The notes: generated from the letters alone by a model not told the origin. DNA of 64,000 nt from Cenarchaeum sp. (GCA_965242695.1 CBDESU010000001.1:1792001-1856000); one strand, 5' to 3'; positions 1-64,000 are shown, counted from the first letter of the stretch. Numbers and translations: made by a program.

Positions 1-188
1 ATTTAACCCTTTGGCGGGGCGGCCGCGGGGAGGCGCGGGCGGGGGACGTATACGGCCCTGCCGCCACCGGCCGCGCTGGAGCGGCCTGCCACTGCGCCGG
101 GCCGCATGGGACGCCCCGCCGTCCCGGGCAGCGCAGGGGGGAAGAGGGCATGCGGCGGCTCGGGCCGGCCCTTCAAATCGGCCGCAGG

Positions 189-366
189 GTGCGCGCATGC
201 GATCGGGCGTAGGAGCGTGTGATCACGGCACGACAGGCGCATGGATGGCAGACGGCCCCGTGCGCGCATGCGATCGGGCGTAGGAGCGTGTGATCACGGC
301 ACGACAGGCGCATGGATGGCAGACGGCCCCGTGCGCGCATGCGATCGGGCGTAGGAGCGTGTGATC
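189..366. repeat. Tandem repeat, 71-bp unit, about 2.5 identical copies
   Basis: GTGCGCGCATGCGATCGGGCGTAGGAGCGTGTGATC recurs at 189, 260 and 331, with identical 35-bp intervening sequence. Confidence 0.9.
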
Positions 367-1045
367 CGCGGGCCGGCCCTGGCATGCACGGCAGGCGCCT
401 GGTGCCAGGACGGCGCCGCGGGACGGAGCAGGTGCGGACAGTGTGGGGCGCCGAGGGCCGGCGCACCGAGAACGCCGGTCGAGGGCGCCGAGGGCCGGCG
501 CGCCCGGGCCGGCTCGAGTCGATCTAGGCAGTAGGAGCAGGCCCAAGGCGACAGGAAGCGAGGATGTATAACCGCCCTAGCGGCAGGCCGGGCCGCGGCA
601 AAACCCGGCGTTTGCAAAAGGCGAGAAATCCATTCCCCGTGCACGGTAGATCCCGCCGGCGGCGCCGTGGGCTGCTCGCTGGGAATCCAGCTCGAGTAGG
701 CACTCCGGCGGTGCGGGGGCGGGCGCCGTGAAGCGCAGGGAATTGCGCGCCGGGAATCCATCCCACCGGCGCGCCGCGGATGCTGGCGGGGCGCGGGCGC
801 GACGCCCTTCCCCTTGCAGGCCGCGCACCAGGCGGCAGACAGTAGAAGGAGTGCGGAATTGCGGGTCCGGCGGGGCGCGGGCGCGGGCATTACAGCACCT
901 GCGACCGCTGGGCGCCCGGCGCGCCCCTAGGCGCCCATTCCGCGGAGGCCGGACCTGGCTGGGCGCGGCCGCAATGCGCCCCATCTCGCCACAGTGCGAG
1001 CATATCGGGCGCAGGCTGGGCGCGGCACGCGCCGCATCGCCGCTA

Positions 1046-1687
1046 CTACACGACAGGTGCTATCTTTAGGTAGTTTGCGTCGACCGTGACTGGCATCTGG
1101 TACGCCGCCTCGAGCAGGACAACGGTGGCCTCTTCCTTTTCGTGCTCGATGCGCGTAATGGTCGCCCGCATGCCCTTGAAGGGGCCTCCGGTGATCTCGA
1201 CGACCTGGTCCTTTGCAAGCGACGTGACGGTCGACTTTTTGATCAGGTACCCCTCTATGTCCTTGAACTCTAGCTCGCCGCGCAGCTGGCCGCGTATGTG
1301 GCGGACGCCGTCGACGGCCTGGAAGGCGGCGCTCGGGTCGCCCGCCTCGATGACGACGTACCCGCGCAGGTTGTCGACGAGCAGGATCGACTTTACGTTG
1401 AGCTGGCTCGCCTTGGCCTTGGCCTCTAGCGACTTCATGACGATCTTTTCCTGGCCGCCGGTGGTGCGGACCGCGAACAGGTGCGACTCTTCCGAGGGGG
1501 GCGCGGCGTCGGCGGGGCCGACCTTTAGCACCTCGAACGACTGGTTGCACGCGGGGCACTTGCCCTTCTCGCGGCCGACCCTGCCGGTGATGTACAGCCT
1601 GCCTATGGTCTTGCACAGGGGGCACTGCCCCTCGGTCGCGTTCCTAGGCGTGGTGCGGATGATCTTCTGCGTCTTGCGCCTGCCCAC
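1046..1687 (-). CDS. spt5: Transcription elongation factor Spt5 (NusG) with N-terminal C4 zinc-ribbon extension
   Basis: NGN domain (HLFAVRTTGGQE...LRGYVVIEA) and KOW motif (VEITGGPFKG); extension MGRRKTQKII..CPLC..CPAC; GTG at 1687 (alternative TTG 1693). Confidence 0.93.
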   Translation of the reverse strand: MGRRKTQKIIRTTPRNATEGQCPLCKTIGRLYITGRVGREKGKCPACNQSFEVLKVGPADAAPPSEESHLFAVRTTGGQEKIVMKSLEAKAKASQLNVKSILLVDNLRGYVVIEAGDPSAAFQAVDGVRHIRGQLRGELEFKDIEGYLIKKSTVTSLAKDQVVEITGGPFKGMRATITRIEHEKEEATVVLLEAAYQMPVTVDANYLKIAPVV

Positions 1688-1710
1688 GGGCAATCCAAAT
1701 ACGGGGCGCC

Positions 1711-1717
1711 TATAAGT
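1711..1717 (-). promoter_or_regulatory. Putative TATA box of spt5
   Basis: CTTATA on minus strand about 25 bp upstream of the start, in very GC-rich context. Confidence 0.55.
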
Positions 1718-2267
1718 CTAAGGGCGGCGCGGCGGGCCCTTACGGGGGCGCCCGTAGCCGCGCCCGGCCCGCCTCCCGCCCAGGCGCAGGGCGGCGGCGG
1801 CGGCTGGCTGGCGGGGAACAGGGCGCCCGTCCGGTGGCCGGCAGGTCACGGCCAGGCCCCATCCAGCCATCGCACAGAGGCGGCGCCCCCTCCACGGCCT
1901 CTGGCATGCCGAGGACGGCATCGATAGGGTCGCGCCAGCCATCGGAGGCGGCGCCCCTTACCTCCCGCCCCCCACGGCATGACGGCAACGGGCATCCTGA
2001 TCGTGCGATCGGGTGCAGTGCATCCTGGCACGGCGCGCGCGGGTGCGGGCATTCCCTCGGCAGGCGTGAGATGCCCGCCCCCGCTCCAGCCGGCCGTGCC
2101 TGCGGCAGATTTCACGCCAAGCCTCGAGTCCAAGGCACTTGCTGAAACGACATCAGCGAGGCAGCCAGCCCGCATGCCCCTCAAGCGCGCTTGCACTGCA
2201 AAAGCCCGGTATGCCACCCTGCTACAGTATCCGGCAACCCGGCATAGATTGATGTCGTCTTCTCGGC

Positions 2268-5200
2268 TCAAGCTACAGTCCGGCGCACTCGACGGCGCCT
2301 GCGGACGGCCCACGCGACGGCGACCGCGCCGGCAGCCGGAGCGCCGGCGTACACCACCGACACGAGCAGCATTGCGGCAATGCCGTACGCGAGCACAGAG
2401 TCCTCAGAGGCCGGATCGGCGTGCGTTGCGACCTGGAGCGTGTAGAGCATCGGCATCATCAGCGCTGCGACGGCCTGGCGGAACGCCGGATGCTCGCGCT
2501 CCAGGTCCGCCACCTGCGGCGAGAATGCATAGTAGGCCGACGAGAATGCAGACATGAAGGCCGAGCCCGATCCCGTCGCAAGGAGCGTCCCGTCCCTGTA
2601 CTCGCGCAGGGCCTGCACCTGCGGGGCAAGCTCGGTCCCGTACGCGGCCGTCGCGATCAGGCAACCCGAGTCGTCATCGTCCGGCGCGGCCGTGCCCGTG
2701 GTCGGCTCGCGGTCCGCATCCTGTGCATCACCCATGCCGTCCTTGGGCTCGGCAACCTTGCCGGCCAAGTGGGCCTCTACGCAGCCGGACGCGACTCCGA
2801 CGGCCTCGCAAATGTCGGCGTACTGGGGGTACGAAGAGTCGAACCACTCGCGATACGCCGGCTGCTCGGCATACCGCTTGACATAGTACGACGCATCGCG
2901 GCCCTCTTCAATCTCAAAGGCGGGGCGCACGAGCTCTGGCTCGGCATCCTCGCCGGCCATTTCGTCCGATGGCTGCGACACTGCGGGGGCATCTGGCTGG
3001 CGCGGCTGATCATCCGTCGGCTCCCTAGCCGGCGCGGGCTCACCGCCGGTTATGTCCTCGACCGACATGCCGGCCGGCTGAGCCGTGCCGTCGCCTGGCG
3101 CGTACTGCCTAAAGACCGTCTCGCCCGTGCAGGCGCCGCCCGTGCGTATTGACTCGGACACCGACGAGACCGCCCTGCCGTCGACCGCGGTTGCCCTGAT
3201 CGAGAATATGCCGTCCGTTGGCAGCGGCGCCTCGTAGATCGTCCGCCCCGACATGTCCTGCACGTCGGCCAGCGTCGCCGGCACCGTACCGGTCGACGAG
3301 ACGACCACGATGTCTGGCGAGCGCATGCCGTCATTTACCGCCATTCGGACGGTGCCGTCGTCGCAGTCCCAAGAGGCAGAGTATAGGACGGGGCCGCCCG
3401 ATCCAGTCGGTATGATCGAGCCGCCGCCGCCGCCTCCGCCGCCACCACGTCCGCCGCCGCTACCTCCGCCGAGGAACGCCGGGCCGGCCTGACCCGCGGG
3501 TCCTGTCGCATCCGGCGGCGGGACGACAACAACCGGCGGTTTCGTGCCGCCGTCACCACCGGTCTCCTTTGGCATGACGGTGACGACCATCGTGTGCATC
3601 TCCATGTCCACGAGCGTCACCGTGCCAAACCTCGTGAGGTGGTACGTGTGGATGACCTTGTCGTCGCCCGAGTCGAGCTGGCACTCGCCAGTCCCATTCA
3701 GCTGATCGTGCACCTCTGACGTGCTGTCGGCCCTGCACATGGTGTTGATCGGCATGACGGCATCGTCGCTGTTGTTCATGTAGAATGCCCTTCCGCCAGC
3801 CTGTCCCTCTAGGAGTATGCGGATGGGGATGGTGAACGTAATGTGTGTCTCGCTATCGCCGATCTCTACGATCTTCCCTATCCGCACGCTGTTATTGCCA
3901 AGGTCTAGCGCCGCGATCACGTCGTCCGCCTCGGGGCGCTCGTTGCCAGAGACGACGTACAGCTCCAGATTGCCGTCTGCCGGAACAGACATGGCCGTCG
4001 CGTTCGGCGGGATCACAACCTGGGCAAACGTGGTCGTCACGGTAATGTTCCTAGAGTCTGGGAACCTCACCGTGTTGTTGGCGGGGTCGGACACGAGAGG
4101 AGTGTCGCTCAGGCCCGTAATATCGATCCCTATGCGCGCAGTGTCGTTGCCGCGCGTAGTGACCTCGCTGACAATGCTGTCGCGTGCGATCTGCACGGTT
4201 CCGCTATCCTGCAGGGTTATTGTCCTGCTAAGAGCCCGTACAGGGATCGTGTCGTTGGTGAATGTGTATGTGATATTGCCTCTAATTCCTTCCAGGTCCT
4301 TGTTCAGCGCAATTTCTCCCGCCTGCATCTCGGCCACGCTACCGTTAAACGTGACCGTATGTGCTTCGGTCCCCAAGCCGGTTACATCTATCGTGGGCGC
4401 ATCCAAGCCCGCCTCGCTGGTTACACGGCCGTACGCATCGCGGGGCCCATCAAGCGGCCCTGTGTAGCTGATCACCGCCTTGTTGCTCGATATGAACTGC
4501 GCATCGGCCAATACTTCGACTTCGGTGCGGGTGGGCGGAGTGACCACCGTTGGCGGCGGTGCAATAGTGGCATTGATATCCACAGTGACAGGCTCGTTTA
4601 CAATGCCCTCGAACCACGCCCCTCCCGCTTCGGTGCTGTGTGCCCTGACAGACACCAGCATCTTCGTGCCGTTCGGCAACGGCGCATGGCCTATCACGTG
4701 CGTCGTGGCGGCATTCGCGCTGACACCGGCGATTGGTATTACCGTGCCGTTCTCATACGTGATGGCATAGTGGTATGCCGCAGGCGGGATCGTGCCGTTG
4801 ACCCCCTGCGAGGCATCGTGCGTGTCAATGGGGTGCGTGTAGTCCGCCTCCAACGCGATTCCGTTCGAGGTGATCCGGGTAAGGGTCGCGGGCGTTGTAC
4901 TCCGCCCGTCCGAGGTGGCAAGCACGGCCAAGGGCTGCGACGTTCCCTCGTACGTGTAGCCAGACCCCTCGTCGTCAAGCGCAGATATGGTCACCAGTAC
5001 CCACGTGCCGTTGCTTAGCACCTCGTGCTCAACCATGTGGGTTTTGCTACCGCTTCCGGTGATGTTTGTGATCGCGACCGTCTGGTCGTTTTCCTGTATG
5101 CGGATCGTGTAGTCGTCGATCGCCGCATCGACGGGGCTCGTGTACGTGGCCGTTAGCATGCCTTGGGCGGACTTGATCGATTCTAGGCCCGCCCTCATCG

Positions 5201-8200
5201 ATGTTTCTGCGATCGAGCCATCGCCGCCTATCTTCTGGTTGACGGCACCGGCAAACGCAACGTATCCATCGGGGTTGTCGAGCTGCCCAATGTCGATCGT
5301 GCCCGTCGCGCCGGCCGCAGCTGCAGTTCCATTGAATACTAGAACGTGCTCGGCAGTGCCGCTTCCGCTCACGCTCATGACTGCACGCGATCCGCCCGGC
5401 GCAAGATCTAGTCCCGTGTAGTCCGAGGTGTCGGCGTCGACGGCCCCCGTGTAGTTGATCGTGATGTTGTTGCCCGACGTGATAGAGGCGGACCGCAGAC
5501 GAACCATGTCGGGCGCAGGGAACGGATCCATCCCGACAGCTGCGGGATAGTTTCCAAAGCCGATCGTGTCGCCGTTTGCGTTTGCGGCAAATCCCTGCTG
5601 GATATTAACACGAAGACCCTGGTATCCCCCGCTCACAGTGTGGTTCAGCAATGCTTCGCGGAGCACTGTGGAATAATCGATTGTGGTGTTTGACGGGAGC
5701 ATTGTAATGATGTTCGCATTTTTGTTCCCATCTAGATCAATGTCCTCATTATAGCCCGTATAGTTGCCCCACTGTAGTGCAAGAACCGGCACTGGTATGT
5801 AAGACGTCATACCTGCGATCTTTATTCCAATGCGCTCGCTCCCGTTAATGGTAATCACTTCCGTGTTTTTATCAGGCCGATAGTCGTACGATGTACCATT
5901 CCATCTCATCGGTATGGACACCTTTGAGAGGTCGATGCTGGACACGTCGACTGCCTCGTTGAGGTAGAGCTGAAGCACCATGTGATCCGAGAGGATGTGT
6001 AGGTACGGATTGGTCGTCGGAGTGTAGGAACCCGCACTCAGGCTGGAGATGTCCACAAGCGCCGAGCCCGACAGAACCACGCTTGCGGTACTCGCATTGT
6101 TGATGTACTGCTGATCGTAGAGATACGCGTCTGCCCCCCTGTACGCAACGCCGATATTTGCTATCGGGTCGCCGTTTGTTCCCAATGTGCCGTCCGAGCC
6201 GGTCACGCTTGCGGTGATCACCAAGCTGGTGCGGGCGTCATCTGGAATGTCTTCGGCAAGCGTTATCATGTGATGCGTGCCCGGCATCTGCATCATGCGG
6301 CAAAGAGATTCAAAGTTTGAAGATGCGTTAGTGACCCCTCCCCTAGCTACGCGCCCTGTCTCCTCATCAAGCACAATTCCGAACGGCGTGGAATAGAACT
6401 CGCATTCCGTGGCCGTCTCGCCGGAATGGACATTCAGATGCTCGACGCCCACCAAGGTACTGACCTCGTCGGACATTACAAGCCACTGGTTCTTGTATAC
6501 GACTACATCGTGATCAGATGCTGAATTATTCCACCCGGCGGCATACCACTTGGCGCCGCCAGCCCATGCGCCCGTATAGTTTACGCCCGTGTAGTTTCCG
6601 ACCCAGTCCTCCAGTCCCCAACTGCTTTTCTCCAAGTCGACAACCTGCACGAATATCTCCGCGCCGTTCGAGAGGAGGAGCCGGCCGACATAACTTCCAT
6701 CTCCATCGCCCCTAACTTGACCAATATTATTAGGCGGCGTCACATCCGGGTTGCGCCAGTCGCCATGGAATCCCACAATGTCCGCCCTGTCCAGTACGAC
6801 GGGCTGGCTGAAACTACGACCGAGCGTCGACATGGTCCCTGTACGCACCATCGATACGTCCACTTCTGTCGGCTGCCCGTCGTTGTCGTACACTACTACT
6901 TTTTGGTACCCCGACAGCGGACCGACCGTGGGCTGGTCGTACTCTACAACGACGGTGCGATCCCCAGTGATCCTCGCAGACACTACTCTTGGCAGCTGCT
7001 CGTCGTAGACAAACTCGTTCGTATAGTCGCGGCCCACCGGCGTGTTGTCGAGCTGGGCAAGGCCCGTCACGTTGATCAGGCCATATGCAGACCTTCCGAC
7101 GCCGCTGCTGCCGTTTATCGTCAGCTTGTGCAGGGCGGTGCCGTTGCCCTCGACGCCCACAATGTCGAGACTTACGAACGTGCCGTTGTAGTTTGTGCTG
7201 TTGTATGTCCACGAGTAGTCGAATTTTTCAGAGGCGTTGGCATACGGCATGCTAGCCGCGCTTGCAAGCACGGAATATCCGCCATCCGGTACCCACGCGC
7301 TCGCGTTGTACGAGACCGTCACCTCGTTGTAGCCGGTAAACCTGGCCGCGATCATCCACGGCGCGCCGTCCATATTGCGCGCATCTGTGATTGGAATATC
7401 CTCGACGGCCAGCATAGTGTTGCCATTCAGGTCGGTCACGCCGACAATGCCGATGACACCCGCTGCTACAGAACCTCTTGCCACCAATGGAATTGGCCTA
7501 TCTGGCATGTCGAGCATGAGGGTGTGCATAGCGGTCCCGTTGCCAGCAACGACGGCGGTCACGGTGCGGTTTCTGGCATCGAATTGAAGATAGTCCGAGG
7601 CAATGGTGATAGCCTCGTAGTTGGCGGGCGACGAGTGGACGGGCTCGCTGAATGTGACGTTGATTGACAGGGGGCCCACGATCTCTGCGCGGATCGGCCT
7701 AGGCGCCATCCCGTCATCTACCACGACCGGGTTGTCCAAAAGGGCATTCCCTATTACATATGTTCCATTAACAAGGTACTGCGAGGCATCCTTGACGTTG
7801 CTTCCATTGATGTTCAACATGCTTATTTCGTCCAAGGACACAGACGATTCCAAGCCCAGCACATGCTGTACGGCAGTCTCCAGCGGGGCAATGGCAAGGC
7901 CGTCGCCATCGCCGCTCACAACAGATGTGACAGCTACAGTGCCGCCGCCAGCAAGTGTGATGGAATAGTCGGCATAGCTTGCGTATGAGACGGGCTCGTC
8001 GTAAGCGACAGCCAAGGTTCTGTCCGAGGTGAGCTTTGCAGAGACCACTGCTGGGCGCTGGGCGTCGTAAACTGGTTCGTAAACAAACGTCGTGGGATCA
8101 TCCCAATCGGAAGCCCAGCCAGACCACAGTACGTTGCTAGCGTTGGTTATCCTGCCGACATATATGCCCGCATCGGCGGCATTTTTTGCAACCGGCGGGC

Positions 8201-8702
8201 CGTCAAAGGTCAGCGTATGCACCGTTGTCCCGTCTCCGGTGATGCGTGTGACGTTACGCAGATCATAGTCGACAGAATCGTAATCTTCAGGATCCATGCC
8301 CACCACGTAACTCATCGAAAGATTGGCGTCTACAGTAGCACTTTTGGTGTACGTGATGGTAAGCTGGTTAGGAGAGACGAACACAGCGGCGTTGTCAATA
8401 TTGTCGATCGATAGATCAGAATCAGTCGCCTGCGCATACGCCTGGACGGCCAGCCACGCACCGCCAGCGCCCTGGCCGTGCAACCAAGAGGTATAGTCGA
8501 CCTCTCCGATGCTGCCATCGTGGTACGGCACGGCAAGCGCGGCCGGCAGTGCAAGAACGGCGCACAAGGCCAAGACTGCCAGTCGGCCAGCCTGTGCGCC
8601 AGAGCGTCTGGAAGCCGCTACAGGCGCCGCCCGATCGGGCGCGCGGCAAGGCGTACCCTCGGCCCTGCCGGCGCGGGCTGCAAGCCGCTGGCCAATGCCC
8701 AT
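2268..8702 (-). CDS. Giant cell-surface protein (~2144 aa), Ig-like/SwmB-like repeats, CFI-box-CTERM anchor
   Basis: Hydrophobic signal segment (LAVLALCAVLALPAALAV), many N-x-S/T sequons, repeated ~100-aa beta units, C-terminal GCLIATAAYGTELAPQVQALREYRD plus TM helix and basic tail; TTATATA about 25 bp upstream of ATG 8702. Confidence 0.9.
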   Translation of the reverse strand: MGIGQRLAARAGRAEGTPCRAPDRAAPVAASRRSGAQAGRLAVLALCAVLALPAALAVPYHDGSIGEVDYTSWLHGQGAGGAWLAVQAYAQATDSDLSIDNIDNAAVFVSPNQLTITYTKSATVDANLSMSYVVGMDPEDYDSVDYDLRNVTRITGDGTTVHTLTFDGPPVAKNAADAGIYVGRITNASNVLWSGWASDWDDPTTFVYEPVYDAQRPAVVSAKLTSDRTLAVAYDEPVSYASYADYSITLAGGGTVAVTSVVSGDGDGLAIAPLETAVQHVLGLESSVSLDEISMLNINGSNVKDASQYLVNGTYVIGNALLDNPVVVDDGMAPRPIRAEIVGPLSINVTFSEPVHSSPANYEAITIASDYLQFDARNRTVTAVVAGNGTAMHTLMLDMPDRPIPLVARGSVAAGVIGIVGVTDLNGNTMLAVEDIPITDARNMDGAPWMIAARFTGYNEVTVSYNASAWVPDGGYSVLASAASMPYANASEKFDYSWTYNSTNYNGTFVSLDIVGVEGNGTALHKLTINGSSGVGRSAYGLINVTGLAQLDNTPVGRDYTNEFVYDEQLPRVVSARITGDRTVVVEYDQPTVGPLSGYQKVVVYDNDGQPTEVDVSMVRTGTMSTLGRSFSQPVVLDRADIVGFHGDWRNPDVTPPNNIGQVRGDGDGSYVGRLLLSNGAEIFVQVVDLEKSSWGLEDWVGNYTGVNYTGAWAGGAKWYAAGWNNSASDHDVVVYKNQWLVMSDEVSTLVGVEHLNVHSGETATECEFYSTPFGIVLDEETGRVARGGVTNASSNFESLCRMMQMPGTHHMITLAEDIPDDARTSLVITASVTGSDGTLGTNGDPIANIGVAYRGADAYLYDQQYINNASTASVVLSGSALVDISSLSAGSYTPTTNPYLHILSDHMVLQLYLNEAVDVSSIDLSKVSIPMRWNGTSYDYRPDKNTEVITINGSERIGIKIAGMTSYIPVPVLALQWGNYTGYNEDIDLDGNKNANIITMLPSNTTIDYSTVLREALLNHTVSGGYQGLRVNIQQGFAANANGDTIGFGNYPAAVGMDPFPAPDMVRLRSASITSGNNITINYTGAVDADTSDYTGLDLAPGGSRAVMSVSGSGTAEHVLVFNGTAAAAGATGTIDIGQLDNPDGYVAFAGAVNQKIGGDGSIAETSMRAGLESIKSAQGMLTATYTSPVDAAIDDYTIRIQENDQTVAITNITGSGSKTHMVEHEVLSNGTWVLVTISALDDEGSGYTYEGTSQPLAVLATSDGRSTTPATLTRITSNGIALEADYTHPIDTHDASQGVNGTIPPAAYHYAITYENGTVIPIAGVSANAATTHVIGHAPLPNGTKMLVSVRAHSTEAGGAWFEGIVNEPVTVDINATIAPPPTVVTPPTRTEVEVLADAQFISSNKAVISYTGPLDGPRDAYGRVTSEAGLDAPTIDVTGLGTEAHTVTFNGSVAEMQAGEIALNKDLEGIRGNITYTFTNDTIPVRALSRTITLQDSGTVQIARDSIVSEVTTRGNDTARIGIDITGLSDTPLVSDPANNTVRFPDSRNITVTTTFAQVVIPPNATAMSVPADGNLELYVVSGNERPEADDVIAALDLGNNSVRIGKIVEIGDSETHITFTIPIRILLEGQAGGRAFYMNNSDDAVMPINTMCRADSTSEVHDQLNGTGECQLDSGDDKVIHTYHLTRFGTVTLVDMEMHTMVVTVMPKETGGDGGTKPPVVVVPPPDATGPAGQAGPAFLGGGSGGGRGGGGGGGGGSIIPTGSGGPVLYSASWDCDDGTVRMAVNDGMRSPDIVVVSSTGTVPATLADVQDMSGRTIYEAPLPTDGIFSIRATAVDGRAVSSVSESIRTGGACTGETVFRQYAPGDGTAQPAGMSVEDITGGEPAPAREPTDDQPRQPDAPAVSQPSDEMAGEDAEPELVRPAFEIEEGRDASYYVKRYAEQPAYREWFDSSYPQYADICEAVGVASGCVEAHLAGKVAEPKDGMGDAQDADREPTTGTAAPDDDDSGCLIATAAYGTELAPQVQALREYRDGTLLATGSGSAFMSAFSSAYYAFSPQVADLEREHPAFRQAVAALMMPMLYTLQVATHADPASEDSVLAYGIAAMLLVSVVYAGAPAAGAVAVAWAVRRRRRVRRTVA

Positions 8703-9169
8703 GTCCGGCGGCGCCCAAAGAGGGCTATATAACAATTCTGTAGGGGGGTGGGGGCACGATCCCCACTCCACGCGCCAAATTTCCGGCCAAAAAGCCGCCA
8801 TTGTGTGCAATTCCAGACGTCCCTGGGCGCCAGAACCGCAAGGCCTTGCAGGGCGGCGCGCGGGGACTCCAAAGGCGTCGCACGCAGGCCTAGGCGCAGG
8901 GGCAGGGCAGGTGCGGCAGACAGGATGCGCAGAGGCGCGAATAGCCGATCGGGGCGGCGGGGGCAGGAATGCCGCCAAGCCGTACAGCAGCAGGCGCGGC
9001 GCGCGACGGGAGAACTGGGGCCGTGTGGTCGGCGGCCCCTCGACATGGCGCCACGGCGCGGCCGCGGCCGATCGGGGCAGTCGGCGCCGTGGCGCGGCAG
9101 GGCCGGCACGGCTGCGGCGGGCGGGCAGAACAGGACAGTGATGGCGAGGGCCAAGGCGTCCAGGCATGG

Positions 9170-9275
9170 GAGGCAGGTCCGCGCAGGGCCGCGCCCCGCA
9201 TCGGCCGCAGAGTCTGCGGCTGTCGGCAGGGGGGATGTCAAGAGGCAGGTCCGCGCAGGGCCGCGCCCCGCATCG
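9170..9275. repeat. Two 34-bp direct repeats separated by a 38-bp unique segment
   Basis: GAGGCAGGTCCGCGCAGGGCCGCGCCCCGCATCG at 9170 and 9242. Confidence 0.8.
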
Positions 9276-9361
9276 CTGCCGGCTGCGGACCGCCGCCAGC
9301 CCCACGTCGCGCCCGCGCCGGATGCGCTGCAGTGGATTGGAGGATGCGCCCGATCTCCGAG

Positions 9362-9461
9362 GGCGGATGCATGCCTCGCGGCCCTCGCGCCGAGCCGCCT
9401 GGCCCGCCAGGGATCGGCCGCCGCGGCGGATGCATGCCTCGCGGCCCTCGCGCCGAGCCGC
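9362..9461. repeat. Two 37-bp direct repeats separated by 26 bp
   Basis: GGCGGATGCATGCCTCGCGGCCCTCGCGCCGAGCCGC at 9362 and 9425. Confidence 0.8.
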
Positions 9462-9636
9462 AGGACAGAGGCGCGCGCGAGCCGCCATGTCGGCGGGCAG
9501 GGCGGCATTCCTCCCCCCGACGGCCCGCGCAGCCCGCAAGTCGGTCCGTGCGCCTGCCGCCCGAATGCGAGATGCGGCCGCAACAGCGGCGGCACAATAT
9601 ACAACGGCATAAATACGGCAGACGCATCCCGCAACC

Positions 9637-10803
9637 ATGGCGGGGCAGGCGGCAAAACTCGTGGCCAAGCAGATGGGGCGGCGCGGAGCGGCGTACTGGC
9701 TGTACGAGCACGAGTACGAAGGTGGGATCGCGGAGCTCTTGGAGAAGCTCGACGCGATGCTGCGCGAGGACCGGCGGCTGCAGGTCACTGCGATGATCCT
9801 CGTCTGCAAGGAGGACATGCTCGGCAGCCTAGACGGGGGGCGGTCCAGGCCCCCGTTCGCCGCAGAGGTGGTGCGGCTGGACAGGGAGACTGGCATGGCA
9901 AGCATCTCGGTCGGCGGAGAGGGCTCCGGCGGGCCTGGGATGGTGCGGATTGCAAAGATGCAGGATCCGTTCGTATACCTTGCCATCACCGGCGGGAGCG
10001 CCGCGTTCGTGGACCGCGCGCTCGTGCCGTTCGTCCAGTCGCTCTATCCCGGCGTGTCCGAGGCGGCCCTGAGCTCGGCCGAGATGCGCGGGGCGCTCGA
10101 CATCCTCGAGCGCAGGTCGGGCGGGGAGGTCAGGATCGCCGGCGTGGAGGCATGCCCCAAGGAGGACGGGGCGGGCGGCAGGCGCGGCGGGCCCGATGTG
10201 GGGGAGAGATGGGACGGGGTGCATGGATCGTTCGCGGCAGGCGCGGATGCCCCGTACCGCGACGCCCTTGACGAGGCCGCCGAGGGTGGCCGGCGGATAG
10301 GCAGGGTGCAGATGCGTCTGGTCCGGGACGGCACCCCCTCGATGGAGTGCCAGATCTCGAGGCGCTGCCTGCTCCGGTTCCGGCTGTCGATGCGGCCGTT
10401 CTGCACGAGCGCGCTGCCCTACATGGCGGGCCTGGCAAGCGGCAAGACCAGGCTCTACTCGGGGCGCTCCAAGATGGAGAACGGCGGCCGCATCAGGGCT
10501 CTCGATATCGTGCTGGACGACGATGTGTTCAGCAATGTCCACGAAAACGAAAGGCTTGTGCGCATCATCCGCGCCATGCCGCACAGTGCTGGAAGCGCGT
10601 ACAGCATCTTCCCGTACGTGCACAGGTCACTGGTCGACTACATGGACGGCTCGTCGTTCGACATACTGGTGACCACCGCAGACAGGATAACCATCGTGCT
10701 GCAGCCAAGTGCCACGCATGCATCCATTGCGCGCCTGGTAAACCACATATTCGAGCGGTTCGCCGAGGGGCGCGTAGAGGAGCATCATGAAGCGCGGCAG
10801 TGA
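9637..10803 (+). CDS. Uncharacterised protein A (388 aa), copy 1
   Basis: Globular-like composition, CATAAATA box about 25 bp upstream, near-identical paralog at 12501, overlaps the start of the next gene. Confidence 0.85.
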   Translation: MAGQAAKLVAKQMGRRGAAYWLYEHEYEGGIAELLEKLDAMLREDRRLQVTAMILVCKEDMLGSLDGGRSRPPFAAEVVRLDRETGMASISVGGEGSGGPGMVRIAKMQDPFVYLAITGGSAAFVDRALVPFVQSLYPGVSEAALSSAEMRGALDILERRSGGEVRIAGVEACPKEDGAGGRRGGPDVGERWDGVHGSFAAGADAPYRDALDEAAEGGRRIGRVQMRLVRDGTPSMECQISRRCLLRFRLSMRPFCTSALPYMAGLASGKTRLYSGRSKMENGGRIRALDIVLDDDVFSNVHENERLVRIIRAMPHSAGSAYSIFPYVHRSLVDYMDGSSFDILVTTADRITIVLQPSATHASIARLVNHIFERFAEGRVEEHHEARQ

Positions 10804-11743
10804 CGACGCGCACAGGGCGCTGGCCGATTGCAGATTGTACAAGCTGACTACAGTGATGCTCATGGCGATCGGCTCCATGTTCAGAAGCCACTTCGGCGCA
10901 TCCGTCGGCATGGGCAGGGCAGTGAGGAGGATTTCCGCCGACGGCGCGGCCATGCCCGACCCCGTGACGCCGGACATGATGGCGCAGGGGCGCGGCCTGA
11001 ACGTAGTGGTAGAGATCAAGGCAAGCTTTCCCTCGGGCGCCCGTGCGCGCCAGAAGATCCTCGACCAGCTGAAAAAATACGACTGCAGGCTGGTCGGCTG
11101 GCCAGAAAAAGATGTGTTCGAGCACGACATCATGGCGGTGACCCGATCGGAGGATGCCTCAGAGATGTCGGTATATTTGCAAAAAAAGACCGGTATCGGG
11201 AAAGATATGTTTTCAAACCCGCTGTGCGTGATCGAGTTTGCCCAACCAGGAGGAGGCAAGAAGTCGTTTTTTGTCAGGACGGCATCAGGAAATCCCACAA
11301 ACAAAGAGCTGCGATCATATATGGAGAACGGCGCGGAGATCAACGTCGGCTCCGTCTCACTCGCATTCAGCACGCTCTGGTTCTACGACAGTGAGCCCAT
11401 GCCCCCGTATACAATGACCGTAATCTGGGAAAAAATATTCTCGGAGGTTTATAGAAGGAAGGCCAGCGGCCTGGCACATGGACGGGAAACCGTCCTGCTG
11501 CGTATGACAGTCGATGAGGTTATGGACAGGTTCCGTGCGCTCGCAGTCTCCACGCCAAGGGCCCCGCGCCGCAGGTGGATTGTCAAGGGAATGGACGGGC
11601 TGGTCAAGATCGGGATGGCGAGGAAGGACGAAGACGGGGCCTACATCGTCGTCTATCCCGCGATTGAAGGTGAAGACCTGCTGGAGGTTTTTGCCAGGAA
11701 GTGGGCCGTCGCGCAAAGCGGCGATCCCCGGGGGCATGCCTAG
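10787..11743 (+). CDS. Putative PD-(D/E)xK nuclease B with possible C-terminal winged helix
   Basis: TPDMM...VVVEIKAS...DQLKKY (PD..ExK plus QxxxY); overlaps gene A; visibly lower GC than flanks. Confidence 0.7.
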   Translation: MKRGSDDAHRALADCRLYKLTTVMLMAIGSMFRSHFGASVGMGRAVRRISADGAAMPDPVTPDMMAQGRGLNVVVEIKASFPSGARARQKILDQLKKYDCRLVGWPEKDVFEHDIMAVTRSEDASEMSVYLQKKTGIGKDMFSNPLCVIEFAQPGGGKKSFFVRTASGNPTNKELRSYMENGAEINVGSVSLAFSTLWFYDSEPMPPYTMTVIWEKIFSEVYRRKASGLAHGRETVLLRMTVDEVMDRFRALAVSTPRAPRRRWIVKGMDGLVKIGMARKDEDGAYIVVYPAIEGEDLLEVFARKWAVAQSGDPRGHA

Positions 11744-12232
11744 GCCGCGGAGAACCTGCCCGGCCAGGGCTGCCTGCGCCGAAGGAGCAGGATGCGCCGC
11801 ATGCGCACATCCAGGCCGCGGTGCAGGCCGCTGCGCCGGTACTCTCGCATGCAGGGCTCGGGCCCCTGCGGCGCCGGCCTCCAGGCAGCATGCCGTGAGG
11901 GCCGCATACCCTGCCGGCCGCCTAGCGCACCCTCGCCGCCTCGCCCTCGGGGCCTGCACATCCGCTGCCCGCGCGCGCGGCCGCGCCGGCCCTGCATCTC
12001 CGCTCTCCCCGCCCGGCGCAGATTCGCAGGCGCAGCCCCGTCCGGCCGCCGCCTGGCGGCGGCCCCCCGCATTCCGTATCGGACAAGCGAACGCGCGGCG
12101 GGCGCCATCATCCATGCGATCCGCGGCCATGTGGCCCCCGCACTTCAGGGGCGCCCGCCGGCACCTGGGGCGATCTTTGCCGTCCGCATGCACCCGGCGC
12201 AGCGGCCCGCAGTCCGTCCGGCCGCCTGCCCG

Positions 12233-12341
12233 ACCCCATCATGTACATGATCAGCGGCCTCCTGCCACAGCAATATGTGGCGGACTCGAACAAGCCGGGC
12301 GGCACCCCGTCATGTACATGATCAGCGGCCTCCTGCCACAG
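12233..12341. repeat. Two 38-bp direct repeats (1 mismatch) with 33-bp unique spacer and palindromic core
   Basis: ACCCC(A/G)TCATGTACATGATCAGCGGCCTCCTGCCACAG at 12233 and 12304; TCATGTACATGA is a perfect palindrome. Confidence 0.85.
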
Positions 12342-12500
12342 AGCGAAGCCATGGCAGCCGCGGCTGGGCGGAGACTGCAGGAGAATGCGTGGCCCTGTCC
12401 GCTTGGGGCCAGACTACCCCCCCCCCCCCTGAACCGGCGCGAAGCGGGCGCGGCGACACGCCACGCAACGGCATAAATGCGACGGGCATTCCCCGCAACC

Positions 12501-13679
12501 ATGGCGGGGCAGGCGGCAAAACTCGTGGCCAGGCAGAGCGGGCGGCGCGGCGCGGCGTACTGGTTGTACGAGCACGTGTACGAAGGGGGGATCGCGGAGC
12601 TCTTGGAGAAGCTCGACGCGATGCTGCGCGAGGACCGGCGGCTGCAGGTCACTGCGATGATCCTCATCTGCAAGGAGGATATGCTCGGCAGCCTGGACGG
12701 GGGGCGGTCAGGATCCCCGCTCTCCGCAGAGGTGGTGCGGCTGGACAGGGATACAGGCATGGCAAGCGTCTCGGTCAGCGGCGAGGGATCCGGCGGACCT
12801 GGGATGGTGCGGATTGCAAAGATGCAGGATCCGTTCGTGTACCTTGCAGTCACCGACGGGAGCGCCGCGTTCGTGGACCGCGCGCTCGTGCCGTTCGTCC
12901 AGTCGCTCTATCCCGGCGTGTCCGAGGCGGCCCTGAGCTCGGCCGAGATGCGCGGGGCGCTCGACATCCTCGAGCGCAGGTCGGGCGGTACGGTCAGGAT
13001 CGCCGGCGTGGAGGCATGCCCGGAACAGGACGGGGCGGGCGGCGGCCGCGGCGGGCCCGATGCGGGGGAGGTATGGGACGGAGCGCATGGATCGTCCGCG
13101 GCATGCGCGGATGCCCCGTACCGCGACGCCCTTGACGAGGCCGCCGAGGGCGGCCGGCGGATAGGCAGGGTGCAGATGCGCCTGGTTCGGGACGGCGTCC
13201 CCTCGATGGAGTGCCAGATCTCGAGGCGCTGCCTGCTCCGGTTCCGTCTGTCGATGCAGCCGTTCTGCACGAGCGCGCTGCCGTACATGGCGGGCCTGGC
13301 AAGCGGCAAGACCAGGCTCTACTCGGGGCGCTCCAGGATGGAGAACGGCGGCCGCATCAGGGCCCTTGTGATCATACTAGACCGCGATGCGTTCGGGGAC
13401 GGGCGTGAAAACGAAAGGCTTGTGCGCACCATCCGCGCCATGCCGCGTACGATGGGCAGTACATACCACCTGTTCCCGTTTGTGCACAGGTCACTGGTCG
13501 ACTACATAGACGGCTCGACGTTCGATGTCTGGGCCACGTCCACAAACAGGATAACCATCGTGCCGCAGCTTAGGGCCACGCATGCCGCCGTTGCGCGCCT
13601 GGTAAACCACATATTCGAGCGGTTCGCGGAGGGGCGCGTAGAGGAGTATCAAGAGGCGCAGCAGTGGCGGAGCGCGTAG
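12501..13679 (+). CDS. Uncharacterised protein A', copy 2 (paralog of 9637..10803)
   Basis: Near-identical N-terminal two thirds, diverged C-terminus, conserved upstream AACGGCATAAAT box. Confidence 0.85.
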   Translation: MAGQAAKLVARQSGRRGAAYWLYEHVYEGGIAELLEKLDAMLREDRRLQVTAMILICKEDMLGSLDGGRSGSPLSAEVVRLDRDTGMASVSVSGEGSGGPGMVRIAKMQDPFVYLAVTDGSAAFVDRALVPFVQSLYPGVSEAALSSAEMRGALDILERRSGGTVRIAGVEACPEQDGAGGGRGGPDAGEVWDGAHGSSAACADAPYRDALDEAAEGGRRIGRVQMRLVRDGVPSMECQISRRCLLRFRLSMQPFCTSALPYMAGLASGKTRLYSGRSRMENGGRIRALVIILDRDAFGDGRENERLVRTIRAMPRTMGSTYHLFPFVHRSLVDYIDGSTFDVWATSTNRITIVPQLRATHAAVARLVNHIFERFAEGRVEEYQEAQQWRSA

Positions 13680-13713
13680 GTTCCTGGCCAAGTCCAAATC
13701 GTACAAGCTGACT
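13651..13713 (+). pseudogene. Remnant of the 5' end of nuclease gene B
   Basis: RFLAKSKSYKLT aligns with B's RALADCRLYKLT; ATG replaced by AAG; similarity ends after TACAAGCTGACT. Confidence 0.55.
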
Positions 13714-13958
13714 CGGCAAAGTGCAGGCATCTGCACAGGATGCCACAGGGGGCCTCTTGACGCCAAGGCCCCCAGTTCGCCTGGCCCTAGACACGGCACA
13801 CTTCGCTCTGCAGGGCCCACATGGCAAATCAGATCATGCAATGACGCATGCGCTGCCAGATATCGGACAGGCTGTGCAGAAAAGTACGGCGCCGGCGGCT
13901 GCACGGAGTAGCGGCGCGACAGGGGGTTCCCCAGAGCCCCGCCTCGGCCCTCCTCCGG

Positions 13959-14462
13959 CTACCCGCCCGTCAGCCTTGCAAACTTTTCGTTCCTGCTCAG
14001 CTTTTCCATGAACTCTATGTTGGACAGGGCCACCACTGCCGACTCGACGACCGGCGCATCGGGGTCGGACAGGGCCTTTTCCAGGGCCTCGCGGGCCCTC
14101 CCGCTGCCGACGACCCCGAGCGCGATCGCCGCCTCGTGGCGGACGAACATGCTCGGATCGCCGAGCGTGGCCCGCTCCAGGTGCGGCACGCATGCAGAGT
14201 ACCCCATCTGGCCGAGCGAAAAGGCCGCCTCGTGGCGGACCAGCTCGTTCGGGTCGTCCCTGAGCACCCCCGCAATATGCTCGATCTTGTCCTCGCCGCC
14301 AAGGTCGACCAGGATGCATGTGGCCCTCGTGCGCACGACATAGTCGCCGTGCGAGAGCAGGCCGACAAAGTACCCCTCGTTCCTTTTTTCGTACTCGGAC
14401 TCCATCTCGGAGAAGAGCTGCAGGCGCTCGTCGGTTACGGCTTCCCTCACTGTGGTGGCCAC
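13959..14462 (-). CDS. HEAT-repeat (PBS lyase / DOHH-like) protein
   Basis: VRHEAAFSLGQMG and VRHEAAIALGVVG HEAT repeats with His-Glu motifs. Confidence 0.88.
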   Translation of the reverse strand: MATTVREAVTDERLQLFSEMESEYEKRNEGYFVGLLSHGDYVVRTRATCILVDLGGEDKIEHIAGVLRDDPNELVRHEAAFSLGQMGYSACVPHLERATLGDPSMFVRHEAAIALGVVGSGRAREALEKALSDPDAPVVESAVVALSNIEFMEKLSRNEKFARLTGG

Positions 14463-14561
14463 GGCCGGCTCCGCCGGCCGTGCAATATTACTCTACCATG
14501 CGCCGCCTCTTGGCAGCCGGCCGGAGCCACGCTTGAATAGCGGCGCACATGCGCGGGCCGC

Positions 14562-15275
14562 ATGGCCCCGCATCCGCACCCCCCGAGCCGGGCAGGGCGG
14601 CAGCGGCAGCGCCCGGCCGCCGCCGGCCGCCGCCGGCCGCCCATCCTCGCCATCATGGAGACGAGCGCCGTGGTGGGCGTGCTCTCGGCGCGGTATGCCG
14701 GCCGCCCGGCGCCGCGCTGGTTCGAGGACGGCATGCGCGGGGGCCGCATCGCCGTTCCCCGCACCGTAGAGGTCGAGCTCAAGAGGCTGCGCAAGTCGAA
14801 CCGGCGCGGCGCCGGGCGCAGGGCCGACCTGTCGTGGCTTGCGCGGCTCAGGGGGAGCGACCTAGAGTGGGTGTACGGCCTGTACCGCAGCCCGCCAATC
14901 GACGCCGGCGTGCAGTCCCGCATAGCCGCCATGCACGGGGCGGCCGTGCGCGACCCCGGCGGACAGGCCGCCGCCGCATGGCTGCGCTCAAAGCGCACGT
15001 TCGTCCGCGGAAGGCTCGGCCTGGACCCCTCGTCCCTGTCTGGCCACAGGGCCGGCAGGGCCCTTTCGCTCCTGTCCAGGGCCGCCGGCAACGACCGCGA
15101 CATAATGGCCCAAGCCGTCGCGATCGCCTCGGCAGCCGCCTCCAGGGCGCCGCCCGGCGCCGCATCCGGCCCGCCCGTCCTGGTCTCGAGGGACGGCGAC
15201 TTTACGGCCTTTGCCGGCCCCCTTGAGGATATCGCCGGCGGCTCCATGCGGGTCGTCCACTACGCAAGAATGTGA
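14562..15275 (+). CDS. Divergent PIN-domain-like protein
   Basis: AIMETSAVV / VPRTVEVEL / NDRDIMAQA / LVSRDGDF match the order of PIN acidic motifs; start uncertain. Confidence 0.6.
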   Translation: MAPHPHPPSRAGRQRQRPAAAGRRRPPILAIMETSAVVGVLSARYAGRPAPRWFEDGMRGGRIAVPRTVEVELKRLRKSNRRGAGRRADLSWLARLRGSDLEWVYGLYRSPPIDAGVQSRIAAMHGAAVRDPGGQAAAAWLRSKRTFVRGRLGLDPSSLSGHRAGRALSLLSRAAGNDRDIMAQAVAIASAAASRAPPGAASGPPVLVSRDGDFTAFAGPLEDIAGGSMRVVHYARM

Positions 15276-15314
15276 CGGCCGGGCGCCTGTCTTTTTATAC
15301 GGCCGGCCGGGCGC

Positions 15315-15992
15315 ATGGCCGTGCCCGCCCCCGAGATCGGCAAGCCCGCCCCGAACCTGAGCGTCTCGCGCTGGGTGCAGGGGCTGCCGACCAACCTGGA
15401 CCAGGAAAGGGACCGCATCGTCGTCGTCGAGGTCTTCCAGGTAAACTGCCCGGGCTGCTTCATGTACGCCATGCCAGAGGCCATCGACGTGTACAAGAGG
15501 CATGCCGAGGATGACGGCGTCAGGGTCCTCGGCGTGGCCACCGCGTTCGAGGACTTTGACAAGAACACCCTTGCCAACCTAGAGATGCTCGCCGAGACGG
15601 GCGAGGTCGTCGGCGACACGCTGGAGTCGCTCGGCAGGTACGGGCGCCTCAGGGACGGCAACCGCCTGCCCTACAAGATACCGTTCCCGCTCGCAATGGA
15701 CGAGCTCGTCCCGGCGGACGGCGAGCCTAGCATGGACGCCATACGCGCCATAATCGACCCGCAGGTGCCGGACTTTGACTCGATGCCCGGCGAGCACCGC
15801 GCGGATATCGTCGAGAGGGTCCGCGGCCACCTCCTCTCGAAGGAGTACTCGGCGCGCACGTTCGAGAGGTACGCCCTGCGTGGCACGCCGTCGACGATCA
15901 TAGTCGACCGCAGGGGCGTGCTGCGCAGCGTCACGTTCGGCAGCACGGGCGGGTCGATCGAGAGCATGGTAAGGGCGCTGCTCGACGAGTAG
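15315..15992 (+). CDS. Thioredoxin-fold redoxin (TlpA / AhpC-TSA-like)
   Basis: GKPAPNL, EVFQVNCPGC, GTPSTIIVDRRG; TTTTTATA upstream. Confidence 0.88.
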   Translation: MAVPAPEIGKPAPNLSVSRWVQGLPTNLDQERDRIVVVEVFQVNCPGCFMYAMPEAIDVYKRHAEDDGVRVLGVATAFEDFDKNTLANLEMLAETGEVVGDTLESLGRYGRLRDGNRLPYKIPFPLAMDELVPADGEPSMDAIRAIIDPQVPDFDSMPGEHRADIVERVRGHLLSKEYSARTFERYALRGTPSTIIVDRRGVLRSVTFGSTGGSIESMVRALLDE

Positions 15993-16004
15993 CCTCCGCG
16001 GCCC

Positions 16005-16568
16005 CTAGCCGGGCGCCCGGCGGATTCCGGATCCCGGGAGCCCGGGCCGCCGCGCCGCGAGCGCGGCCGCCGCTACCGAGGCGGCGAGCACCGCGGCCGA
16101 GGCGGCGAACTCGGGCAGGTACGTCGTGCCCACGATGTCGAGCGTGTGGTCGCCGCCGCCGGAAAACTCGATTGTGGCGAACGCGATGCCGCTGCCGTTG
16201 CGCACGCGCGCCTGTATGGGCTCGCCGTCCAGGTGGAACGTCAGGTTTCCCCCTATGAGGTCCGACGGAATTGTAATCTCGGCGAGGTTCTCCGAGACGG
16301 CCCCCTCGATGTGCAGCGTGAGCCTCTTTTCCTCGGCGCTGAACTCGTGGCCAGTTACCGCAAACGTCGACGTCGCGACCACCTCGAACTCGTACCCGCC
16401 CGTGTGCACCGCAACGACCTGCCGCAGGCCCGGGTCGTCAAGCGCGTGCACCGCTGCCGGCGCATGGGCGGCCAGAGCCGCGGCGGCCGCGGCCAGCAGC
16501 GCGGGCAGGAAAATTCGCCGCACGCTGCGGTTCCCTGCCAGGCGGCATCCCGCGCCCGCGCCGGACAT
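16005..16568 (-). CDS. Small surface protein with PEF(G)-CTERM sorting signal
   Basis: Signal peptide-like N-terminus; C-terminal LDIVGTTYLPEF plus hydrophobic helix and RR; immediately downstream of rpl15e. Confidence 0.78.
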   Translation of the reverse strand: MSGAGAGCRLAGNRSVRRIFLPALLAAAAAALAAHAPAAVHALDDPGLRQVVAVHTGGYEFEVVATSTFAVTGHEFSAEEKRLTLHIEGAVSENLAEITIPSDLIGGNLTFHLDGEPIQARVRNGSGIAFATIEFSGGGDHTLDIVGTTYLPEFAASAAVLAASVAAAALAARRPGLPGSGIRRAPG

Positions 16569-16573
16569 GTCGC

Positions 16574-17032
16574 TCAGGCCGAGCGCGTGACGACGCGCCT
16601 GCGCATCTCGGGATCCTTTGCGACGCGCGGGTGCTCGGGGTCGGCCATGATCACCTCGAACCAGTAGTGCGCCCCGTCCTTGTAGATGTAGTACGATCCG
16701 AGCAGCCTCATGTTCGGGTGCCGCTCCATGGCGCGCCGCTCGGCGACCTGCCTCATGCTCACGTCGGCCTTTATCCGCGTGACGCCGAGGTGCTTTGGCC
16801 TGCGGCCGCCGCGCGGCCGCTTTCGCCTCATGCCGCCCGTGCCGACCCGCATGCGCACGACGATCACTCCCTGCTTTGCCTTGTACCCGAGCCGATGGGC
16901 CCTCTGCGGGCGGGTCGGCCTGTCTAGCCGCACGAGGGCGGGCTGCCGGCGCCACTCGACTACACGGTCGCGCAGGTGCTGCGGGTTGTCCCGCCACAGG
17001 CCTGCCCATATGCGATCCTGCCGCGCCGCCAT
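16574..17032 (-). CDS. rpl15e: 50S ribosomal protein L15e
   Basis: RPTRPQRAHRLGYKAKQG, GRRPKHLG, VAERRA, WFEVIMADP. Confidence 0.96.
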   Translation of the reverse strand: MAARQDRIWAGLWRDNPQHLRDRVVEWRRQPALVRLDRPTRPQRAHRLGYKAKQGVIVVRMRVGTGGMRRKRPRGGRRPKHLGVTRIKADVSMRQVAERRAMERHPNMRLLGSYYIYKDGAHYWFEVIMADPEHPRVAKDPEMRRRVVTRSA

Positions 17033-17324
17033 GGACGGCCGGCCCGCCGGCCCTTAATATCTAAAACGAAGGGGGGCGTTCCGGGCCGCCGGCGCCGCCG
17101 GGTGCGGCGCGGCGCGGGAGGGCGTCCTGCAGCGCCGGGGCTAGGCCGCGCCCGCGGCGGCCCTGACGCCCGGGCGCGCCGCACGCGGCCGGCGGGCGGC
17201 GCCAATATGCCTGAACGTAGGCGTGCCGTCCTTAACCAAAGTACCCTTTATTTATATAGGGCATTTTGGCGCCCCCGCCCGTTGGCCCGCAAAAGGGGGA
17301 TGGCTCGACCGCGTCTCGCTGCGG

Positions 17325-19295
17325 ATGCTCGGCAGCCAGTGGGCCTTTGTGTTCAGCCTGTTCTACGACCTTGAAGAGGCCGGCGCCCGCCTGGACCCGC
17401 TCATCCGAAGGTACCTCCCGATCGCCATCGCAACGTGCCTAGAGCTGTTCTACCGCCAGGTCGGGCAGCGCCTGTTCGATGCGCGCGCCCACATGCACAC
17501 CCCCGTCAACATCAGCATCACGCTCGCCGGCATGGACGAGTTCCGGCGCGTCTTGGGCCTCTTCAAGCATGCTGACCTGTTCTGGCACAACCGCAGGGTC
17601 CAGGGCGTCGACGACATAAAGTCGATCCAGGCCGAGCTCGGCATGGACAGCGTGTTCAAGGGCGACCCAAAGCTGCTCGACGTGTCGCACCAGATGTACG
17701 GCGTGCGCAACGACAACGCGCACGGGGCCGGCGCCAGGTGGTACGACGTGCGCCTGTTCCTGTGGGCGCTGCGCATGCACTTTGAAAAGGTCTTGGCGCA
17801 GCTGCCTCCCCTGCTCGCCGTCTTTTGGCTGATCGGAGCAGGCAGGGCCGACCGGCGCGGCGATCGTGATGCCGCCGTCGGGCTCTACCGCAGGGCGGCC
17901 GAGGAGGCAGACGCCGCGGCCGCGGCCGGCGCCGACCCGTCGGCGTGCCACGTGATCGCCGGCAAGGCGGCAGAGTGGTCGGGCGATCCGGAAGAGGCCG
18001 AATCGCGGTACGGGAAGGCGATTGCGGCAAATTCCGGCAACGCAAACGCGCACGCCGCCATGGGGTGCATGCTAGCGCAGTCCGGCCGCGCGGACGGCGC
18101 GCTCGCCGAGTACGACAGGGCCGTCGAGATCGAGCCCGGCTACGCTAGTGCGCACATGGGCAGGGGTCACGTCCTTGCGCGCCTTGGCCGGGCGGCCGAG
18201 GCGCTTGAAAGCTACCAGAAGGCGGCCGAGGCCGACCCTCTGGATGCAGAGGCGCATATCGCGGCAGGTGCCGTTCACGAGTCGCAGGGGCGGGCGGCGG
18301 AGGCGCTTGAAAGCTACCGGCGGGAGGCGGAGGCGGACCCGGCCGAACCAGAGGCGCACATTGCGGCCGGCCGAGTGCACGAGTCGCAGGGGCGGGCGGC
18401 GGAGGCGCTTGAAAGCTACCGGCGGGCGGCGGAGGCGTATCCAAAGGATGCCGAGGCGCACATTGCGGCAGGGGCCGTTTACGAGTCGCAGGGGCGAGTC
18501 GCCGAGGCGCTCGAGTTCTACCGGAAGGCGGCGGAGGCGTATCCAAAGGATGCCGAGGCGCACATTGCGGCAGGGGCCGTTTACGAGTCGCAGGGGCGAG
18601 TCGCCGAGGCGCTCGAGTTCTACCGGAAGGCGGCGGAGGCGTATCCAAAGGATGCCGAGGCGCACATTGCGGCAGGGGCCGTTTACGAGTCGCAGGGGCG
18701 AGTTGCCGAGGCGCACATTGCGGCAGGGGCCGTTTACGAGTCGCAGGGGCGAGTTGCCGAGGCGCTCGAGTTCTACCGGAAGGCGGCGGAGGCGGATCCA
18801 AAGGATGCCGAGGCGCACATTGCGGCAGGGGCCGTTTACGAGTCGCAGGGGCGAGTTGCCGAGGCGCTCGAGTGCTACCGGAAGGCGACGGAGGCGGATC
18901 CAAAGGATGCCGAGGCGCACATTGCGGCAGGGGCCGTTTACGAGTCGCAGGGGCGAGTTGCCGAGGCGCTCGAGTGCTACCGGAAGGCGACGGAGGCGGA
19001 TCCAAAGGATGCCGAGGCGCACATTGCGGCAGGGGCCGTTTACGAGTCGCAGGGGCGAGTTGCCGAGGCGCTCGAGTGCTACCGGAAGGCGGCGGATGCT
19101 CTCGACAAGAGGCAGGGCGGCGCGGCTGAACCCACGCAAGGCCGAAGAGCCGCGTTTGATCCGGCCGGCGCAAGGGATGCGGCCGGCCTCGCACTGGACC
19201 GGCTGCGCAAAAGGCAGGGCCGGCTCCGCGATGCGGGCGACATGGCAAGGCATATTAGGCACACGCGGAGGGGCCGTAACGATGGAAGGAAATGA
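17325..19295 (+). CDS. HEPN-like RNase domain fused to a long TPR array
   Basis: IAIATCLE helix, RNDNAH (RxxxxH) motif, then more than ten 34-aa TPRs; TTTATATA at ~17252; start uncertain. Confidence 0.82.
   Translation: MLGSQWAFVFSLFYDLEEAGARLDPLIRRYLPIAIATCLELFYRQVGQRLFDARAHMHTPVNISITLAGMDEFRRVLGLFKHADLFWHNRRVQGVDDIKSIQAELGMDSVFKGDPKLLDVSHQMYGVRNDNAHGAGARWYDVRLFLWALRMHFEKVLAQLPPLLAVFWLIGAGRADRRGDRDAAVGLYRRAAEEADAAAAAGADPSACHVIAGKAAEWSGDPEEAESRYGKAIAANSGNANAHAAMGCMLAQSGRADGALAEYDRAVEIEPGYASAHMGRGHVLARLGRAAEALESYQKAAEADPLDAEAHIAAGAVHESQGRAAEALESYRREAEADPAEPEAHIAAGRVHESQGRAAEALESYRRAAEAYPKDAEAHIAAGAVYESQGRVAEALEFYRKAAEAYPKDAEAHIAAGAVYESQGRVAEALEFYRKAAEAYPKDAEAHIAAGAVYESQGRVAEAHIAAGAVYESQGRVAEALEFYRKAAEADPKDAEAHIAAGAVYESQGRVAEALECYRKATEADPKDAEAHIAAGAVYESQGRVAEALECYRKATEADPKDAEAHIAAGAVYESQGRVAEALECYRKAADALDKRQGGAAEPTQGRRAAFDPAGARDAAGLALDRLRKRQGRLRDAGDMARHIRHTRRGRNDGRK
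18190..19100 (+). repeat. 102-bp near-identical tandem units encoding TPRs, with one 51-bp half unit
   Basis: Repeated DPKDAEAHIAAGAVYESQGRVAEALE(F/C)YRKAAEA. Confidence 0.92.
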
Positions 19296-19479
19296 CGACG
19301 CGGCACAGATGGCGCCGATGACCGCAGAGGAAAAGGCCGAGTTCGACAAGGAGCGGGAGGATCAGCACCGCCGACTCCGCGAGCGGTTCAAGAGGAGGCT
19401 TGACGAAAGCATCAAGCAGAGGATCGACCAGAGGATCGACCAGAGGATCAACGACCGCATATACTCCGTCTGGGACTAG
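19282..19479 (+). CDS. Small charged helical protein (65 aa) coupled to HEPN-TPR
   Basis: ATG overlaps the end of the upstream gene; MEGNDDAAQMAPMTAEEKAEFDKERE...; internal 12-bp repeat (QRID x3). Confidence 0.65.
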   Translation: MEGNDDAAQMAPMTAEEKAEFDKEREDQHRRLRERFKRRLDESIKQRIDQRIDQRINDRIYSVWD

Positions 19480-19540
19480 ACGCCGAGGGGCGGCTCTCCC
19501 CCTGTCGTCCGCAGCAGGTGCGCAGGGGGCGGGCGGTCGG

Positions 19541-19551
19541 TTTTTTTTTTT
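19541..19551 (+). terminator. Oligo-T archaeal terminator
   Basis: T11 tract about 60 bp after the stop of the two-gene unit. Confidence 0.55.
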
Positions 19552-19669
19552 GCGGGCGGCCCCGCACCGGACGTGCCCAGCGGCCAACAGGCTGCCGCCG
19601 CCAGGCAACCAATTGCAGATCGGCCGCGCATTTCCGAGGATGCTCGGCGGCGGGGCGCGATCTGCATGC

Positions 19670-19900
19670 GGTGCGGCGGCCGAGGACCCGTCGCACAGCA
19701 AGGCGCATATTGCCGCAGGCAGGGTGCACGAGGCGCAGGGGCGGGCGGCGGAGGCGCTTGAAAGCTACCGGAAGGCGGCCGAGGCGGATCCGTCGTACGG
19801 CAAGGCGTACATTGCCGCCGGGGCCGTGCACGAGTCGCAGGGTCGGGCGGCGGAGGCGCTCAGCAGGGGGCAGGGCTGCGCGGCCGAATCCGTGCAGAGC
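19670..19900 (+). pseudogene. Detached TPR fragment related to the 3' part of the HEPN-TPR gene
   Basis: KAHIAAGRVHEAQGRAAEALESYRKAAEADPSYGKAYIAAGAVHESQGRAAEAL followed by a tail like 19101-19140. Confidence 0.7.
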
Positions 19901-19955
19901 TGCGGCCGTTCCTCCTGCCTCGCCATTGCGGCGCGGCGCCCCACGCCGGCGAGCA

Positions 19956-22900
19956 TCACCGAGAGGCTTGAATGCGCCGCCCCGACCGCCGGCGGCGGCG
20001 CGCGGCCATCGCCGCTCCCGCCCCCACCGCAGCCAGCCCGGCGCCTGCGGCGGCCGGAACGCCGGCGTACAGCCCCGCCGCAAGCAGGGCGGCGGCCGCG
20101 CCGTGCGCCAGCACGGACGCGTCCGAGCCGTGGTCGGCCAGGGCTGCGGCCTGGAGCGCGTACAGCAGCGGCGCGATCAGGGCCGCAACCGCCTGCCGGA
20201 CCGCCGGATGCTCGCGCTCCATGTCCGCCACGTGCGGCGAAAAGGAATAGTATGCGGCCGAGAATGCCGGCATGATCGCCCGGCCGTGCCCCGTCGACAT
20301 GAGCGTCTCGTCCCTGTACTCGCGCAGCGCCTGCACCTGCGGTGCAAGCTCGGTCCCGTGCGCCGCGGTGGCGATCAGGCAGCCGCCGCCGGCGGCGCCG
20401 CCTGCGCCCGGCGCGGCAGGCTCGGGCTCGGCATTCCCGTCCCGTACCTGCGCTCCCTGCCCGCCGGCGCCGTCCGGCACGCAGCGCCCGTCGCGCAGGG
20501 CCATGCCGTCCCTGCATACGATGCCGTCCCCGGCGTCGGCCCCGTCCACGGCGGACGCTGCCGCCTCTAGGTGGGCCTCGACGCAGCCCTGGGCCGCGCC
20601 GACGGCCTCGCATATGTCGGCGTACTGAGGGTGCGCCGTCCCGAACCACTCGCGGTAGTCTGCCTGCTCTGCGTACCGCTTGACGTAGTATACGGCGCCG
20701 CGGCCCTCTTCCATCTCGAACGCCGGGCGCCCGTCCGCAGAGGATTTCGGCGCCGGATCCTGGCGTGCCGGAGTGGCATCGCTGCCGGGTGCCGCCCCGC
20801 CCGGCGCAGTGGCCGCGGGTTCGGCCTCTGGCACAGCCCCGGGCGAATCAAGCGGGCCGGCGGCGCCCGCATCGCCGTCTGGTCGGGGTCCCGTCCCCGC
20901 GCCGCCGCCTGACCCGGCCCCTGCCCCGAGCTGCTCAAACACGGCCTCGCCCGCGCAGGCGCCGCCCGTGCGCACCACCTCGGATGCCGTCGAGACGACC
21001 CTGCCGTCGGCCGAGACGGCCCTGATGGACAGTATGGAATCGTCTGGCAGGGGCGCCTCGTAGACTGCCAGGCCCGGCGCGCCCTGCAGCGCGGCCCGCT
21101 CGGCTACCGCCGACCCGCCGGACGAGAGGACGGTGACGGCAGGCTCGGACTCGCCGGCGCCGACGACTATGCGCATCGTCCCGTCGCTGCAGTCCCATGC
21201 GGCAGAGTGGAGTACGACGGCCGAGGGGCCCGCAGGGAGCGGCGATCCGCCTCCGCCTCCGCCCCTGCCGCCTCCTATTCCTACGCCCCCGCCGGAGGAT
21301 CCGCCGCCCGGTGCGCCGCCTCCCCCGCCGAGGAACGGCGCGGCCGGCGGCGCCGGGGCCGCACCCGACGGCCCGGCGGCCGGCGGCACGACCACGACGG
21401 CCGGCGGCTGGACCGCGGGCGGGCGGGCGGGCGGCGAGTCGACGGGCGCATCGGCCGCGCGCGCGGTGCCGAACAGGGTCAGGTGGTACGTGTATACGAC
21501 CTTGTCGCCGGCTTCGTCCAGGTCGATCTGGCACTCGCCGGCGCCGCCGAGCTGCGCATGCACAGGCGCAGTGCCGTCGGCGGCGCACATGGTGCCGATC
21601 GGCACGACCGCCCCGCTCGTGGCATTCACGTAGAACGCGCTGCCGCCGGCCTGGCCCGTCAGCCGTATCCGCACGGGCAGGTCGAATACGATGTGGGCGT
21701 CCGGATCGCCGACCTCGACCAGCAGTCCGAGCTCGAGCCTTGCGGGATCTAGGCCGAGCGCCTCGGCCACCCTCCCGCGCGGGAGCCCCTCGCCTGACAC
21801 GTACAGCTCGATCCTGCCGTCGGCCGGGACGTACGAGGCCGTCGCGTTCGGCGGGAACGAGACCTCGGCAAACGATGTGATGATCCTGACCTCGGCATCG
21901 CCTGGGAACACGGCGGTACCGTTGCCGCTGCCGGCGCCGGCGCCGGCCCCGGGGGCGCCGCCCCCCGGCGGGGCCGCCGGCGGCCGTACCTGCACCAGGC
22001 CCGTCACGTTGATCGCCGGGCGCGCCGCGTCGCCGGCGCCCGTCGCGTTGACCGTCCTTGCAAAGGTGTCGACGCCGACCTCGACGATCCTTTCGGGATC
22101 GGACGGCGGCACGACGACCGTGCTGAACCGCTCGCCGGGGCCGACCGGCAGGGTGCCGTTCGGGAACCATACCTGCGTGCCGTCTGCCGCGATCGCCGCC
22201 TCCAGGTCGAAGGACACCTCGATCGAGCCTCCCTGCCCGGCGCCGACGGGGGCGCCGCCGAACCGGACCGTGTGCACTGCGGTCCCGATCCCCTCCTCTG
22301 AGACCACATCCCGTACGGACGGCCTGGAGGCGCCCTCCGATGCGACCGCGACGGCCCCGTACGCTGGGCGGGCGCCTGCGGACGGCGGCAGTCCGAGTGC
22401 CGCCGAGTACTCTACTACGACCGTGCTCGGGGAGGCAAACGCCGCGCTCGCCGTTGCCCGCACGCGCGCCGGCGGCCCCTGGCCGTCCGCAAGCCCCTGC
22501 TCGAGTACCCCGGCACCGGCTGCGTTTCCGGCCCCGTCGCCCACCAGGGACAGGTCGATCGCAACCGAGCCGGCGGTGCGCAGCGGGGCCGGCGCGCCGC
22601 CGAACCCGATGCCGTGCTCCCGCGCAAGGCCCTCCGTGAACGACTCTATCGTGCGGGGGCCGCCCGGCTCTAGTTCGAGGCTCGAGTACGCCGGCGGGTC
22701 GGCGCTGGCAAGAACCGGCTCCGTATACCATACGGTCGCGCTGCTGCCGCCCGTGATCGCCGCGCGCTCCACCTCTGGCGCGATCCCGTCGGCGATGTCC
22801 CGCACGGTGGCGGGGCCAAGCTCGTTGCCGGATGCGTCCCGGACGGCGCCGCCGGCGTACGACAGGACCACCTCGTCGGGGAGCGTGTCGGCCAGGCTGC

Positions 22901-25900
22901 CATCGAGCACGAGCGCCAGCGCCGCCTCCGACACGGCCGACATGGACGCGACCGCGCTTGCGGCTGCCGCATCGGCGCCGCCCACGTGCCAGCCGCCGGC
23001 CCCGCCGGCCCCGCCGCCGTCCACGACGGCCTCGCTGAAGTTCACCCGCAGCTCTGTGCGCGAGACGGCCGCGGCACTGTCGATCATGGGCGGCTGGCCG
23101 TCGGCCAGCGCCCTGGATACGGCCCCCGGCGCAAGCTGCCTGCCGTCCTGGTCGGCGACGGACGGCCCGTCGACGGAGATGGTGCCGGTCGCGTCGGTCG
23201 CATTGGTTTCGGGGGCAAATGCGAGCTCGTGCGTCCTCGCATCGCTCCACCCAGACTCCTGCAGTACGGTGCGCGGCGCCCCGTCGACGACGAGCGAGTG
23301 GTACGCCGACGGCGGCGCCGATGCGGGGCGGCTGTACTCTATCTCGACCGTGCCGGGCCCCGCGACCCTGGCCGAGACGATCGTGGGCGACCTGCCGTCG
23401 AACAGTGCCCTGACGCTCGTCGCGTTCTCGCCAAGCGCGTTCCGCCCGCCGGCCAGGTCGAGCACGGCAGTCTCGTCCACGACGATCGTACCGCTCGCGT
23501 GCACGGGTATGGCCGAGTCCAGCCCGACGACGTGCAGCGCCGTGTTGTTGCCCTCGAACCTCGTGATCACGGGCGGCGCATCGACCGTGTCGACGGCCAG
23601 CCCCGAGTAGGCAGACGGCCCGGCCGCCACGGGCTCGCTGTAGCGCACCTCGACGGTGTCGTTCCACATGAACGCGGACAGCACGATCTCGGGGCGCTGG
23701 CCGTCGGCCAGGGCCAGTTCGGCATCCCCCGTTCCCAGCGCGATGCCGGCCCTGTCGAGCAGCCTTTCCCGGTCGACGGCAAGCATGCCCGTCGCGTTTG
23801 CCGCGGCGGCCGGTTCGCCGAACGTGAGCGAGTGGACTGCCGAAAAGCCGCCGCCTTCGGGGCCCGACGGCGCGCGGGGGCCGCCGGCTGCGAGGTCCAG
23901 CATCCCGTACGCGTCAGGATCCCTGGCGACGGGCTCGCTGTACACGATCGTCAGCACGCTGCCGCCGGTGATGCGCGCCGACTCGACGGCCGGCCTCTGG
24001 CCGTCGGCGACGGCCACCCGCCGGGGCGCCCCCATCGCATTGCCGGCCTCGTCGGCAATCCGGCTCCCGTCCACTGCAAGCGTCCCGTTCTCGCCCGTCG
24101 ATGCAGCCGGACTGCCGAACCCGACGGTATGGGTGTCCGAGGCGCCGGATTCCACGGGATCGCCCGGCTCGGGCGAGCCGCCCGCCGAAAGATCCAGCGA
24201 GGTGTACGCGCCCGACTCCCAGACGACAGGCTCGCTGTACGCGACGGTCAGGCTGTTGCCTGCCACGAGGGAGGCCGACACCGGCTCGGGCGGTATGCCG
24301 TCGGCGATCGTCCGGGCCGAGACGCGGCCCAGGGCGTTGCCTGCCGCATCCTCGATCAAGCCGTCCCCGTACGAGAGGTCTGCGCTAGGGAGCGTGCCGT
24401 TCAGGCCCCCGTCGAGCGTCAGTACGAGCGCCGGCAGGGGCGACGAGAGATCGGACCTGGACGCGACGGTGCTGCCGCCCGCATCCCGGCCGTCCACGCG
24501 CCAGCCGCCGGACCCGCCGGCGTCCGACGCGTCGCGGACGGGCTCGTCAAACGCAACCCGTATCTGCGTGCGAGACAGGGCGGTGGCGCCGATCACGCCA
24601 GGCTCTTGGCCGTCGGCCAGCGTGCGGTTTACGGGAGCCAGTCCGAACGGCCGGTCGTCCGCGTCTACGACGGCCGGCCCGTCGATGAGTATCGAGCCGG
24701 TCGCGTTCGGCGCCGCCCCCGCGGGGTCGAGGGACAGCGTGTGGAACCTCGTGCCGTTCCAGTCGTCCGGCGGGGCCGATGGCGCCCGGCCAATTCCGTC
24801 GACGACGATCGCCTGGTAGGCCGACAGCGGGGCGAACGCGGGCCTGCTGTACTCGATCACGGCCTCGCCGGATCCCGTGACCCTGGCAGAGACGATCGTC
24901 GGGGCCCTGTCGTCGTAGATGTCCTGCCGCAGCGGGTCGTCTCTGGCCAGGCTGTTTTGCCCGCCGGCCAGGTCGAGAACGGCGGTTGCGTTTATTGTCA
25001 GGGTGCCCGCCACGTTGTTCGGCGCCGCCGTGTCGAACCCGATTACGTGGACGTGCGTCGAGTTGCCCGTAAAGTTCCTGATCGCGTGGGCGGAGCTGAG
25101 GGACGTTTCATGGGACGTCAGCGTCAGCGACCGGTACGCCGATAGAGGCGCCGCTACGGGCTCGCTGTACTGGACGGTGATGTTGTTCGATCCCGTGACG
25201 GCCGACGACTTGATCTCGGGCCGCTGGCCGTCGGCCACCATCTCCCGGGACGACGCGTTGCCGCCTAGCGCGTTGCCGGACACGTCCTCCAGCCCAGTCT
25301 GGTTCACGATGAGCGTTCCGGTCGCGTTGTCGGCCGCCGCCTCGTCGCCGCCGAACGTGACCGTGTGGAGGCTCGAAGCGCCGATGCCCGCCACGCCGAT
25401 CGGCGCGCGGGGGCCGTCGGGGCCCAGATCGAGCGTCCCGTACGCGGCAACGTTCCTGCCTACGGGCTCGCTGTACAGGATCTCAATCTTGAATTCGTCC
25501 ACGACCTCGGCGGACAGTATTCTGGGGGCGATGCCGTCGCCCACGGCCCTTTGCGGCACGTCGGGCAGTGCGATGCCGGCCGCATCCCTGACGGTGGCGG
25601 TGCCGTCGTCTCCGTATGACAGCTTGATTCCGGACGGGTTGTCGGAGGATAGGTTTCCGCTCAGCCCGAGCTCGAGGACGTGCGAGCCGGCTCCCGAAAT
25701 GTCCGACCTGGACGACACCTGCGGGCCGCCGGTTCCCGTCGCGGTCCAGCCGCCGGCGTCCGACGCGGACCATGCGGCGCTGACGGTCTCGGTGAATGTG
25801 ACCTCTATCCGGTCGCGCGACACGGCCGCGGCCGCGGCTATCGCGGGGGGCTGGCCGTCCTTGACCTGCTGCCCGAGCGACTCGGTCCCGCCCGCCGCGT

Positions 25901-28900
25901 TGCCGGACTCGTCGACGAGCCGCTTCTGGTTTACCGTGAGCGTGCCGGTGACGTTGGTTGCGTCGGCGGGGTTGGCAAAAGTGAGCGTGTGCGTGCTGTG
26001 CGGTCCCGTCCCCTGGAGGACGGGCGCCCTATGGCCGTAAGAGTCGAGCGCCAGCGCCGTGTACGCGTTCTGGTCCAGGGCGACCGGCTCGCTGTAGTAG
26101 ACGTCGAGGCTGTTGCCGCCCGTCATGTTGGCGCCGAGCAGGCGGGGGGCGATGGCGTCGGCGACGGTCATAGAGGCGGCAGCCAGCCGGTTGCCCGCCT
26201 CGTCCGGGATGCCGCCCATGGGCGGAGGGGCGTACGCCAGCGTTATGCCCTGCGGGCTGTCGTCGAGCAGGCCGCCGTCGAGCGCAAGGACGAGCTCGGT
26301 CGAGGCAGCCGAGATGCCTGACCTGGAGGACACCGCGCGCGAGTTGGAGTCGCCCCCCGATATCGTCCAGCCGCCGGGGCCGCTAGCATCGGGCTCGACG
26401 ACGGGCTCGCTGAACGTTACCCGTATCTCGCTGAGGGATGTGGCCCGGGCGCCGACGATCGTGGGCTTTTGCCCGTCGGTCAGCGGCCGGTCGATCTGGT
26501 GGGGCGTGCCCGGGTTGACGACGATCAAACCCGTTGCGTTGGGCAGCACATCCGCAATGGAGTGCGTGATCGTGTGCGTGGCCGTGTGGTTGCCCGCGAC
26601 TGTGAACGAGCCGGTGCTCGTGCCGCCGATCGTGAGAGTCCCGTAAGAGGTCGAGGCGGCCGTGGCGTACGTGATCCTTACCTGGGTGGGCGATATGATC
26701 TCGGCCGATAAGACGGAGAGCGTACGAACCTCGGCGAGCGCCTCGGATCGCGCCGTGGCGCCGCCGAGCGGGTTGGGGCTCGAGGCGACATCGCGCACTT
26801 TGTTCTCGTCAATGACGGCCGAGGCCGGCGCGCCGTGGGGTATCGCGGTTCCGGGGAACATGACCGTGTGCGCGCTCGTTCCGTTGCCGGCCAGGCTGTC
26901 GGCGTCGCGCTCCGACCCGCCGTCCAGCCGGATCTTGTACGCCGCTGTCGGCGCCGTCACATTCTCGCTGTAGTAGACGGTAAAGTTGTTGCCGCCCGTC
27001 ATGTTGGCCTCGAGCAGGCGGGGGACGATGGCGTCGGCGACGGTCATAGAGGCGGCAGCCAGCCTGTTGCCCGCCTCGTCCGGGATGCCGCCCATGGGCG
27101 GAGGGGCGTACGCCAGCGTTATGCCCTGCGGGCTGTCGTCGAGCAGGCCGCCGTCGAGCGCAAGGACCAGCTCGGCAGAGGCCGCAGAGATGCCTGACCT
27201 GGAGGACACCGCGCGCGAGTTGGAGTCGCCCCCCGATATCGTCCAGCCGCCGGGGCCGCTAGCATCGGGCTCGACGACGGGCTCGTCGAACGTTACCCGT
27301 ATCTCGTTGAGAGAGGTAGCCCGGGCGCCGACGATCGTGGGCTTTTGCCCGTCGGTCAGCGGCCGGTCGATCTGGTGGGGCGTGCCCGGGTTGACGACGA
27401 TCAAACCCGTTGCGTTGGGCAGCACATCCGCAATGGAGTGCGTGATCGTGTGCGTGGCCGTGTGGTTGCCCGCGACTGTGAACGAGCCGGTGCTCGTGCC
27501 GCCGATCGTGAGAGTCCCGTAAGAGGTCGAGGCGGCCGTGGCGTACGTGATCCTTACCTGGGTGGGCGATATGATCTCGGCCGATAAGACGGAGAGCGTA
27601 CGAACCTCGGCGAGCGCCTCGGATCGCGCCGTGGCGCCGCCGAGCGGGTTGGGGCTCGAGGCGACATCGCGCACTTTGTTCTCGTCAATGACGGCCGAGG
27701 CCGGCGCGCCGTGGGGTATCGCGGTTCCGGGGAACATGACCGTGTGCGCGCTCGTTCCGTTGCCGGCCAGGCTGTCGGCGTCGCGCTCCGACCCGCCGTC
27801 CAGCCGGATCTTGTACGCCGCTGTCGGCGCCGTCACATTCTCGCTGTAGTAGACGGTAAAGTTGTTGCCGCCCGTCATGTTGGCCTCGAGCAGGCGGGGG
27901 ACGATGGCGTCGGCGACGGTCATAGAGGCGGCAGCCAGCCTGTTGCCCGCCTCGTCCGGGATGCCGCCCATGGGCGGAGGGGCGTACGCCAGCGTTATGC
28001 CCTGCGGGCTGTCGTCGAGCAGGCCGCCGTCGAGCGCAAGGACCAGCTCGGCAGAGGCCGCAGAGATGCCTGACCTGGAGGACACCGCGCGCGAGTTGGA
28101 GTCGCCCCCCGATATCGTCCAGCCGCCGGGGCCGCTAGCATCGGGCTCGACGACGGGCTCGTCGAACGTTACCCGTATCTCGTTGAGAGAGGTAGCCCGG
28201 GCGCCGACGATCGTGGGCTTTTGCCCGTCGGTCAGCGGCCGGTCGATCTGGTGGGGCGTGCCCGGGTTGATGACGATGGAGCCATCCGCACTGGGCAGCA
28301 CATCCGCAATGGAGTGCGTGATCGTGTGCGTGGCCGTGTGGTTGCCCGCGACTGTGAACGAGCCGGTGCTCGTGCCGCCGATCGTGAGAGTCCCGTAAGA
28401 GGTCGAGGCGGCCGTGGCGTACGTGATCCTCACCTGGGTGGGCGATATGATCTCGGCCGAGGGTGCGGAGAGGGAGCGGGCCTCTACGAGCGCCTCGGAT
28501 CGCGCCGTGGCGACGCCGAGCGGGTTGGGGCTCGAGGCGACATCGCGCACTTTGTTCTCGTCAATGACGGCCGAGGCCGGCGCGCCGTGGGGTATCGCGG
28601 TTCCGGGGAACATGACCGTGTGCGCGCTCGTTCCGTTGCCCTCGATCCGGTCTGCATTGCGCGCAGTCTCTCCAGCCGGCAGGATGTCGTATGCGTCGAG
28701 CGGCGCCGTCACATTCTCGCTGTAGTAGACGGTAAAGTTGTTGCCGCCCGTCATGTTGGCCTCGAGCAGGCGGGGGACGATGGCGTCGGCGACGGTCATA
28801 GAGGCGGCAGCCAGCCTGTTGCCCGCCTCGTCCGGGATGCCGCCCATGGGCGGAGGGGCGTACGCCAGCGTTATGCCCTGCGGGCTGTCGTCGAGCAGGC

Positions 28901-31900
28901 CGCCGTCGAGCGCAAGGACCAGCTCGGCAGAGGCCGCAGAGATGCCTGACCTGGAGGACACCGCGCGCGAGTTGGAGTCGCCCCCCGATATCGTCCAGCC
29001 GCCGGGGCCGCTAGCATCGGGCTCGACGACGGGCTCGTCGAACGTTACCCGTATCTCGTTGAGAGAGGTAGCCCGGGCGCCGACGATCGTGGGCTTTTGC
29101 CCGTCGGTCAGCGGCCGGTCGATCTGGTGGGGCGTGCCCGGGTTGATGACGATGGAGCCATCCGCACTGGGCAGCACATCCGCAATGGAGTGCGTGATCG
29201 TGTGCGTGGCCGTGTGGTTGCCCGCGACTGTGAACGAGCCGGTGCTCGTGCCGCCGATCGTGAGAGTCCCGTAAGAGGTCGAGGCGGCCGTGGCGTACGT
29301 GATCCTTACCTGGGTGGGCGATATGATCTCGGCCGAGGGTGCGGAGAGGGAGCGGGCCTCTACGAGCGCCTCGGATCGCGCCGTGGCGCCGCCGAGCGGG
29401 TTGGGGCTCGAGGCGACATCGCGCACTTTGTTCTCGTCAATGACGGCCGAGGCCGGCGCGCCGTGGGGTATCGCGGTTCCGGGGAACACGACCGTGTGCG
29501 CGCTCGTTCCGTTGCCGGCCAGGCTGTCGGCGTCGCGCTCCGACCCGCCGTCCAGCCGGATCTTGTACGCCGCTGTCGGCGCCGTCACATTCTCGCTGTA
29601 GTAGACGGTAAAGTTGTTGCCGCCCGTCATGTTGGCCTCGAGCAGGCGGGGGACGATGGCGTCGGCGACGGTCATAGAGGCGGCAGCCAGCCTGTTGCCC
29701 GCCTCGTCCGGGATGCCGCCCATGGGCGGAGGGGCGTACGCCAGCGTTATGCCCTGCGGGCTGTCGTCGAGCAGGCCGCCGTCGAGCGCAAGGACCAGCT
29801 CGGCAGAGGCCGCAGAGATGCCTGACCTGGAGGACACCGCGCGCGAGTTGGAGTCGCCCCCCGATATCGTCCAGCCGCCGGGGCCGCTAGCATCGGGCTC
29901 GACGACGGGCTCGTCGAACGTTACCCGTATCTCGTTGAGAGAGGTAGCCCGGGCGCCGACGATCGTGGGCTTTTGCCCGTCGGTCAGCGGCCGGTCGATC
30001 TGGTGGGGCGTGCCCGGGTTGATGACGATGGAGCCATCCGCACTGGGCAGCACATCCGCAATGGAGTGCGTGATCGTGTGCGTGGCCGTGTGGTTGCCCG
30101 TTACGCTGAACGAGCCGGTGCTCGTGCCGCCGATCGTGAGAGTCCCGTAAGAGGTCGAGGCGGCCGTGGCGTACGTGATCCTCACCTGGGTGGGCGATAT
30201 GATCTCGGCCGAGGGTGCGGAGAGGGAGCGGGCCTCTACGAGCGCCTCGGATCGCGCCGTGGCGACGCCGAGCGGGTTGGGGCTCGAGGCGACATCGCGC
30301 ACTTTGTTCTCGTCAATGACGGCCGAGGCCGGCGCGCCGTGGGGTATCGCGGTTCCGGGGAACACGACCGTGTGCGCGCTCGTTCCGTTGCCCTCGATCC
30401 GGTCTGCATTGCGCGCAGTCTCTCCAGCCGGCAGGATGTCGTATGCGTCGAGCGGCGCCGTCACATTCTCGCTGTAGTAGACGGTAAAGTTGTTGCCGCC
30501 CGTCATGTTGGCATCCAGGAGGCGGGGGACGATGGCGTCGGCGACGGCAGTGGAGACGTCCAGCATTGGGTTGCCCGCCGTCGCGTCCGCTATGCTGTCC
30601 AGGTTTCGATCGTACGCCAGCGTTATGCCCTGCGGGCTGTCGTCAAGCAGGCCGCCGTCGAGCGTGAGGACCAGCTCGGTCGAGGCCGTCGAGATGTCCG
30701 ACCTCCTGTCGACCGCGCGCGAGTTGTAGTCGCCGCCCAATATCGTCCAGCCGCCGGGGCCGGATATTCCGGATCCGGTGACGGGCTCGTCGAACGCTAC
30801 CCGTATCTCGTTGAGAGAGGTGGCCCTGGCGCCTGCGACGGAGGGGTTCTGCCCGTCGCCAAGCGTCAGGTTCATCGGGCCGACGAATATCCCCCTCGGG
30901 TCGATCGTAAACCAGCCCGTTGCCGACGGGGTGGCAACGGGATCGTCGAACCGGACCACATGCTCGCTCGTGCCGCCCCCAGTGTACCCGCCGGGCCCGA
31001 TCGCCCTGTCTATTCCCTCTACGTGGAGCGTGGCGTACTCTAGCTGGACCGCGGAGGCGTTGAATTGCACGGTCACGCTGCGGGGCCCCGTCACCTTGGA
31101 CGAGATAATGGAGACGGACCTGTCGTCTAGGACGGTGCCGGTCAGGTATCCGTCGCCCAGACGGTTGGGCGGGACGGCGTGGTCGAGCACGGCCGACGCG
31201 TTTATCGTTACGTTTCCCCGCGAGCCGCGCGGGACGGCCGCCTCCCCGGCAAGCGCCAGCACGTGCACCGCCGTGTCGTTGTCGGCTACACTGGATACGA
31301 GGTGGGTCGTGCCGCCGGCCAGCGTAACGTTGGCGTACGCCTCCCTCGGGGCGTCGACGGGCTCGCTGTACGTCACTGTCACTTCCCTGTCGTCCGTGAG
31401 GCTGGCCGAGAGCATGCGCGGGGCGATCCCGTCGGACACGCCGAGCGACCGGACGGGGGCCAGTGCGTTGCCTGACGCATCGGCGACGGGGTGATCGCCG
31501 GCGGCCTCGTACGACAGCAGTATGCCCGACGGGCTGTCGTCGGGCAGGCTTCCGTTGAGCCTGAGCGTGACCACGTTCGATCCCTCGCCTATGGCCCGCC
31601 GCGTATCCACGACAAGGTCCCCCGCCTCGCCGCCGGACACAGACCAGCCGTCGCCCCTGATGCCCAGCCCCGCGTCCGCATCCATTACGGGCTCGCTGAG
31701 CACGACGCGTATCGTGTCGCGCAACCCCTCGGACCGCACGGCCGCGGCCCCCACGACAGAGGGATACTGCCCGTCGGCGACCTGCAGGGTGAAACTGGTC
31801 CTGTTGTCCATCCGGTTGCTGCTCGCATCCGTGATCAGTGTGCCGTCGATCGTGAGCGTGCCGGTGGCGTTTGCCGCATCCCCTCCGCCAAAGAGGATCG

Positions 31901-33623
31901 CGTGCCGGGCCGTCCCGTTGCCCTCAAGTCCCGTCACGGCGCCGCTGCCGCCAGGCGACAGAACTATGCCTCCCCTGAACGCCGCAAGGGATGCGTTTAC
32001 CGGCTCGGTGTAGTTGATCACAGCGCGGCCGGGGCCCGTGATGGTCAGCGACTCTGCCTCGGGCGGTATGCCGTCGAGCAGGGGGATGTCAAAGCTGGCC
32101 AGCGCGTTGCCGGCCAGGTCGGCGACACCTCCGCGCGAGGCGTTGTACGCCAGCCGGAGCCCGTCGGTGTCGGTGCCCGGCAGGCCGTCCCCGTCCAGTG
32201 CGATATCCAGACCGGTCGTGCGAGGGGTGTCGACGGCCGAGACCGCGGTCGCGGCGTACCGCTCGCCGCCGGTTCCCGTGACGATCCAGCCCATCCCGTC
32301 CGCCCTTGACGAGGTGACGTTGTCGTCAAAGGAGACCCTCACCGTACTATTCGATACGGCCACTGCCGCGGTCGCGCCCGGTGCGACGGTGTCGATCGCC
32401 ACGCCCGAGGCGGCAAGCGACCTGCTCCCGCCCGGCGGGGGCAGTGCAAGCTCGGCATCGATGTCCACCCCGTCCTTGATCGATATCCCGTTGAGTTTCA
32501 GGGAGTTGGGCCGGGCGTAGTCCAGGGCCGCGGTGTCGTCGCCGCTGCGCACCGTGTACAGGAACCGCAGGTTGGGCGTCGACGTGCCGTCGTCAGGGAC
32601 GTACGTAGCGCGCGCCTGCGGGTGGCCCACCGCGAGCTCTAGGAGCGGGCTTCCGTCTACGCTGACCGGCTCGCTCATCGTGACTGTGATGTAGATTTGG
32701 GTGCCGGCAGGGTGCGGGCCCGCCGTTGCGTCGGACGCGACGCGCAGTACGGTCGGGGCGACGCCGTCGACGACTACGGCGCCCTGCGCCGAGAGCGACC
32801 CCGTATCGCCTGGCTCGGGCAGCAGGCAGTTGAATGCCCTTATGTCGGCCTTTGCGGTGGCGTTGTTGAGTAGGTTCTGCCTCTCCTCGCTGTTGTACCA
32901 GTACAGCGAGCTGTTCCCCGCATAGTCCAGGTCGTCCGACGCATCACCACTCTCTACAGTGTAGACGTAGTCTATGTAGTGACCCCATCCGCCCCTGCCT
33001 TCCGGGCCGTTCTCGTGCGACAGATAGAGGGCAAACCGCTCGGGGCCGCCCACATCCAGCTTTAGGCTCGTCTGGTCCAGATCCTGCACGCCCTCGTTGT
33101 GCCCGAACGGATCTTCGCCCTCGACCCTGATCAAGATCTTCTTGCCCGGTCCGTACGTGTCGTCCGTCGAATTGAACGATATGCGCACCCCGGCGAGTCC
33201 CGAGGTGTCTTCGGGCAGGGTGCAGGCCTCGTAGATTATGCCGCCGCCCTCCTTGGGAACGCCGTCGCCATTGCCGTTGTCCTTGTCGTCCTTGTCGTCG
33301 GCCGCATGGGCCGCCGGCAGCAGAATGTAGGGGTGCGGCGATGCAGGGACGGCGGCGCCCTGCTGAGGGGCGTGCGGCTGCCACGGCCATTCGTCGTGCC
33401 AAGAGTCCGGAGGCAAAAGCGCCGCAGGCGCTAGCGCCAGGGAGGCCGCGAGGACGGCCACGCAGGCTGCAAGCGGGGCTGCCGCAGGGCGGCGGCGCAG
33501 AGAAGAGGTGGCGCCGCGTTCCGTCTGCTCGCCTGCGCAGCCGGCGGGAGGCGGATGCCGGCCCGCCTGCGCCGCGCGTCCGCGCGGTCCGGCCGCGGGG
33601 CAGGGTTCGCGTACGCGGCTCAT
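19956..33623 (-). CDS. Giant cell-surface protein (4555 aa), tandem Ig-like/SwmB-like domains, CFI-box-CTERM anchor
   Basis: Signal-like hydrophobic segment, dozens of units delimited by DG(Q/I)xP with YSEPV and DxAGN motifs, GCLIATAAHGTELAPQVQ; C-terminus homologous to 2268..8702. Confidence 0.93.
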   Translation of the reverse strand: MSRVREPCPAAGPRGRAAQAGRHPPPAGCAGEQTERGATSSLRRRPAAAPLAACVAVLAASLALAPAALLPPDSWHDEWPWQPHAPQQGAAVPASPHPYILLPAAHAADDKDDKDNGNGDGVPKEGGGIIYEACTLPEDTSGLAGVRISFNSTDDTYGPGKKILIRVEGEDPFGHNEGVQDLDQTSLKLDVGGPERFALYLSHENGPEGRGGWGHYIDYVYTVESGDASDDLDYAGNSSLYWYNSEERQNLLNNATAKADIRAFNCLLPEPGDTGSLSAQGAVVVDGVAPTVLRVASDATAGPHPAGTQIYITVTMSEPVSVDGSPLLELAVGHPQARATYVPDDGTSTPNLRFLYTVRSGDDTAALDYARPNSLKLNGISIKDGVDIDAELALPPPGGSRSLAASGVAIDTVAPGATAAVAVSNSTVRVSFDDNVTSSRADGMGWIVTGTGGERYAATAVSAVDTPRTTGLDIALDGDGLPGTDTDGLRLAYNASRGGVADLAGNALASFDIPLLDGIPPEAESLTITGPGRAVINYTEPVNASLAAFRGGIVLSPGGSGAVTGLEGNGTARHAILFGGGDAANATGTLTIDGTLITDASSNRMDNRTSFTLQVADGQYPSVVGAAAVRSEGLRDTIRVVLSEPVMDADAGLGIRGDGWSVSGGEAGDLVVDTRRAIGEGSNVVTLRLNGSLPDDSPSGILLSYEAAGDHPVADASGNALAPVRSLGVSDGIAPRMLSASLTDDREVTVTYSEPVDAPREAYANVTLAGGTTHLVSSVADNDTAVHVLALAGEAAVPRGSRGNVTINASAVLDHAVPPNRLGDGYLTGTVLDDRSVSIISSKVTGPRSVTVQFNASAVQLEYATLHVEGIDRAIGPGGYTGGGTSEHVVRFDDPVATPSATGWFTIDPRGIFVGPMNLTLGDGQNPSVAGARATSLNEIRVAFDEPVTGSGISGPGGWTILGGDYNSRAVDRRSDISTASTELVLTLDGGLLDDSPQGITLAYDRNLDSIADATAGNPMLDVSTAVADAIVPRLLDANMTGGNNFTVYYSENVTAPLDAYDILPAGETARNADRIEGNGTSAHTVVFPGTAIPHGAPASAVIDENKVRDVASSPNPLGVATARSEALVEARSLSAPSAEIISPTQVRITYATAASTSYGTLTIGGTSTGSFSVTGNHTATHTITHSIADVLPSADGSIVINPGTPHQIDRPLTDGQKPTIVGARATSLNEIRVTFDEPVVEPDASGPGGWTISGGDSNSRAVSSRSGISAASAELVLALDGGLLDDSPQGITLAYAPPPMGGIPDEAGNRLAAASMTVADAIVPRLLEANMTGGNNFTVYYSENVTAPTAAYKIRLDGGSERDADSLAGNGTSAHTVVFPGTAIPHGAPASAVIDENKVRDVASSPNPLGGATARSEALVEARSLSAPSAEIISPTQVRITYATAASTSYGTLTIGGTSTGSFTVAGNHTATHTITHSIADVLPSADGSIVINPGTPHQIDRPLTDGQKPTIVGARATSLNEIRVTFDEPVVEPDASGPGGWTISGGDSNSRAVSSRSGISAASAELVLALDGGLLDDSPQGITLAYAPPPMGGIPDEAGNRLAAASMTVADAIVPRLLEANMTGGNNFTVYYSENVTAPLDAYDILPAGETARNADRIEGNGTSAHTVMFPGTAIPHGAPASAVIDENKVRDVASSPNPLGVATARSEALVEARSLSAPSAEIISPTQVRITYATAASTSYGTLTIGGTSTGSFTVAGNHTATHTITHSIADVLPSADGSIVINPGTPHQIDRPLTDGQKPTIVGARATSLNEIRVTFDEPVVEPDASGPGGWTISGGDSNSRAVSSRSGISAASAELVLALDGGLLDDSPQGITLAYAPPPMGGIPDEAGNRLAAASMTVADAIVPRLLEANMTGGNNFTVYYSENVTAPTAAYKIRLDGGSERDADSLAGNGTSAHTVMFPGTAIPHGAPASAVIDENKVRDVASSPNPLGGATARSEALAEVRTLSVLSAEIISPTQVRITYATAASTSYGTLTIGGTSTGSFTVAGNHTATHTITHSIADVLPNATGLIVVNPGTPHQIDRPLTDGQKPTIVGARATSLNEIRVTFDEPVVEPDASGPGGWTISGGDSNSRAVSSRSGISAASAELVLALDGGLLDDSPQGITLAYAPPPMGGIPDEAGNRLAAASMTVADAIVPRLLEANMTGGNNFTVYYSENVTAPTAAYKIRLDGGSERDADSLAGNGTSAHTVMFPGTAIPHGAPASAVIDENKVRDVASSPNPLGGATARSEALAEVRTLSVLSAEIISPTQVRITYATAASTSYGTLTIGGTSTGSFTVAGNHTATHTITHSIADVLPNATGLIVVNPGTPHQIDRPLTDGQKPTIVGARATSLSEIRVTFSEPVVEPDASGPGGWTISGGDSNSRAVSSRSGISAASTELVLALDGGLLDDSPQGITLAYAPPPMGGIPDEAGNRLAAASMTVADAIAPRLLGANMTGGNSLDVYYSEPVALDQNAYTALALDSYGHRAPVLQGTGPHSTHTLTFANPADATNVTGTLTVNQKRLVDESGNAAGGTESLGQQVKDGQPPAIAAAAAVSRDRIEVTFTETVSAAWSASDAGGWTATGTGGPQVSSRSDISGAGSHVLELGLSGNLSSDNPSGIKLSYGDDGTATVRDAAGIALPDVPQRAVGDGIAPRILSAEVVDEFKIEILYSEPVGRNVAAYGTLDLGPDGPRAPIGVAGIGASSLHTVTFGGDEAAADNATGTLIVNQTGLEDVSGNALGGNASSREMVADGQRPEIKSSAVTGSNNITVQYSEPVAAPLSAYRSLTLTSHETSLSSAHAIRNFTGNSTHVHVIGFDTAAPNNVAGTLTINATAVLDLAGGQNSLARDDPLRQDIYDDRAPTIVSARVTGSGEAVIEYSRPAFAPLSAYQAIVVDGIGRAPSAPPDDWNGTRFHTLSLDPAGAAPNATGSILIDGPAVVDADDRPFGLAPVNRTLADGQEPGVIGATALSRTQIRVAFDEPVRDASDAGGSGGWRVDGRDAGGSTVASRSDLSSPLPALVLTLDGGLNGTLPSADLSYGDGLIEDAAGNALGRVSARTIADGIPPEPVSASLVAGNSLTVAYSEPVVWESGAYTSLDLSAGGSPEPGDPVESGASDTHTVGFGSPAASTGENGTLAVDGSRIADEAGNAMGAPRRVAVADGQRPAVESARITGGSVLTIVYSEPVARDPDAYGMLDLAAGGPRAPSGPEGGGFSAVHSLTFGEPAAAANATGMLAVDRERLLDRAGIALGTGDAELALADGQRPEIVLSAFMWNDTVEVRYSEPVAAGPSAYSGLAVDTVDAPPVITRFEGNNTALHVVGLDSAIPVHASGTIVVDETAVLDLAGGRNALGENATSVRALFDGRSPTIVSARVAGPGTVEIEYSRPASAPPSAYHSLVVDGAPRTVLQESGWSDARTHELAFAPETNATDATGTISVDGPSVADQDGRQLAPGAVSRALADGQPPMIDSAAAVSRTELRVNFSEAVVDGGGAGGAGGWHVGGADAAAASAVASMSAVSEAALALVLDGSLADTLPDEVVLSYAGGAVRDASGNELGPATVRDIADGIAPEVERAAITGGSSATVWYTEPVLASADPPAYSSLELEPGGPRTIESFTEGLAREHGIGFGGAPAPLRTAGSVAIDLSLVGDGAGNAAGAGVLEQGLADGQGPPARVRATASAAFASPSTVVVEYSAALGLPPSAGARPAYGAVAVASEGASRPSVRDVVSEEGIGTAVHTVRFGGAPVGAGQGGSIEVSFDLEAAIAADGTQVWFPNGTLPVGPGERFSTVVVPPSDPERIVEVGVDTFARTVNATGAGDAARPAINVTGLVQVRPPAAPPGGGAPGAGAGAGSGNGTAVFPGDAEVRIITSFAEVSFPPNATASYVPADGRIELYVSGEGLPRGRVAEALGLDPARLELGLLVEVGDPDAHIVFDLPVRIRLTGQAGGSAFYVNATSGAVVPIGTMCAADGTAPVHAQLGGAGECQIDLDEAGDKVVYTYHLTLFGTARAADAPVDSPPARPPAVQPPAVVVVPPAAGPSGAAPAPPAAPFLGGGGGAPGGGSSGGGVGIGGGRGGGGGGSPLPAGPSAVVLHSAAWDCSDGTMRIVVGAGESEPAVTVLSSGGSAVAERAALQGAPGLAVYEAPLPDDSILSIRAVSADGRVVSTASEVVRTGGACAGEAVFEQLGAGAGSGGGAGTGPRPDGDAGAAGPLDSPGAVPEAEPAATAPGGAAPGSDATPARQDPAPKSSADGRPAFEMEEGRGAVYYVKRYAEQADYREWFGTAHPQYADICEAVGAAQGCVEAHLEAAASAVDGADAGDGIVCRDGMALRDGRCVPDGAGGQGAQVRDGNAEPEPAAPGAGGAAGGGCLIATAAHGTELAPQVQALREYRDETLMSTGHGRAIMPAFSAAYYSFSPHVADMEREHPAVRQAVAALIAPLLYALQAAALADHGSDASVLAHGAAAALLAAGLYAGVPAAAGAGLAAVGAGAAMAARRRRRSGRRIQASR
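26095..30860. repeat. 876-bp (292-aa) tandem repeat, about 5 near-identical copies plus a diverged partial copy
   Basis: Same antisense ORFs recur at 26986, 27862, 28738, 29614 and 30490 (876-bp period). Confidence 0.95.
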
Positions 33624-33938
33624 CTAGTCCCCCGCCCCCCCCCCCCACCGATGCGCACAAGGCCCCCGTAGCATGCGTCGGGACAGTGCGCCTAGGTTCA
33701 TCTGGTCGGGGGCCGGTTTGGGGTGGCTCCCTTAAGCGTTGCGGATTGCGATCCGCGCCCGCGCGCAAAATGGCGGTAGATTCCGCCGCCCGCGCCCGGG
33801 GTGCGCGCCCGTCGAGCCGCTCCGCGCGCACAGGCTGCCTTTGCGGGCTCGCCCGCACCGGATACAGCGCCCCGCATGCGCGCCCCGCGCCGCAGCGCCG
33901 CCCGGCACGTATTTTAGGGCGGGTGGTGCGGCGCGGGC

Positions 33939-34373
33939 ATGGCAGGCGCGCCCATCAAGAGAATACTGGTGGCCCTTGACGGATCGCCCAACTCGAACAG
34001 GGCCCTCGACATGGCCGTGAGGGTGGCCGCGCCGGCAAGGGCGACCGTGGCCGGAATCGTCTCGGTGAGGATACGCCCGCGCGGCGAGGTCAGCCCCGGC
34101 AGGGCCGCCGACGAGTCCGACAGGGCGGCAGCCGAGGAGGTGCTCAAGAAGGCCGGCAAGAGGGCGTCAAAGGAGGGCGTCAAGTTCGTCCCGATTGTCC
34201 GCCAGGGCGACACGGGCTACAACATCATAAAGGCGGCCCACTCGAAGAGCGAGCCGTGCGACATGGTCGTAATCGGCTCGAGGGGCCACGGCTCGCTCAA
34301 GCAGGCGTTCTTTGGCAGCACGTCCAACCACGTCGTCCACTCGGCCGCCATACCCGTGCTGGTCGTAAAGTAG
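33939..34373 (+). CDS. Universal stress protein (UspA family)
   Basis: IKRILVALDGS...DMVVIGSRGHG...FGSTSNHVV...PVLVVK. Confidence 0.95.
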   Translation: MAGAPIKRILVALDGSPNSNRALDMAVRVAAPARATVAGIVSVRIRPRGEVSPGRAADESDRAAAEEVLKKAGKRASKEGVKFVPIVRQGDTGYNIIKAAHSKSEPCDMVVIGSRGHGSLKQAFFGSTSNHVVHSAAIPVLVVK

Positions 34374-34400
34374 GCAGGTTCCGCCGCAGGCGGCGCGCCG

Positions 34401-34859
34401 TCAGCACCGGACGCCGTTCTTTTCAAAGTACCTCTGGTGGTACTCTTCGGCCCTGTAGAACGCCGGCGCGTCTACTATCTGCGTCACGATCGGCGCCGAA
34501 AACCGGCCCGACTCGGCGGCCGCCCTGGCCGACTCGCGCGCGATCCTCTCCTGCTCGGCGCTGTGGCAGAATATGACGGACCGGTACTGCGTGCCGACGT
34601 CCGGCCCCTGGCGGTTCGGCGTCGTCGGGTCGTGGCCGCCCCAGAACACCTCTAGCAGCCTGCCGTACGAGACGCGCTCGGGGTCGTACTCGACCTGGAC
34701 GGCCTCTGCGTGGCCCGTCCTGTCCGTGCAGACCTGCTCGTACGTCGGGTCCTCGAGGGCCCCGCCCGCGTACCCGACGCTCGTGCCCGTCACGCCCGGC
34801 ACCCGGGCAAACATGGCCTCGACGTGCCAAAAGCACCCCGCCCCGAACGTGGCCTTCAC
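34401..34859 (-). CDS. msrA: Peptide-methionine (S)-S-oxide reductase
   Basis: GAGCFW, TGHAEAV, QGPDVGTQYRS, AEEYHQRY; GTG start at 34859. Confidence 0.95.
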   Translation of the reverse strand: MKATFGAGCFWHVEAMFARVPGVTGTSVGYAGGALEDPTYEQVCTDRTGHAEAVQVEYDPERVSYGRLLEVFWGGHDPTTPNRQGPDVGTQYRSVIFCHSAEQERIARESARAAAESGRFSAPIVTQIVDAPAFYRAEEYHQRYFEKNGVRC

Positions 34860-34991
34860 GGGCGGGCGGCGGCGGGGGGGCGGTATAACCGTTGGCGGCG
34901 GCGCCCCGACGGTGCGCGGGACGGCATGGGCAATGATCATATATGCAACAGCGGTGCGGCCGGCGTGATCTAACCCACGGATGGCAATACA

Positions 34992-36230
34992 ATGACATTC
35001 CTAGCAGGCCCAATCGTGTCCGACCGCACGACCCCTGCACCTGCCGAAAGAGAGGGAGGCGGCAAGGTGGGCGCTGCGCGGAAAGAGCGTGGCCGCGGCA
35101 TTGCCGACATGGCCATCCTGACCATATACGGCATCCTGCAGCACCAATACGGGAGGCACGACGACGCCCTCGAGTCGTGCAGTGCAGTGGCGCGGGCGTG
35201 CCCCGGGTACCCGCCGACGCATGCGGGGCGCGCCCGGGCGCTGGTCGGACTGGGACGGCCCGACGAGGCGCTCCACGCATTCTGCGATGCCATCGCATGC
35301 GATCCCGGCTGCGCGCCGGCGCATGCGGACTATGCACTAGCGGTGACGCGGATGGGATGCTACGAGGATGCCGTTGCCGCGTACGGCGAGGCGATCCGGC
35401 TGGCGCCTGACCGCGGGGACGTCCATGCGGGTCACGCCTTTGCGCTTGCCGGCGCAGGGCGCCTCGGGGACGCGCTGGCCGCATGCGAAAAGGCCGTCCG
35501 GCTGGAACCAGAGTCGGCCCTAGCGTATGCCGCGCACGGGAGGGTCTTGGCCGGCATGGGGCGCCCCTCCGATGCGCTGTCCGCCTTTGACCGCGCCGCC
35601 GGACTGGACGCAGGATCTGCATCGGCGCATGCGGGGCGCGGCCTGGCCCTCGAGTCCCTCGGCCGCCACGCAGAGGCGCTGTCCGCCTACGGGCGGGCCG
35701 TTCGGCTCGACCCCGCATCGGCATCGGCGCATGCGGGGCGCGGCCTGGCCCTCGAGTCCCTCGGCCGCCACGCAGAGGCGCTGTCCGCCTACGGGCGGGC
35801 GATCGACATCGACAGGTACCACGAGCTGGCCCTGGCTGGCAGGGATCGAACAGGGCGCCGGTGTGCCCGCGGCAAGCCTAGCAGTTCCGGCCAGCGGGGA
35901 TTGGAGGTGTCCAAGGGCCGCGCCGGCGATCAGGTTCCAGGTTTCGCCCCGCCCGGGCGGCGCAGTGCATGCGCTGCGGGCATCGACCGCGCAATGGATC
36001 CCGACCAGGCATCCGCGCGCGGCTACATAGAGTACTGCCTGTCGCACGCGCCGCGCGCCGGCGGGCGCACTGGCAGTCCGCGCCAGGCCCCACTGACGAA
36101 GGAAGAGGCGGACAGCATTAGCGAGTCCGCATCCGGAAGCAAGGCCGTCGAGATGGATGGATCCGAGTTCGTCGATATGATCAGAGGGTGGGCGGGAACC
36201 GCAGAACGTTCGAGGTGCGACGGAGCGTGA
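34992..36230 (+). CDS. TPR protein with C-terminal antitoxin-like acidic tail
   Basis: About 7 TPRs (two near-identical 102-bp units); tail PLTKEEADSISES...EMDGSEFVDMIRGW directly before a RelE-like frame. Confidence 0.8.
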   Translation: MTFLAGPIVSDRTTPAPAEREGGGKVGAARKERGRGIADMAILTIYGILQHQYGRHDDALESCSAVARACPGYPPTHAGRARALVGLGRPDEALHAFCDAIACDPGCAPAHADYALAVTRMGCYEDAVAAYGEAIRLAPDRGDVHAGHAFALAGAGRLGDALAACEKAVRLEPESALAYAAHGRVLAGMGRPSDALSAFDRAAGLDAGSASAHAGRGLALESLGRHAEALSAYGRAVRLDPASASAHAGRGLALESLGRHAEALSAYGRAIDIDRYHELALAGRDRTGRRCARGKPSSSGQRGLEVSKGRAGDQVPGFAPPGRRSACAAGIDRAMDPDQASARGYIEYCLSHAPRAGGRTGSPRQAPLTKEEADSISESASGSKAVEMDGSEFVDMIRGWAGTAERSRCDGA

Positions 36231-36545
36231 GGGGGCATTCGCGGTCTGCGCACCGGCGGCAAGAGGTGGAGGGCCGCATACGATCCAAGATTTGAGCGCC
36301 GGTACCGCAGGCTGGATGGAAAAGTGGCAGACCGCGTTAGCAAGGCAATCGACGGCTTGCTCGAGTCGGAAAACGTCAGGGATGCCAGGGACTGCAAGGG
36401 AAGACTGAACGTCGACGGCGTGCCAACCCAAGCCTATGCATGCAGGGTCGGCAGATCGTACAGGATCTTGTACTCCGTCAACGGCGGCGCATACGCTTTC
36501 TGCAGGTCGGCGATCGCAAGACGGTGTACGGCAGGGGGCGACATG
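36227..36545 (+). pseudogene. RelE/ParE-family toxin, frameshifted
   Basis: WRAAYDPRFERRYRRLDGKVADRVSKAIDGLLES...YACRVGRSYRILYSVN, then shifted frame IRFLQVGDRKTVYG; GTG in the GTGA overlap is 1 nt out of frame at a G5 run; 3' end approximate. Confidence 0.72.
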
Positions 36546-36986
36546 GCATCGCAAGCCAGGCAGGGGCGCCGCAGGCGGCGGCATTCCCACAAGCCACGCG
36601 CACCGGCCGCCGCCTGCGCGGGCACGCCCCCCCCCCCCCCGCCGGCCTCTGGTGCACAAGGCAGCCTTCGCCCCGCCGTGCGCCGGCATGCGCGGCATCC
36701 CTGCCTCCGGCCGCCGTTCGATACCCGCTCTGCGGCGCAGAGCATGCCATTCGCAGGCGCGCGCCAGATCAGGCGGCGCCCTTGCCGCCCATGCCCCTTC
36801 TGCGGCCCCAGGGCGCGATCGCTGCGCTAACCATGGCAGGATGGAAGTCGACGCGGGGGCGCGCGGCTGCGCCGGCCCAGACTGCCCGCGCCGCAGGTTT
36901 CGCCCGTTCCGCGCGCCGGGCAAAGCCGGCCGCGCCATGCCAGCCGTTCCCGGGTACGATCCCCCCTGCGGCGCCGGCCGGGAGGG

Positions 36987-38120
36987 CTACTCCACCACCC
37001 GCACTAGGTCCCTGAGGTTCCGGCGCGCCTTGGGCGGCCTGTACTTTGCAGGGTGCCCAATGCACAGTATCGACGAGGGCCGCAGGTCGGTGCCGAGTAT
37101 GTCCATGACCTTTTGCTCGTCTAGCATGCCTATCCAGATCGAGCTGAGTCCGAGGGCCGAGGCGGCCAGCTGCGAGTACGCCGCGGCCAGCGTGGCGTCC
37201 TGGAGCGAGAACTTTTCGAGTACGCGCGGCTCGAAGCGCATCTTGACGCGCGACGGCTCCATGCAGAAGACGAGGACTACGGGCGCGTTGACGTACGGCT
37301 GGTTGTTGGCCGCCTCGGCCAGGGCTGCCTTTGCCCGCCCGCTGCGGACGTAGTAGACGCGGAACCCCTGGAAGTTGCCCGCCGTGGGGGCCGTGTCGGC
37401 CGCGGCGAGTATCTTGTCGACCATCCACTCGTCGACCTTTGCATCTGCAAAGCGGCGCGTCGAGCGGCGCCTTGCCATCACGTGGAACAGGTCGCGCGCC
37501 GGATCGGCCGGCGGCCGGCCGGATGCGCCGCCCGCGGCGGCCTGGGCGGCGGCCGGCGGCGCGGCGCCGACCATCCCCGGCGAGGCCGACAGGATGGCCT
37601 GGTGCAGGGCCAGGTCGGCGCCCTTTCCCCGCTGCGGCTTTTCGCCGGGCGCCCCGGCCGGCCCGCCGCGGCCCGGGGCGGGGGGCGGGGGGCCGGCGCC
37701 GCCATCTCCCGCTGTACCCCCTGCTGCCGCATCCCCCGGACCGGCGCCGGCGTCCCACGACGGCGACGGGTAGAACTCCTTGGACCTCACGTCGAGGCGC
37801 ATCGGCTCGTGGTCGACCTTTGCGTACTCTAGCACGCTCCGGCGCAGCTCGGGCGTGCCGGCCTCGAAGAGGCCGTCGCGGAGGGTGAACTGCGTCACGT
37901 CCGAGTTGACGATAATCTTGCTGGCGTGGTCCTCGAGGTCGACGTCGCCGGCGGCATCCCTCCTGAGCAGGTCGACGAGGGCATCTAGCTCGTCCCCGCC
38001 GAGTACGACCGCCCGCTCGCCGTGCAGTCCGCCGGCGCCGGCCTCGGGGCTGCGCCAGACGAGCCGGCAGCCGTCCTTCGACGTGTACGCCGGCTCGGCC
38101 CTGTCGAATACCATCGTCAT
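36987..38120 (-). CDS. Nitroreductase family protein with extra N-terminal domain
   Basis: RRRSTRRF, APTAGNFQ, LAASALGLSSIWIG, ILCIGHP. Confidence 0.9.
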   Translation of the reverse strand: MTMVFDRAEPAYTSKDGCRLVWRSPEAGAGGLHGERAVVLGGDELDALVDLLRRDAAGDVDLEDHASKIIVNSDVTQFTLRDGLFEAGTPELRRSVLEYAKVDHEPMRLDVRSKEFYPSPSWDAGAGPGDAAAGGTAGDGGAGPPPPAPGRGGPAGAPGEKPQRGKGADLALHQAILSASPGMVGAAPPAAAQAAAGGASGRPPADPARDLFHVMARRRSTRRFADAKVDEWMVDKILAAADTAPTAGNFQGFRVYYVRSGRAKAALAEAANNQPYVNAPVVLVFCMEPSRVKMRFEPRVLEKFSLQDATLAAAYSQLAASALGLSSIWIGMLDEQKVMDILGTDLRPSSILCIGHPAKYRPPKARRNLRDLVRVVE

Positions 38121-38212
38121 GCCGGCGGCCCCCGCCCCTGCGCAACCGCCGCAGCCTGAAGGCGCACGGGGCGGCCGCGGCCTAGGTGGTGATAAGTCTG
38201 CCGCAGGCGGCG

Positions 38213-38590
38213 CTACGACACGCCGGCGAACACGTCCACCACGGTGCTGGCCAGCTCCTCTATGTTAGACGACGGCTCGGCCGAGACGAGCAGCAGCACC
38301 CTTGTCAGCGGGAACGGAAAGCTCACCAGCACGGCCTTGTCGCGCCGCGCCGCCAGGTAGTTGATCGGGCCCAGGCTGTCGTCGTACTCGTTGCGTATGG
38401 ACACGCGCGAGACGAACTCCATGAACGACTTGAGGCGCGTCTCGTCGCCCTCTAGCGGCTCGATTCCGTCCCCAAAGCCGCCGGCAACCAGGCCGCCGTC
38501 GCCGTCGATGATTCCCGCAAACCGTATTCCATCAACGGCCAGCAGGCGCGCGCACCTGTCGGCGTATGCGGCGTCGGGGACTGCCTCCAC
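38213..38590 (-). CDS. Thaumarchaeal roadblock/profilin-like small protein (DUF6659-type)
   Basis: IRFAGIIDGDGGLVAGG...YDDSLGPINYLAARRDKAVLVSFP. Confidence 0.75.
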   Translation of the reverse strand: MEAVPDAAYADRCARLLAVDGIRFAGIIDGDGGLVAGGFGDGIEPLEGDETRLKSFMEFVSRVSIRNEYDDSLGPINYLAARRDKAVLVSFPFPLTRVLLLVSAEPSSNIEELASTVVDVFAGVS

Positions 38591-38723
38591 GGCCCGGCCA
38601 CGGCCGCCCCTCTCAAAAGCGTTTCCCCGGCGCGGCGCGGGGCGGGCAGTGCCCGCCCGGATGAGGCCGGCAGGGGCCGCATGGGAGCGGAGCCCGCGCG
38701 CAGGGCTGGCCGGGGCGGCGGCG

Positions 38724-38903
38724 CTACCGGCCAAACATGTCCTCCCTGCAATGGGGGCACTTTAGCCCGTGCGTTGGGCGGCCGCAGGTCGGGCAGTTGC
38801 TGTTGGCCCTGACCGCATCGTACGGGTGCGAGGTGAGCAGCTTGCGGACCAGCACGATCACGATGATGACCCCGATTGCGATCCCAATCCACACCAGCAC
38901 CAT
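38724..38903 (-). CDS. Small membrane-anchored C4 zinc-ribbon protein
   Basis: N-terminal TM helix then CPTC..CPHC; TTATTA box upstream. Confidence 0.7.
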   Translation of the reverse strand: MVLVWIGIAIGVIIVIVLVRKLLTSHPYDAVRANSNCPTCGRPTHGLKCPHCREDMFGR

Positions 38904-39275
38904 GGCGCCGCGGGCATGCCGGCCCAATAATAAGATGTCCAGGGCCGCTCCCGGATATTGGTCAGTGCCTGGAGTCTCCCAAGTAGGCGGGCAAAGGCGG
39001 TTCGGCGGCCACCCTCCTCCCCGTGCCGGGTCCCCTCCGTGCACGACGGCGGGACGGCCGGAGCGCAGGCGGCGGTCAGAGATCAGGCGGCCGGACGGCA
39101 GGCTCGCCCGCTTCGGAGCCGCGGCCACGCCGCAGCGGCGGCAGGCGGCGCGCTGGAGGCGCCCAGTCGCGACGGGCTCGCGGGCCCCAGGCGGAGCTGG
39201 AGGCGGCATCTCCCCCCACGCTCGCGGCAAAAACAAGCGCGGCGCGCGCCACGCGGCGCGCCCGCGCATCGGCAA

Positions 39276-39410
39276 CTACGGCAGGACGTCGCCCGACTCG
39301 TCGACACAGTGCTTGTGAACCCACTTGTCGGACGTGTCGCGGGCGATCTCCTTGCCCTGCTTGATGACGTCGCCGCATGCAGAGCACTGCGACGAAAACC
39401 TCGCCTTCAT
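39276..39410 (-). CDS. Small zinc-finger protein (44 aa)
   Basis: MKARFSSQCSACG...WVHKHC; ATTTAT box about 25 bp upstream. Confidence 0.72.
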   Translation of the reverse strand: MKARFSSQCSACGDVIKQGKEIARDTSDKWVHKHCVDESGDVLP

Positions 39411-39771
39411 TGCGCGGGGCGGGGGGCCGCCGCGATAAATTCCATCCGGTTGAAGGCGCGTTGACAACTTGTCAATGCGGGGCACACCAGGCAGGCGGCA
39501 TCCCAAGTCCGGCGGGGGCGCGGCGGCCCGGCATGCGGCCGGCCGACCAGCACGGGCGCATGCGTCGGCAGGGGCGCGGCGGCGGAGGCGCACCGGGAGG
39601 CGCCCGAACCCGCGCGCGCCGCCTCTGGCGCGCCCGGCTGGCGCGGCCCCCAGCGTCGACTGCGCCCCGGCCGCCCCGGACGCGCGCCTAGCCTGCCAGG
39701 GCCTGAGCGCGTACCCCCAAGCTGAACAATGTATAGGAACTGCTTATATCCACCGCGCAATCGGCCCCCCA

Positions 39772-41697
39772 ATGACAGCACAGACACGAACCGAGACGAC
39801 GCAAGGCAAGACTAGCACTACCACAACGACAGACCGCAGAGCGCGAGCCGGCGCTGCCCGGCGCCGCGGCCCGGCGCGGGCCTCCGGCTGGATGCAGGGC
39901 GAGACTGTCGTCCTGCGGCACAGGCGGGCCTTCGGGCCTCGCCCTCGCGGGGGCTCTGGCACCCTAGCGATCGGGGCGGCCGCGGCGGCGGTCCTCGTGG
40001 CGGCATTTGCCGTCGGGGCAGTTTCCGCGTACGCAGAGGGGCCCGAACCGGGCGCCGACGCCATGATGGCCGCTGCCGCGTCGATGTCGGCCGCAGCCGG
40101 CGGCGGCGACGGCGGCGAGGCGCACCCCGCCGGCGACGCAGCCGCCCCCTACGCGACCGCATGCGGCCCCATGTACGGCGGGCCGCCCGCGGGCGCGGCC
40201 AGAGGGCCGAGCCCAGAAGAGGCCGCCAACATGACATCCACCATGGACGCGCTGTACGCAGAGTACGACGCCATACTGGCCGGGTACGGGTTCGAGTACA
40301 GGGAGCCGGCCAACCTGACTGGCGCGCAGATGGACAGCATCGAGGCCGAGATGAGCGCATCGGCGGCAAAGTACGACGGCACGCTCGACAAGGTCGCCAG
40401 CCTGACCGAGCGGTCGGACGGAGCCCTGCAGGGGCCTCCGTTCGCCTACTTTGGGCCGCAGGCCACGCTGATGGCCGTCTACCAGCTGATCGCCGCCGAG
40501 CACGACGACATCCTGCGCAAGCACGGCTTTGTCGTGAGCACGCCGCGGCTGTCCGATGCCGACGAGCGGCGCCTCGCCGAGAGGCTCGACGAGGTCATGG
40601 ACAGGATGGACCGGGTGTTCGAAGAGCACTGCATGGTCGAGCCGTCCGCGCCCTCCGGCGCAGACGGCGCAGACGGCGGCTTTGCCGGCCACGGGTACGG
40701 CGCGTTCAGCGTCTCGCCCTACGGCATCGCGCACGCAGCCGACAATCTGCACGCAGAGCACAGGGCCATACTGGCCGAGTACGGGTTCGAGTACCGGGAG
40801 CCGTCCAACCTGACAGATGCGCAGCTGGATCAGCTTGACGCCAGGATGGGGCGCCTGTTCGAGCGCCACACCGATGCGGCCGAGGACCTGGCAGGGCGGC
40901 TTGCCCCCCTGCTTGCAGACGGCAGCATTGCGGTGACCGACGCGTTCGCCAAGGACGAGCGGCTGGCCGATCTGGCCAACGCCGAGCACAACTCCATACT
41001 CGCAGAGTTCGGCTACGTCATCGTCGTTCCCGAACTGTCCTCCAAGGACAGGGCGGCAATGAATGAGCGGCTGGCCGACGTCTACGCCCGGATGGACGCC
41101 GCGTTCGACGCGGCGTACCCCGCATACGGCGCGGGCGCGGGCGGCGGCGAGGGTGGCGGCCAGGCCGCGACCCGCGCTGCCGACACCGACCCGATCGAGT
41201 CCCCCGCCCCGCTGCCCAGCAACGGCAGCGCCGCGGTGTACGATGCGTTCGACGAGGACGATCGGCGCGCCGCGCAGGCGGGCGCCGAGCACGCCGCGCC
41301 TGCGGGCGAGTACGACTACCTCACCGTCACACCCGAACCGTCTTCAGAAAACGGGACGGTCGTGAACGAGGGGCTAGCCGACATCTACGACAGGATCGAA
41401 GCGGCGCTCGACGAGTGGCATGCGGCAACGCAGAGCCCCGCCTACGGCGACGAAGGCGATGTGCCGTACGAGCAGCGCGCGGCAACGCAGAGCCCCGCCT
41501 ACGGCGACGAAGGCGGCGGCGGCGGCGATGCGCCACTCGAGGAGTGGTACATGGCAACGCAGAGCCCCGCCCACGGCGACGGCTACGAAGGCGACGATGC
41601 GACGTACGACGACAGCTACTCGGTAACATACAGCTCCACCTCTGACGACAGCGGCAACGGCGACGAAGCCGCCACCGCTGACAACCGGACCTCGTAA
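39772..41697 (+). CDS. Secreted or membrane-tethered acidic helical-repeat protein
   Basis: CTTATAT box upstream; hydrophobic signal ending SAYA; four AE(Y/H)xxILxx(Y/H/F)G(F/Y) repeats; ATQSPAYGD repeats. Confidence 0.78.
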   Translation: MTAQTRTETTQGKTSTTTTTDRRARAGAARRRGPARASGWMQGETVVLRHRRAFGPRPRGGSGTLAIGAAAAAVLVAAFAVGAVSAYAEGPEPGADAMMAAAASMSAAAGGGDGGEAHPAGDAAAPYATACGPMYGGPPAGAARGPSPEEAANMTSTMDALYAEYDAILAGYGFEYREPANLTGAQMDSIEAEMSASAAKYDGTLDKVASLTERSDGALQGPPFAYFGPQATLMAVYQLIAAEHDDILRKHGFVVSTPRLSDADERRLAERLDEVMDRMDRVFEEHCMVEPSAPSGADGADGGFAGHGYGAFSVSPYGIAHAADNLHAEHRAILAEYGFEYREPSNLTDAQLDQLDARMGRLFERHTDAAEDLAGRLAPLLADGSIAVTDAFAKDERLADLANAEHNSILAEFGYVIVVPELSSKDRAAMNERLADVYARMDAAFDAAYPAYGAGAGGGEGGGQAATRAADTDPIESPAPLPSNGSAAVYDAFDEDDRRAAQAGAEHAAPAGEYDYLTVTPEPSSENGTVVNEGLADIYDRIEAALDEWHAATQSPAYGDEGDVPYEQRAATQSPAYGDEGGGGGDAPLEEWYMATQSPAHGDGYEGDDATYDDSYSVTYSSTSDDSGNGDEAATADNRTS

Positions 41698-41888
41698 GGC
41701 GTGGTACCCGGCGGGCGCGAGCCCGCCACACCCCCTTTGTTTATTCCCCGCAACGCGGCTGCCCCGCGGATGCTGGGCGGGCGATCCCAGTTCGCCGGCG
41801 GGCGCGGCCGGCCGGGGCGGCGCGCGCTGCGGGGCGGGCCGGGAGGCAGCTGCAAACCGTTATGTAGGGGCGCCAGGGCGCCCGGCCG

Positions 41889-42188
41889 TTGGCCAAGAGG
41901 GTGCTGATCGACGAGGGGAAGAGCCAGATAGAGTCGAAGCATCACGACAAGATACACCGCGACTATGTAGAAGTGCTCCACATCGGGGGCGACGGAGCCC
42001 CCGCTGCGGGGAGCAGCGATGCGAAGATCGCGGACTTCTGCGAGGACAAGTGCTGCGACCTGCTGACGGGCGACAAGAGGGCGTACACAAAGCTGCTAGA
42101 GGTAGACCGCATCGAAGAGGTCCGCATCTCAAAGTACGTCGTCGACGGGGATTCGACCCAGCAGGTATACCGGATACGCATGCACTGA
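41889..42188 (+). CDS. PIN-like protein (DUF5615 / Mut7-C-type)
   Basis: RVLIDE...GSSDAKIADFC...LLTGDK; TTG start. Confidence 0.7.
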   Translation: MAKRVLIDEGKSQIESKHHDKIHRDYVEVLHIGGDGAPAAGSSDAKIADFCEDKCCDLLTGDKRAYTKLLEVDRIEEVRISKYVVDGDSTQQVYRIRMH

Positions 42189-42249
42189 GGAGGGGCGGGC
42201 CGCCGCGGCGGCGGCAGGCGCGGTAAAAAAAGAAGCATGGTGATGAGCG

Positions 42250-42603
42250 TCACTTGAACGACTCGATCTTCTTGATGATCTTCCGGTGGTCGTAGTCGGC
42301 CATGCACGTGATGTAGAACAGGTGCTTGGCCCCTGCCGGCATCACGAGGCGCTTGACCAGCTCGTACTCGGCCAGCGTGTACTTGCACTTGCCGAGCTTG
42401 CGGGCCAGCTCCTTGCGCTCCTTCATGTTGCGGGCCGAACGCACCAGGGACTTTTGGCTCTCCGACGGCGTGAGGGCGTTCTTGACGGCGGGGCTGCGCG
42501 CGCTGTAGATCAGCTCGCCCTTCATGTCGCAGATGGTGACCACACGAACCTTGTCGCTCATGCGGAGTATCTTCTTGACGGCGTCTTGTACCTCGACTTC
42601 CAT
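42250..42603 (-). CDS. Thaumarchaeal roadblock/profilin-like small protein
   Basis: KILRMSDKVRVVTICDMKG...LGKCKYTLAEYELVKRLVMP; paralog of 43244..43609. Confidence 0.8.
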   Translation of the reverse strand: MEVEVQDAVKKILRMSDKVRVVTICDMKGELIYSARSPAVKNALTPSESQKSLVRSARNMKERKELARKLGKCKYTLAEYELVKRLVMPAGAKHLFYITCMADYDHRKIIKKIESFK

Positions 42604-42718
42604 TGGGCTGTACGCCCTACCAATATGTGATAAAGGTTTCCTTGCCGCTCCGCGGGACGAGCGGGGCCCGAGGGCCGGCGGGCGGCGCCAGCGGCGGGCC
42701 GGGCGGCGGCATGCCCAC

Positions 42719-42898
42719 GGCGGCGGCATGCCTTCGGCCCGGCTCGGCAGCCCGCCCCGAGGGCCGATCGGCGGATGCTCCCGAAGGGCCCGAAGGGCCC
42801 GCCTTGGCGGGCCGGGCGGCGGCATGCCTTCGGCCCGGCTCGGCAGCCCGCCCCGGGGGCCGATCGGCGGATGCCCCCGAAGGGCCCGAAGGCCCGCC
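42719..42898. repeat. Two ~96-bp direct repeats with internal inverted ends
   Basis: GGCGGCGGCATGCCTTCGGCCC...GGGCCCGAAGG at 42719 and 42815. Confidence 0.8.
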
Positions 42899-43088
42899 CG
42901 CGGCCGGCCCCGCCCGGCGGGGCATGCGGGGCGGGGAGGGCGGCAGGAGCAGGGGTGGGCGGCGCGGGGCGCCAGGGCGGGCAGGGGCCAGCGTCCGGCG
43001 GCCAGCGGGCCTAGCTCAAAAAAACAGACCCGTGGGTCGCATAAAGCTAACCGACAGATCTATAAACCACCGTGTCGGGCGCCCGGCG

Positions 43089-43211
43089 ATGGCCGCAGGC
43101 GGCGTCGAGTGGTGGAAGGGCCTGGCGCAAGAGCTCCAGGACGACATCGAGGTCGATGCCGCGCCCGGCGGCGGCGCCGGGGCCGGCGGCCGCGTCGGGC
43201 CTGAGGCCTGA
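43089..43211 (+). CDS. Putative 40-aa peptide
   Basis: TATAAA at 43061 about 25 bp upstream of ATG; EWWKGLAQELQDDIEV. Confidence 0.5.
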   Translation: MAAGGVEWWKGLAQELQDDIEVDAAPGGGAGAGGRVGPEA

Positions 43212-43243
43212 AAGTATATCTGCAAGCCCGTCCCCGCTTGGGC

Positions 43244-43609
43244 ATGGACCACAAGCACCTCTTGGAGAAGATCATGGGGCTCGACGAGAACCTCAGGTTC
43301 GGCACGATCTGCGACATGGACGCAAGGCCCGTCGCGACCGTCAGGAAGGAGGGCGTCGAGACGTTCCTGTCGCCCGAGGACACGCAGGACACGCTCGAGC
43401 ATGCCGTCGCCGCATGGAAGTCGAGGATGAAGCACTACGACAAGATCGGCACCGGGCTGTACACCATGGCGGTCTACGAGAAGCTCAGGCGCGTGACGTT
43501 CCCGCTCAGGGACGGCCACATGTTGCTCGTGACGATCGACAACATGGGCGGCATGCAGATAGTCAGCCGCATACTCAACGAGCTGTACGGCGACTACACG
43601 ATGGAGTAG
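43244..43609 (+). CDS. Thaumarchaeal roadblock/profilin-like small protein
   Basis: KIMGLDENLRFGTICDMD...IGTGLYTMAVYEKLRRVTFPL; AAGTATAT upstream. Confidence 0.8.
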   Translation: MDHKHLLEKIMGLDENLRFGTICDMDARPVATVRKEGVETFLSPEDTQDTLEHAVAAWKSRMKHYDKIGTGLYTMAVYEKLRRVTFPLRDGHMLLVTIDNMGGMQIVSRILNELYGDYTME

Positions 43610-43658
43610 GGGCCCGCCGGCGCCCCTGCCCACTCCCCCCATTTTCGGCCGCGCCGCG

Positions 43659-44579
43659 TCAGAGCGCCGCGCGGAACATGTCGACTAGGTTGCGGTCCCT
43701 CATGAACGACGGGTCGAGCCCCTCGAGGTTTACCTTGCGCGAGACCCGGCGCATCGCGAGCAGTCCGAGGCGGAATAGCAGCACCCACAGGTAGCTCTGC
43801 GGGCGGCTCCTGTACGCGCGCAGGAGCAGCGAGAACAGCCGCCTCGCGCGCGGGTACACCTCGGATACGTACCGGTCGATGTACTCGGCCGAGTTGTCGA
43901 CCTTGTACGCAAAGTGCTCGATCGTCTCGCGCGCCGTGGCGTACCCCGTCGACGACACGGACACCCTCCCGTGCCGGAGCGCGTGCAGCACGTCGTCGGC
44001 CGTGGCCTCGGCCTCTATGACGTTCGTGCACCTGCCGAGCGTCGAGAGGACGTGCGAGTCGCTGCCGGCCACCCCCGTCATGCCCCTCTCGGCGGCGAAC
44101 GCGGCGGCCCTGGCGTTGGCCACCACGTCTACGTTGTTGCTGTTGAACACCTCTACAAGGTCGCACGAGGCGGCCTTTTCGCGCAGCGCATCGAGCAGCG
44201 AGAACGGGTGGGGCGCAGACGAGACCGCATCCTGGCGGCGTATCTCGTCGAGCGTCTCGTCAAAGGGCAGGCCGGGGCGCACCTCCTCGCGGACGCCGTA
44301 CGCGATGACATGGGCCCCCTCGGCCGTAGTGATCTCCTCGGCCGGCAGGACGGCCAGGCCGGCGTAGCGCGGGTGGTCGGCCTGGAACTCGGCCATGCGC
44401 GAGTAGCCGTCGAGCGTGTTGTGGTTGGTGACGAACAGGCAGTCGAGGCCGAGGTCGAGCGACCTGCGCAGCTGCTCCGGGATCGTCACGCCGCAGTCGT
44501 ACGGCGTGTCGTTGCCGACATGGTGGAAGTTGGAGTGCACGTTGTGGCAGTGCATCTCGGCCCTGAGCGGGGACCCCAT
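43659..44579 (-). CDS. PHP-family metal-dependent phosphoesterase
   Basis: EMHCH, VTNHN, AEEI, HVIAYG, APHPF, AGSDSH. Confidence 0.9.
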   Translation of the reverse strand: MGSPLRAEMHCHNVHSNFHHVGNDTPYDCGVTIPEQLRRSLDLGLDCLFVTNHNTLDGYSRMAEFQADHPRYAGLAVLPAEEITTAEGAHVIAYGVREEVRPGLPFDETLDEIRRQDAVSSAPHPFSLLDALREKAASCDLVEVFNSNNVDVVANARAAAFAAERGMTGVAGSDSHVLSTLGRCTNVIEAEATADDVLHALRHGRVSVSSTGYATARETIEHFAYKVDNSAEYIDRYVSEVYPRARRLFSLLLRAYRSRPQSYLWVLLFRLGLLAMRRVSRKVNLEGLDPSFMRDRNLVDMFRAAL

Positions 44580-44841
44580 GCGCGGCGCGCCGCGCGCGAG
44601 CTCTGTTATCTGTTGCGCATGCGGGTGGGGGGCGCCCGTTGTACAAAAGGCAGCGGCCCTTCCGTCCGCGCCTGCGCCGCGCCGCAGGGATCGCCTGGAG
44701 GGGCGCCGCCTTTTGCTCAGGCAAGGCACCCGCGCTGGGGGGGGGCAGGGGCGCAGGGGCGAGCGAGGGGCCGCGGTGGCGCGGGCGGCCGGTGGCCGAG
44801 ACGGGGGCACGGGGGAGGGGCGACGCTCTGCCAGGAACCGC

Positions 44842-45642
44842 CTACCGGAACATGTCCTCGGCGGCGGGGCGCACAAGGGCGGCCGCGCCGTCCCCCGACG
44901 GGCGCCCCTCGCCCGGGCCGACAAGCCCGCGCATGCCGCGGCGCCGCACGACGGCCGCGGGCACCGATGCGGCCTTGCCCTTGACGAGCTCGGCCGCTGC
45001 GCACAGCTCGTCGGCCACCGCGATGGCGGTCACGCGCAGGCCTCGCCCCGACGCGTCGGCGCATCCGGCGTGGTCCCGCACGACGCCGATGCCCGCGGCC
45101 CCGACGGCGCAGTCCGTCTGCCCGATGCGGAACGGCCGCCCGAACGTGTCCGATATTACGACGGCCACGTCGCATCCAGACATCTCGGAGATGCGGCCGC
45201 GCAGCCGCCGGGCCGACCCGTCTGGATCCTCGGGCAGTAGGACGGCGTGGCCGTCGGGCGCGTTGCTCTCGTCGACGCCCGAGTTGGCGCACACCAGCCC
45301 GCCGCGCGTCTCGGTTATGATCGCGCCGCCGGCGCCGCCCATGCGGACTATGCGCCGCGCCTCGGACAGCACGAGCTCGACGACCCTCGGATCCTTGCCG
45401 TACGCCGAGGCCAGGCCGGCGGCCAGCTCGGACGGGGCGACCGACGAGAGGGGCACCGCGCGCCCCTCCTCCTTCGAGACGGCCTTGTGCGAGACGACGA
45501 TCACGTCGCCGTCGGCCAGGGGCGGGCATGCGGACGCGATCATCGCGGCCAGGTCGTCGCCGGGCGCAATCTCGCCGAGGCGCACGGGCGCGACCTCTAG
45601 CGCGCCCGACGGCAGATGCCCGCCCCCCCCTTCCGCGGTCAT
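44842..45642 (-). CDS. cofE: Coenzyme F420-0:L-glutamate ligase
   Basis: GDVIVVSHKAVSKEEG, CANSGVDESN, LLPEDPD, ISDTFGRPFR; ATGA overlap with serB. Confidence 0.93.
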   Translation of the reverse strand: MTAEGGGGHLPSGALEVAPVRLGEIAPGDDLAAMIASACPPLADGDVIVVSHKAVSKEEGRAVPLSSVAPSELAAGLASAYGKDPRVVELVLSEARRIVRMGGAGGAIITETRGGLVCANSGVDESNAPDGHAVLLPEDPDGSARRLRGRISEMSGCDVAVVISDTFGRPFRIGQTDCAVGAAGIGVVRDHAGCADASGRGLRVTAIAVADELCAAAELVKGKAASVPAAVVRRRGMRGLVGPGEGRPSGDGAAALVRPAAEDMFR

Positions 45643-46289
45643 GCCGCCCCAGGGTCCCCGAGGCGCATGCCGTAGTGCCTGCCGATGATGCCGAGTATCT
45701 TTGAGAGATCCTTTTCGTCGAGTATCTCGTCGGCCATGTCCTTTACGCGGTCCTGCGCGCGGAACGCGATCCCCAGGCCGCAGATGTCGAACAGCTTCAG
45801 GTCGTTGGCCCCGTCGACGACTACGGCAATCTCCTCCCTTTGCTGCCCCCACTCGGTGATCTTCGACATGGCCGGCAGGGCCTTGTCGGCGCCGACGCTG
45901 ACCCGCACGCCGTCGAGCAGGCCGTCGCGGAAGAGCAGCTCGTTCGAGAAGACGTGGTCTAGCCCGAGCGCATCGCGCAGGCGGTCCGTCATTATCGTAA
46001 AGCCGCCCGAGACGGCCATGGTCCGAAAGCCGGCCGCCTTTAGGGCGCGGCACGCCTCCTCCGCGCCCGTCATAATCGGCAGGTCGTCGGCGACGCGGCG
46101 GCACGTGTCGTAGTCGATGCCGCGGAGGGCATCGACCCTCGTGCGCAGCCCCTCCTCCCAGTCTATGAGGCCCTGTATGCCCTTGCGCGTAATGTCCCAG
46201 ATCTCTTTTTCCTTTCCGAGCTTTTCTGCTAGCAGCGGCAGGTACTCGGCGTCGAACAGGACGCCCTCGACGTCGAAAATGACGAGCAA
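45639..46289 (-). CDS. serB: Phosphoserine phosphatase (HAD family)
   Basis: FDVEGVL, VSGGF, DGANDL, GLGIAF. Confidence 0.85.
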   Translation of the reverse strand: MLVIFDVEGVLFDAEYLPLLAEKLGKEKEIWDITRKGIQGLIDWEEGLRTRVDALRGIDYDTCRRVADDLPIMTGAEEACRALKAAGFRTMAVSGGFTIMTDRLRDALGLDHVFSNELLFRDGLLDGVRVSVGADKALPAMSKITEWGQQREEIAVVVDGANDLKLFDICGLGIAFRAQDRVKDMADEILDEKDLSKILGIIGRHYGMRLGDPGAA

Positions 46290-46470
46290 CTTTGTGCGCG
46301 CGGCCGGCCGTAATTATTTTAACGTTGGGCACATGCGGCCCCGCGGCGGCGGCGCAGGGGCGGGCCTGGGAGGGGCGGGTCGGCAGGGCGGCTGCGGCGC
46401 AGGCGGCCGCGGGCAAGAGGGCCCCGTCAAACATAGGTAGTGTTAAATCGGCCGCGGGGGGCGGCGCGGC

Positions 46471-49400
46471 GTGGACGGCTACGTGCCAGATGCGGGCGAT
46501 GCCGAGCCCGGCTCCCAGGTGCGCGGAGGCGACGGGTCCCGCACGGACGGCGGCGGAGGCGACGGGTCCCGCACGGACGGCGGCGGAGGCGACGGGTCCC
46601 GCACGGACGGCGGCGGAGGCGACGGGTCCCGCACGGACGGCGGCGGAGGCGACGGGTCCCGCACGGACGGCGGCGGAGGCGACGGGGTCGTAGCGGCGGC
46701 AGTAGAGGCATCCATGGCGGCCGTAATCGGGCCCGGCGAGGAGGGTGCGGAGGGAGACGCGCCGCCGCCCCTGTCCGAGTCGGCCGCTGCCGCGGCGGCG
46801 GCCGCCGCGGCGGCGTCGATGCAGCCGGCCGGCATCGATGACGACGGCCACGAGACCCTCGCCGCCCCGAGCGTGCCCGGCTCTCCACCCGTTCCGACCG
46901 ACGGCGAGTTGCAGTACCGGTACGAGGTAAAGGTCCACACGTCGGACAAGCGGCTGAAGATACCAGAGTCGGTAAAGGCCGACCTGAGGGAGTCTGAGAT
47001 GATGGACAAGGACGGCAAGATCAAGGTCAAGGGTGTAAGCCCGAGGATGCTCAAGAGGATGAAGCGCGAGTACGTGAACTGCCCGATCCTCGGCGACGGC
47101 GTCCACTTCATCAGGTGCTTTGTGTGCAAGAACTTTCAGAGCAGGGTGAGCGGAATGGTGCTCTGCGAGGGCGTCGAGTCGAAGGCCGGCCGCTGGGAGC
47201 CCGACGCAAAGCCGCCCGAGTCCGAGCGGAAGGATCGCGGCGAAGGGGGAGCCGCGGAACCGCCTGGCGGAGAGGGCGGGGACGATGCCAAGGGTCCGGC
47301 GCCGCCCGGCAGGATGGAAGAGGCCGACAGGGCCGCAAGGGCCGCGGTCGAGAGGGCCGAGGCGGCCGAGCGCAAGGCCGCGGCCAGGGCCGAGGCGGCC
47401 GAGCGCAAGGCCGCGGCCAGGGCCGAGGCGGCCGAGCGCAAGGCCGCGGCCAGGGCCGAGGCGGCCGAGCGCAAGGCCGCGGCCAGGGCCGAGGCGGCCG
47501 ACAGGGCCGCAAGGGCCGCGGTCGAGAGGGCCGAGGCGGCCGAGCGCAAGGCCGCGGCCAGGGCCGAGGCGGCCGAGCGCAAGGCCGCGGCCAGGGCCGA
47601 GGCGGCCGAGCGCAAGGCCGCGGCCAGGGCCGAGGCGGCCGACAGGGCCGCATCGGCGAGGATTGCCGCGTCCGAGAAGAGGGCCAGGGATGCAGACGAC
47701 AAGCGCGCCGCGTCCGAGAAGAGGGCCAGGGATGCAGACGACAAGCGCGCCGCGTCCGAGAAGAGGGCCAGGGATGCAGACGACAAGCGCGCCGCGTCCG
47801 AGAAGAGGGCAAAGGAGGCCGTGTCGGGGGCAGATGCCGCATCCAGGGAGGCCGGCGCCAGGGAGGCCGCTGCCAAAGAGTCGCTTGAAAGGGCCGAAGG
47901 GCTGGAAAGGAGCGCCGCAGAGAGGGCGGCGGTGGCAGAGGAGCGCCTTGAAAAGGCCGTCTCGGCCGAGTCGACGGCCGAGGACGTGATCAACAAGGCG
48001 GGCGAGAGGGCCGAGGAGGCGAAAAGCATCGCGAGTGCCGCGATAGACAGGGCGGCCGAGTCGAACAGGATGGCAGAGGAGGCGCTCACCAGGGCGGCCG
48101 AGTCCGAGAGGGTCGCCAAGGCGGCCGAGGCGAGGGCGGCCGAGTCGGACAGGATGGCAGAGGATCGCACGGCGGCTGCCGAGAAGGTCGCCAAGGCGGC
48201 AGTCCAGAAGGCGGCGATGGACGAGAGCCGCGCTGTGGGCAGAAAGACGGCGGCCGAAAAGGCCGCCAAGGCCTCCGAGGCCAGGGCGGCAAAGGCGGCC
48301 AATGCGGCAAAGGCCGCGGAGGCAAAGGCGGCAAAGGCGGCCGAGGGCGCCAAGGCGTCGGCGGCAAGGGAGAGGGCCGCAAAGGCCGCGGAGGCAAAGG
48401 CGGCAAAGGCGCTGGCCGCCAAGGAGAGGGCCGCAAAGGCCGCGGAGGCAAAGGCGGCAAAGGCGCTGGCCGCCAAGGAGAGGGCCGCAAAGGCCGCGGA
48501 GGCAAAGGCGGCAAAGGCGCTGGCCGCCAAGGAGAGGGCCGCAAAGGCCGCGGAGGCAAAGGCGGCAAAGGCGCTGGCCGCCAAGGAGAGGGCCGCAAAG
48601 GCCGCGGAGGCAAAGGCCGAAAGGTCCACAAGGGCCGCGGAGGCAAAGGCGGCAAAGGCGGCCGAGGCTACAAGGGCCGCGGAGGCAAAGGCGGCAAAGG
48701 CGGCCGAGGGCGCCAAGGCGTCGGCGGCAAGGGAGAGGGCCGCAAAGGCCGCGGAGGCAAAGGCGGCAAAGGCGCTGGCCGCCAAGGAGAGGGCCGCAAA
48801 GGCCGCGGAGGCAAAGGCGGCAAAGGCGCTGGCCGCCAAGGAGAGGGCCGCAAAGGCCGCGGAGGCAAAGGCGGCAAAGGCGCTGGCCGCCAAGGAGAGG
48901 GCCGCAAAGGCCGCGGAGGCAAAGGCCGAAAGGTCCACAAGGGCCGCGGAGGCAAAGGCGGCAAAGGCGGCCGAGGCTACAAGGGCCGCGGAGGCAAAGG
49001 CGGCAAAGGCGGCCGAGGGCGCCAAGGCGTCGGTGGCAAATGAGAGGGCCGCAAAGGCCGCGGAGGCAAAGGCGGCAAAGGCGCTGGCCGCCAAGGAGAG
49101 GGCCGCAAAGGCCGCGGAGGCAAAGGCGGCAAAGGCGCTGGCCGCCAAGGAGAGGGCCGCAAAGGCCGCGGAGGCAAAGGCGGCAGGAGTATCCAAGGCG
49201 ACAAGGGTCAAGAAGACGGCGGCGGATCGTGCGGGCGCCGCAGAGGCTGAAGATGCGGCCGGCGGCGGGACCAAGCCGGCTCGGCAGGCCCAGGCTACCG
49301 GGAGCAGGCGCCGGCCAAGGCAGAGGGCGGCGGTTCGCGCAGGGGCCGAGGAGTCGGCGGCCGGGCAGCAGCAGGCGGCGGAAGGCGGCGAGCCGGCCGC

Positions 49401-49893
49401 TGCCGGGCAGGACGATCCGGCGGCGGCCGCCCCCGCCGCCAAGAGGAAGGGCAGGCGCCGGCCAAGGCAGAGGGCGGCGGTTCGCGCCGAGGCAGGGGCA
49501 GGATCCGAGGAGTCGGCGGCCGGGCAGGAGGCGTCGACGGGGGCTACAGGGCAAGAGGGTCCGGCGGCCGCCCCCGCCGCCAAGAGGAAGGGCAGGCGCC
49601 GGCCAAGGCAGAGGGCGGCGGTTCGCGCCGAGGCAGGGGCAGGATCCGAGGAGTCGGCGGCCGGGCAGGAGGTGGAAGGCGGCGAGCCGGCGGCCGAGGC
49701 TACTACAGGGCAGGTGGGTCCGGCGGCCGCCCCCGCCGCCAAGAGGAAGGGCAGGCGCCGGCCGAGGCAGAGGGCGGCGGTTCGCGCCGAGGCAGGGCAG
49801 CATCAGGAACAGCGGCAGGCGTCGGAAGGCGGCGAGCCGGCGGAGTCGTCCGGACAGGATGCGCCCGCCGCCGCGGACAGGCCCGACGCTTAG
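46471..49893 (+). CDS. Cys-rich domain fused to a very long Ala/Lys/Glu-rich repetitive helical region
   Basis: Globular part ...EYVNCPIL..CFVCKNFQSRV..VLCEG; repeats AEAAERKAAAR and AKERAAKAAEAKAAKALA; basic KRKGRRRPRQR repeats. Confidence 0.8.
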   Translation: MDGYVPDAGDAEPGSQVRGGDGSRTDGGGGDGSRTDGGGGDGSRTDGGGGDGSRTDGGGGDGSRTDGGGGDGVVAAAVEASMAAVIGPGEEGAEGDAPPPLSESAAAAAAAAAAASMQPAGIDDDGHETLAAPSVPGSPPVPTDGELQYRYEVKVHTSDKRLKIPESVKADLRESEMMDKDGKIKVKGVSPRMLKRMKREYVNCPILGDGVHFIRCFVCKNFQSRVSGMVLCEGVESKAGRWEPDAKPPESERKDRGEGGAAEPPGGEGGDDAKGPAPPGRMEEADRAARAAVERAEAAERKAAARAEAAERKAAARAEAAERKAAARAEAAERKAAARAEAADRAARAAVERAEAAERKAAARAEAAERKAAARAEAAERKAAARAEAADRAASARIAASEKRARDADDKRAASEKRARDADDKRAASEKRARDADDKRAASEKRAKEAVSGADAASREAGAREAAAKESLERAEGLERSAAERAAVAEERLEKAVSAESTAEDVINKAGERAEEAKSIASAAIDRAAESNRMAEEALTRAAESERVAKAAEARAAESDRMAEDRTAAAEKVAKAAVQKAAMDESRAVGRKTAAEKAAKASEARAAKAANAAKAAEAKAAKAAEGAKASAARERAAKAAEAKAAKALAAKERAAKAAEAKAAKALAAKERAAKAAEAKAAKALAAKERAAKAAEAKAAKALAAKERAAKAAEAKAERSTRAAEAKAAKAAEATRAAEAKAAKAAEGAKASAARERAAKAAEAKAAKALAAKERAAKAAEAKAAKALAAKERAAKAAEAKAAKALAAKERAAKAAEAKAERSTRAAEAKAAKAAEATRAAEAKAAKAAEGAKASVANERAAKAAEAKAAKALAAKERAAKAAEAKAAKALAAKERAAKAAEAKAAGVSKATRVKKTAADRAGAAEAEDAAGGGTKPARQAQATGSRRRPRQRAAVRAGAEESAAGQQQAAEGGEPAAAGQDDPAAAAPAAKRKGRRRPRQRAAVRAEAGAGSEESAAGQEASTGATGQEGPAAAPAAKRKGRRRPRQRAAVRAEAGAGSEESAAGQEVEGGEPAAEATTGQVGPAAAPAAKRKGRRRPRQRAAVRAEAGQHQEQRQASEGGEPAESSGQDAPAAADRPDA
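46523..46686 (+). repeat. 30-bp tandem repeat, 5 copies (GDGSRTDGGG)
   Basis: GACGGGTCCCGCACGGACGGCGGCGGAGGC repeated exactly. Confidence 0.92.
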
Positions 49894-50040
49894 CGGCCCG
49901 CGCAACTAGCAGGCACCGCGGCGTTGGCGGACACTGGCCCAATATTCTTCCGAACCGCCCTGCGCGCGGGCGGCCCCGGAGGCGCGGCCGCGCAGGGCGC
50001 GGCAAAGGCTCATTAGGAAAAAACTTCACGGCCCCGGCGA

Positions 50041-51525
50041 ATGGGCCGCAAAAAGGGGGGCGCAGGCGGCAAGGGCAAGGGGGGCGTCGGCATCACGGCC
50101 TCGAAGAAGGGCGACTTTAGCGAGTGGTACACCCAGGTCGTCACAAAGGCCGAGCTTGCAGACTACGCCCCCGTCAAGGGCCTGATCGTGCTGCGCCCCG
50201 ACGGGTACTCGATATGGGAGTCCGTCAAGGCGTCGCTAGACGCAAAGTTTGCCGCCGCCGGCGTGCGCAACGGCTTTCTGCCAGTCCTCATTCCCGAGTC
50301 CCTCCTCGCAAGGGAGAGGGAGCACTTCGAGGGGTTCGACCCCGAGGTGTACTGGGTGACGCACTCGGGCGGCGCCGAGCTGGGGGACCGGCTGGCCCTG
50401 AGGCCGACGTCCGAGACCCTGGCGTACTCGCTCTACTCGAAGTGGATAAAGAGCTGGCGCGACCTGCCGCTGCGCATCAACTTTTGGAACACGGCCCTGC
50501 GCGCCGAGATAAAGGCGACCAAGCCGTTCCTGCGCACGTCCGAGTTCTTGTGGCAGGAGGGCCACACCGTCCACGCCGGGCAGGCCGAGGCCGAGTCCGA
50601 GGTGGCCCGCATGCTGGACATCTACAGGGCGACCGTAGAGGAGGAGCTCGCCATCCCCGTGATGGCCGGCCGCAAGACGGACACCGAAAAGTTCGTCGGC
50701 GCCGTCTACACGGATGCGATCGAGTCGATGATGCCCGACGGCAGGGCCCTGCAGATGGGGACGTCGCACTTTCTCGGGCGGAACTTTTCAAGGCCGTTCG
50801 ACGTAAAGTTCCTCGACTCGGAGAACCGCGAGCAGTTCGCGTGGCAGACGTCGTGGGGCGTCTCGTGGAGGCTCATAGGGGCCATGATCATGGTCCACGG
50901 CGACGACAGGGGGCTCGTGCTGCCGCCGCGGGTCGCCCCCGTGCAGGCCGTCGTCGTCCCCATCTACTACTCGGGCGACGAGGAGAGGGCCGTAATGGCC
51001 GAGGCCGAGAGGATCATGGCGGGGCTCGAGGAGGGGGGCGTAAGGGCCCACCTCGACCGCAGGCCCGAGCTGACGCCCGGCTTCAAGTTCCACGACTGGG
51101 AGATGCGCGGGATACCGATACGCATAGAGGTCGGGCCGAGGGACCTAAGGGAGGGGGCCGTTACGGTGGCGCGGCGGTTTGGCGGCGAAAAGGCCAGGGT
51201 GCCGGCCGGCGAGGCCGCCGCGGCCGTACCCGGAATGCTCGCCGAGATACAGTCGGGCATGCTCGAGGCGGCGCGCGCGGCGCAGCGCGGCATGACGCGG
51301 CGCGCGGGATCGTACGAGGAGCTCGAGGCGGCGATCGGCGGGGGCGGGTTCGTCCTGGCCCCGTGGTGCGGCGGCGCCGAGTGCGAGCAGGCCGTCAAGG
51401 ACAAGACTGGCGCGGACGTGCGCGTCGTGCCGTTTGGCGAGGATGGAAGGGCGTCCGAGGGCGAGGCGTGCGCCGTGTGCGGCAGGCCGGCCGCATCCAG
51501 GCCGGCCTTTGCGCGCGGGTACTAG
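50041..51525 (+). CDS. proS: Proline--tRNA ligase (archaeal/eukaryote type)
   Basis: DFSEWY, LRPTSET, FLRTSEFLWQEGH, QTSWGVSWR, C-terminal FARGY. Confidence 0.97.
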   Translation: MGRKKGGAGGKGKGGVGITASKKGDFSEWYTQVVTKAELADYAPVKGLIVLRPDGYSIWESVKASLDAKFAAAGVRNGFLPVLIPESLLAREREHFEGFDPEVYWVTHSGGAELGDRLALRPTSETLAYSLYSKWIKSWRDLPLRINFWNTALRAEIKATKPFLRTSEFLWQEGHTVHAGQAEAESEVARMLDIYRATVEEELAIPVMAGRKTDTEKFVGAVYTDAIESMMPDGRALQMGTSHFLGRNFSRPFDVKFLDSENREQFAWQTSWGVSWRLIGAMIMVHGDDRGLVLPPRVAPVQAVVVPIYYSGDEERAVMAEAERIMAGLEEGGVRAHLDRRPELTPGFKFHDWEMRGIPIRIEVGPRDLREGAVTVARRFGGEKARVPAGEAAAAVPGMLAEIQSGMLEAARAAQRGMTRRAGSYEELEAAIGGGGFVLAPWCGGAECEQAVKDKTGADVRVVPFGEDGRASEGEACAVCGRPAASRPAFARGY

Positions 51526-51601
51526 ACAAAATGCGGGCAGGCGCACAGGCCCCGGGACGCCGCGGCGACTGTTGATATTGAACTGGCGGCGCCCGGGACG
51601 C

Positions 51602-52612
51602 ATGGGCGGCGAAGGCGACATACTGCGCATCGAGGGGCTGGCGTGCCGCTTTGCCAAGAGGGGCGTGTTCGGATCGAGGGGCGCCGGCGTAAGGGCGGTC
51701 GACGGCGTCTCGCTCCGCCTCGGGAGGGGCGGCGACACGCTCGTACTGGCAGGCGAGTCCGGATCGGGCAAGTCGACGGTGGCAAAGGCCGTCATGGGCG
51801 CGGTCGCGGCGGACGCGGGCAAGGTCTTCTTTGACGGCGAGCGGGTAGAGTACGGCAGGCCCTCTAGCCTGCGCAGGGTCAGGACTGGCTGCCAGATGAT
51901 CCACCAGGATCCGTACGACTCGGTCAACCCGCGCATGAGGGTAGGCCAGATCGTCGCCGAGCCGCTCGAGATACACGGGTGGGGCGGCGGGTCGGCGGAG
52001 GCCAGGGCCGAGAGGGTCGCAGAGGTACTCGGCGAGGTCAGGCTAGAGCCCGCATCCGACATCGCGGCAAGGCATCCGCACATGCTGTCCGGCGGGCAGA
52101 GGCAGCGGGTCGTCCTTGCAAGGGCCCTTGCCCTGAGGCCGTCCGTGATCATAGCGGACGAGCCGGTGTCGATGCTCGACGTGTCCGTCAGGGCCGAGAT
52201 GCTCGGCCTCATGGGCGAGCTTCAGCGCAGGCGCGGCGTGTCGTTCCTGTACATCACGCACGACCTGGCGACGGCGCGCTACTTTGGCAGGAGAATAGCC
52301 GTCATGTACAGGGGCAGGATAGTCGAGGAGGGGCCCATCGGAGACGTCCTGCTGCGGCCGAGGCATCCGTACACGCAGGCGCTCATGGATGCCATCCCCG
52401 AGCCCGACCCTGCCAACCTCGGCCGCGAGAGGGTCGTGAGGATTGTGGAGGGAGGGGACGGGAAGGCGCAGGCAGCGGCGGCAGGCGAGTGCAGGTTCAG
52501 GCCGCGCTGCCCGTACGCGATCGACGCGTGCGCCGACGAGCCGCCCCTCGCCGGCATCGGGGGCGGCAGGGGGGCGGCCTGCCACGTCGACATATGGGAC
52601 GTGGAAGGATGA
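51602..52612 (+). CDS. Oligopeptide/dipeptide ABC transporter ATP-binding subunit (OppF/DppF type)
   Basis: GESGSGKS, LSGGQRQR, IIADEP, ITHDL, HPYTQAL, CRFRPRCP. Confidence 0.93.
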   Translation: MGGEGDILRIEGLACRFAKRGVFGSRGAGVRAVDGVSLRLGRGGDTLVLAGESGSGKSTVAKAVMGAVAADAGKVFFDGERVEYGRPSSLRRVRTGCQMIHQDPYDSVNPRMRVGQIVAEPLEIHGWGGGSAEARAERVAEVLGEVRLEPASDIAARHPHMLSGGQRQRVVLARALALRPSVIIADEPVSMLDVSVRAEMLGLMGELQRRRGVSFLYITHDLATARYFGRRIAVMYRGRIVEEGPIGDVLLRPRHPYTQALMDAIPEPDPANLGRERVVRIVEGGDGKAQAAAAGECRFRPRCPYAIDACADEPPLAGIGGGRGAACHVDIWDVEG

Positions 52613-52960
52613 GGGGCGTTGGGCCGGCAAGGCGGGGCCGCGCGCGCATCGCGTACCGCCGGGCGCCCGCGGCGGCCCGGCGGCGCGATGCCGGCAGCGT
52701 GCGGGGGCGGGCAGTTCCGGCCCGCGGTGCGGGCGCGCTGGCCTTCGCTATGCGCCCCCGCGCCGCAGGCCGCTGGCAGAACGGTCGGCGCGTACGGCGC
52801 CAGAGGCAGTCCGGCAGAACACGCCCGACGCGGCCGGCCGCCGCGCATGCGCGCCGCGGCGCGCCGCCACTCTCTGCCCCTACGCCCCTGTCGAGTGCGC
52901 CCCCGATGCCCGGCGCGGCCGGTTGCAAGCTTTATAGCGGTCCCCCTGCGGGCATCCCCG

Positions 52961-54316
52961 TTGGGCCGCCGCAGAATCGTCAGCATAACGCCGGCGCTGG
53001 CCGGCCAAGACATGGCCGCAATCCTTACCGACTTCTTTTCCGTCGTGCTCCTGCTCGCATTGAACAAAAAGTACGCACGCAGGGCCGTGGCCGTCACCCT
53101 CGTATCCGCCCTTGAGCAGTACTGCAGGATGGTCGTGGCCGAGATGCTGGCGCGCGGAAGGGGGCCGCTGCCGGACTATGTCGAGATGCCGCTTGCCGAC
53201 GCGGGCCGCATCGCATCCCTGCCCAAGGAGGTACTCGCCTCGTTCGCGCACAGCTTTCAGAGCGTGGAGGCGATCAGGAGGATGCCCGCGACTTCGGGCT
53301 GTGGGACGTGGTCAAGAACGATCCGACCCTGCTCGACGACCTTGCCGCGCTGTTCGCCGCCCGCAACGACTTTGTCCACACGTCCGTGCCGGTAAACTTC
53401 GACATGCAGGCTGCGTATGATGCGGTCCTCCGGCTCTTCATCGGGATCGCGCGTCTGGTTCCGGGGCTTGAGGCAGAGATCCGCCTCGTGCAGGGCGACG
53501 TATTCAAGGAGATGCGGATGCACGATCGCTCGCGCGGGGGTACGAAGAGGCCGTCCGGCTCTACGATGCGATCGTGCGCGCCGATCCCCGCAATGCAAAG
53601 GCGCATGCGCAGATGGGGCTGGCGCTTGCGGGCTTGGGCCGCTACGAGGAGGCGGTCGCAAGCTACGACAGGGCCGAGTCCATGGATGCAGGCCGCGCCG
53701 CCGCGCACCTTGGCAGGGGCCAGTCGCTTGCAATGATGGGCCGCTACGAGGAGGCGGTCGCAAGCTACGACAGGGCCATAGTACTCGATGCCGCCCTCGT
53801 CGATGCGTATCTCCTGCGGATGATCGCCCTTGCCGACGCCGGGCGCCGCGAGGAGGCCCTTGCCGCCTGCGAGAGGGTCGCATCCCTCGACGACCCGCCG
53901 CCGCGCGCGCACACATGCTCCGCGGAAAGACGCTTGCAAGGATGGGCCGCCGCGAGGAGGCGCTTGCGGCGTACGACAAGTCCATATCCATGGACGGGTA
54001 CGACGAAGCCGCGCACCTGCATCGGGCAGACCTGCTGGCCGAGGCGGGCCGCCGCGAGGAGGCGCTTGCGGCGTACGACGCGGCGATCGAGCTGGATCCG
54101 CAGTATGCAGAGGCGCATCTGAAGAAGGCCGACCTGCTCTACGACATGGACGAGTACGACGAATCCATATGCTCCTACAACAGGGCGATTCGCCTCGCAC
54201 CTGGCAGCGCCGGCGCGCTTGCCGGCAAGGGCCGCGTCCTTGAGCGCCTTGGCCGCGTCGACGATGCCGCAGAATACTGCGGGGCGGCGCACGGCCTGAA
54301 CCCTGCGCGCTACTAG
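52961..54316 (+). pseudogene. HEPN-TPR paralog split by three frameshifts
   Basis: TLVSALEQY, SFQSVEAI, RNDFVH, then TPRs; frames join at ~53288, ~53538 and ~53895; TTTATA at 52931. Confidence 0.78.
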
Positions 54317-54424
54317 TCCCTAGCGGTTCGCACTGCTACCGAGGCCCGCGCGGCTGCAGATGTGCATTCGTCACGCCAAGCGGAAGTGGCAGCACCGCCT
54401 GTTGTGTCCCCGGGGCGCTCCCTG

Positions 54425-54619
54425 CTAGTAGAGTCTCTCGAGCAGCTCCTTTGTCATGCGCTCATCGCTGTGCCTGCGGGACATCGCGAGGTACTCTTCC
54501 TTGGACATGGCGGTCATGCGCTTGTATAGCGCCCACCCCTCGGGCGAGACCTCGCCCTTGAGACTGTCCGGCACGCCGCCGTCCTCTTCAGCCTTGACAG
54601 CCTCATCTCCCCTGTCCAT
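54425..54619 (-). CDS. Small charged helical protein (64 aa)
   Basis: TTTATA about 25 bp upstream of ATG; convergent with the HEPN-TPR locus. Confidence 0.6.
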   Translation of the reverse strand: MDRGDEAVKAEEDGGVPDSLKGEVSPEGWALYKRMTAMSKEEYLAMSRRHSDERMTKELLERLY

Positions 54620-54928
54620 ACAGGGACGGCACGAGCCGTTCCTATAAAGACAACGGAGGGCGGCAAGTCCGGGCCCGGTACGAGGCTATGCCCGCCCCGC
54701 TACTAATACCGGGCGCCCGCCGCCCCTCTCGCGCCGGCGCACATGCGTGGTGTGGGCCTGCAGGCAGAGCCGCGCCCCCGCCCTCCCTGCCGTCGCGTAT
54801 GCGGATCGATATCCACCAGACTGCGATCTGTCTCCGGCGCACGGGCGCACGGCAGGGGTTTGCGCGCCTGCATCATTTGCCTGGTCGGGCCGCCGCCCGG
54901 GCACCGCCAATATCGGGCGGCGCTCCTA

Positions 54929-55909
54929 CTACGGGGGCGGCGGCTCTGGTGCCGGTTCGGGCTCGGGCGCCGCAGCTGCGGGCGGGCCGGATGCCGCATC
55001 CGCATCTCCGCCGGCCTCGACGTCCAATTCATCATCGTCGCCGCCCAGTTCGATCTCGACCGACGAGGTCAGTACGGCGACGACCAGCAGTATTCCGACT
55101 AGCGCGGCCACTCCGGCCAGGACGGCCCGCCGGCTGCCGCCTCCGCCCTCGGCGCGCATGCCGCCTCCGGGCGGCGCCCGGCGCGAGCCGCGTCCCCCTC
55201 CCGGCGCGGCCGTGGCCGCGGCGCGCCTCTTCTCGATGTCGGGCGGCACCGAAGAGGCCGCATACTCTGCAGAGTCGGCCGAGGCGCGCGCGTTTCCCAC
55301 GTCGAACAAGAGCACGCCGCACCTCATGCAAAAGTTGGCCTTGAGCAGGTTCTTCTTGCCGCACTTCCAGCAGTGTATGACGGCCGGGCCGGCCGAGCCC
55401 CAGTCCATGCCGGCCCCAAAGTCCTCGGCATCGCTGGCGGCCGACTCGGGCGAGCCCGGCGGGGCCGGGGCGGTGGGAGGCGCCGGGTCGGGGGCCGCCG
55501 TCGGGTCTGGGACGGCATCGCTGGCGGCGGCGGCGGCGGCGGGCCCGGCGGGACGTAGATCGGCGCGGGGGGAAGGCGGGGGCGCATCAGGGGCGGGCGG
55601 GGCCTCGGCCGGCCGGCCCGCCGCGCCGCCGGGAGCCGCATCGGCGGCGGCCATCACGTCGCGGTCGTCGTCGACGGGCTCGCCCCGGCGCAGGTCGTCG
55701 ATGTACTTTTCCCTCATCCGCTCCAGGTACCTCCTGTCGCTCTCCCAGATGTTGCGGTTCTCTACGTACGCGAGCTTTATGTGCTCTAGGCGGTACTGGT
55801 CCCCGACGCCCAGGCGGAGCAGCGCGTTGATCTCGTCGATTATGTCGGGCGCGGCCCCTGCCCGGCCGCGCTCTCCGCCCGCCACGCCGGCCCGCCCAGG
55901 CCGGCCCAA
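54929..55909 (-). CDS. Zinc-ribbon membrane protein
   Basis: N-domain GVGDQYRLEHIK, CWKC..NFCMRCG ribbon, single TM helix, acidic tail; start uncertain. Confidence 0.75.
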   Translation of the reverse strand: MGRPGRAGVAGGERGRAGAAPDIIDEINALLRLGVGDQYRLEHIKLAYVENRNIWESDRRYLERMREKYIDDLRRGEPVDDDRDVMAAADAAPGGAAGRPAEAPPAPDAPPPSPRADLRPAGPAAAAAASDAVPDPTAAPDPAPPTAPAPPGSPESAASDAEDFGAGMDWGSAGPAVIHCWKCGKKNLLKANFCMRCGVLLFDVGNARASADSAEYAASSVPPDIEKRRAAATAAPGGGRGSRRAPPGGGMRAEGGGGSRRAVLAGVAALVGILLVVAVLTSSVEIELGGDDDELDVEAGGDADAASGPPAAAAPEPEPAPEPPPP

Positions 55910-56161
55910 ATATCAGTTTCGCCGCGCCATGCCGGCCCGAGACCGGGGGCAGCGCGGGCCAAGCGCCGTCCCTGCAGGCTCGATGAGGAGGGGGCGCGGC
56001 GCGGCGCGGCAGGCCCCAAGAGGACGGGGCAATGTGCGAATCCATCCTAGGCAGCACGGCGCATGCGGGAGGCGCGAGGCCGGGCATGCGCCGCCGGACG
56101 GACCCGGGAAGAGGCGGCCGCGCGCGCCATGCCTATAAGCGGACGGCGCGGCGGCGCGCCG

Positions 56162-56878
56162 TTGATCCACATTGCGATCCACTTCACCACTGGCCAGTAC
56201 AGCGCAAGGCCGTGGGGCGTGAAAGAGGGATACGATCGCCACGAATGGCCCCCGTCGCCGTACAGGATTGTGCGGGCTACCGCAGCCGCATGGAAGTACA
56301 ACCTGCCGGACATCGCAGAGGACCGCTTCTACGCGGTCGTCCGGCGCCTGGCATCCGAGCTCCCGGTGTTCGGCCTGCCGAGGGCAGGGCGCATGGCAGG
56401 CGGCGGCGAAGGCGGGAGCGGGCGGCCCGCGCCGTGGCGGATCGACCCCGGCCAGGCCGTCCACATAGTCTGGCCGAGCGCCGCCCTTGCCGGCGGCGAG
56501 CGGCGCACGCTGTCGGACATCCTCGCCCATGTGCACTACCTGGGGCGGACCGAGTCGTGGTGCGAGATGCGGCTTGGCGGCGGCGGCCTCAACGGCGGAG
56601 TGCAGGACCATGGGATTGACAGCGGCGGTTGCGATCAGGCGGCGTCGCCGCCGTGCCGCATCAACTGCCGCCCGTACGATCACGAAAAAAGCCCGGGCCG
56701 CCGCGTCGTGCCCGCGCGCGTGATCGTCCCGAGGCCCGACATAACCATGGAGGACGTGTACAGGAAGGAGTTCCCGTCCGACAAGGAGGCCGCAACGGCG
56801 TGCCCCGACGGCGGAACGGCCGTGCCGTACCTGATCGACCGCGAGGCGGCCGGGCCGCGCCCTGCCGGCGAAGGGTAG
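56162..56878 (+). CDS. csb2: Orphan truncated type I-G (I-U) Csb2-like protein, Cas5-like RAMP domain only
   Basis: IAIHFTTGQYSARPWG...HEWPPSPYRIVRA...VWP...YLGRTESWC are Csb2 N-terminal signatures; CTATAAG about 25 bp upstream of TTG. Confidence 0.78.
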   Translation: MIHIAIHFTTGQYSARPWGVKEGYDRHEWPPSPYRIVRATAAAWKYNLPDIAEDRFYAVVRRLASELPVFGLPRAGRMAGGGEGGSGRPAPWRIDPGQAVHIVWPSAALAGGERRTLSDILAHVHYLGRTESWCEMRLGGGGLNGGVQDHGIDSGGCDQAASPPCRINCRPYDHEKSPGRRVVPARVIVPRPDITMEDVYRKEFPSDKEAATACPDGGTAVPYLIDREAAGPRPAGEG

Positions 56879-56908
56879 CGGCGCCGGCTCCAGCGGCCCG
56901 GGGGCGCG

Positions 56909-59900
56909 TCACTTTGCGGCCGGCGCCGTCGCCGCGGGGGCCGCCGGCACGCCGCGCCGGTTGTACCTGACGACGTGCGAGGCGCCGCCGGCCTTTGGGA
57001 ACACGCCGTACACCTGGTCTGCCTTTGAGATGAGCAGGTCCTTGTGCGAGACCATTATGAACTGGCTCGACTCGGACCTCTTCTTGAGTATGTCCGCGAG
57101 CCGCTGGGCGTTCGGGCCGTCGAGGCTCGCGTCGATCTCGTCGAATATGTAGAACGGCGACGGGCGCAGCTGCTGCAGCGCGAGCGCAAAGACGACGGCG
57201 GCGAGCGTCTTTTCGCCCCCGCTCGTCGACGTCGACTCGCGCTTGGCCTTGCCCGGGAACTGGAGCATGTACAGCACCCCCGAGCTGAATATGTCGTCCT
57301 CGTTCTCGAGCTCGAGCCACGCGTTGCCGCCGTCCATCATTCCCGAGAACGCGATGCGTATCTCCTTGTCGACCTTGTCGAACGCGTCAAGGAACGTCTG
57401 GCGCTTGTCCTTTTCGACGGACTCTATGAACTCTACGATCTTGTTGCGCTCGGCCTCTAGCTCGTTCCTGCGCGTCGACATGCTGCGGTACCCGTCCGAG
57501 ACCCGGGCGTACGACTCGGGCGCCTTTGCGTTCAGGTCGCCGAGCGAGCGCAGCTCGGCCTCTAGGTCGCGCACCGTCTGCAGCGCATCGCCTCCCCGGC
57601 CGCCCCCTCCCAGCTCCGCAGCCTCGGCCTCGGCGGCCGCGGCGGCCTCGCCGAACCCCGCGCGCTCGAGGACTGCTCGCAGGCGCACCTCCTCGGCGTC
57701 GAGGCCCTCCAGGTCGCGCCGCACAGAGTCCGACGAGCGCTCGGCCGTGCTGATCACGCGCGTCAGATCCTTGTCGCGGCCGTTCAGGTCGGACAGGGCC
57801 CCGTCGTAGTCCTTGATCGTAGAGGCCCACGCGCCGCCGCTCTCGATGACCTCCTGCTCGCGCTCGCGCAGCCCGTCAAGGCGCCGCCTCGCCCCGGCCC
57901 GCTCCTCAGCAAGCCCGCCGATCCTCGACTCGTGGCCGGCCCGCTCCGACGAGGCGGCCGCCTCGGCCCCGCGCAGCGCCTCGGCGTTGCGCCTGCCGGC
58001 CGTTGCCTCGGCCTCCAGGTCGGCGGCTCTCTTTGACGCCGCGGCGTACGCGTCGACCGCGTCCGTGCGCGCCTTTTCGGCACCCACGCGCACCGCATCG
58101 GCCGCATCGAGGTCGGACGCTATCGCATCCAGGTCGGCGCCGCCGTCGGCGGCCAGGGCCGCCTCGGACGCCTCGGACTCGAGCGAGGCCGCGGCCGACT
58201 CGTGCCGCTCGGCGTCGGCGATCAGGCCGGCCCGCTCGGCGGCGAGCTCCTCGAGGCGCCCGGCGAGGCGGCCTAGGGTCGAGCCGCGCTGGCCCGTCTG
58301 CCACTCGAGGTCCTCGAGGCCGCGGTCCGCATCGGCTAGCATGTCGCGCGAGACGTCGCGGCGCTCGGCCTGCCGCTCGATGTCGGCGTCGAGCCGGCGC
58401 AGGTCGGCCTTTTTCCTTTCCATGTGACGGCGCAGCAGGCCGATCGAGCGCAGCAGGCCGTCGACGGACGTGCTCATCGATATGATCTTTGTCAGCTTTG
58501 ATATGCGCGAGTTCACGTCGACTACGACGGCGGCCGCGTTGGACTCGAAGAACTCGCCGTCGACGGACACGGCGCGGTAGCCCCTCCTGGACAGGGCGTA
58601 CGCGTCGTCCTTTGTCCTCGCCACGACGATGCTGCCGAACAGGAACGACTTTAGGCGGGCGTGCCCCGGCCCGCACCTGACAAGGTCCGACAGGACGCCG
58701 ACCACGCCGGGCCCCTCCGGTGCGTCCATCGACACGTCTGGGAGCGCGTCGAGCGGTATTATCTTGAGCTTTGGGAGGCGCCGGTCGCGCACGTACTCGG
58801 CCAGCCCGACGAGCGTCGCAAAGTCGCGCACGACCGTCGCCTTGAGCCAGTCCGAGGCGGCCGCCAGGACGGCCCTCTCGTGCTCCCTGTCCCACTCGAT
58901 CAGCTCGTACGCGAGCCCGATCACCCCGAGCTTGCCGGCGTTGTCGCGCAGCCTTGCCGCCGAGTAGTCCTCGTGCATAATGTCCTTGACGAGCTTTATC
59001 TTGGCGTCGAACTTTGATCCGGCGCTAGTCGACTTGTCGAGCAGCAGCGACAGGTCGTCCATGTCCCGGACGGTCCGCTCGCGCCTGCCCTTGAGCCCCG
59101 ATATCCTGCCGTCGACCGTCTCGACCGAGGCGGCGTGGTTTGCGCGCACGGCCTCTAGGCGCCTGCGCAGGCCGAGCAGCTTTGCATGCTGCTCGCGGTA
59201 CGCGCCGTGCCTCTTGGCGTTCTCGCCCTCCTTGGCCTCGACGTCGGCGAGGCGCGCGCGGGCCCTCGAGGCGCCGAGGCGCGCCTCGCCGAGACGCCCG
59301 GCGATCTCGCTTGCCCTCTTGTCGGCCTCGGACTTTGCGCGAAGCGCATCGGACTGCCTTGCGAGCACGGCATCCCGCCTTGTGTTCGCCTCGGAGGCGC
59401 GCCCGTCGGCATCCGTCCTCGCCGACTCGGCGGCGGCAAGGTCGGCCGCCGCCGCGGCCGACTGCTCGGCCGCCGCCGCGGCCGACTGCTCGGCATCGGC
59501 GAGCTCGGAGCGCATGCGCGGCAGGCCCTCGTCGATGCGTTCGACGGCCCTGCGGGCCGCCGACAGGCGCGCATCGGACTCTTCGAACGCCCGCACGGCC
59601 TCGCTAAGCTCGGACTCTACAATGGCCTTTTTCCTGTTGTACTCGTCTACCTGGCCCATAAAGTCGGCCTTTTGCGCCTCGATCTCGCCTATCCGCCCCC
59701 GGACGGTGTCGCGCTCGTCGCGCGCCCTCCCCATGCGGGCCGCAAGGTCGTCGTCCTCGGCCGCCTTGGCGTCGCGCTCCGAGGCGATCTCGGCGAGGCG
59801 CCTCGACGCCGTGATCGCCTGGAGTCGGCGAATCTCCGAGTGGAGCATGTCGTGGCGGAGCTTCAGGTTGCGCTCCTCGTCGAGCTCGTCGATCTGCTTC

Positions 59901-60508
59901 TTTATCTCGTCCATCTTGGCTAGGGCCACCTCGAGCCGGCGGTCCGCATCGTCGAGCTCCTTGAGGGCCTTTTCCTTGCGCTCGTCGAACTCGGACAGGC
60001 CGATCAGGTCCTCTATGGACTTGCGCTTTTCCTCCGGCGTAAAGTCCGAGATGCGCGTTATCGTGTTCTGCTGGACGGCGTTGAGCTGGTGGAGGCGGGC
60101 GCTGGCCACGTCGAGCAGGTCGACGACGCTGCCGCGCGGCGTCCTCTTCTTGTTCAGGTAGTAGGCCGAGTCGCCGTTGGCATCGAGCTCGCGCGATATC
60201 TCGACGAGGTCCGAGTCTACGGGTATGCGCCTGTCCGCGTTGTCGAGGTGCACGCTGACGCGGGCCGGGTGCTTGCCGCGCCCCGACCCCTCCCCGTCGG
60301 GATCGTACAGGAGCTGGCCCATCCGGCCGACCCGCATCGTCCTCGGCTTGTTCTCGCCGGTGGCGAACGTGATCGCGTCGAGTATGTTGCTCTTTCCCGA
60401 CCCGTTGGCCCCCGCCAGCGATATCAGGCCCGGCTGGAAGTCGATGACCGTGTTCTTGTACCCGAACGACTTGAATCCGAATATCTCGACCTTGCGGATG
60501 TAGACCAC
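56909..60508 (-). CDS. smc: Chromosome segregation protein SMC
   Basis: GFKSF, Walker A GANGSGKSN, coiled coils, hinge, SGGEK, FDEIDASLD; GTG at 60508. Confidence 0.95.
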   Translation of the reverse strand: MVYIRKVEIFGFKSFGYKNTVIDFQPGLISLAGANGSGKSNILDAITFATGENKPRTMRVGRMGQLLYDPDGEGSGRGKHPARVSVHLDNADRRIPVDSDLVEISRELDANGDSAYYLNKKRTPRGSVVDLLDVASARLHQLNAVQQNTITRISDFTPEEKRKSIEDLIGLSEFDERKEKALKELDDADRRLEVALAKMDEIKKQIDELDEERNLKLRHDMLHSEIRRLQAITASRRLAEIASERDAKAAEDDDLAARMGRARDERDTVRGRIGEIEAQKADFMGQVDEYNRKKAIVESELSEAVRAFEESDARLSAARRAVERIDEGLPRMRSELADAEQSAAAAAEQSAAAAADLAAAESARTDADGRASEANTRRDAVLARQSDALRAKSEADKRASEIAGRLGEARLGASRARARLADVEAKEGENAKRHGAYREQHAKLLGLRRRLEAVRANHAASVETVDGRISGLKGRRERTVRDMDDLSLLLDKSTSAGSKFDAKIKLVKDIMHEDYSAARLRDNAGKLGVIGLAYELIEWDREHERAVLAAASDWLKATVVRDFATLVGLAEYVRDRRLPKLKIIPLDALPDVSMDAPEGPGVVGVLSDLVRCGPGHARLKSFLFGSIVVARTKDDAYALSRRGYRAVSVDGEFFESNAAAVVVDVNSRISKLTKIISMSTSVDGLLRSIGLLRRHMERKKADLRRLDADIERQAERRDVSRDMLADADRGLEDLEWQTGQRGSTLGRLAGRLEELAAERAGLIADAERHESAAASLESEASEAALAADGGADLDAIASDLDAADAVRVGAEKARTDAVDAYAAASKRAADLEAEATAGRRNAEALRGAEAAASSERAGHESRIGGLAEERAGARRRLDGLREREQEVIESGGAWASTIKDYDGALSDLNGRDKDLTRVISTAERSSDSVRRDLEGLDAEEVRLRAVLERAGFGEAAAAAEAEAAELGGGGRGGDALQTVRDLEAELRSLGDLNAKAPESYARVSDGYRSMSTRRNELEAERNKIVEFIESVEKDKRQTFLDAFDKVDKEIRIAFSGMMDGGNAWLELENEDDIFSSGVLYMLQFPGKAKRESTSTSGGEKTLAAVVFALALQQLRPSPFYIFDEIDASLDGPNAQRLADILKKRSESSQFIMVSHKDLLISKADQVYGVFPKAGGASHVVRYNRRGVPAAPAATAPAAK

Positions 60509-60722
60509 GATCGTGCCGCCCCAGCCTGCGTAATTAACGCTTGCGATCGCCAAAGATGCGGCGGGCGGGGCTGGCGGGGGAGGCGGGCGGCCGCGGCCCG
60601 GGGGAGCCGCGGCCTCGCATGCCCCTCCCGGCGCCGCCGCCGGCCAGAGGCGGGCACGCTCATCGCCGCGATCGCCCCACGGCGGGGCGCCCGGCGGGGC
60701 GCCCGGCGGCGGCCGCGGGCCC

Positions 60723-61781
60723 TCAGCGCCGGCCCACCTCGCATGCGAACAGGCGCTCGGCATGCCCGCCGTACGGGTCTGTCCTGCCGGCGGCAAACTC
60801 CCTGTGCCCCGTCTCGTGCACCCTCACCCGCCCGCGCCTCCCAAGGATCCTTGCGATCTCCGCGTCGCTGATGCGCGAGTTCGAGCGGACGTCCCGCCTG
60901 TCCGACGTGTTGTTGTACGACAGGAATATGTACCGGCAGTCGGCGTGCATGACCAGGTCCTCGAGGGCCGCGGCCGCATCCCGCAGGCAGTAGCGGCTCT
61001 TGAGGTGGCTTCGGTCCATCTTCTGGGCCTTGCCGCGCGTCTCTGGCTTTTTCCAGGCCGCGGCATTCTCGAGAAGGTGGTACGCATCGCAGTACTGGCG
61101 CGAGTTGTAGGGGGGATCCAGGTACAGGACGTCGACGCTCTCCCTGCGGACCAGGTCGTTGGCATCCATGTTGCAGACCAGGTTTCCGGCGTTGGCGCCG
61201 CCCTCCCCGGGGCAGGGCGCCAGCAGTTCGAGGGGCCGGGCCCGGCCCATCCGGCCCCGGTACGCGTCGTAGTGGCCCACGGTGTTTGCCAGTCGGTCCA
61301 TGGCGTAGAGCAGCGAGCATATCAGCGCGCACCTTTCGCCCTCGCCGGATGCGATCGCCTCGATCTCGTCCCGCACGGCGCCGATCTTTCGCGCCGTCTC
61401 CACGGTGAAGAACGTGCCGCCGTACCGCCTTGAAAAGTAGTTGTCGCCGCCGGCCGGCAGGGCGTTGAGGCGCCGTATCGACTCGGAGAGCCTCCCGCGG
61501 CTCGCCCCGCCGTCGGCCAGGAACGTGCGCAGCGCCACGTAGTTGCTGAACAGGAGGTCGTTGGACACGATGCGCGTGTGCCCGTCGTTGAGCGCCTGCG
61601 AGACGGCGCCCGTCCCCGCAAAGGGATCGCACACGGAGCCAAAGCGTCCGCACGTCTCGGCGATCACGCCGCGGATGAACCCCGTGATCCTCGCCTTGCA
61701 CCCCATGTAGCGGCGGCTCTTGAGCTCAAAGCAGCGCGGCGCGGGGGCGTCGCACTCCCAGAGGCCCTCGGCGGGGGTCAT
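60723..61781 (-). CDS. DNA adenine methyltransferase (D12 / Dam-like), orphan
   Basis: RRYMGCK, DPFAGTG (motif I), YLDPPYN (motif IV), FLSYN. Confidence 0.9.
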   Translation of the reverse strand: MTPAEGLWECDAPAPRCFELKSRRYMGCKARITGFIRGVIAETCGRFGSVCDPFAGTGAVSQALNDGHTRIVSNDLLFSNYVALRTFLADGGASRGRLSESIRRLNALPAGGDNYFSRRYGGTFFTVETARKIGAVRDEIEAIASGEGERCALICSLLYAMDRLANTVGHYDAYRGRMGRARPLELLAPCPGEGGANAGNLVCNMDANDLVRRESVDVLYLDPPYNSRQYCDAYHLLENAAAWKKPETRGKAQKMDRSHLKSRYCLRDAAAALEDLVMHADCRYIFLSYNNTSDRRDVRSNSRISDAEIARILGRRGRVRVHETGHREFAAGRTDPYGGHAERLFACEVGRR

Positions 61782-62086
61782 CGGGGCGGCCTCCGCGGGG
61801 CGCCGCGGCCGCGGCGCGCGGCGCACTCCGATGCTCCGCGGGCTCCCGCAAGGGCGCGGCCGCGGCGCGCGGCGCGCGGGCGGGCAGGCGCGGCTGGCAT
61901 CCCCGCGGGCCGCGGCGCGCAGCCCCCCGCCCGCATGCGCGCGCGGGCGGGCAGCCGGCGCGCCGTCCCGAGCAGGGCCATGCCCGGCGCGGAGCGCCCC
62001 GATGTTAAAGCGTATTCGGGGGCCGCCTGCGCGCCGGTTCCGACCGGGATTCCACGAGCCGCGCACGCGAGTCTTGGGACGGCCCG

Positions 62087-63229
62087 CTATTCCGGCCGGC
62101 GCCCCTGCCGCCCCTCGACGAAATCCTCGCACGCCCTCTTTGCATCAGGATCGCTCATCTGCTCGGGCGGGTGCTTCATGAGGTACGCGCTGGCCGGGAC
62201 TATGGGGCCCCCAACGCCGTCGTCTAGCGCTATCCGGGCAAGGCGCACCGCGTCGATGACGATGCCGGCCGAGTTTGCCTTGTCGTCGACGTCCAGGCGC
62301 ACCTCCATGTTGTACGGCACGTTGGCCCACTGCCTGCCCTCTATCCTCATGAACATCAGCTTCGTGTTGCCCAGGAACGGGACAAAGTCTGACGGGCCCA
62401 CGTATATCTGGTCGTCCTCGAGCCTCTCGGAGAGCTGGCTCTGCACGCTCTCGGTCTTTGATATGCGCTTGCTGGCCAGGCGCTCCTGCTCCTTCATGTT
62501 CAGAAAGTCCGTGTTGCCGCCGACGTTGATCTGGTAGGTCCTCTCTATGCGGGTGCCCCGCTCGCTGCACAGGCGCGCGAGCGTCCGGTGCACGATCGTC
62601 GCGCCCACCTGGCCCTTTATGTCGTCGCCTACGACGGGTATCCCCTTCTCGGCGAACCGGCCGGCCCACCCGGGATCCGACGCTATGAACGACGGTATGC
62701 AGTTGACAAAGGCGGCGCCCGTGTCCAGGCAGACCTGCGCCCAGAAGCGCGTCGCCTCGTCCGAGCCGACAGGGAGGTACGAGACGATGATCTCGGCGCC
62801 CGTCTCGCGCACCACCCTGCGCACGTCCTCGGCCAGCTCCTCGTCCGTCCTGGTCTGCCTCACCGGATTCACCTTGTTCTGCACCCATATGCCGACGCCG
62901 TCTAGCTGCGGCGCCTCGTGGACCAGCGCGCCGGTCTTGGGCATCTGCTCGCGCGGCACCCAGTCGACCATGTTCGGCGACTCGTAGATGGCCTCGTTGA
63001 CCTCCTTGCCGACCTTGTTCTCGCCGACGTCGAACCCGCACACAAAGTCGATGTCGTGTATGGTGTAGCCGCGTAGCCGCTCGTGGATGATCCCGATCAC
63101 CGACTGCGACGGGTTCCTGCGGTAGTACTCTATCCCCTGTATGAGGCCCGAGAAGCAGTTGCCGACGCCGACCAGTCCGACCCTGATCCTCTCGCCGCGG
63201 CCCCCGCCTTGCCCGTCCCCGCCCGACAC
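62087..63229 (-). CDS. ino1: myo-inositol-1-phosphate synthase
   Basis: GVGNC, SYLPVGS, GDDIKGQVGATI, GGNTDFLNM, NSAG; TTTAAA upstream of GTG. Confidence 0.95.
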   Translation of the reverse strand: MSGGDGQGGGRGERIRVGLVGVGNCFSGLIQGIEYYRRNPSQSVIGIIHERLRGYTIHDIDFVCGFDVGENKVGKEVNEAIYESPNMVDWVPREQMPKTGALVHEAPQLDGVGIWVQNKVNPVRQTRTDEELAEDVRRVVRETGAEIIVSYLPVGSDEATRFWAQVCLDTGAAFVNCIPSFIASDPGWAGRFAEKGIPVVGDDIKGQVGATIVHRTLARLCSERGTRIERTYQINVGGNTDFLNMKEQERLASKRISKTESVQSQLSERLEDDQIYVGPSDFVPFLGNTKLMFMRIEGRQWANVPYNMEVRLDVDDKANSAGIVIDAVRLARIALDDGVGGPIVPASAYLMKHPPEQMSDPDAKRACEDFVEGRQGRRPE

Positions 63230-63313
63230 GGGCAGGGGGCGCGCCGCAATAACTTTAAAGGTTGCGTTGCCTGCCGCCCTTTGCGGCACCATGGCGCCGG
63301 GCGCCCCCGGCCG

Positions 63314-64000
63314 TCACTCGGCGGGCGAGGATCGCCGGCGCCGTCCCTCGACGTGCTCTAGTATCCCCGTGTAGTCTAGCCCCCCGAGGCCGGCCACGAC
63401 GGCCGCGTCGTACGCCTCCTCGGCCATCGACGCGAGCGGCAGGCGCAGCCCCGCCGAGCCGGCCGTCTCGTTGACGGCCCGCAGGTCCTTGCTCAGGTTG
63501 CTCAGCAGGAACGTCGGGTCGTAGACGCCATCGGCCATCTTGTACGCCTTGTTCCGGCTCATGCCGGTGCCAAAGTACGTCGAGTTGAGGACCTCTAGGA
63601 AGTCCTTCGGGTCGACCGAGGAGGCGCGCACCATTGCGATTCCCTCGGATATGGACATTGCAAGGGACGCGATCTGCAGGTTCATTGCGAGCTTTACCGT
63701 CAGGGCCGTCCCCGCCCCGCCGAGGAAGAAGATGCGGCTTGCGGTCTCGCCTAGCGCGCCGCGGTGCGCATCGAAGACGGCCCTCTCGCCGGACGCCATC
63801 ATTACCAGGTCCCCCTTGGCGGCCACGGCCGGGCCGCCCATCACGGGCGTGTCGAGCATTGCAATGCCGGCGGCGGCGCGCAGCCTGGCCGCGATGTCGC
63901 GCGAGTCGGCCGGCGTTATCGTGCTCATGTCGCACACGGCCGGAGTGGCCCCCGACGCGGCGATGCCGCGGGGCCCGAGCACGACGTCCCGGACGGCGGC
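63314..64000 (-). CDS. 3-hydroxyisobutyrate / 6-phosphogluconate dehydrogenase-family oxidoreductase (5' end outside the window)
   Basis: CDMSTI, LDTPVMGG, VKLAMN, KDLRA. Confidence 0.88.
   Translation of the reverse strand, partial: AAVRDVVLGPRGIAASGATPAVCDMSTITPADSRDIAARLRAAAGIAMLDTPVMGGPAVAAKGDLVMMASGERAVFDAHRGALGETASRIFFLGGAGTALTVKLAMNLQIASLAMSISEGIAMVRASSVDPKDFLEVLNSTYFGTGMSRNKAYKMADGVYDPTFLLSNLSKDLRAVNETAGSAGLRLPLASMAEEAYDAAVVAGLGGLDYTGILEHVEGRRRRSSPAE

Follow-up and report, generated by a model that had tools for sequence, protein, structure and literature searches.

Canonical Cas5 binds the crRNA's 5′ handle and Cas8. In type I-G systems, a Cas5-like domain makes up the N-terminal part of Csb2 and is followed by a Cas6 domain; in the one Csb2 studied, the boundary is at R260 and both domains fold on their own (available part of PMC9638904). 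According to the same part of that article, the sole structural study of type I-G that we found, the Cas6 domain of the bacterial Csb2 binds and cuts the repeat hairpin, and no complex forms without the Cas5-like domain. Within that text, the isolated Cas5-like domain bound none of the RNAs tested, the 5′ handle included, Csb2 was not visible in the I-G map, in which the 5′ handle stood without any Cas5, and the role of the Cas5-like domain was called unresolved (PMC9638904). The other described protein of relevance is AcrIB3, a Listeria anti-CRISPR; in the available part of its description, it is a Cas5 homologue encoded outside the cas loci that branches as a separate clade and functions as a defective subunit of Cascade (bioRxiv 10.1101/2023.06.24.545427).

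A search of the main texts of open papers and preprints found no description of a stand-alone Cas5-like paralogue of Csb2, or of type I-G in Nitrosopumilus. Here we describe a Cenarchaeum gene whose product would be such a protein, i.e. the N-terminal assembly domain of Csb2 minus the RNA-cutting Cas6 domain. A conserved natural stand-alone version of the Cas5-like domain, occurring alongside full-length Csb2, provides a direct handle on the role of this domain; it also shows that genes of cas origin can be retained at a distance from the locus, a situation in which typing based on CRISPR loci would overlook them.

The short csb2 gene, its start and its neighbours

The window, i.e. the whole 64-kb stretch of DNA that was analysed, comes from a two-contig assembly of 3.89 Mb (G000), in which it spans C1:1792001-1856000. 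The features at and around the gene are as follows, with positions counted from the first nucleotide of the window.

54929..55909, minus strand: gene for a zinc-ribbon, Pro-rich protein (Pfam Zn_Ribbon_1), divergent upstream neighbour
56132..56139, plus strand: TATA-box-like element CCTATAAG, with TATAA at 56134-56138, seen in the sequence; putative promoter
56162..56878, plus strand: coding sequence of the short Csb2 (Cas5-like only), from the ORF, its translation and Csb2 profile matches
56909..60796, minus strand: smc (Pfam SMC_N, SMC_hinge), convergent neighbour, 87% identical in G004

The plus-strand frame was intact up to a stop codon ending at 56878, encoding 249 aa if read from ATG 56129 (this translation is called P0001) and 238 aa if read from TTG 56162, with TATAA located 26 nt upstream of the TTG. 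This agreed with the original prediction of an intact 238-aa ORF having its own TATA box. TATAA was rare, with 13 occurrences per 128 kb (both strands of the window). The layout ATG-CCTATAAGC...CCG TTG ATC, together with the TATA element, was the same in the orthologue of G004, a genome of the same genus, and the orthologue of a second congener, G002, was without the upstream ATG and had a GTG start at the aligned position and an A-rich box at equal distance. A TTG or GTG start was found at the matching aligned position in G004, G002, G306 and G390, and TTG ATC in the relatives of G306 and G390 that lie within cas loci. Based on the TATAA spacing and on the conservation of this start among relatives, TTG 56162 was taken as the probable start codon, with which a leaderless archaeal transcript would begin. 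The G+C content per codon position (0.69/0.56/0.86, i.e. GC3 0.86 vs. GC2 0.56, in a genome of 70% G+C) was the pattern of a real gene. A scan with a sigma-70 promoter model, which is not relevant to archaea, gave no match, and an Rfam search of 54000-58000 gave no match to any RNA family.

As had been predicted, the gene was convergent with smc and situated between core genes, with the zinc-ribbon gene on one side and smc on the other. The listed start of the smc ORF is probably too far upstream, given that the SMC_N match begins at residue 99. Genes for prolyl-tRNA synthetase, a TPR protein, the zinc-ribbon protein, Smc and inositol-1-phosphate synthase made up the surroundings, and the G+C content was even. 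Within the 64-kb window, neither a CRISPR-like array nor any cas homologue other than the short gene was found, so that the absence of CRISPR context claimed originally held for the window; for the genome it did not, since two I-G modules, a 330-repeat array and cas4-cas1 were present elsewhere on the same contig:

about C1:1049200-1055700: I-G locus A, encoding Cas7g (400 aa), Csb2 (470 aa), Cas3g (953 aa) and a small Cas8g (328 aa)
about C1:1065900-1072400: I-G locus B, encoding Cas3g (868 aa), a Csb3-like Cas8g (245 aa) and Cas7g (354 aa), with a long Csb2 ORF
C1:1072688-1096405: CRISPR array of 330 repeats
C1:1096925-1098658: cas4-cas1 fusion

Among the cas genes, cas4-cas1 was nearest to the short gene, at a distance of about 750 kb, and the two csb2 genes were 780-795 kb away. 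Comparison by BLASTP of P0001 with both resident Csb2 proteins, of which that of locus B has a second Cas6-like domain fused, showed little in common past the EWPPSP motif, and neither resident protein matched the profile of the short family (described below) at E 1e-3. An origin as a recent duplicate of a resident csb2 was therefore rejected. The resident Cas7g was only about 24-25% identical to Cas7g of the loci that contain a short gene, which makes the cognate interface uncertain.

Synteny with smc was found to hold in part. In G004, an orthologue with 67-69% identity occupied the same place, in the order zinc-ribbon gene, short csb2, convergent smc, methyltransferase gene and inositol-1-phosphate synthase gene, but the G002 copy (39-40% identity) was located elsewhere, not adjoining smc, in a neighbourhood where 1 of 12 ORFs had a Pfam match, to a polyketide-cyclase-like domain. 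The two other genomes of the genus, G001 and G003, possessed smc without the short gene; in G003, a zinc-ribbon homologue followed about 40 bp after smc with no short csb2 in between. Because the G002 copy lies elsewhere and two genomes have smc without it, the linkage is lineage-specific, and the position beside smc looks incidental.

Domain content and predicted fold

All three hallmark motifs of Csb2 named in the original prediction were present in P0001, namely G22-Q-Y-S-A-R-P-W-G30, E39-WPPSPYR46 and Y137-LGRTESW144. The assignment was borne out by profile searches, in which P0001 matched NCBIfam TIGR02165, the type I-G Csb2 equivalog, with 48 bits (cut-off 45; E 1e-12) and the PADLOC Cas56g model PDLC01778 with 97.1 bits (E 4.4e-28). 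No Pfam family was matched at E up to 10. The Csb2 matches were confined to an N-terminal third (roughly 1-150 on profiles of 431-492 positions); no stretch of P0001, which ends at residue 249, matched profile positions past about 150, and an HMM of the Cas6 domain run over the genome gave no match at the site of the short gene. The absence of the Cas6-like half had thus been predicted correctly. Without a Cas6 domain, the short protein lacks both the crRNA-processing site and the 3′-hairpin tether of Csb2, and it is about half as long, although its N-terminal domain is homologous to the Cas5-like domain of TIGR02165/Cas56g proteins and carries the same motifs. Its short-form relatives covered positions 1-214 of the 449 in PDLC01778; taken together with the published R260 boundary, this places the end of the short protein at the linker ahead of the Cas6 domain. 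Four parts were distinguished along the protein (residues in P0001 numbering):

56162..56575, plus strand: N-terminal RRM-like half (residues 12-149) with GxYxAxPWG, EWPPSPxR, WKYNLP and YLGRTESW; most of the invariant columns, pLDDT mostly 84-96, Csb2 profile matches
56393..56434, plus strand: Gly-rich variable loop (residues 89-102), the region previously regarded as a replaced thumb; pLDDT below 50 at 92-95, length and sequence variable in the family
56576..56650, plus strand: second Gly-rich variable linker (residues 150-174), missing in shorter family members; pLDDT below 50 at 153-174, alignment gaps
56651..56848, plus strand: C-terminal subdomain (residues 175-240) with NCRP, VIVPRPDxTMEDVY and CPDG..PY, predicted to complete the Cas5-like fold; pLDDT 84-93, structural alignments reaching residues 239-249

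An AlphaFold (AF2) model built from 27 family sequences had a mean pLDDT of 79.3 and a pTM of 0.79, the only low-confidence regions being residues 1-8, 92-95, 153-174 and 245-249, and in this model the loop of residues 89-102 sits between two short strands. In Foldseek searches against the PDB, the top rows were chains of type I-A Cascade and a CRISPR protein from Archaeoglobus (E 9e-5 to 6e-4, TM 0.33-0.41). In a second structure search, independent of Foldseek, residues 10-249 of the model aligned with chains of 195-240 residues from Cascade entries, the best being 7r21_P (Z 10.1, rmsd 4.3, 180 residues aligned), followed by 4mjk_B (Z 9.1), 4n77_A (8.2), 5u07_N (8.1), 8fcj_A (7.8), 4qyz_J (7.2) and 8dex_A (6.4). 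Judging from their size and from the entries, we take these chains to be Cas5 subunits; the search output gives entry titles only. Since best Z scores of 7-8 are common even for unrelated models, the argument from fold relies on the top Z rows together with sequence homology. A profile search of the sequences of solved structures gave no match. The protein resembles canonical Cas5 (I-A, I-B, I-C and I-E) in its size and in its overall fold, which can be aligned along the full length of the model (Z 6.4-10.1), but it differs in sequence, with just 8-16% identity to the aligned chains, and the Csb2 N-domain studied so far did not bind the 5′ handle (PMC9638904, available part).

Because the model can be aligned over its full length with complete Cascade chains of Cas5 size, we regard the short gene as encoding a domain-complete Cas5-like module rather than as a broken gene; in the predicted structure, the short protein is a whole Cas5-like unit. 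Counterparts of the motifs of the C-terminal subdomain were also present in a full-length Csb2 from a Nitrosopumilus sp. MAG (locus L021), where they precede the Cas6 part. The word truncated, used in the original prediction, is hence misleading for a protein that has a whole Cas5-like fold and ends where full-length Csb2 proteins pass into the Cas6 domain.

Relatives of the short protein and their genomic setting

In a protein collection clustered at 90%, 26 relatives of 173-281 aa with 37-96% identity were found, and the alignment of 27 sequences contained 31 invariant columns; a search for longer homologues yielded one Csb2 of 496 aa with 28% identity. The family profile, run against 1.84 billion representatives, retrieved 1396 proteins at E up to 1e-3, among which the six top matches (at least 192.8 bits) were all of 205-282 aa and the next was a protein of 483 aa at 164.9 bits. 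Several matches of 256-329 aa, in which the sequence extends into the Cas6 domain, appear to be full-length proteins cut short. Most short forms scored 193-377 bits with this profile and the divergent G002 copy 130.4, and full-length proteins scored no more than 163. Scans of metagenomes with a protein pattern (26 matched stretches) and with a degenerate DNA pattern for RA..A.WKYNLP (3 loci) revealed no relative among the matches. Short clusters annotated as Cas5/Cas6 family (173-264 aa, from bacteria), which may be fragments, were also noticed in the ESM Atlas.

The short family was defined here by four features, all of which P0001 showed: a length of about 200-280 aa, a match to the N-domain only, presence of the motif WKYNLP and a position inside the short clade. 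For the tree, 48 rows were used, consisting of 1) 20 short forms, i.e. P0001, 14 database proteins (the other 12 of the 26, being close or partial, were left out) and five from loci, 2) the N-domains of 16 full-length proteins of the archaeal family, and 3) those of 12 out of over 60 full-length proteins of other phyla. Csb2 from G000 and from G004 was not included, being too divergent to align. In the unrooted tree, a branch with 100/100 support separated all 20 short rows from the 28 full-length N-domains, so the short protein stands in a clade apart from all full-length N-domains sampled. Three short forms lying in cas loci and their three full-length partners showed an identical branching order. 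The G002 copy was on a long end branch (2.28), and its exact placement is unsure. We place the gene in an old and separate family of paralogues belonging to the type I-G CRISPR-Cas systems found in these archaea.

Among 401 genomes of the archaeal family, 18 had a profile match and seven a short ORF, these being G000, G002 and G004 of the window's genus together with G051, G306, G318 and G390. All seven had cas genes, and six had a full-length Csb2 scoring over the TIGR02165 cut-off, none being found in G051, a draft of 150 contigs; the short protein coexists with full-length Csb2 and does not replace it. In L021, the order was cas1, array, short gene (216 aa), a gap of 64 nt, cas3g, cas8g/csx17, cas7g and full-length csb2. 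The short gene lay directly 3′ of csb2 in G390, 2 kb past csb2 in G306 and 110 nt ahead of cas4-cas1 in G051, and in all four of these cases it was on the same strand as the cas genes. These four relatives are thus encoded within I-G cas loci (cas3g, cas8g, cas7g), unlike the gene of the window, which is encoded far from cas genes.

Within the genus, the short gene, full-length Csb2 and the array repeat occurred together in three of the five genomes (G000, G002 and G004), and all were absent from the other two (G001 and G003). The repeat start GCTTCAATGGGGCCGCAAC was present in 330, 529 and 254 copies in G000, G002 and G004, respectively. The carrier genomes were also the large ones (3.2-3.9 Mb vs. 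1.8-2.0 Mb for the non-carriers); because five related genomes were compared and the carriers were the large ones, this co-occurrence is consistent with a CRISPR link but statistically weak.

These findings bear on one of the two roles suggested originally, that of a domesticated RAMP with an RNA role outside CRISPR. A function in RNA or chromosome biology, for example, might be suspected in view of the smc neighbour. Such a role would suit a gene that has its own putative promoter, has core genes on both sides and is separated by about 750 kb from any cas gene; it would also suit the conserved position in G004 and the strong divergence of the resident Csb2 and Cas7g from the proteins that accompany the short form in relatives. 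However, the linkage to smc was not general, as described above, cas genes accompanied the short gene in every one of the seven genomes, and no Rfam RNA was found nearby. Furthermore, no RNA binding by the isolated N-domain of Csb2 was observed in vitro, as far as the available part of the published study goes (PMC9638904). We consider a role outside CRISPR immunity quite improbable.

Origin from a mobile element was considered as well, and the evidence was against it, since the neighbours were core genes and searches of viral contigs and of phage and plasmid records gave no relatives. Carriage by a phage, a prophage, a plasmid or an anti-defence cluster, as for AcrIB3, was thus not observed in these collections.

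Selection on the short gene

Omega was estimated by the pairwise Nei-Gojobori method, which is crude, in a genome with extreme GC3. Between G000 and G004, it was 0.48 for the whole short gene (234 codons), 0.36 for the folded core (residues 12-83, 101-149 and 175-240) and 1.01 for the two Gly-rich loops plus the tail, as compared with 0.25 for smc by the same crude method. The short gene is under purifying but relaxed selection. For the pair of in-locus genes from G390 and G306, omega was 0.23 with dN 0.275 and dS near saturation; dN between these genomes was 0.13 for csb2, 0.088 for cas7g, 0.18 for cas8g and 0.14 for cas3g, meaning that in cas loci the short gene changes about twice as fast as csb2. 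Near-identical strain contigs showed 12 nonsynonymous vs. 4 synonymous codon changes (pN/pS about 1, from small numbers), many of them A-to-G changes giving I/V or T/A replacements. No indels occurred in the frame in these contigs, and indels were found just upstream and in the 30-bp spacer ahead of smc. The TATA element showed no differences among strain contigs of four sequencing runs; in one run (X4), the upstream stretch was replaced and homology restarted at 56122.

Such values could also be expected of a leftover that is decaying slowly and has no present function, coming either from an I-G locus once present or from a duplication of csb2, since whole-gene omega reached 0.48 and that of the loops about 1, replacements outnumbered synonymous changes among strains, and the G002 copy had diverged strongly on its end branch of 2.28. 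Yet the frame was intact in G000, G004 and G002 as well as in the 26 relatives from the database, whose identity went down to 37%, 31 columns were invariant, core omega was 0.36, indels were absent from the frame of the strain contigs though present just outside it, the start codon and the TATA box were conserved, and the protein ended exactly at the domain boundary with a confident predicted fold. The original prediction had regarded lack of a Csb2 profile match, or dN/dS near 1 with absence from relatives, as signs of a remnant; a Csb2 profile match, relatives and a core omega of 0.36, which is below 1, were found instead. Decay is thus the least probable explanation, and we give it very little weight.

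Possible role in type I-G Cascade

The conserved family sits inside type I-G loci in related archaea, and for this reason a helper or modulator of the archaeon's own CRISPR system appears to be the most likely function. In the best explanation that we can offer, held with middling confidence, the product of the gene is a subunit of type I-G Cascade that is supplied in trans and has an accessory or modulating function. The gene would be transcribed from its own TATA promoter beside smc, and the protein would act in trans on I-G Cascade complexes whose genes lie about 750-795 kb away, possibly docking on the Cas7g backbone or on Cas8g via the assembly surface of the Csb2 N-domain; a free copy that keeps the hallmark motifs should also keep this protein-protein surface. 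There, it may serve as an extra cap, or as an assembly and modulating subunit, with an effect in either direction. The Cascade subunit acting in trans, as suggested originally, fits the complete I-G machinery of the genome, the in-locus relatives and the co-occurrence in the genus, but these do not decide between the dominant-negative or regulatory action then envisaged and a positive one.

Several observations weigh against this trans-acting subunit. They are 1) the distance of about 750 kb from the nearest cas gene, 2) the scant similarity of the resident Csb2 proteins to the short protein past EWPPSP, and the divergence of the resident Cas7g, 3) the relaxed constraint, with a whole-gene omega of 0.48 and a strain pN/pS of about 1 on small numbers, 4) the evolution of the short gene in cas loci about twice as fast as csb2, and 5) the large size and kinship of the carrier genomes, which render the co-occurrence statistically weak.

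By analogy with AcrIB3, the short protein might also be a brake kept by the host, i.e. a Cas5-like module which, having no Cas6 tether, competes for the docking site of the Csb2 N-domain and yields a defective or down-tuned Cascade, for example to limit self-targeting from the 330-spacer array. Like AcrIB3, a Cas5 homologue and faulty Cascade subunit that is encoded away from cas loci and forms its own clade (available part of bioRxiv 10.1101/2023.06.24.545427), the short family forms a clade of its own, with the N-domain hallmark motifs kept and the Cas6 domain missing, and in this genome the gene lies away from the cas operons under its own putative promoter. The short gene also evolves faster than the other cas genes. 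On the other hand, AcrIB3 is carried on mobile elements in the part of the preprint available, whereas the short gene was syntenic between core genes in G000 and G004, was without relatives among viral contigs and the records of phages and plasmids, and was co-oriented with the cas genes inside cas loci in four genomes, being in L021 the first gene ahead of cas3g with a 64-nt gap, as for a component of the system. We therefore consider a host-kept brake unlikely. A further precedent for down-tuning is a Cas6 that reportedly regulates a I-B system negatively (PMC12102369).

Returning to the accessory or modulating subunit, a more specific version can be proposed tentatively, and we hold it with some doubt. 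The short protein may be an undescribed fifth effector-associated I-G protein of these ammonia-oxidising archaea, a free Cas5-like module that would fill the Cas5 position standing empty in the I-G Cascade published so far, or would tune assembly by competition with the N-domain of Csb2; in the large-genome sponge symbionts, its gene would have become dispersed and separately transcribed while still serving arrays of 254-529 repeats.

Pairing of the short protein with the extra Cas6-like domain of the locus B Csb2, as in a split Csb2, was also considered and found not to be general, since G004 has the short gene and its search with TIGR02165 revealed no extra Cas6-like stretch. It was also noticed that extra Csb2 domains of the other kind occur in the same archaeal family: G390 has a second I-G locus with a solo Cas6-like gene (238 aa), and locus B of G000 has the fusion. 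They represent the Cas6 half and lie within cas loci, in contrast to the short gene, which represents the Cas5-like half and is dispersed, so that both halves of Csb2 occur as extra copies.

Cas6-like domains and genes of the type I-G loci

The Csb2 reading frame of locus B, the second type I-G effector module of the Cenarchaeum sp. genome (G000), is located as follows.

C1:1065868-1068306 (L009 5868-8306), minus strand: locus B Csb2 ORF, 812 aa

Residues 118-559 make up the Cas5-Cas6 part and residues 564-799 a second Cas6-like domain. The ORF may have been drawn 117 residues too long at its N-terminal end. In the Nitrosopumilus-type Csb2, the Cas6 domain has 30% identity to this second domain and is nearer to it than to any other part. 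In G390, a genome of the same family, a Cas6-like gene was found on its own.

L115 7874-8590 (G390), minus strand: solo Cas6-like gene, 238 aa

Its product was 39% identical to residues 238-477 of Csb2 from G318, another genome of the family. The second type I-G locus of G390 has the gene order cas7-csb2-cas3-(331-aa ORF)-solo Cas6 and ends with this gene, showing that the Cas6 half of Csb2 also exists as a separate, extra gene. A further ORF adjoins the in-locus short csb2 of G306.

L108 11373-12086 (G306), + strand: 237-aa ORF

This ORF stops 10 nt upstream of the short csb2 and had no match among the PADLOC profiles; it is a possible partner gene.

CRISPR arrays of the genus

C1:1072688-1096405 (G000): CRISPR array, 330 repeats, 23.7 kb

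G004 and G002 have arrays whose repeats share the start of the G000 repeat, with 254 and 529 copies respectively, and all three sizes are very large for these archaea.

Other features of the window

60723-62132, minus strand: D12-class N6-adenine DNA methyltransferase gene

In both G000 and G004, this gene is flanked by smc and an inositol-1-phosphate synthase gene; none was seen at the corresponding place in G001 and G003. Repeats and repeat-bearing genes were also located in the window.

189-366: perfect 71-bp tandem repeat, 2.5 copies
18192-19096: 102-bp tandem repeats coding for TPR units
44842-49905, both strands: very long overlapping ORFs, 1687 aa and 1140 aa
53417-54316: another TPR protein gene, upstream of the short csb2

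The 71-bp repeat was not CRISPR-like. The overlapping ORFs are packed with Ala-, Lys- and Glu-rich coding repeats of 24-54 bp, and the minus-strand ORF carries an F420-0:gamma-glutamyl ligase domain at its end.
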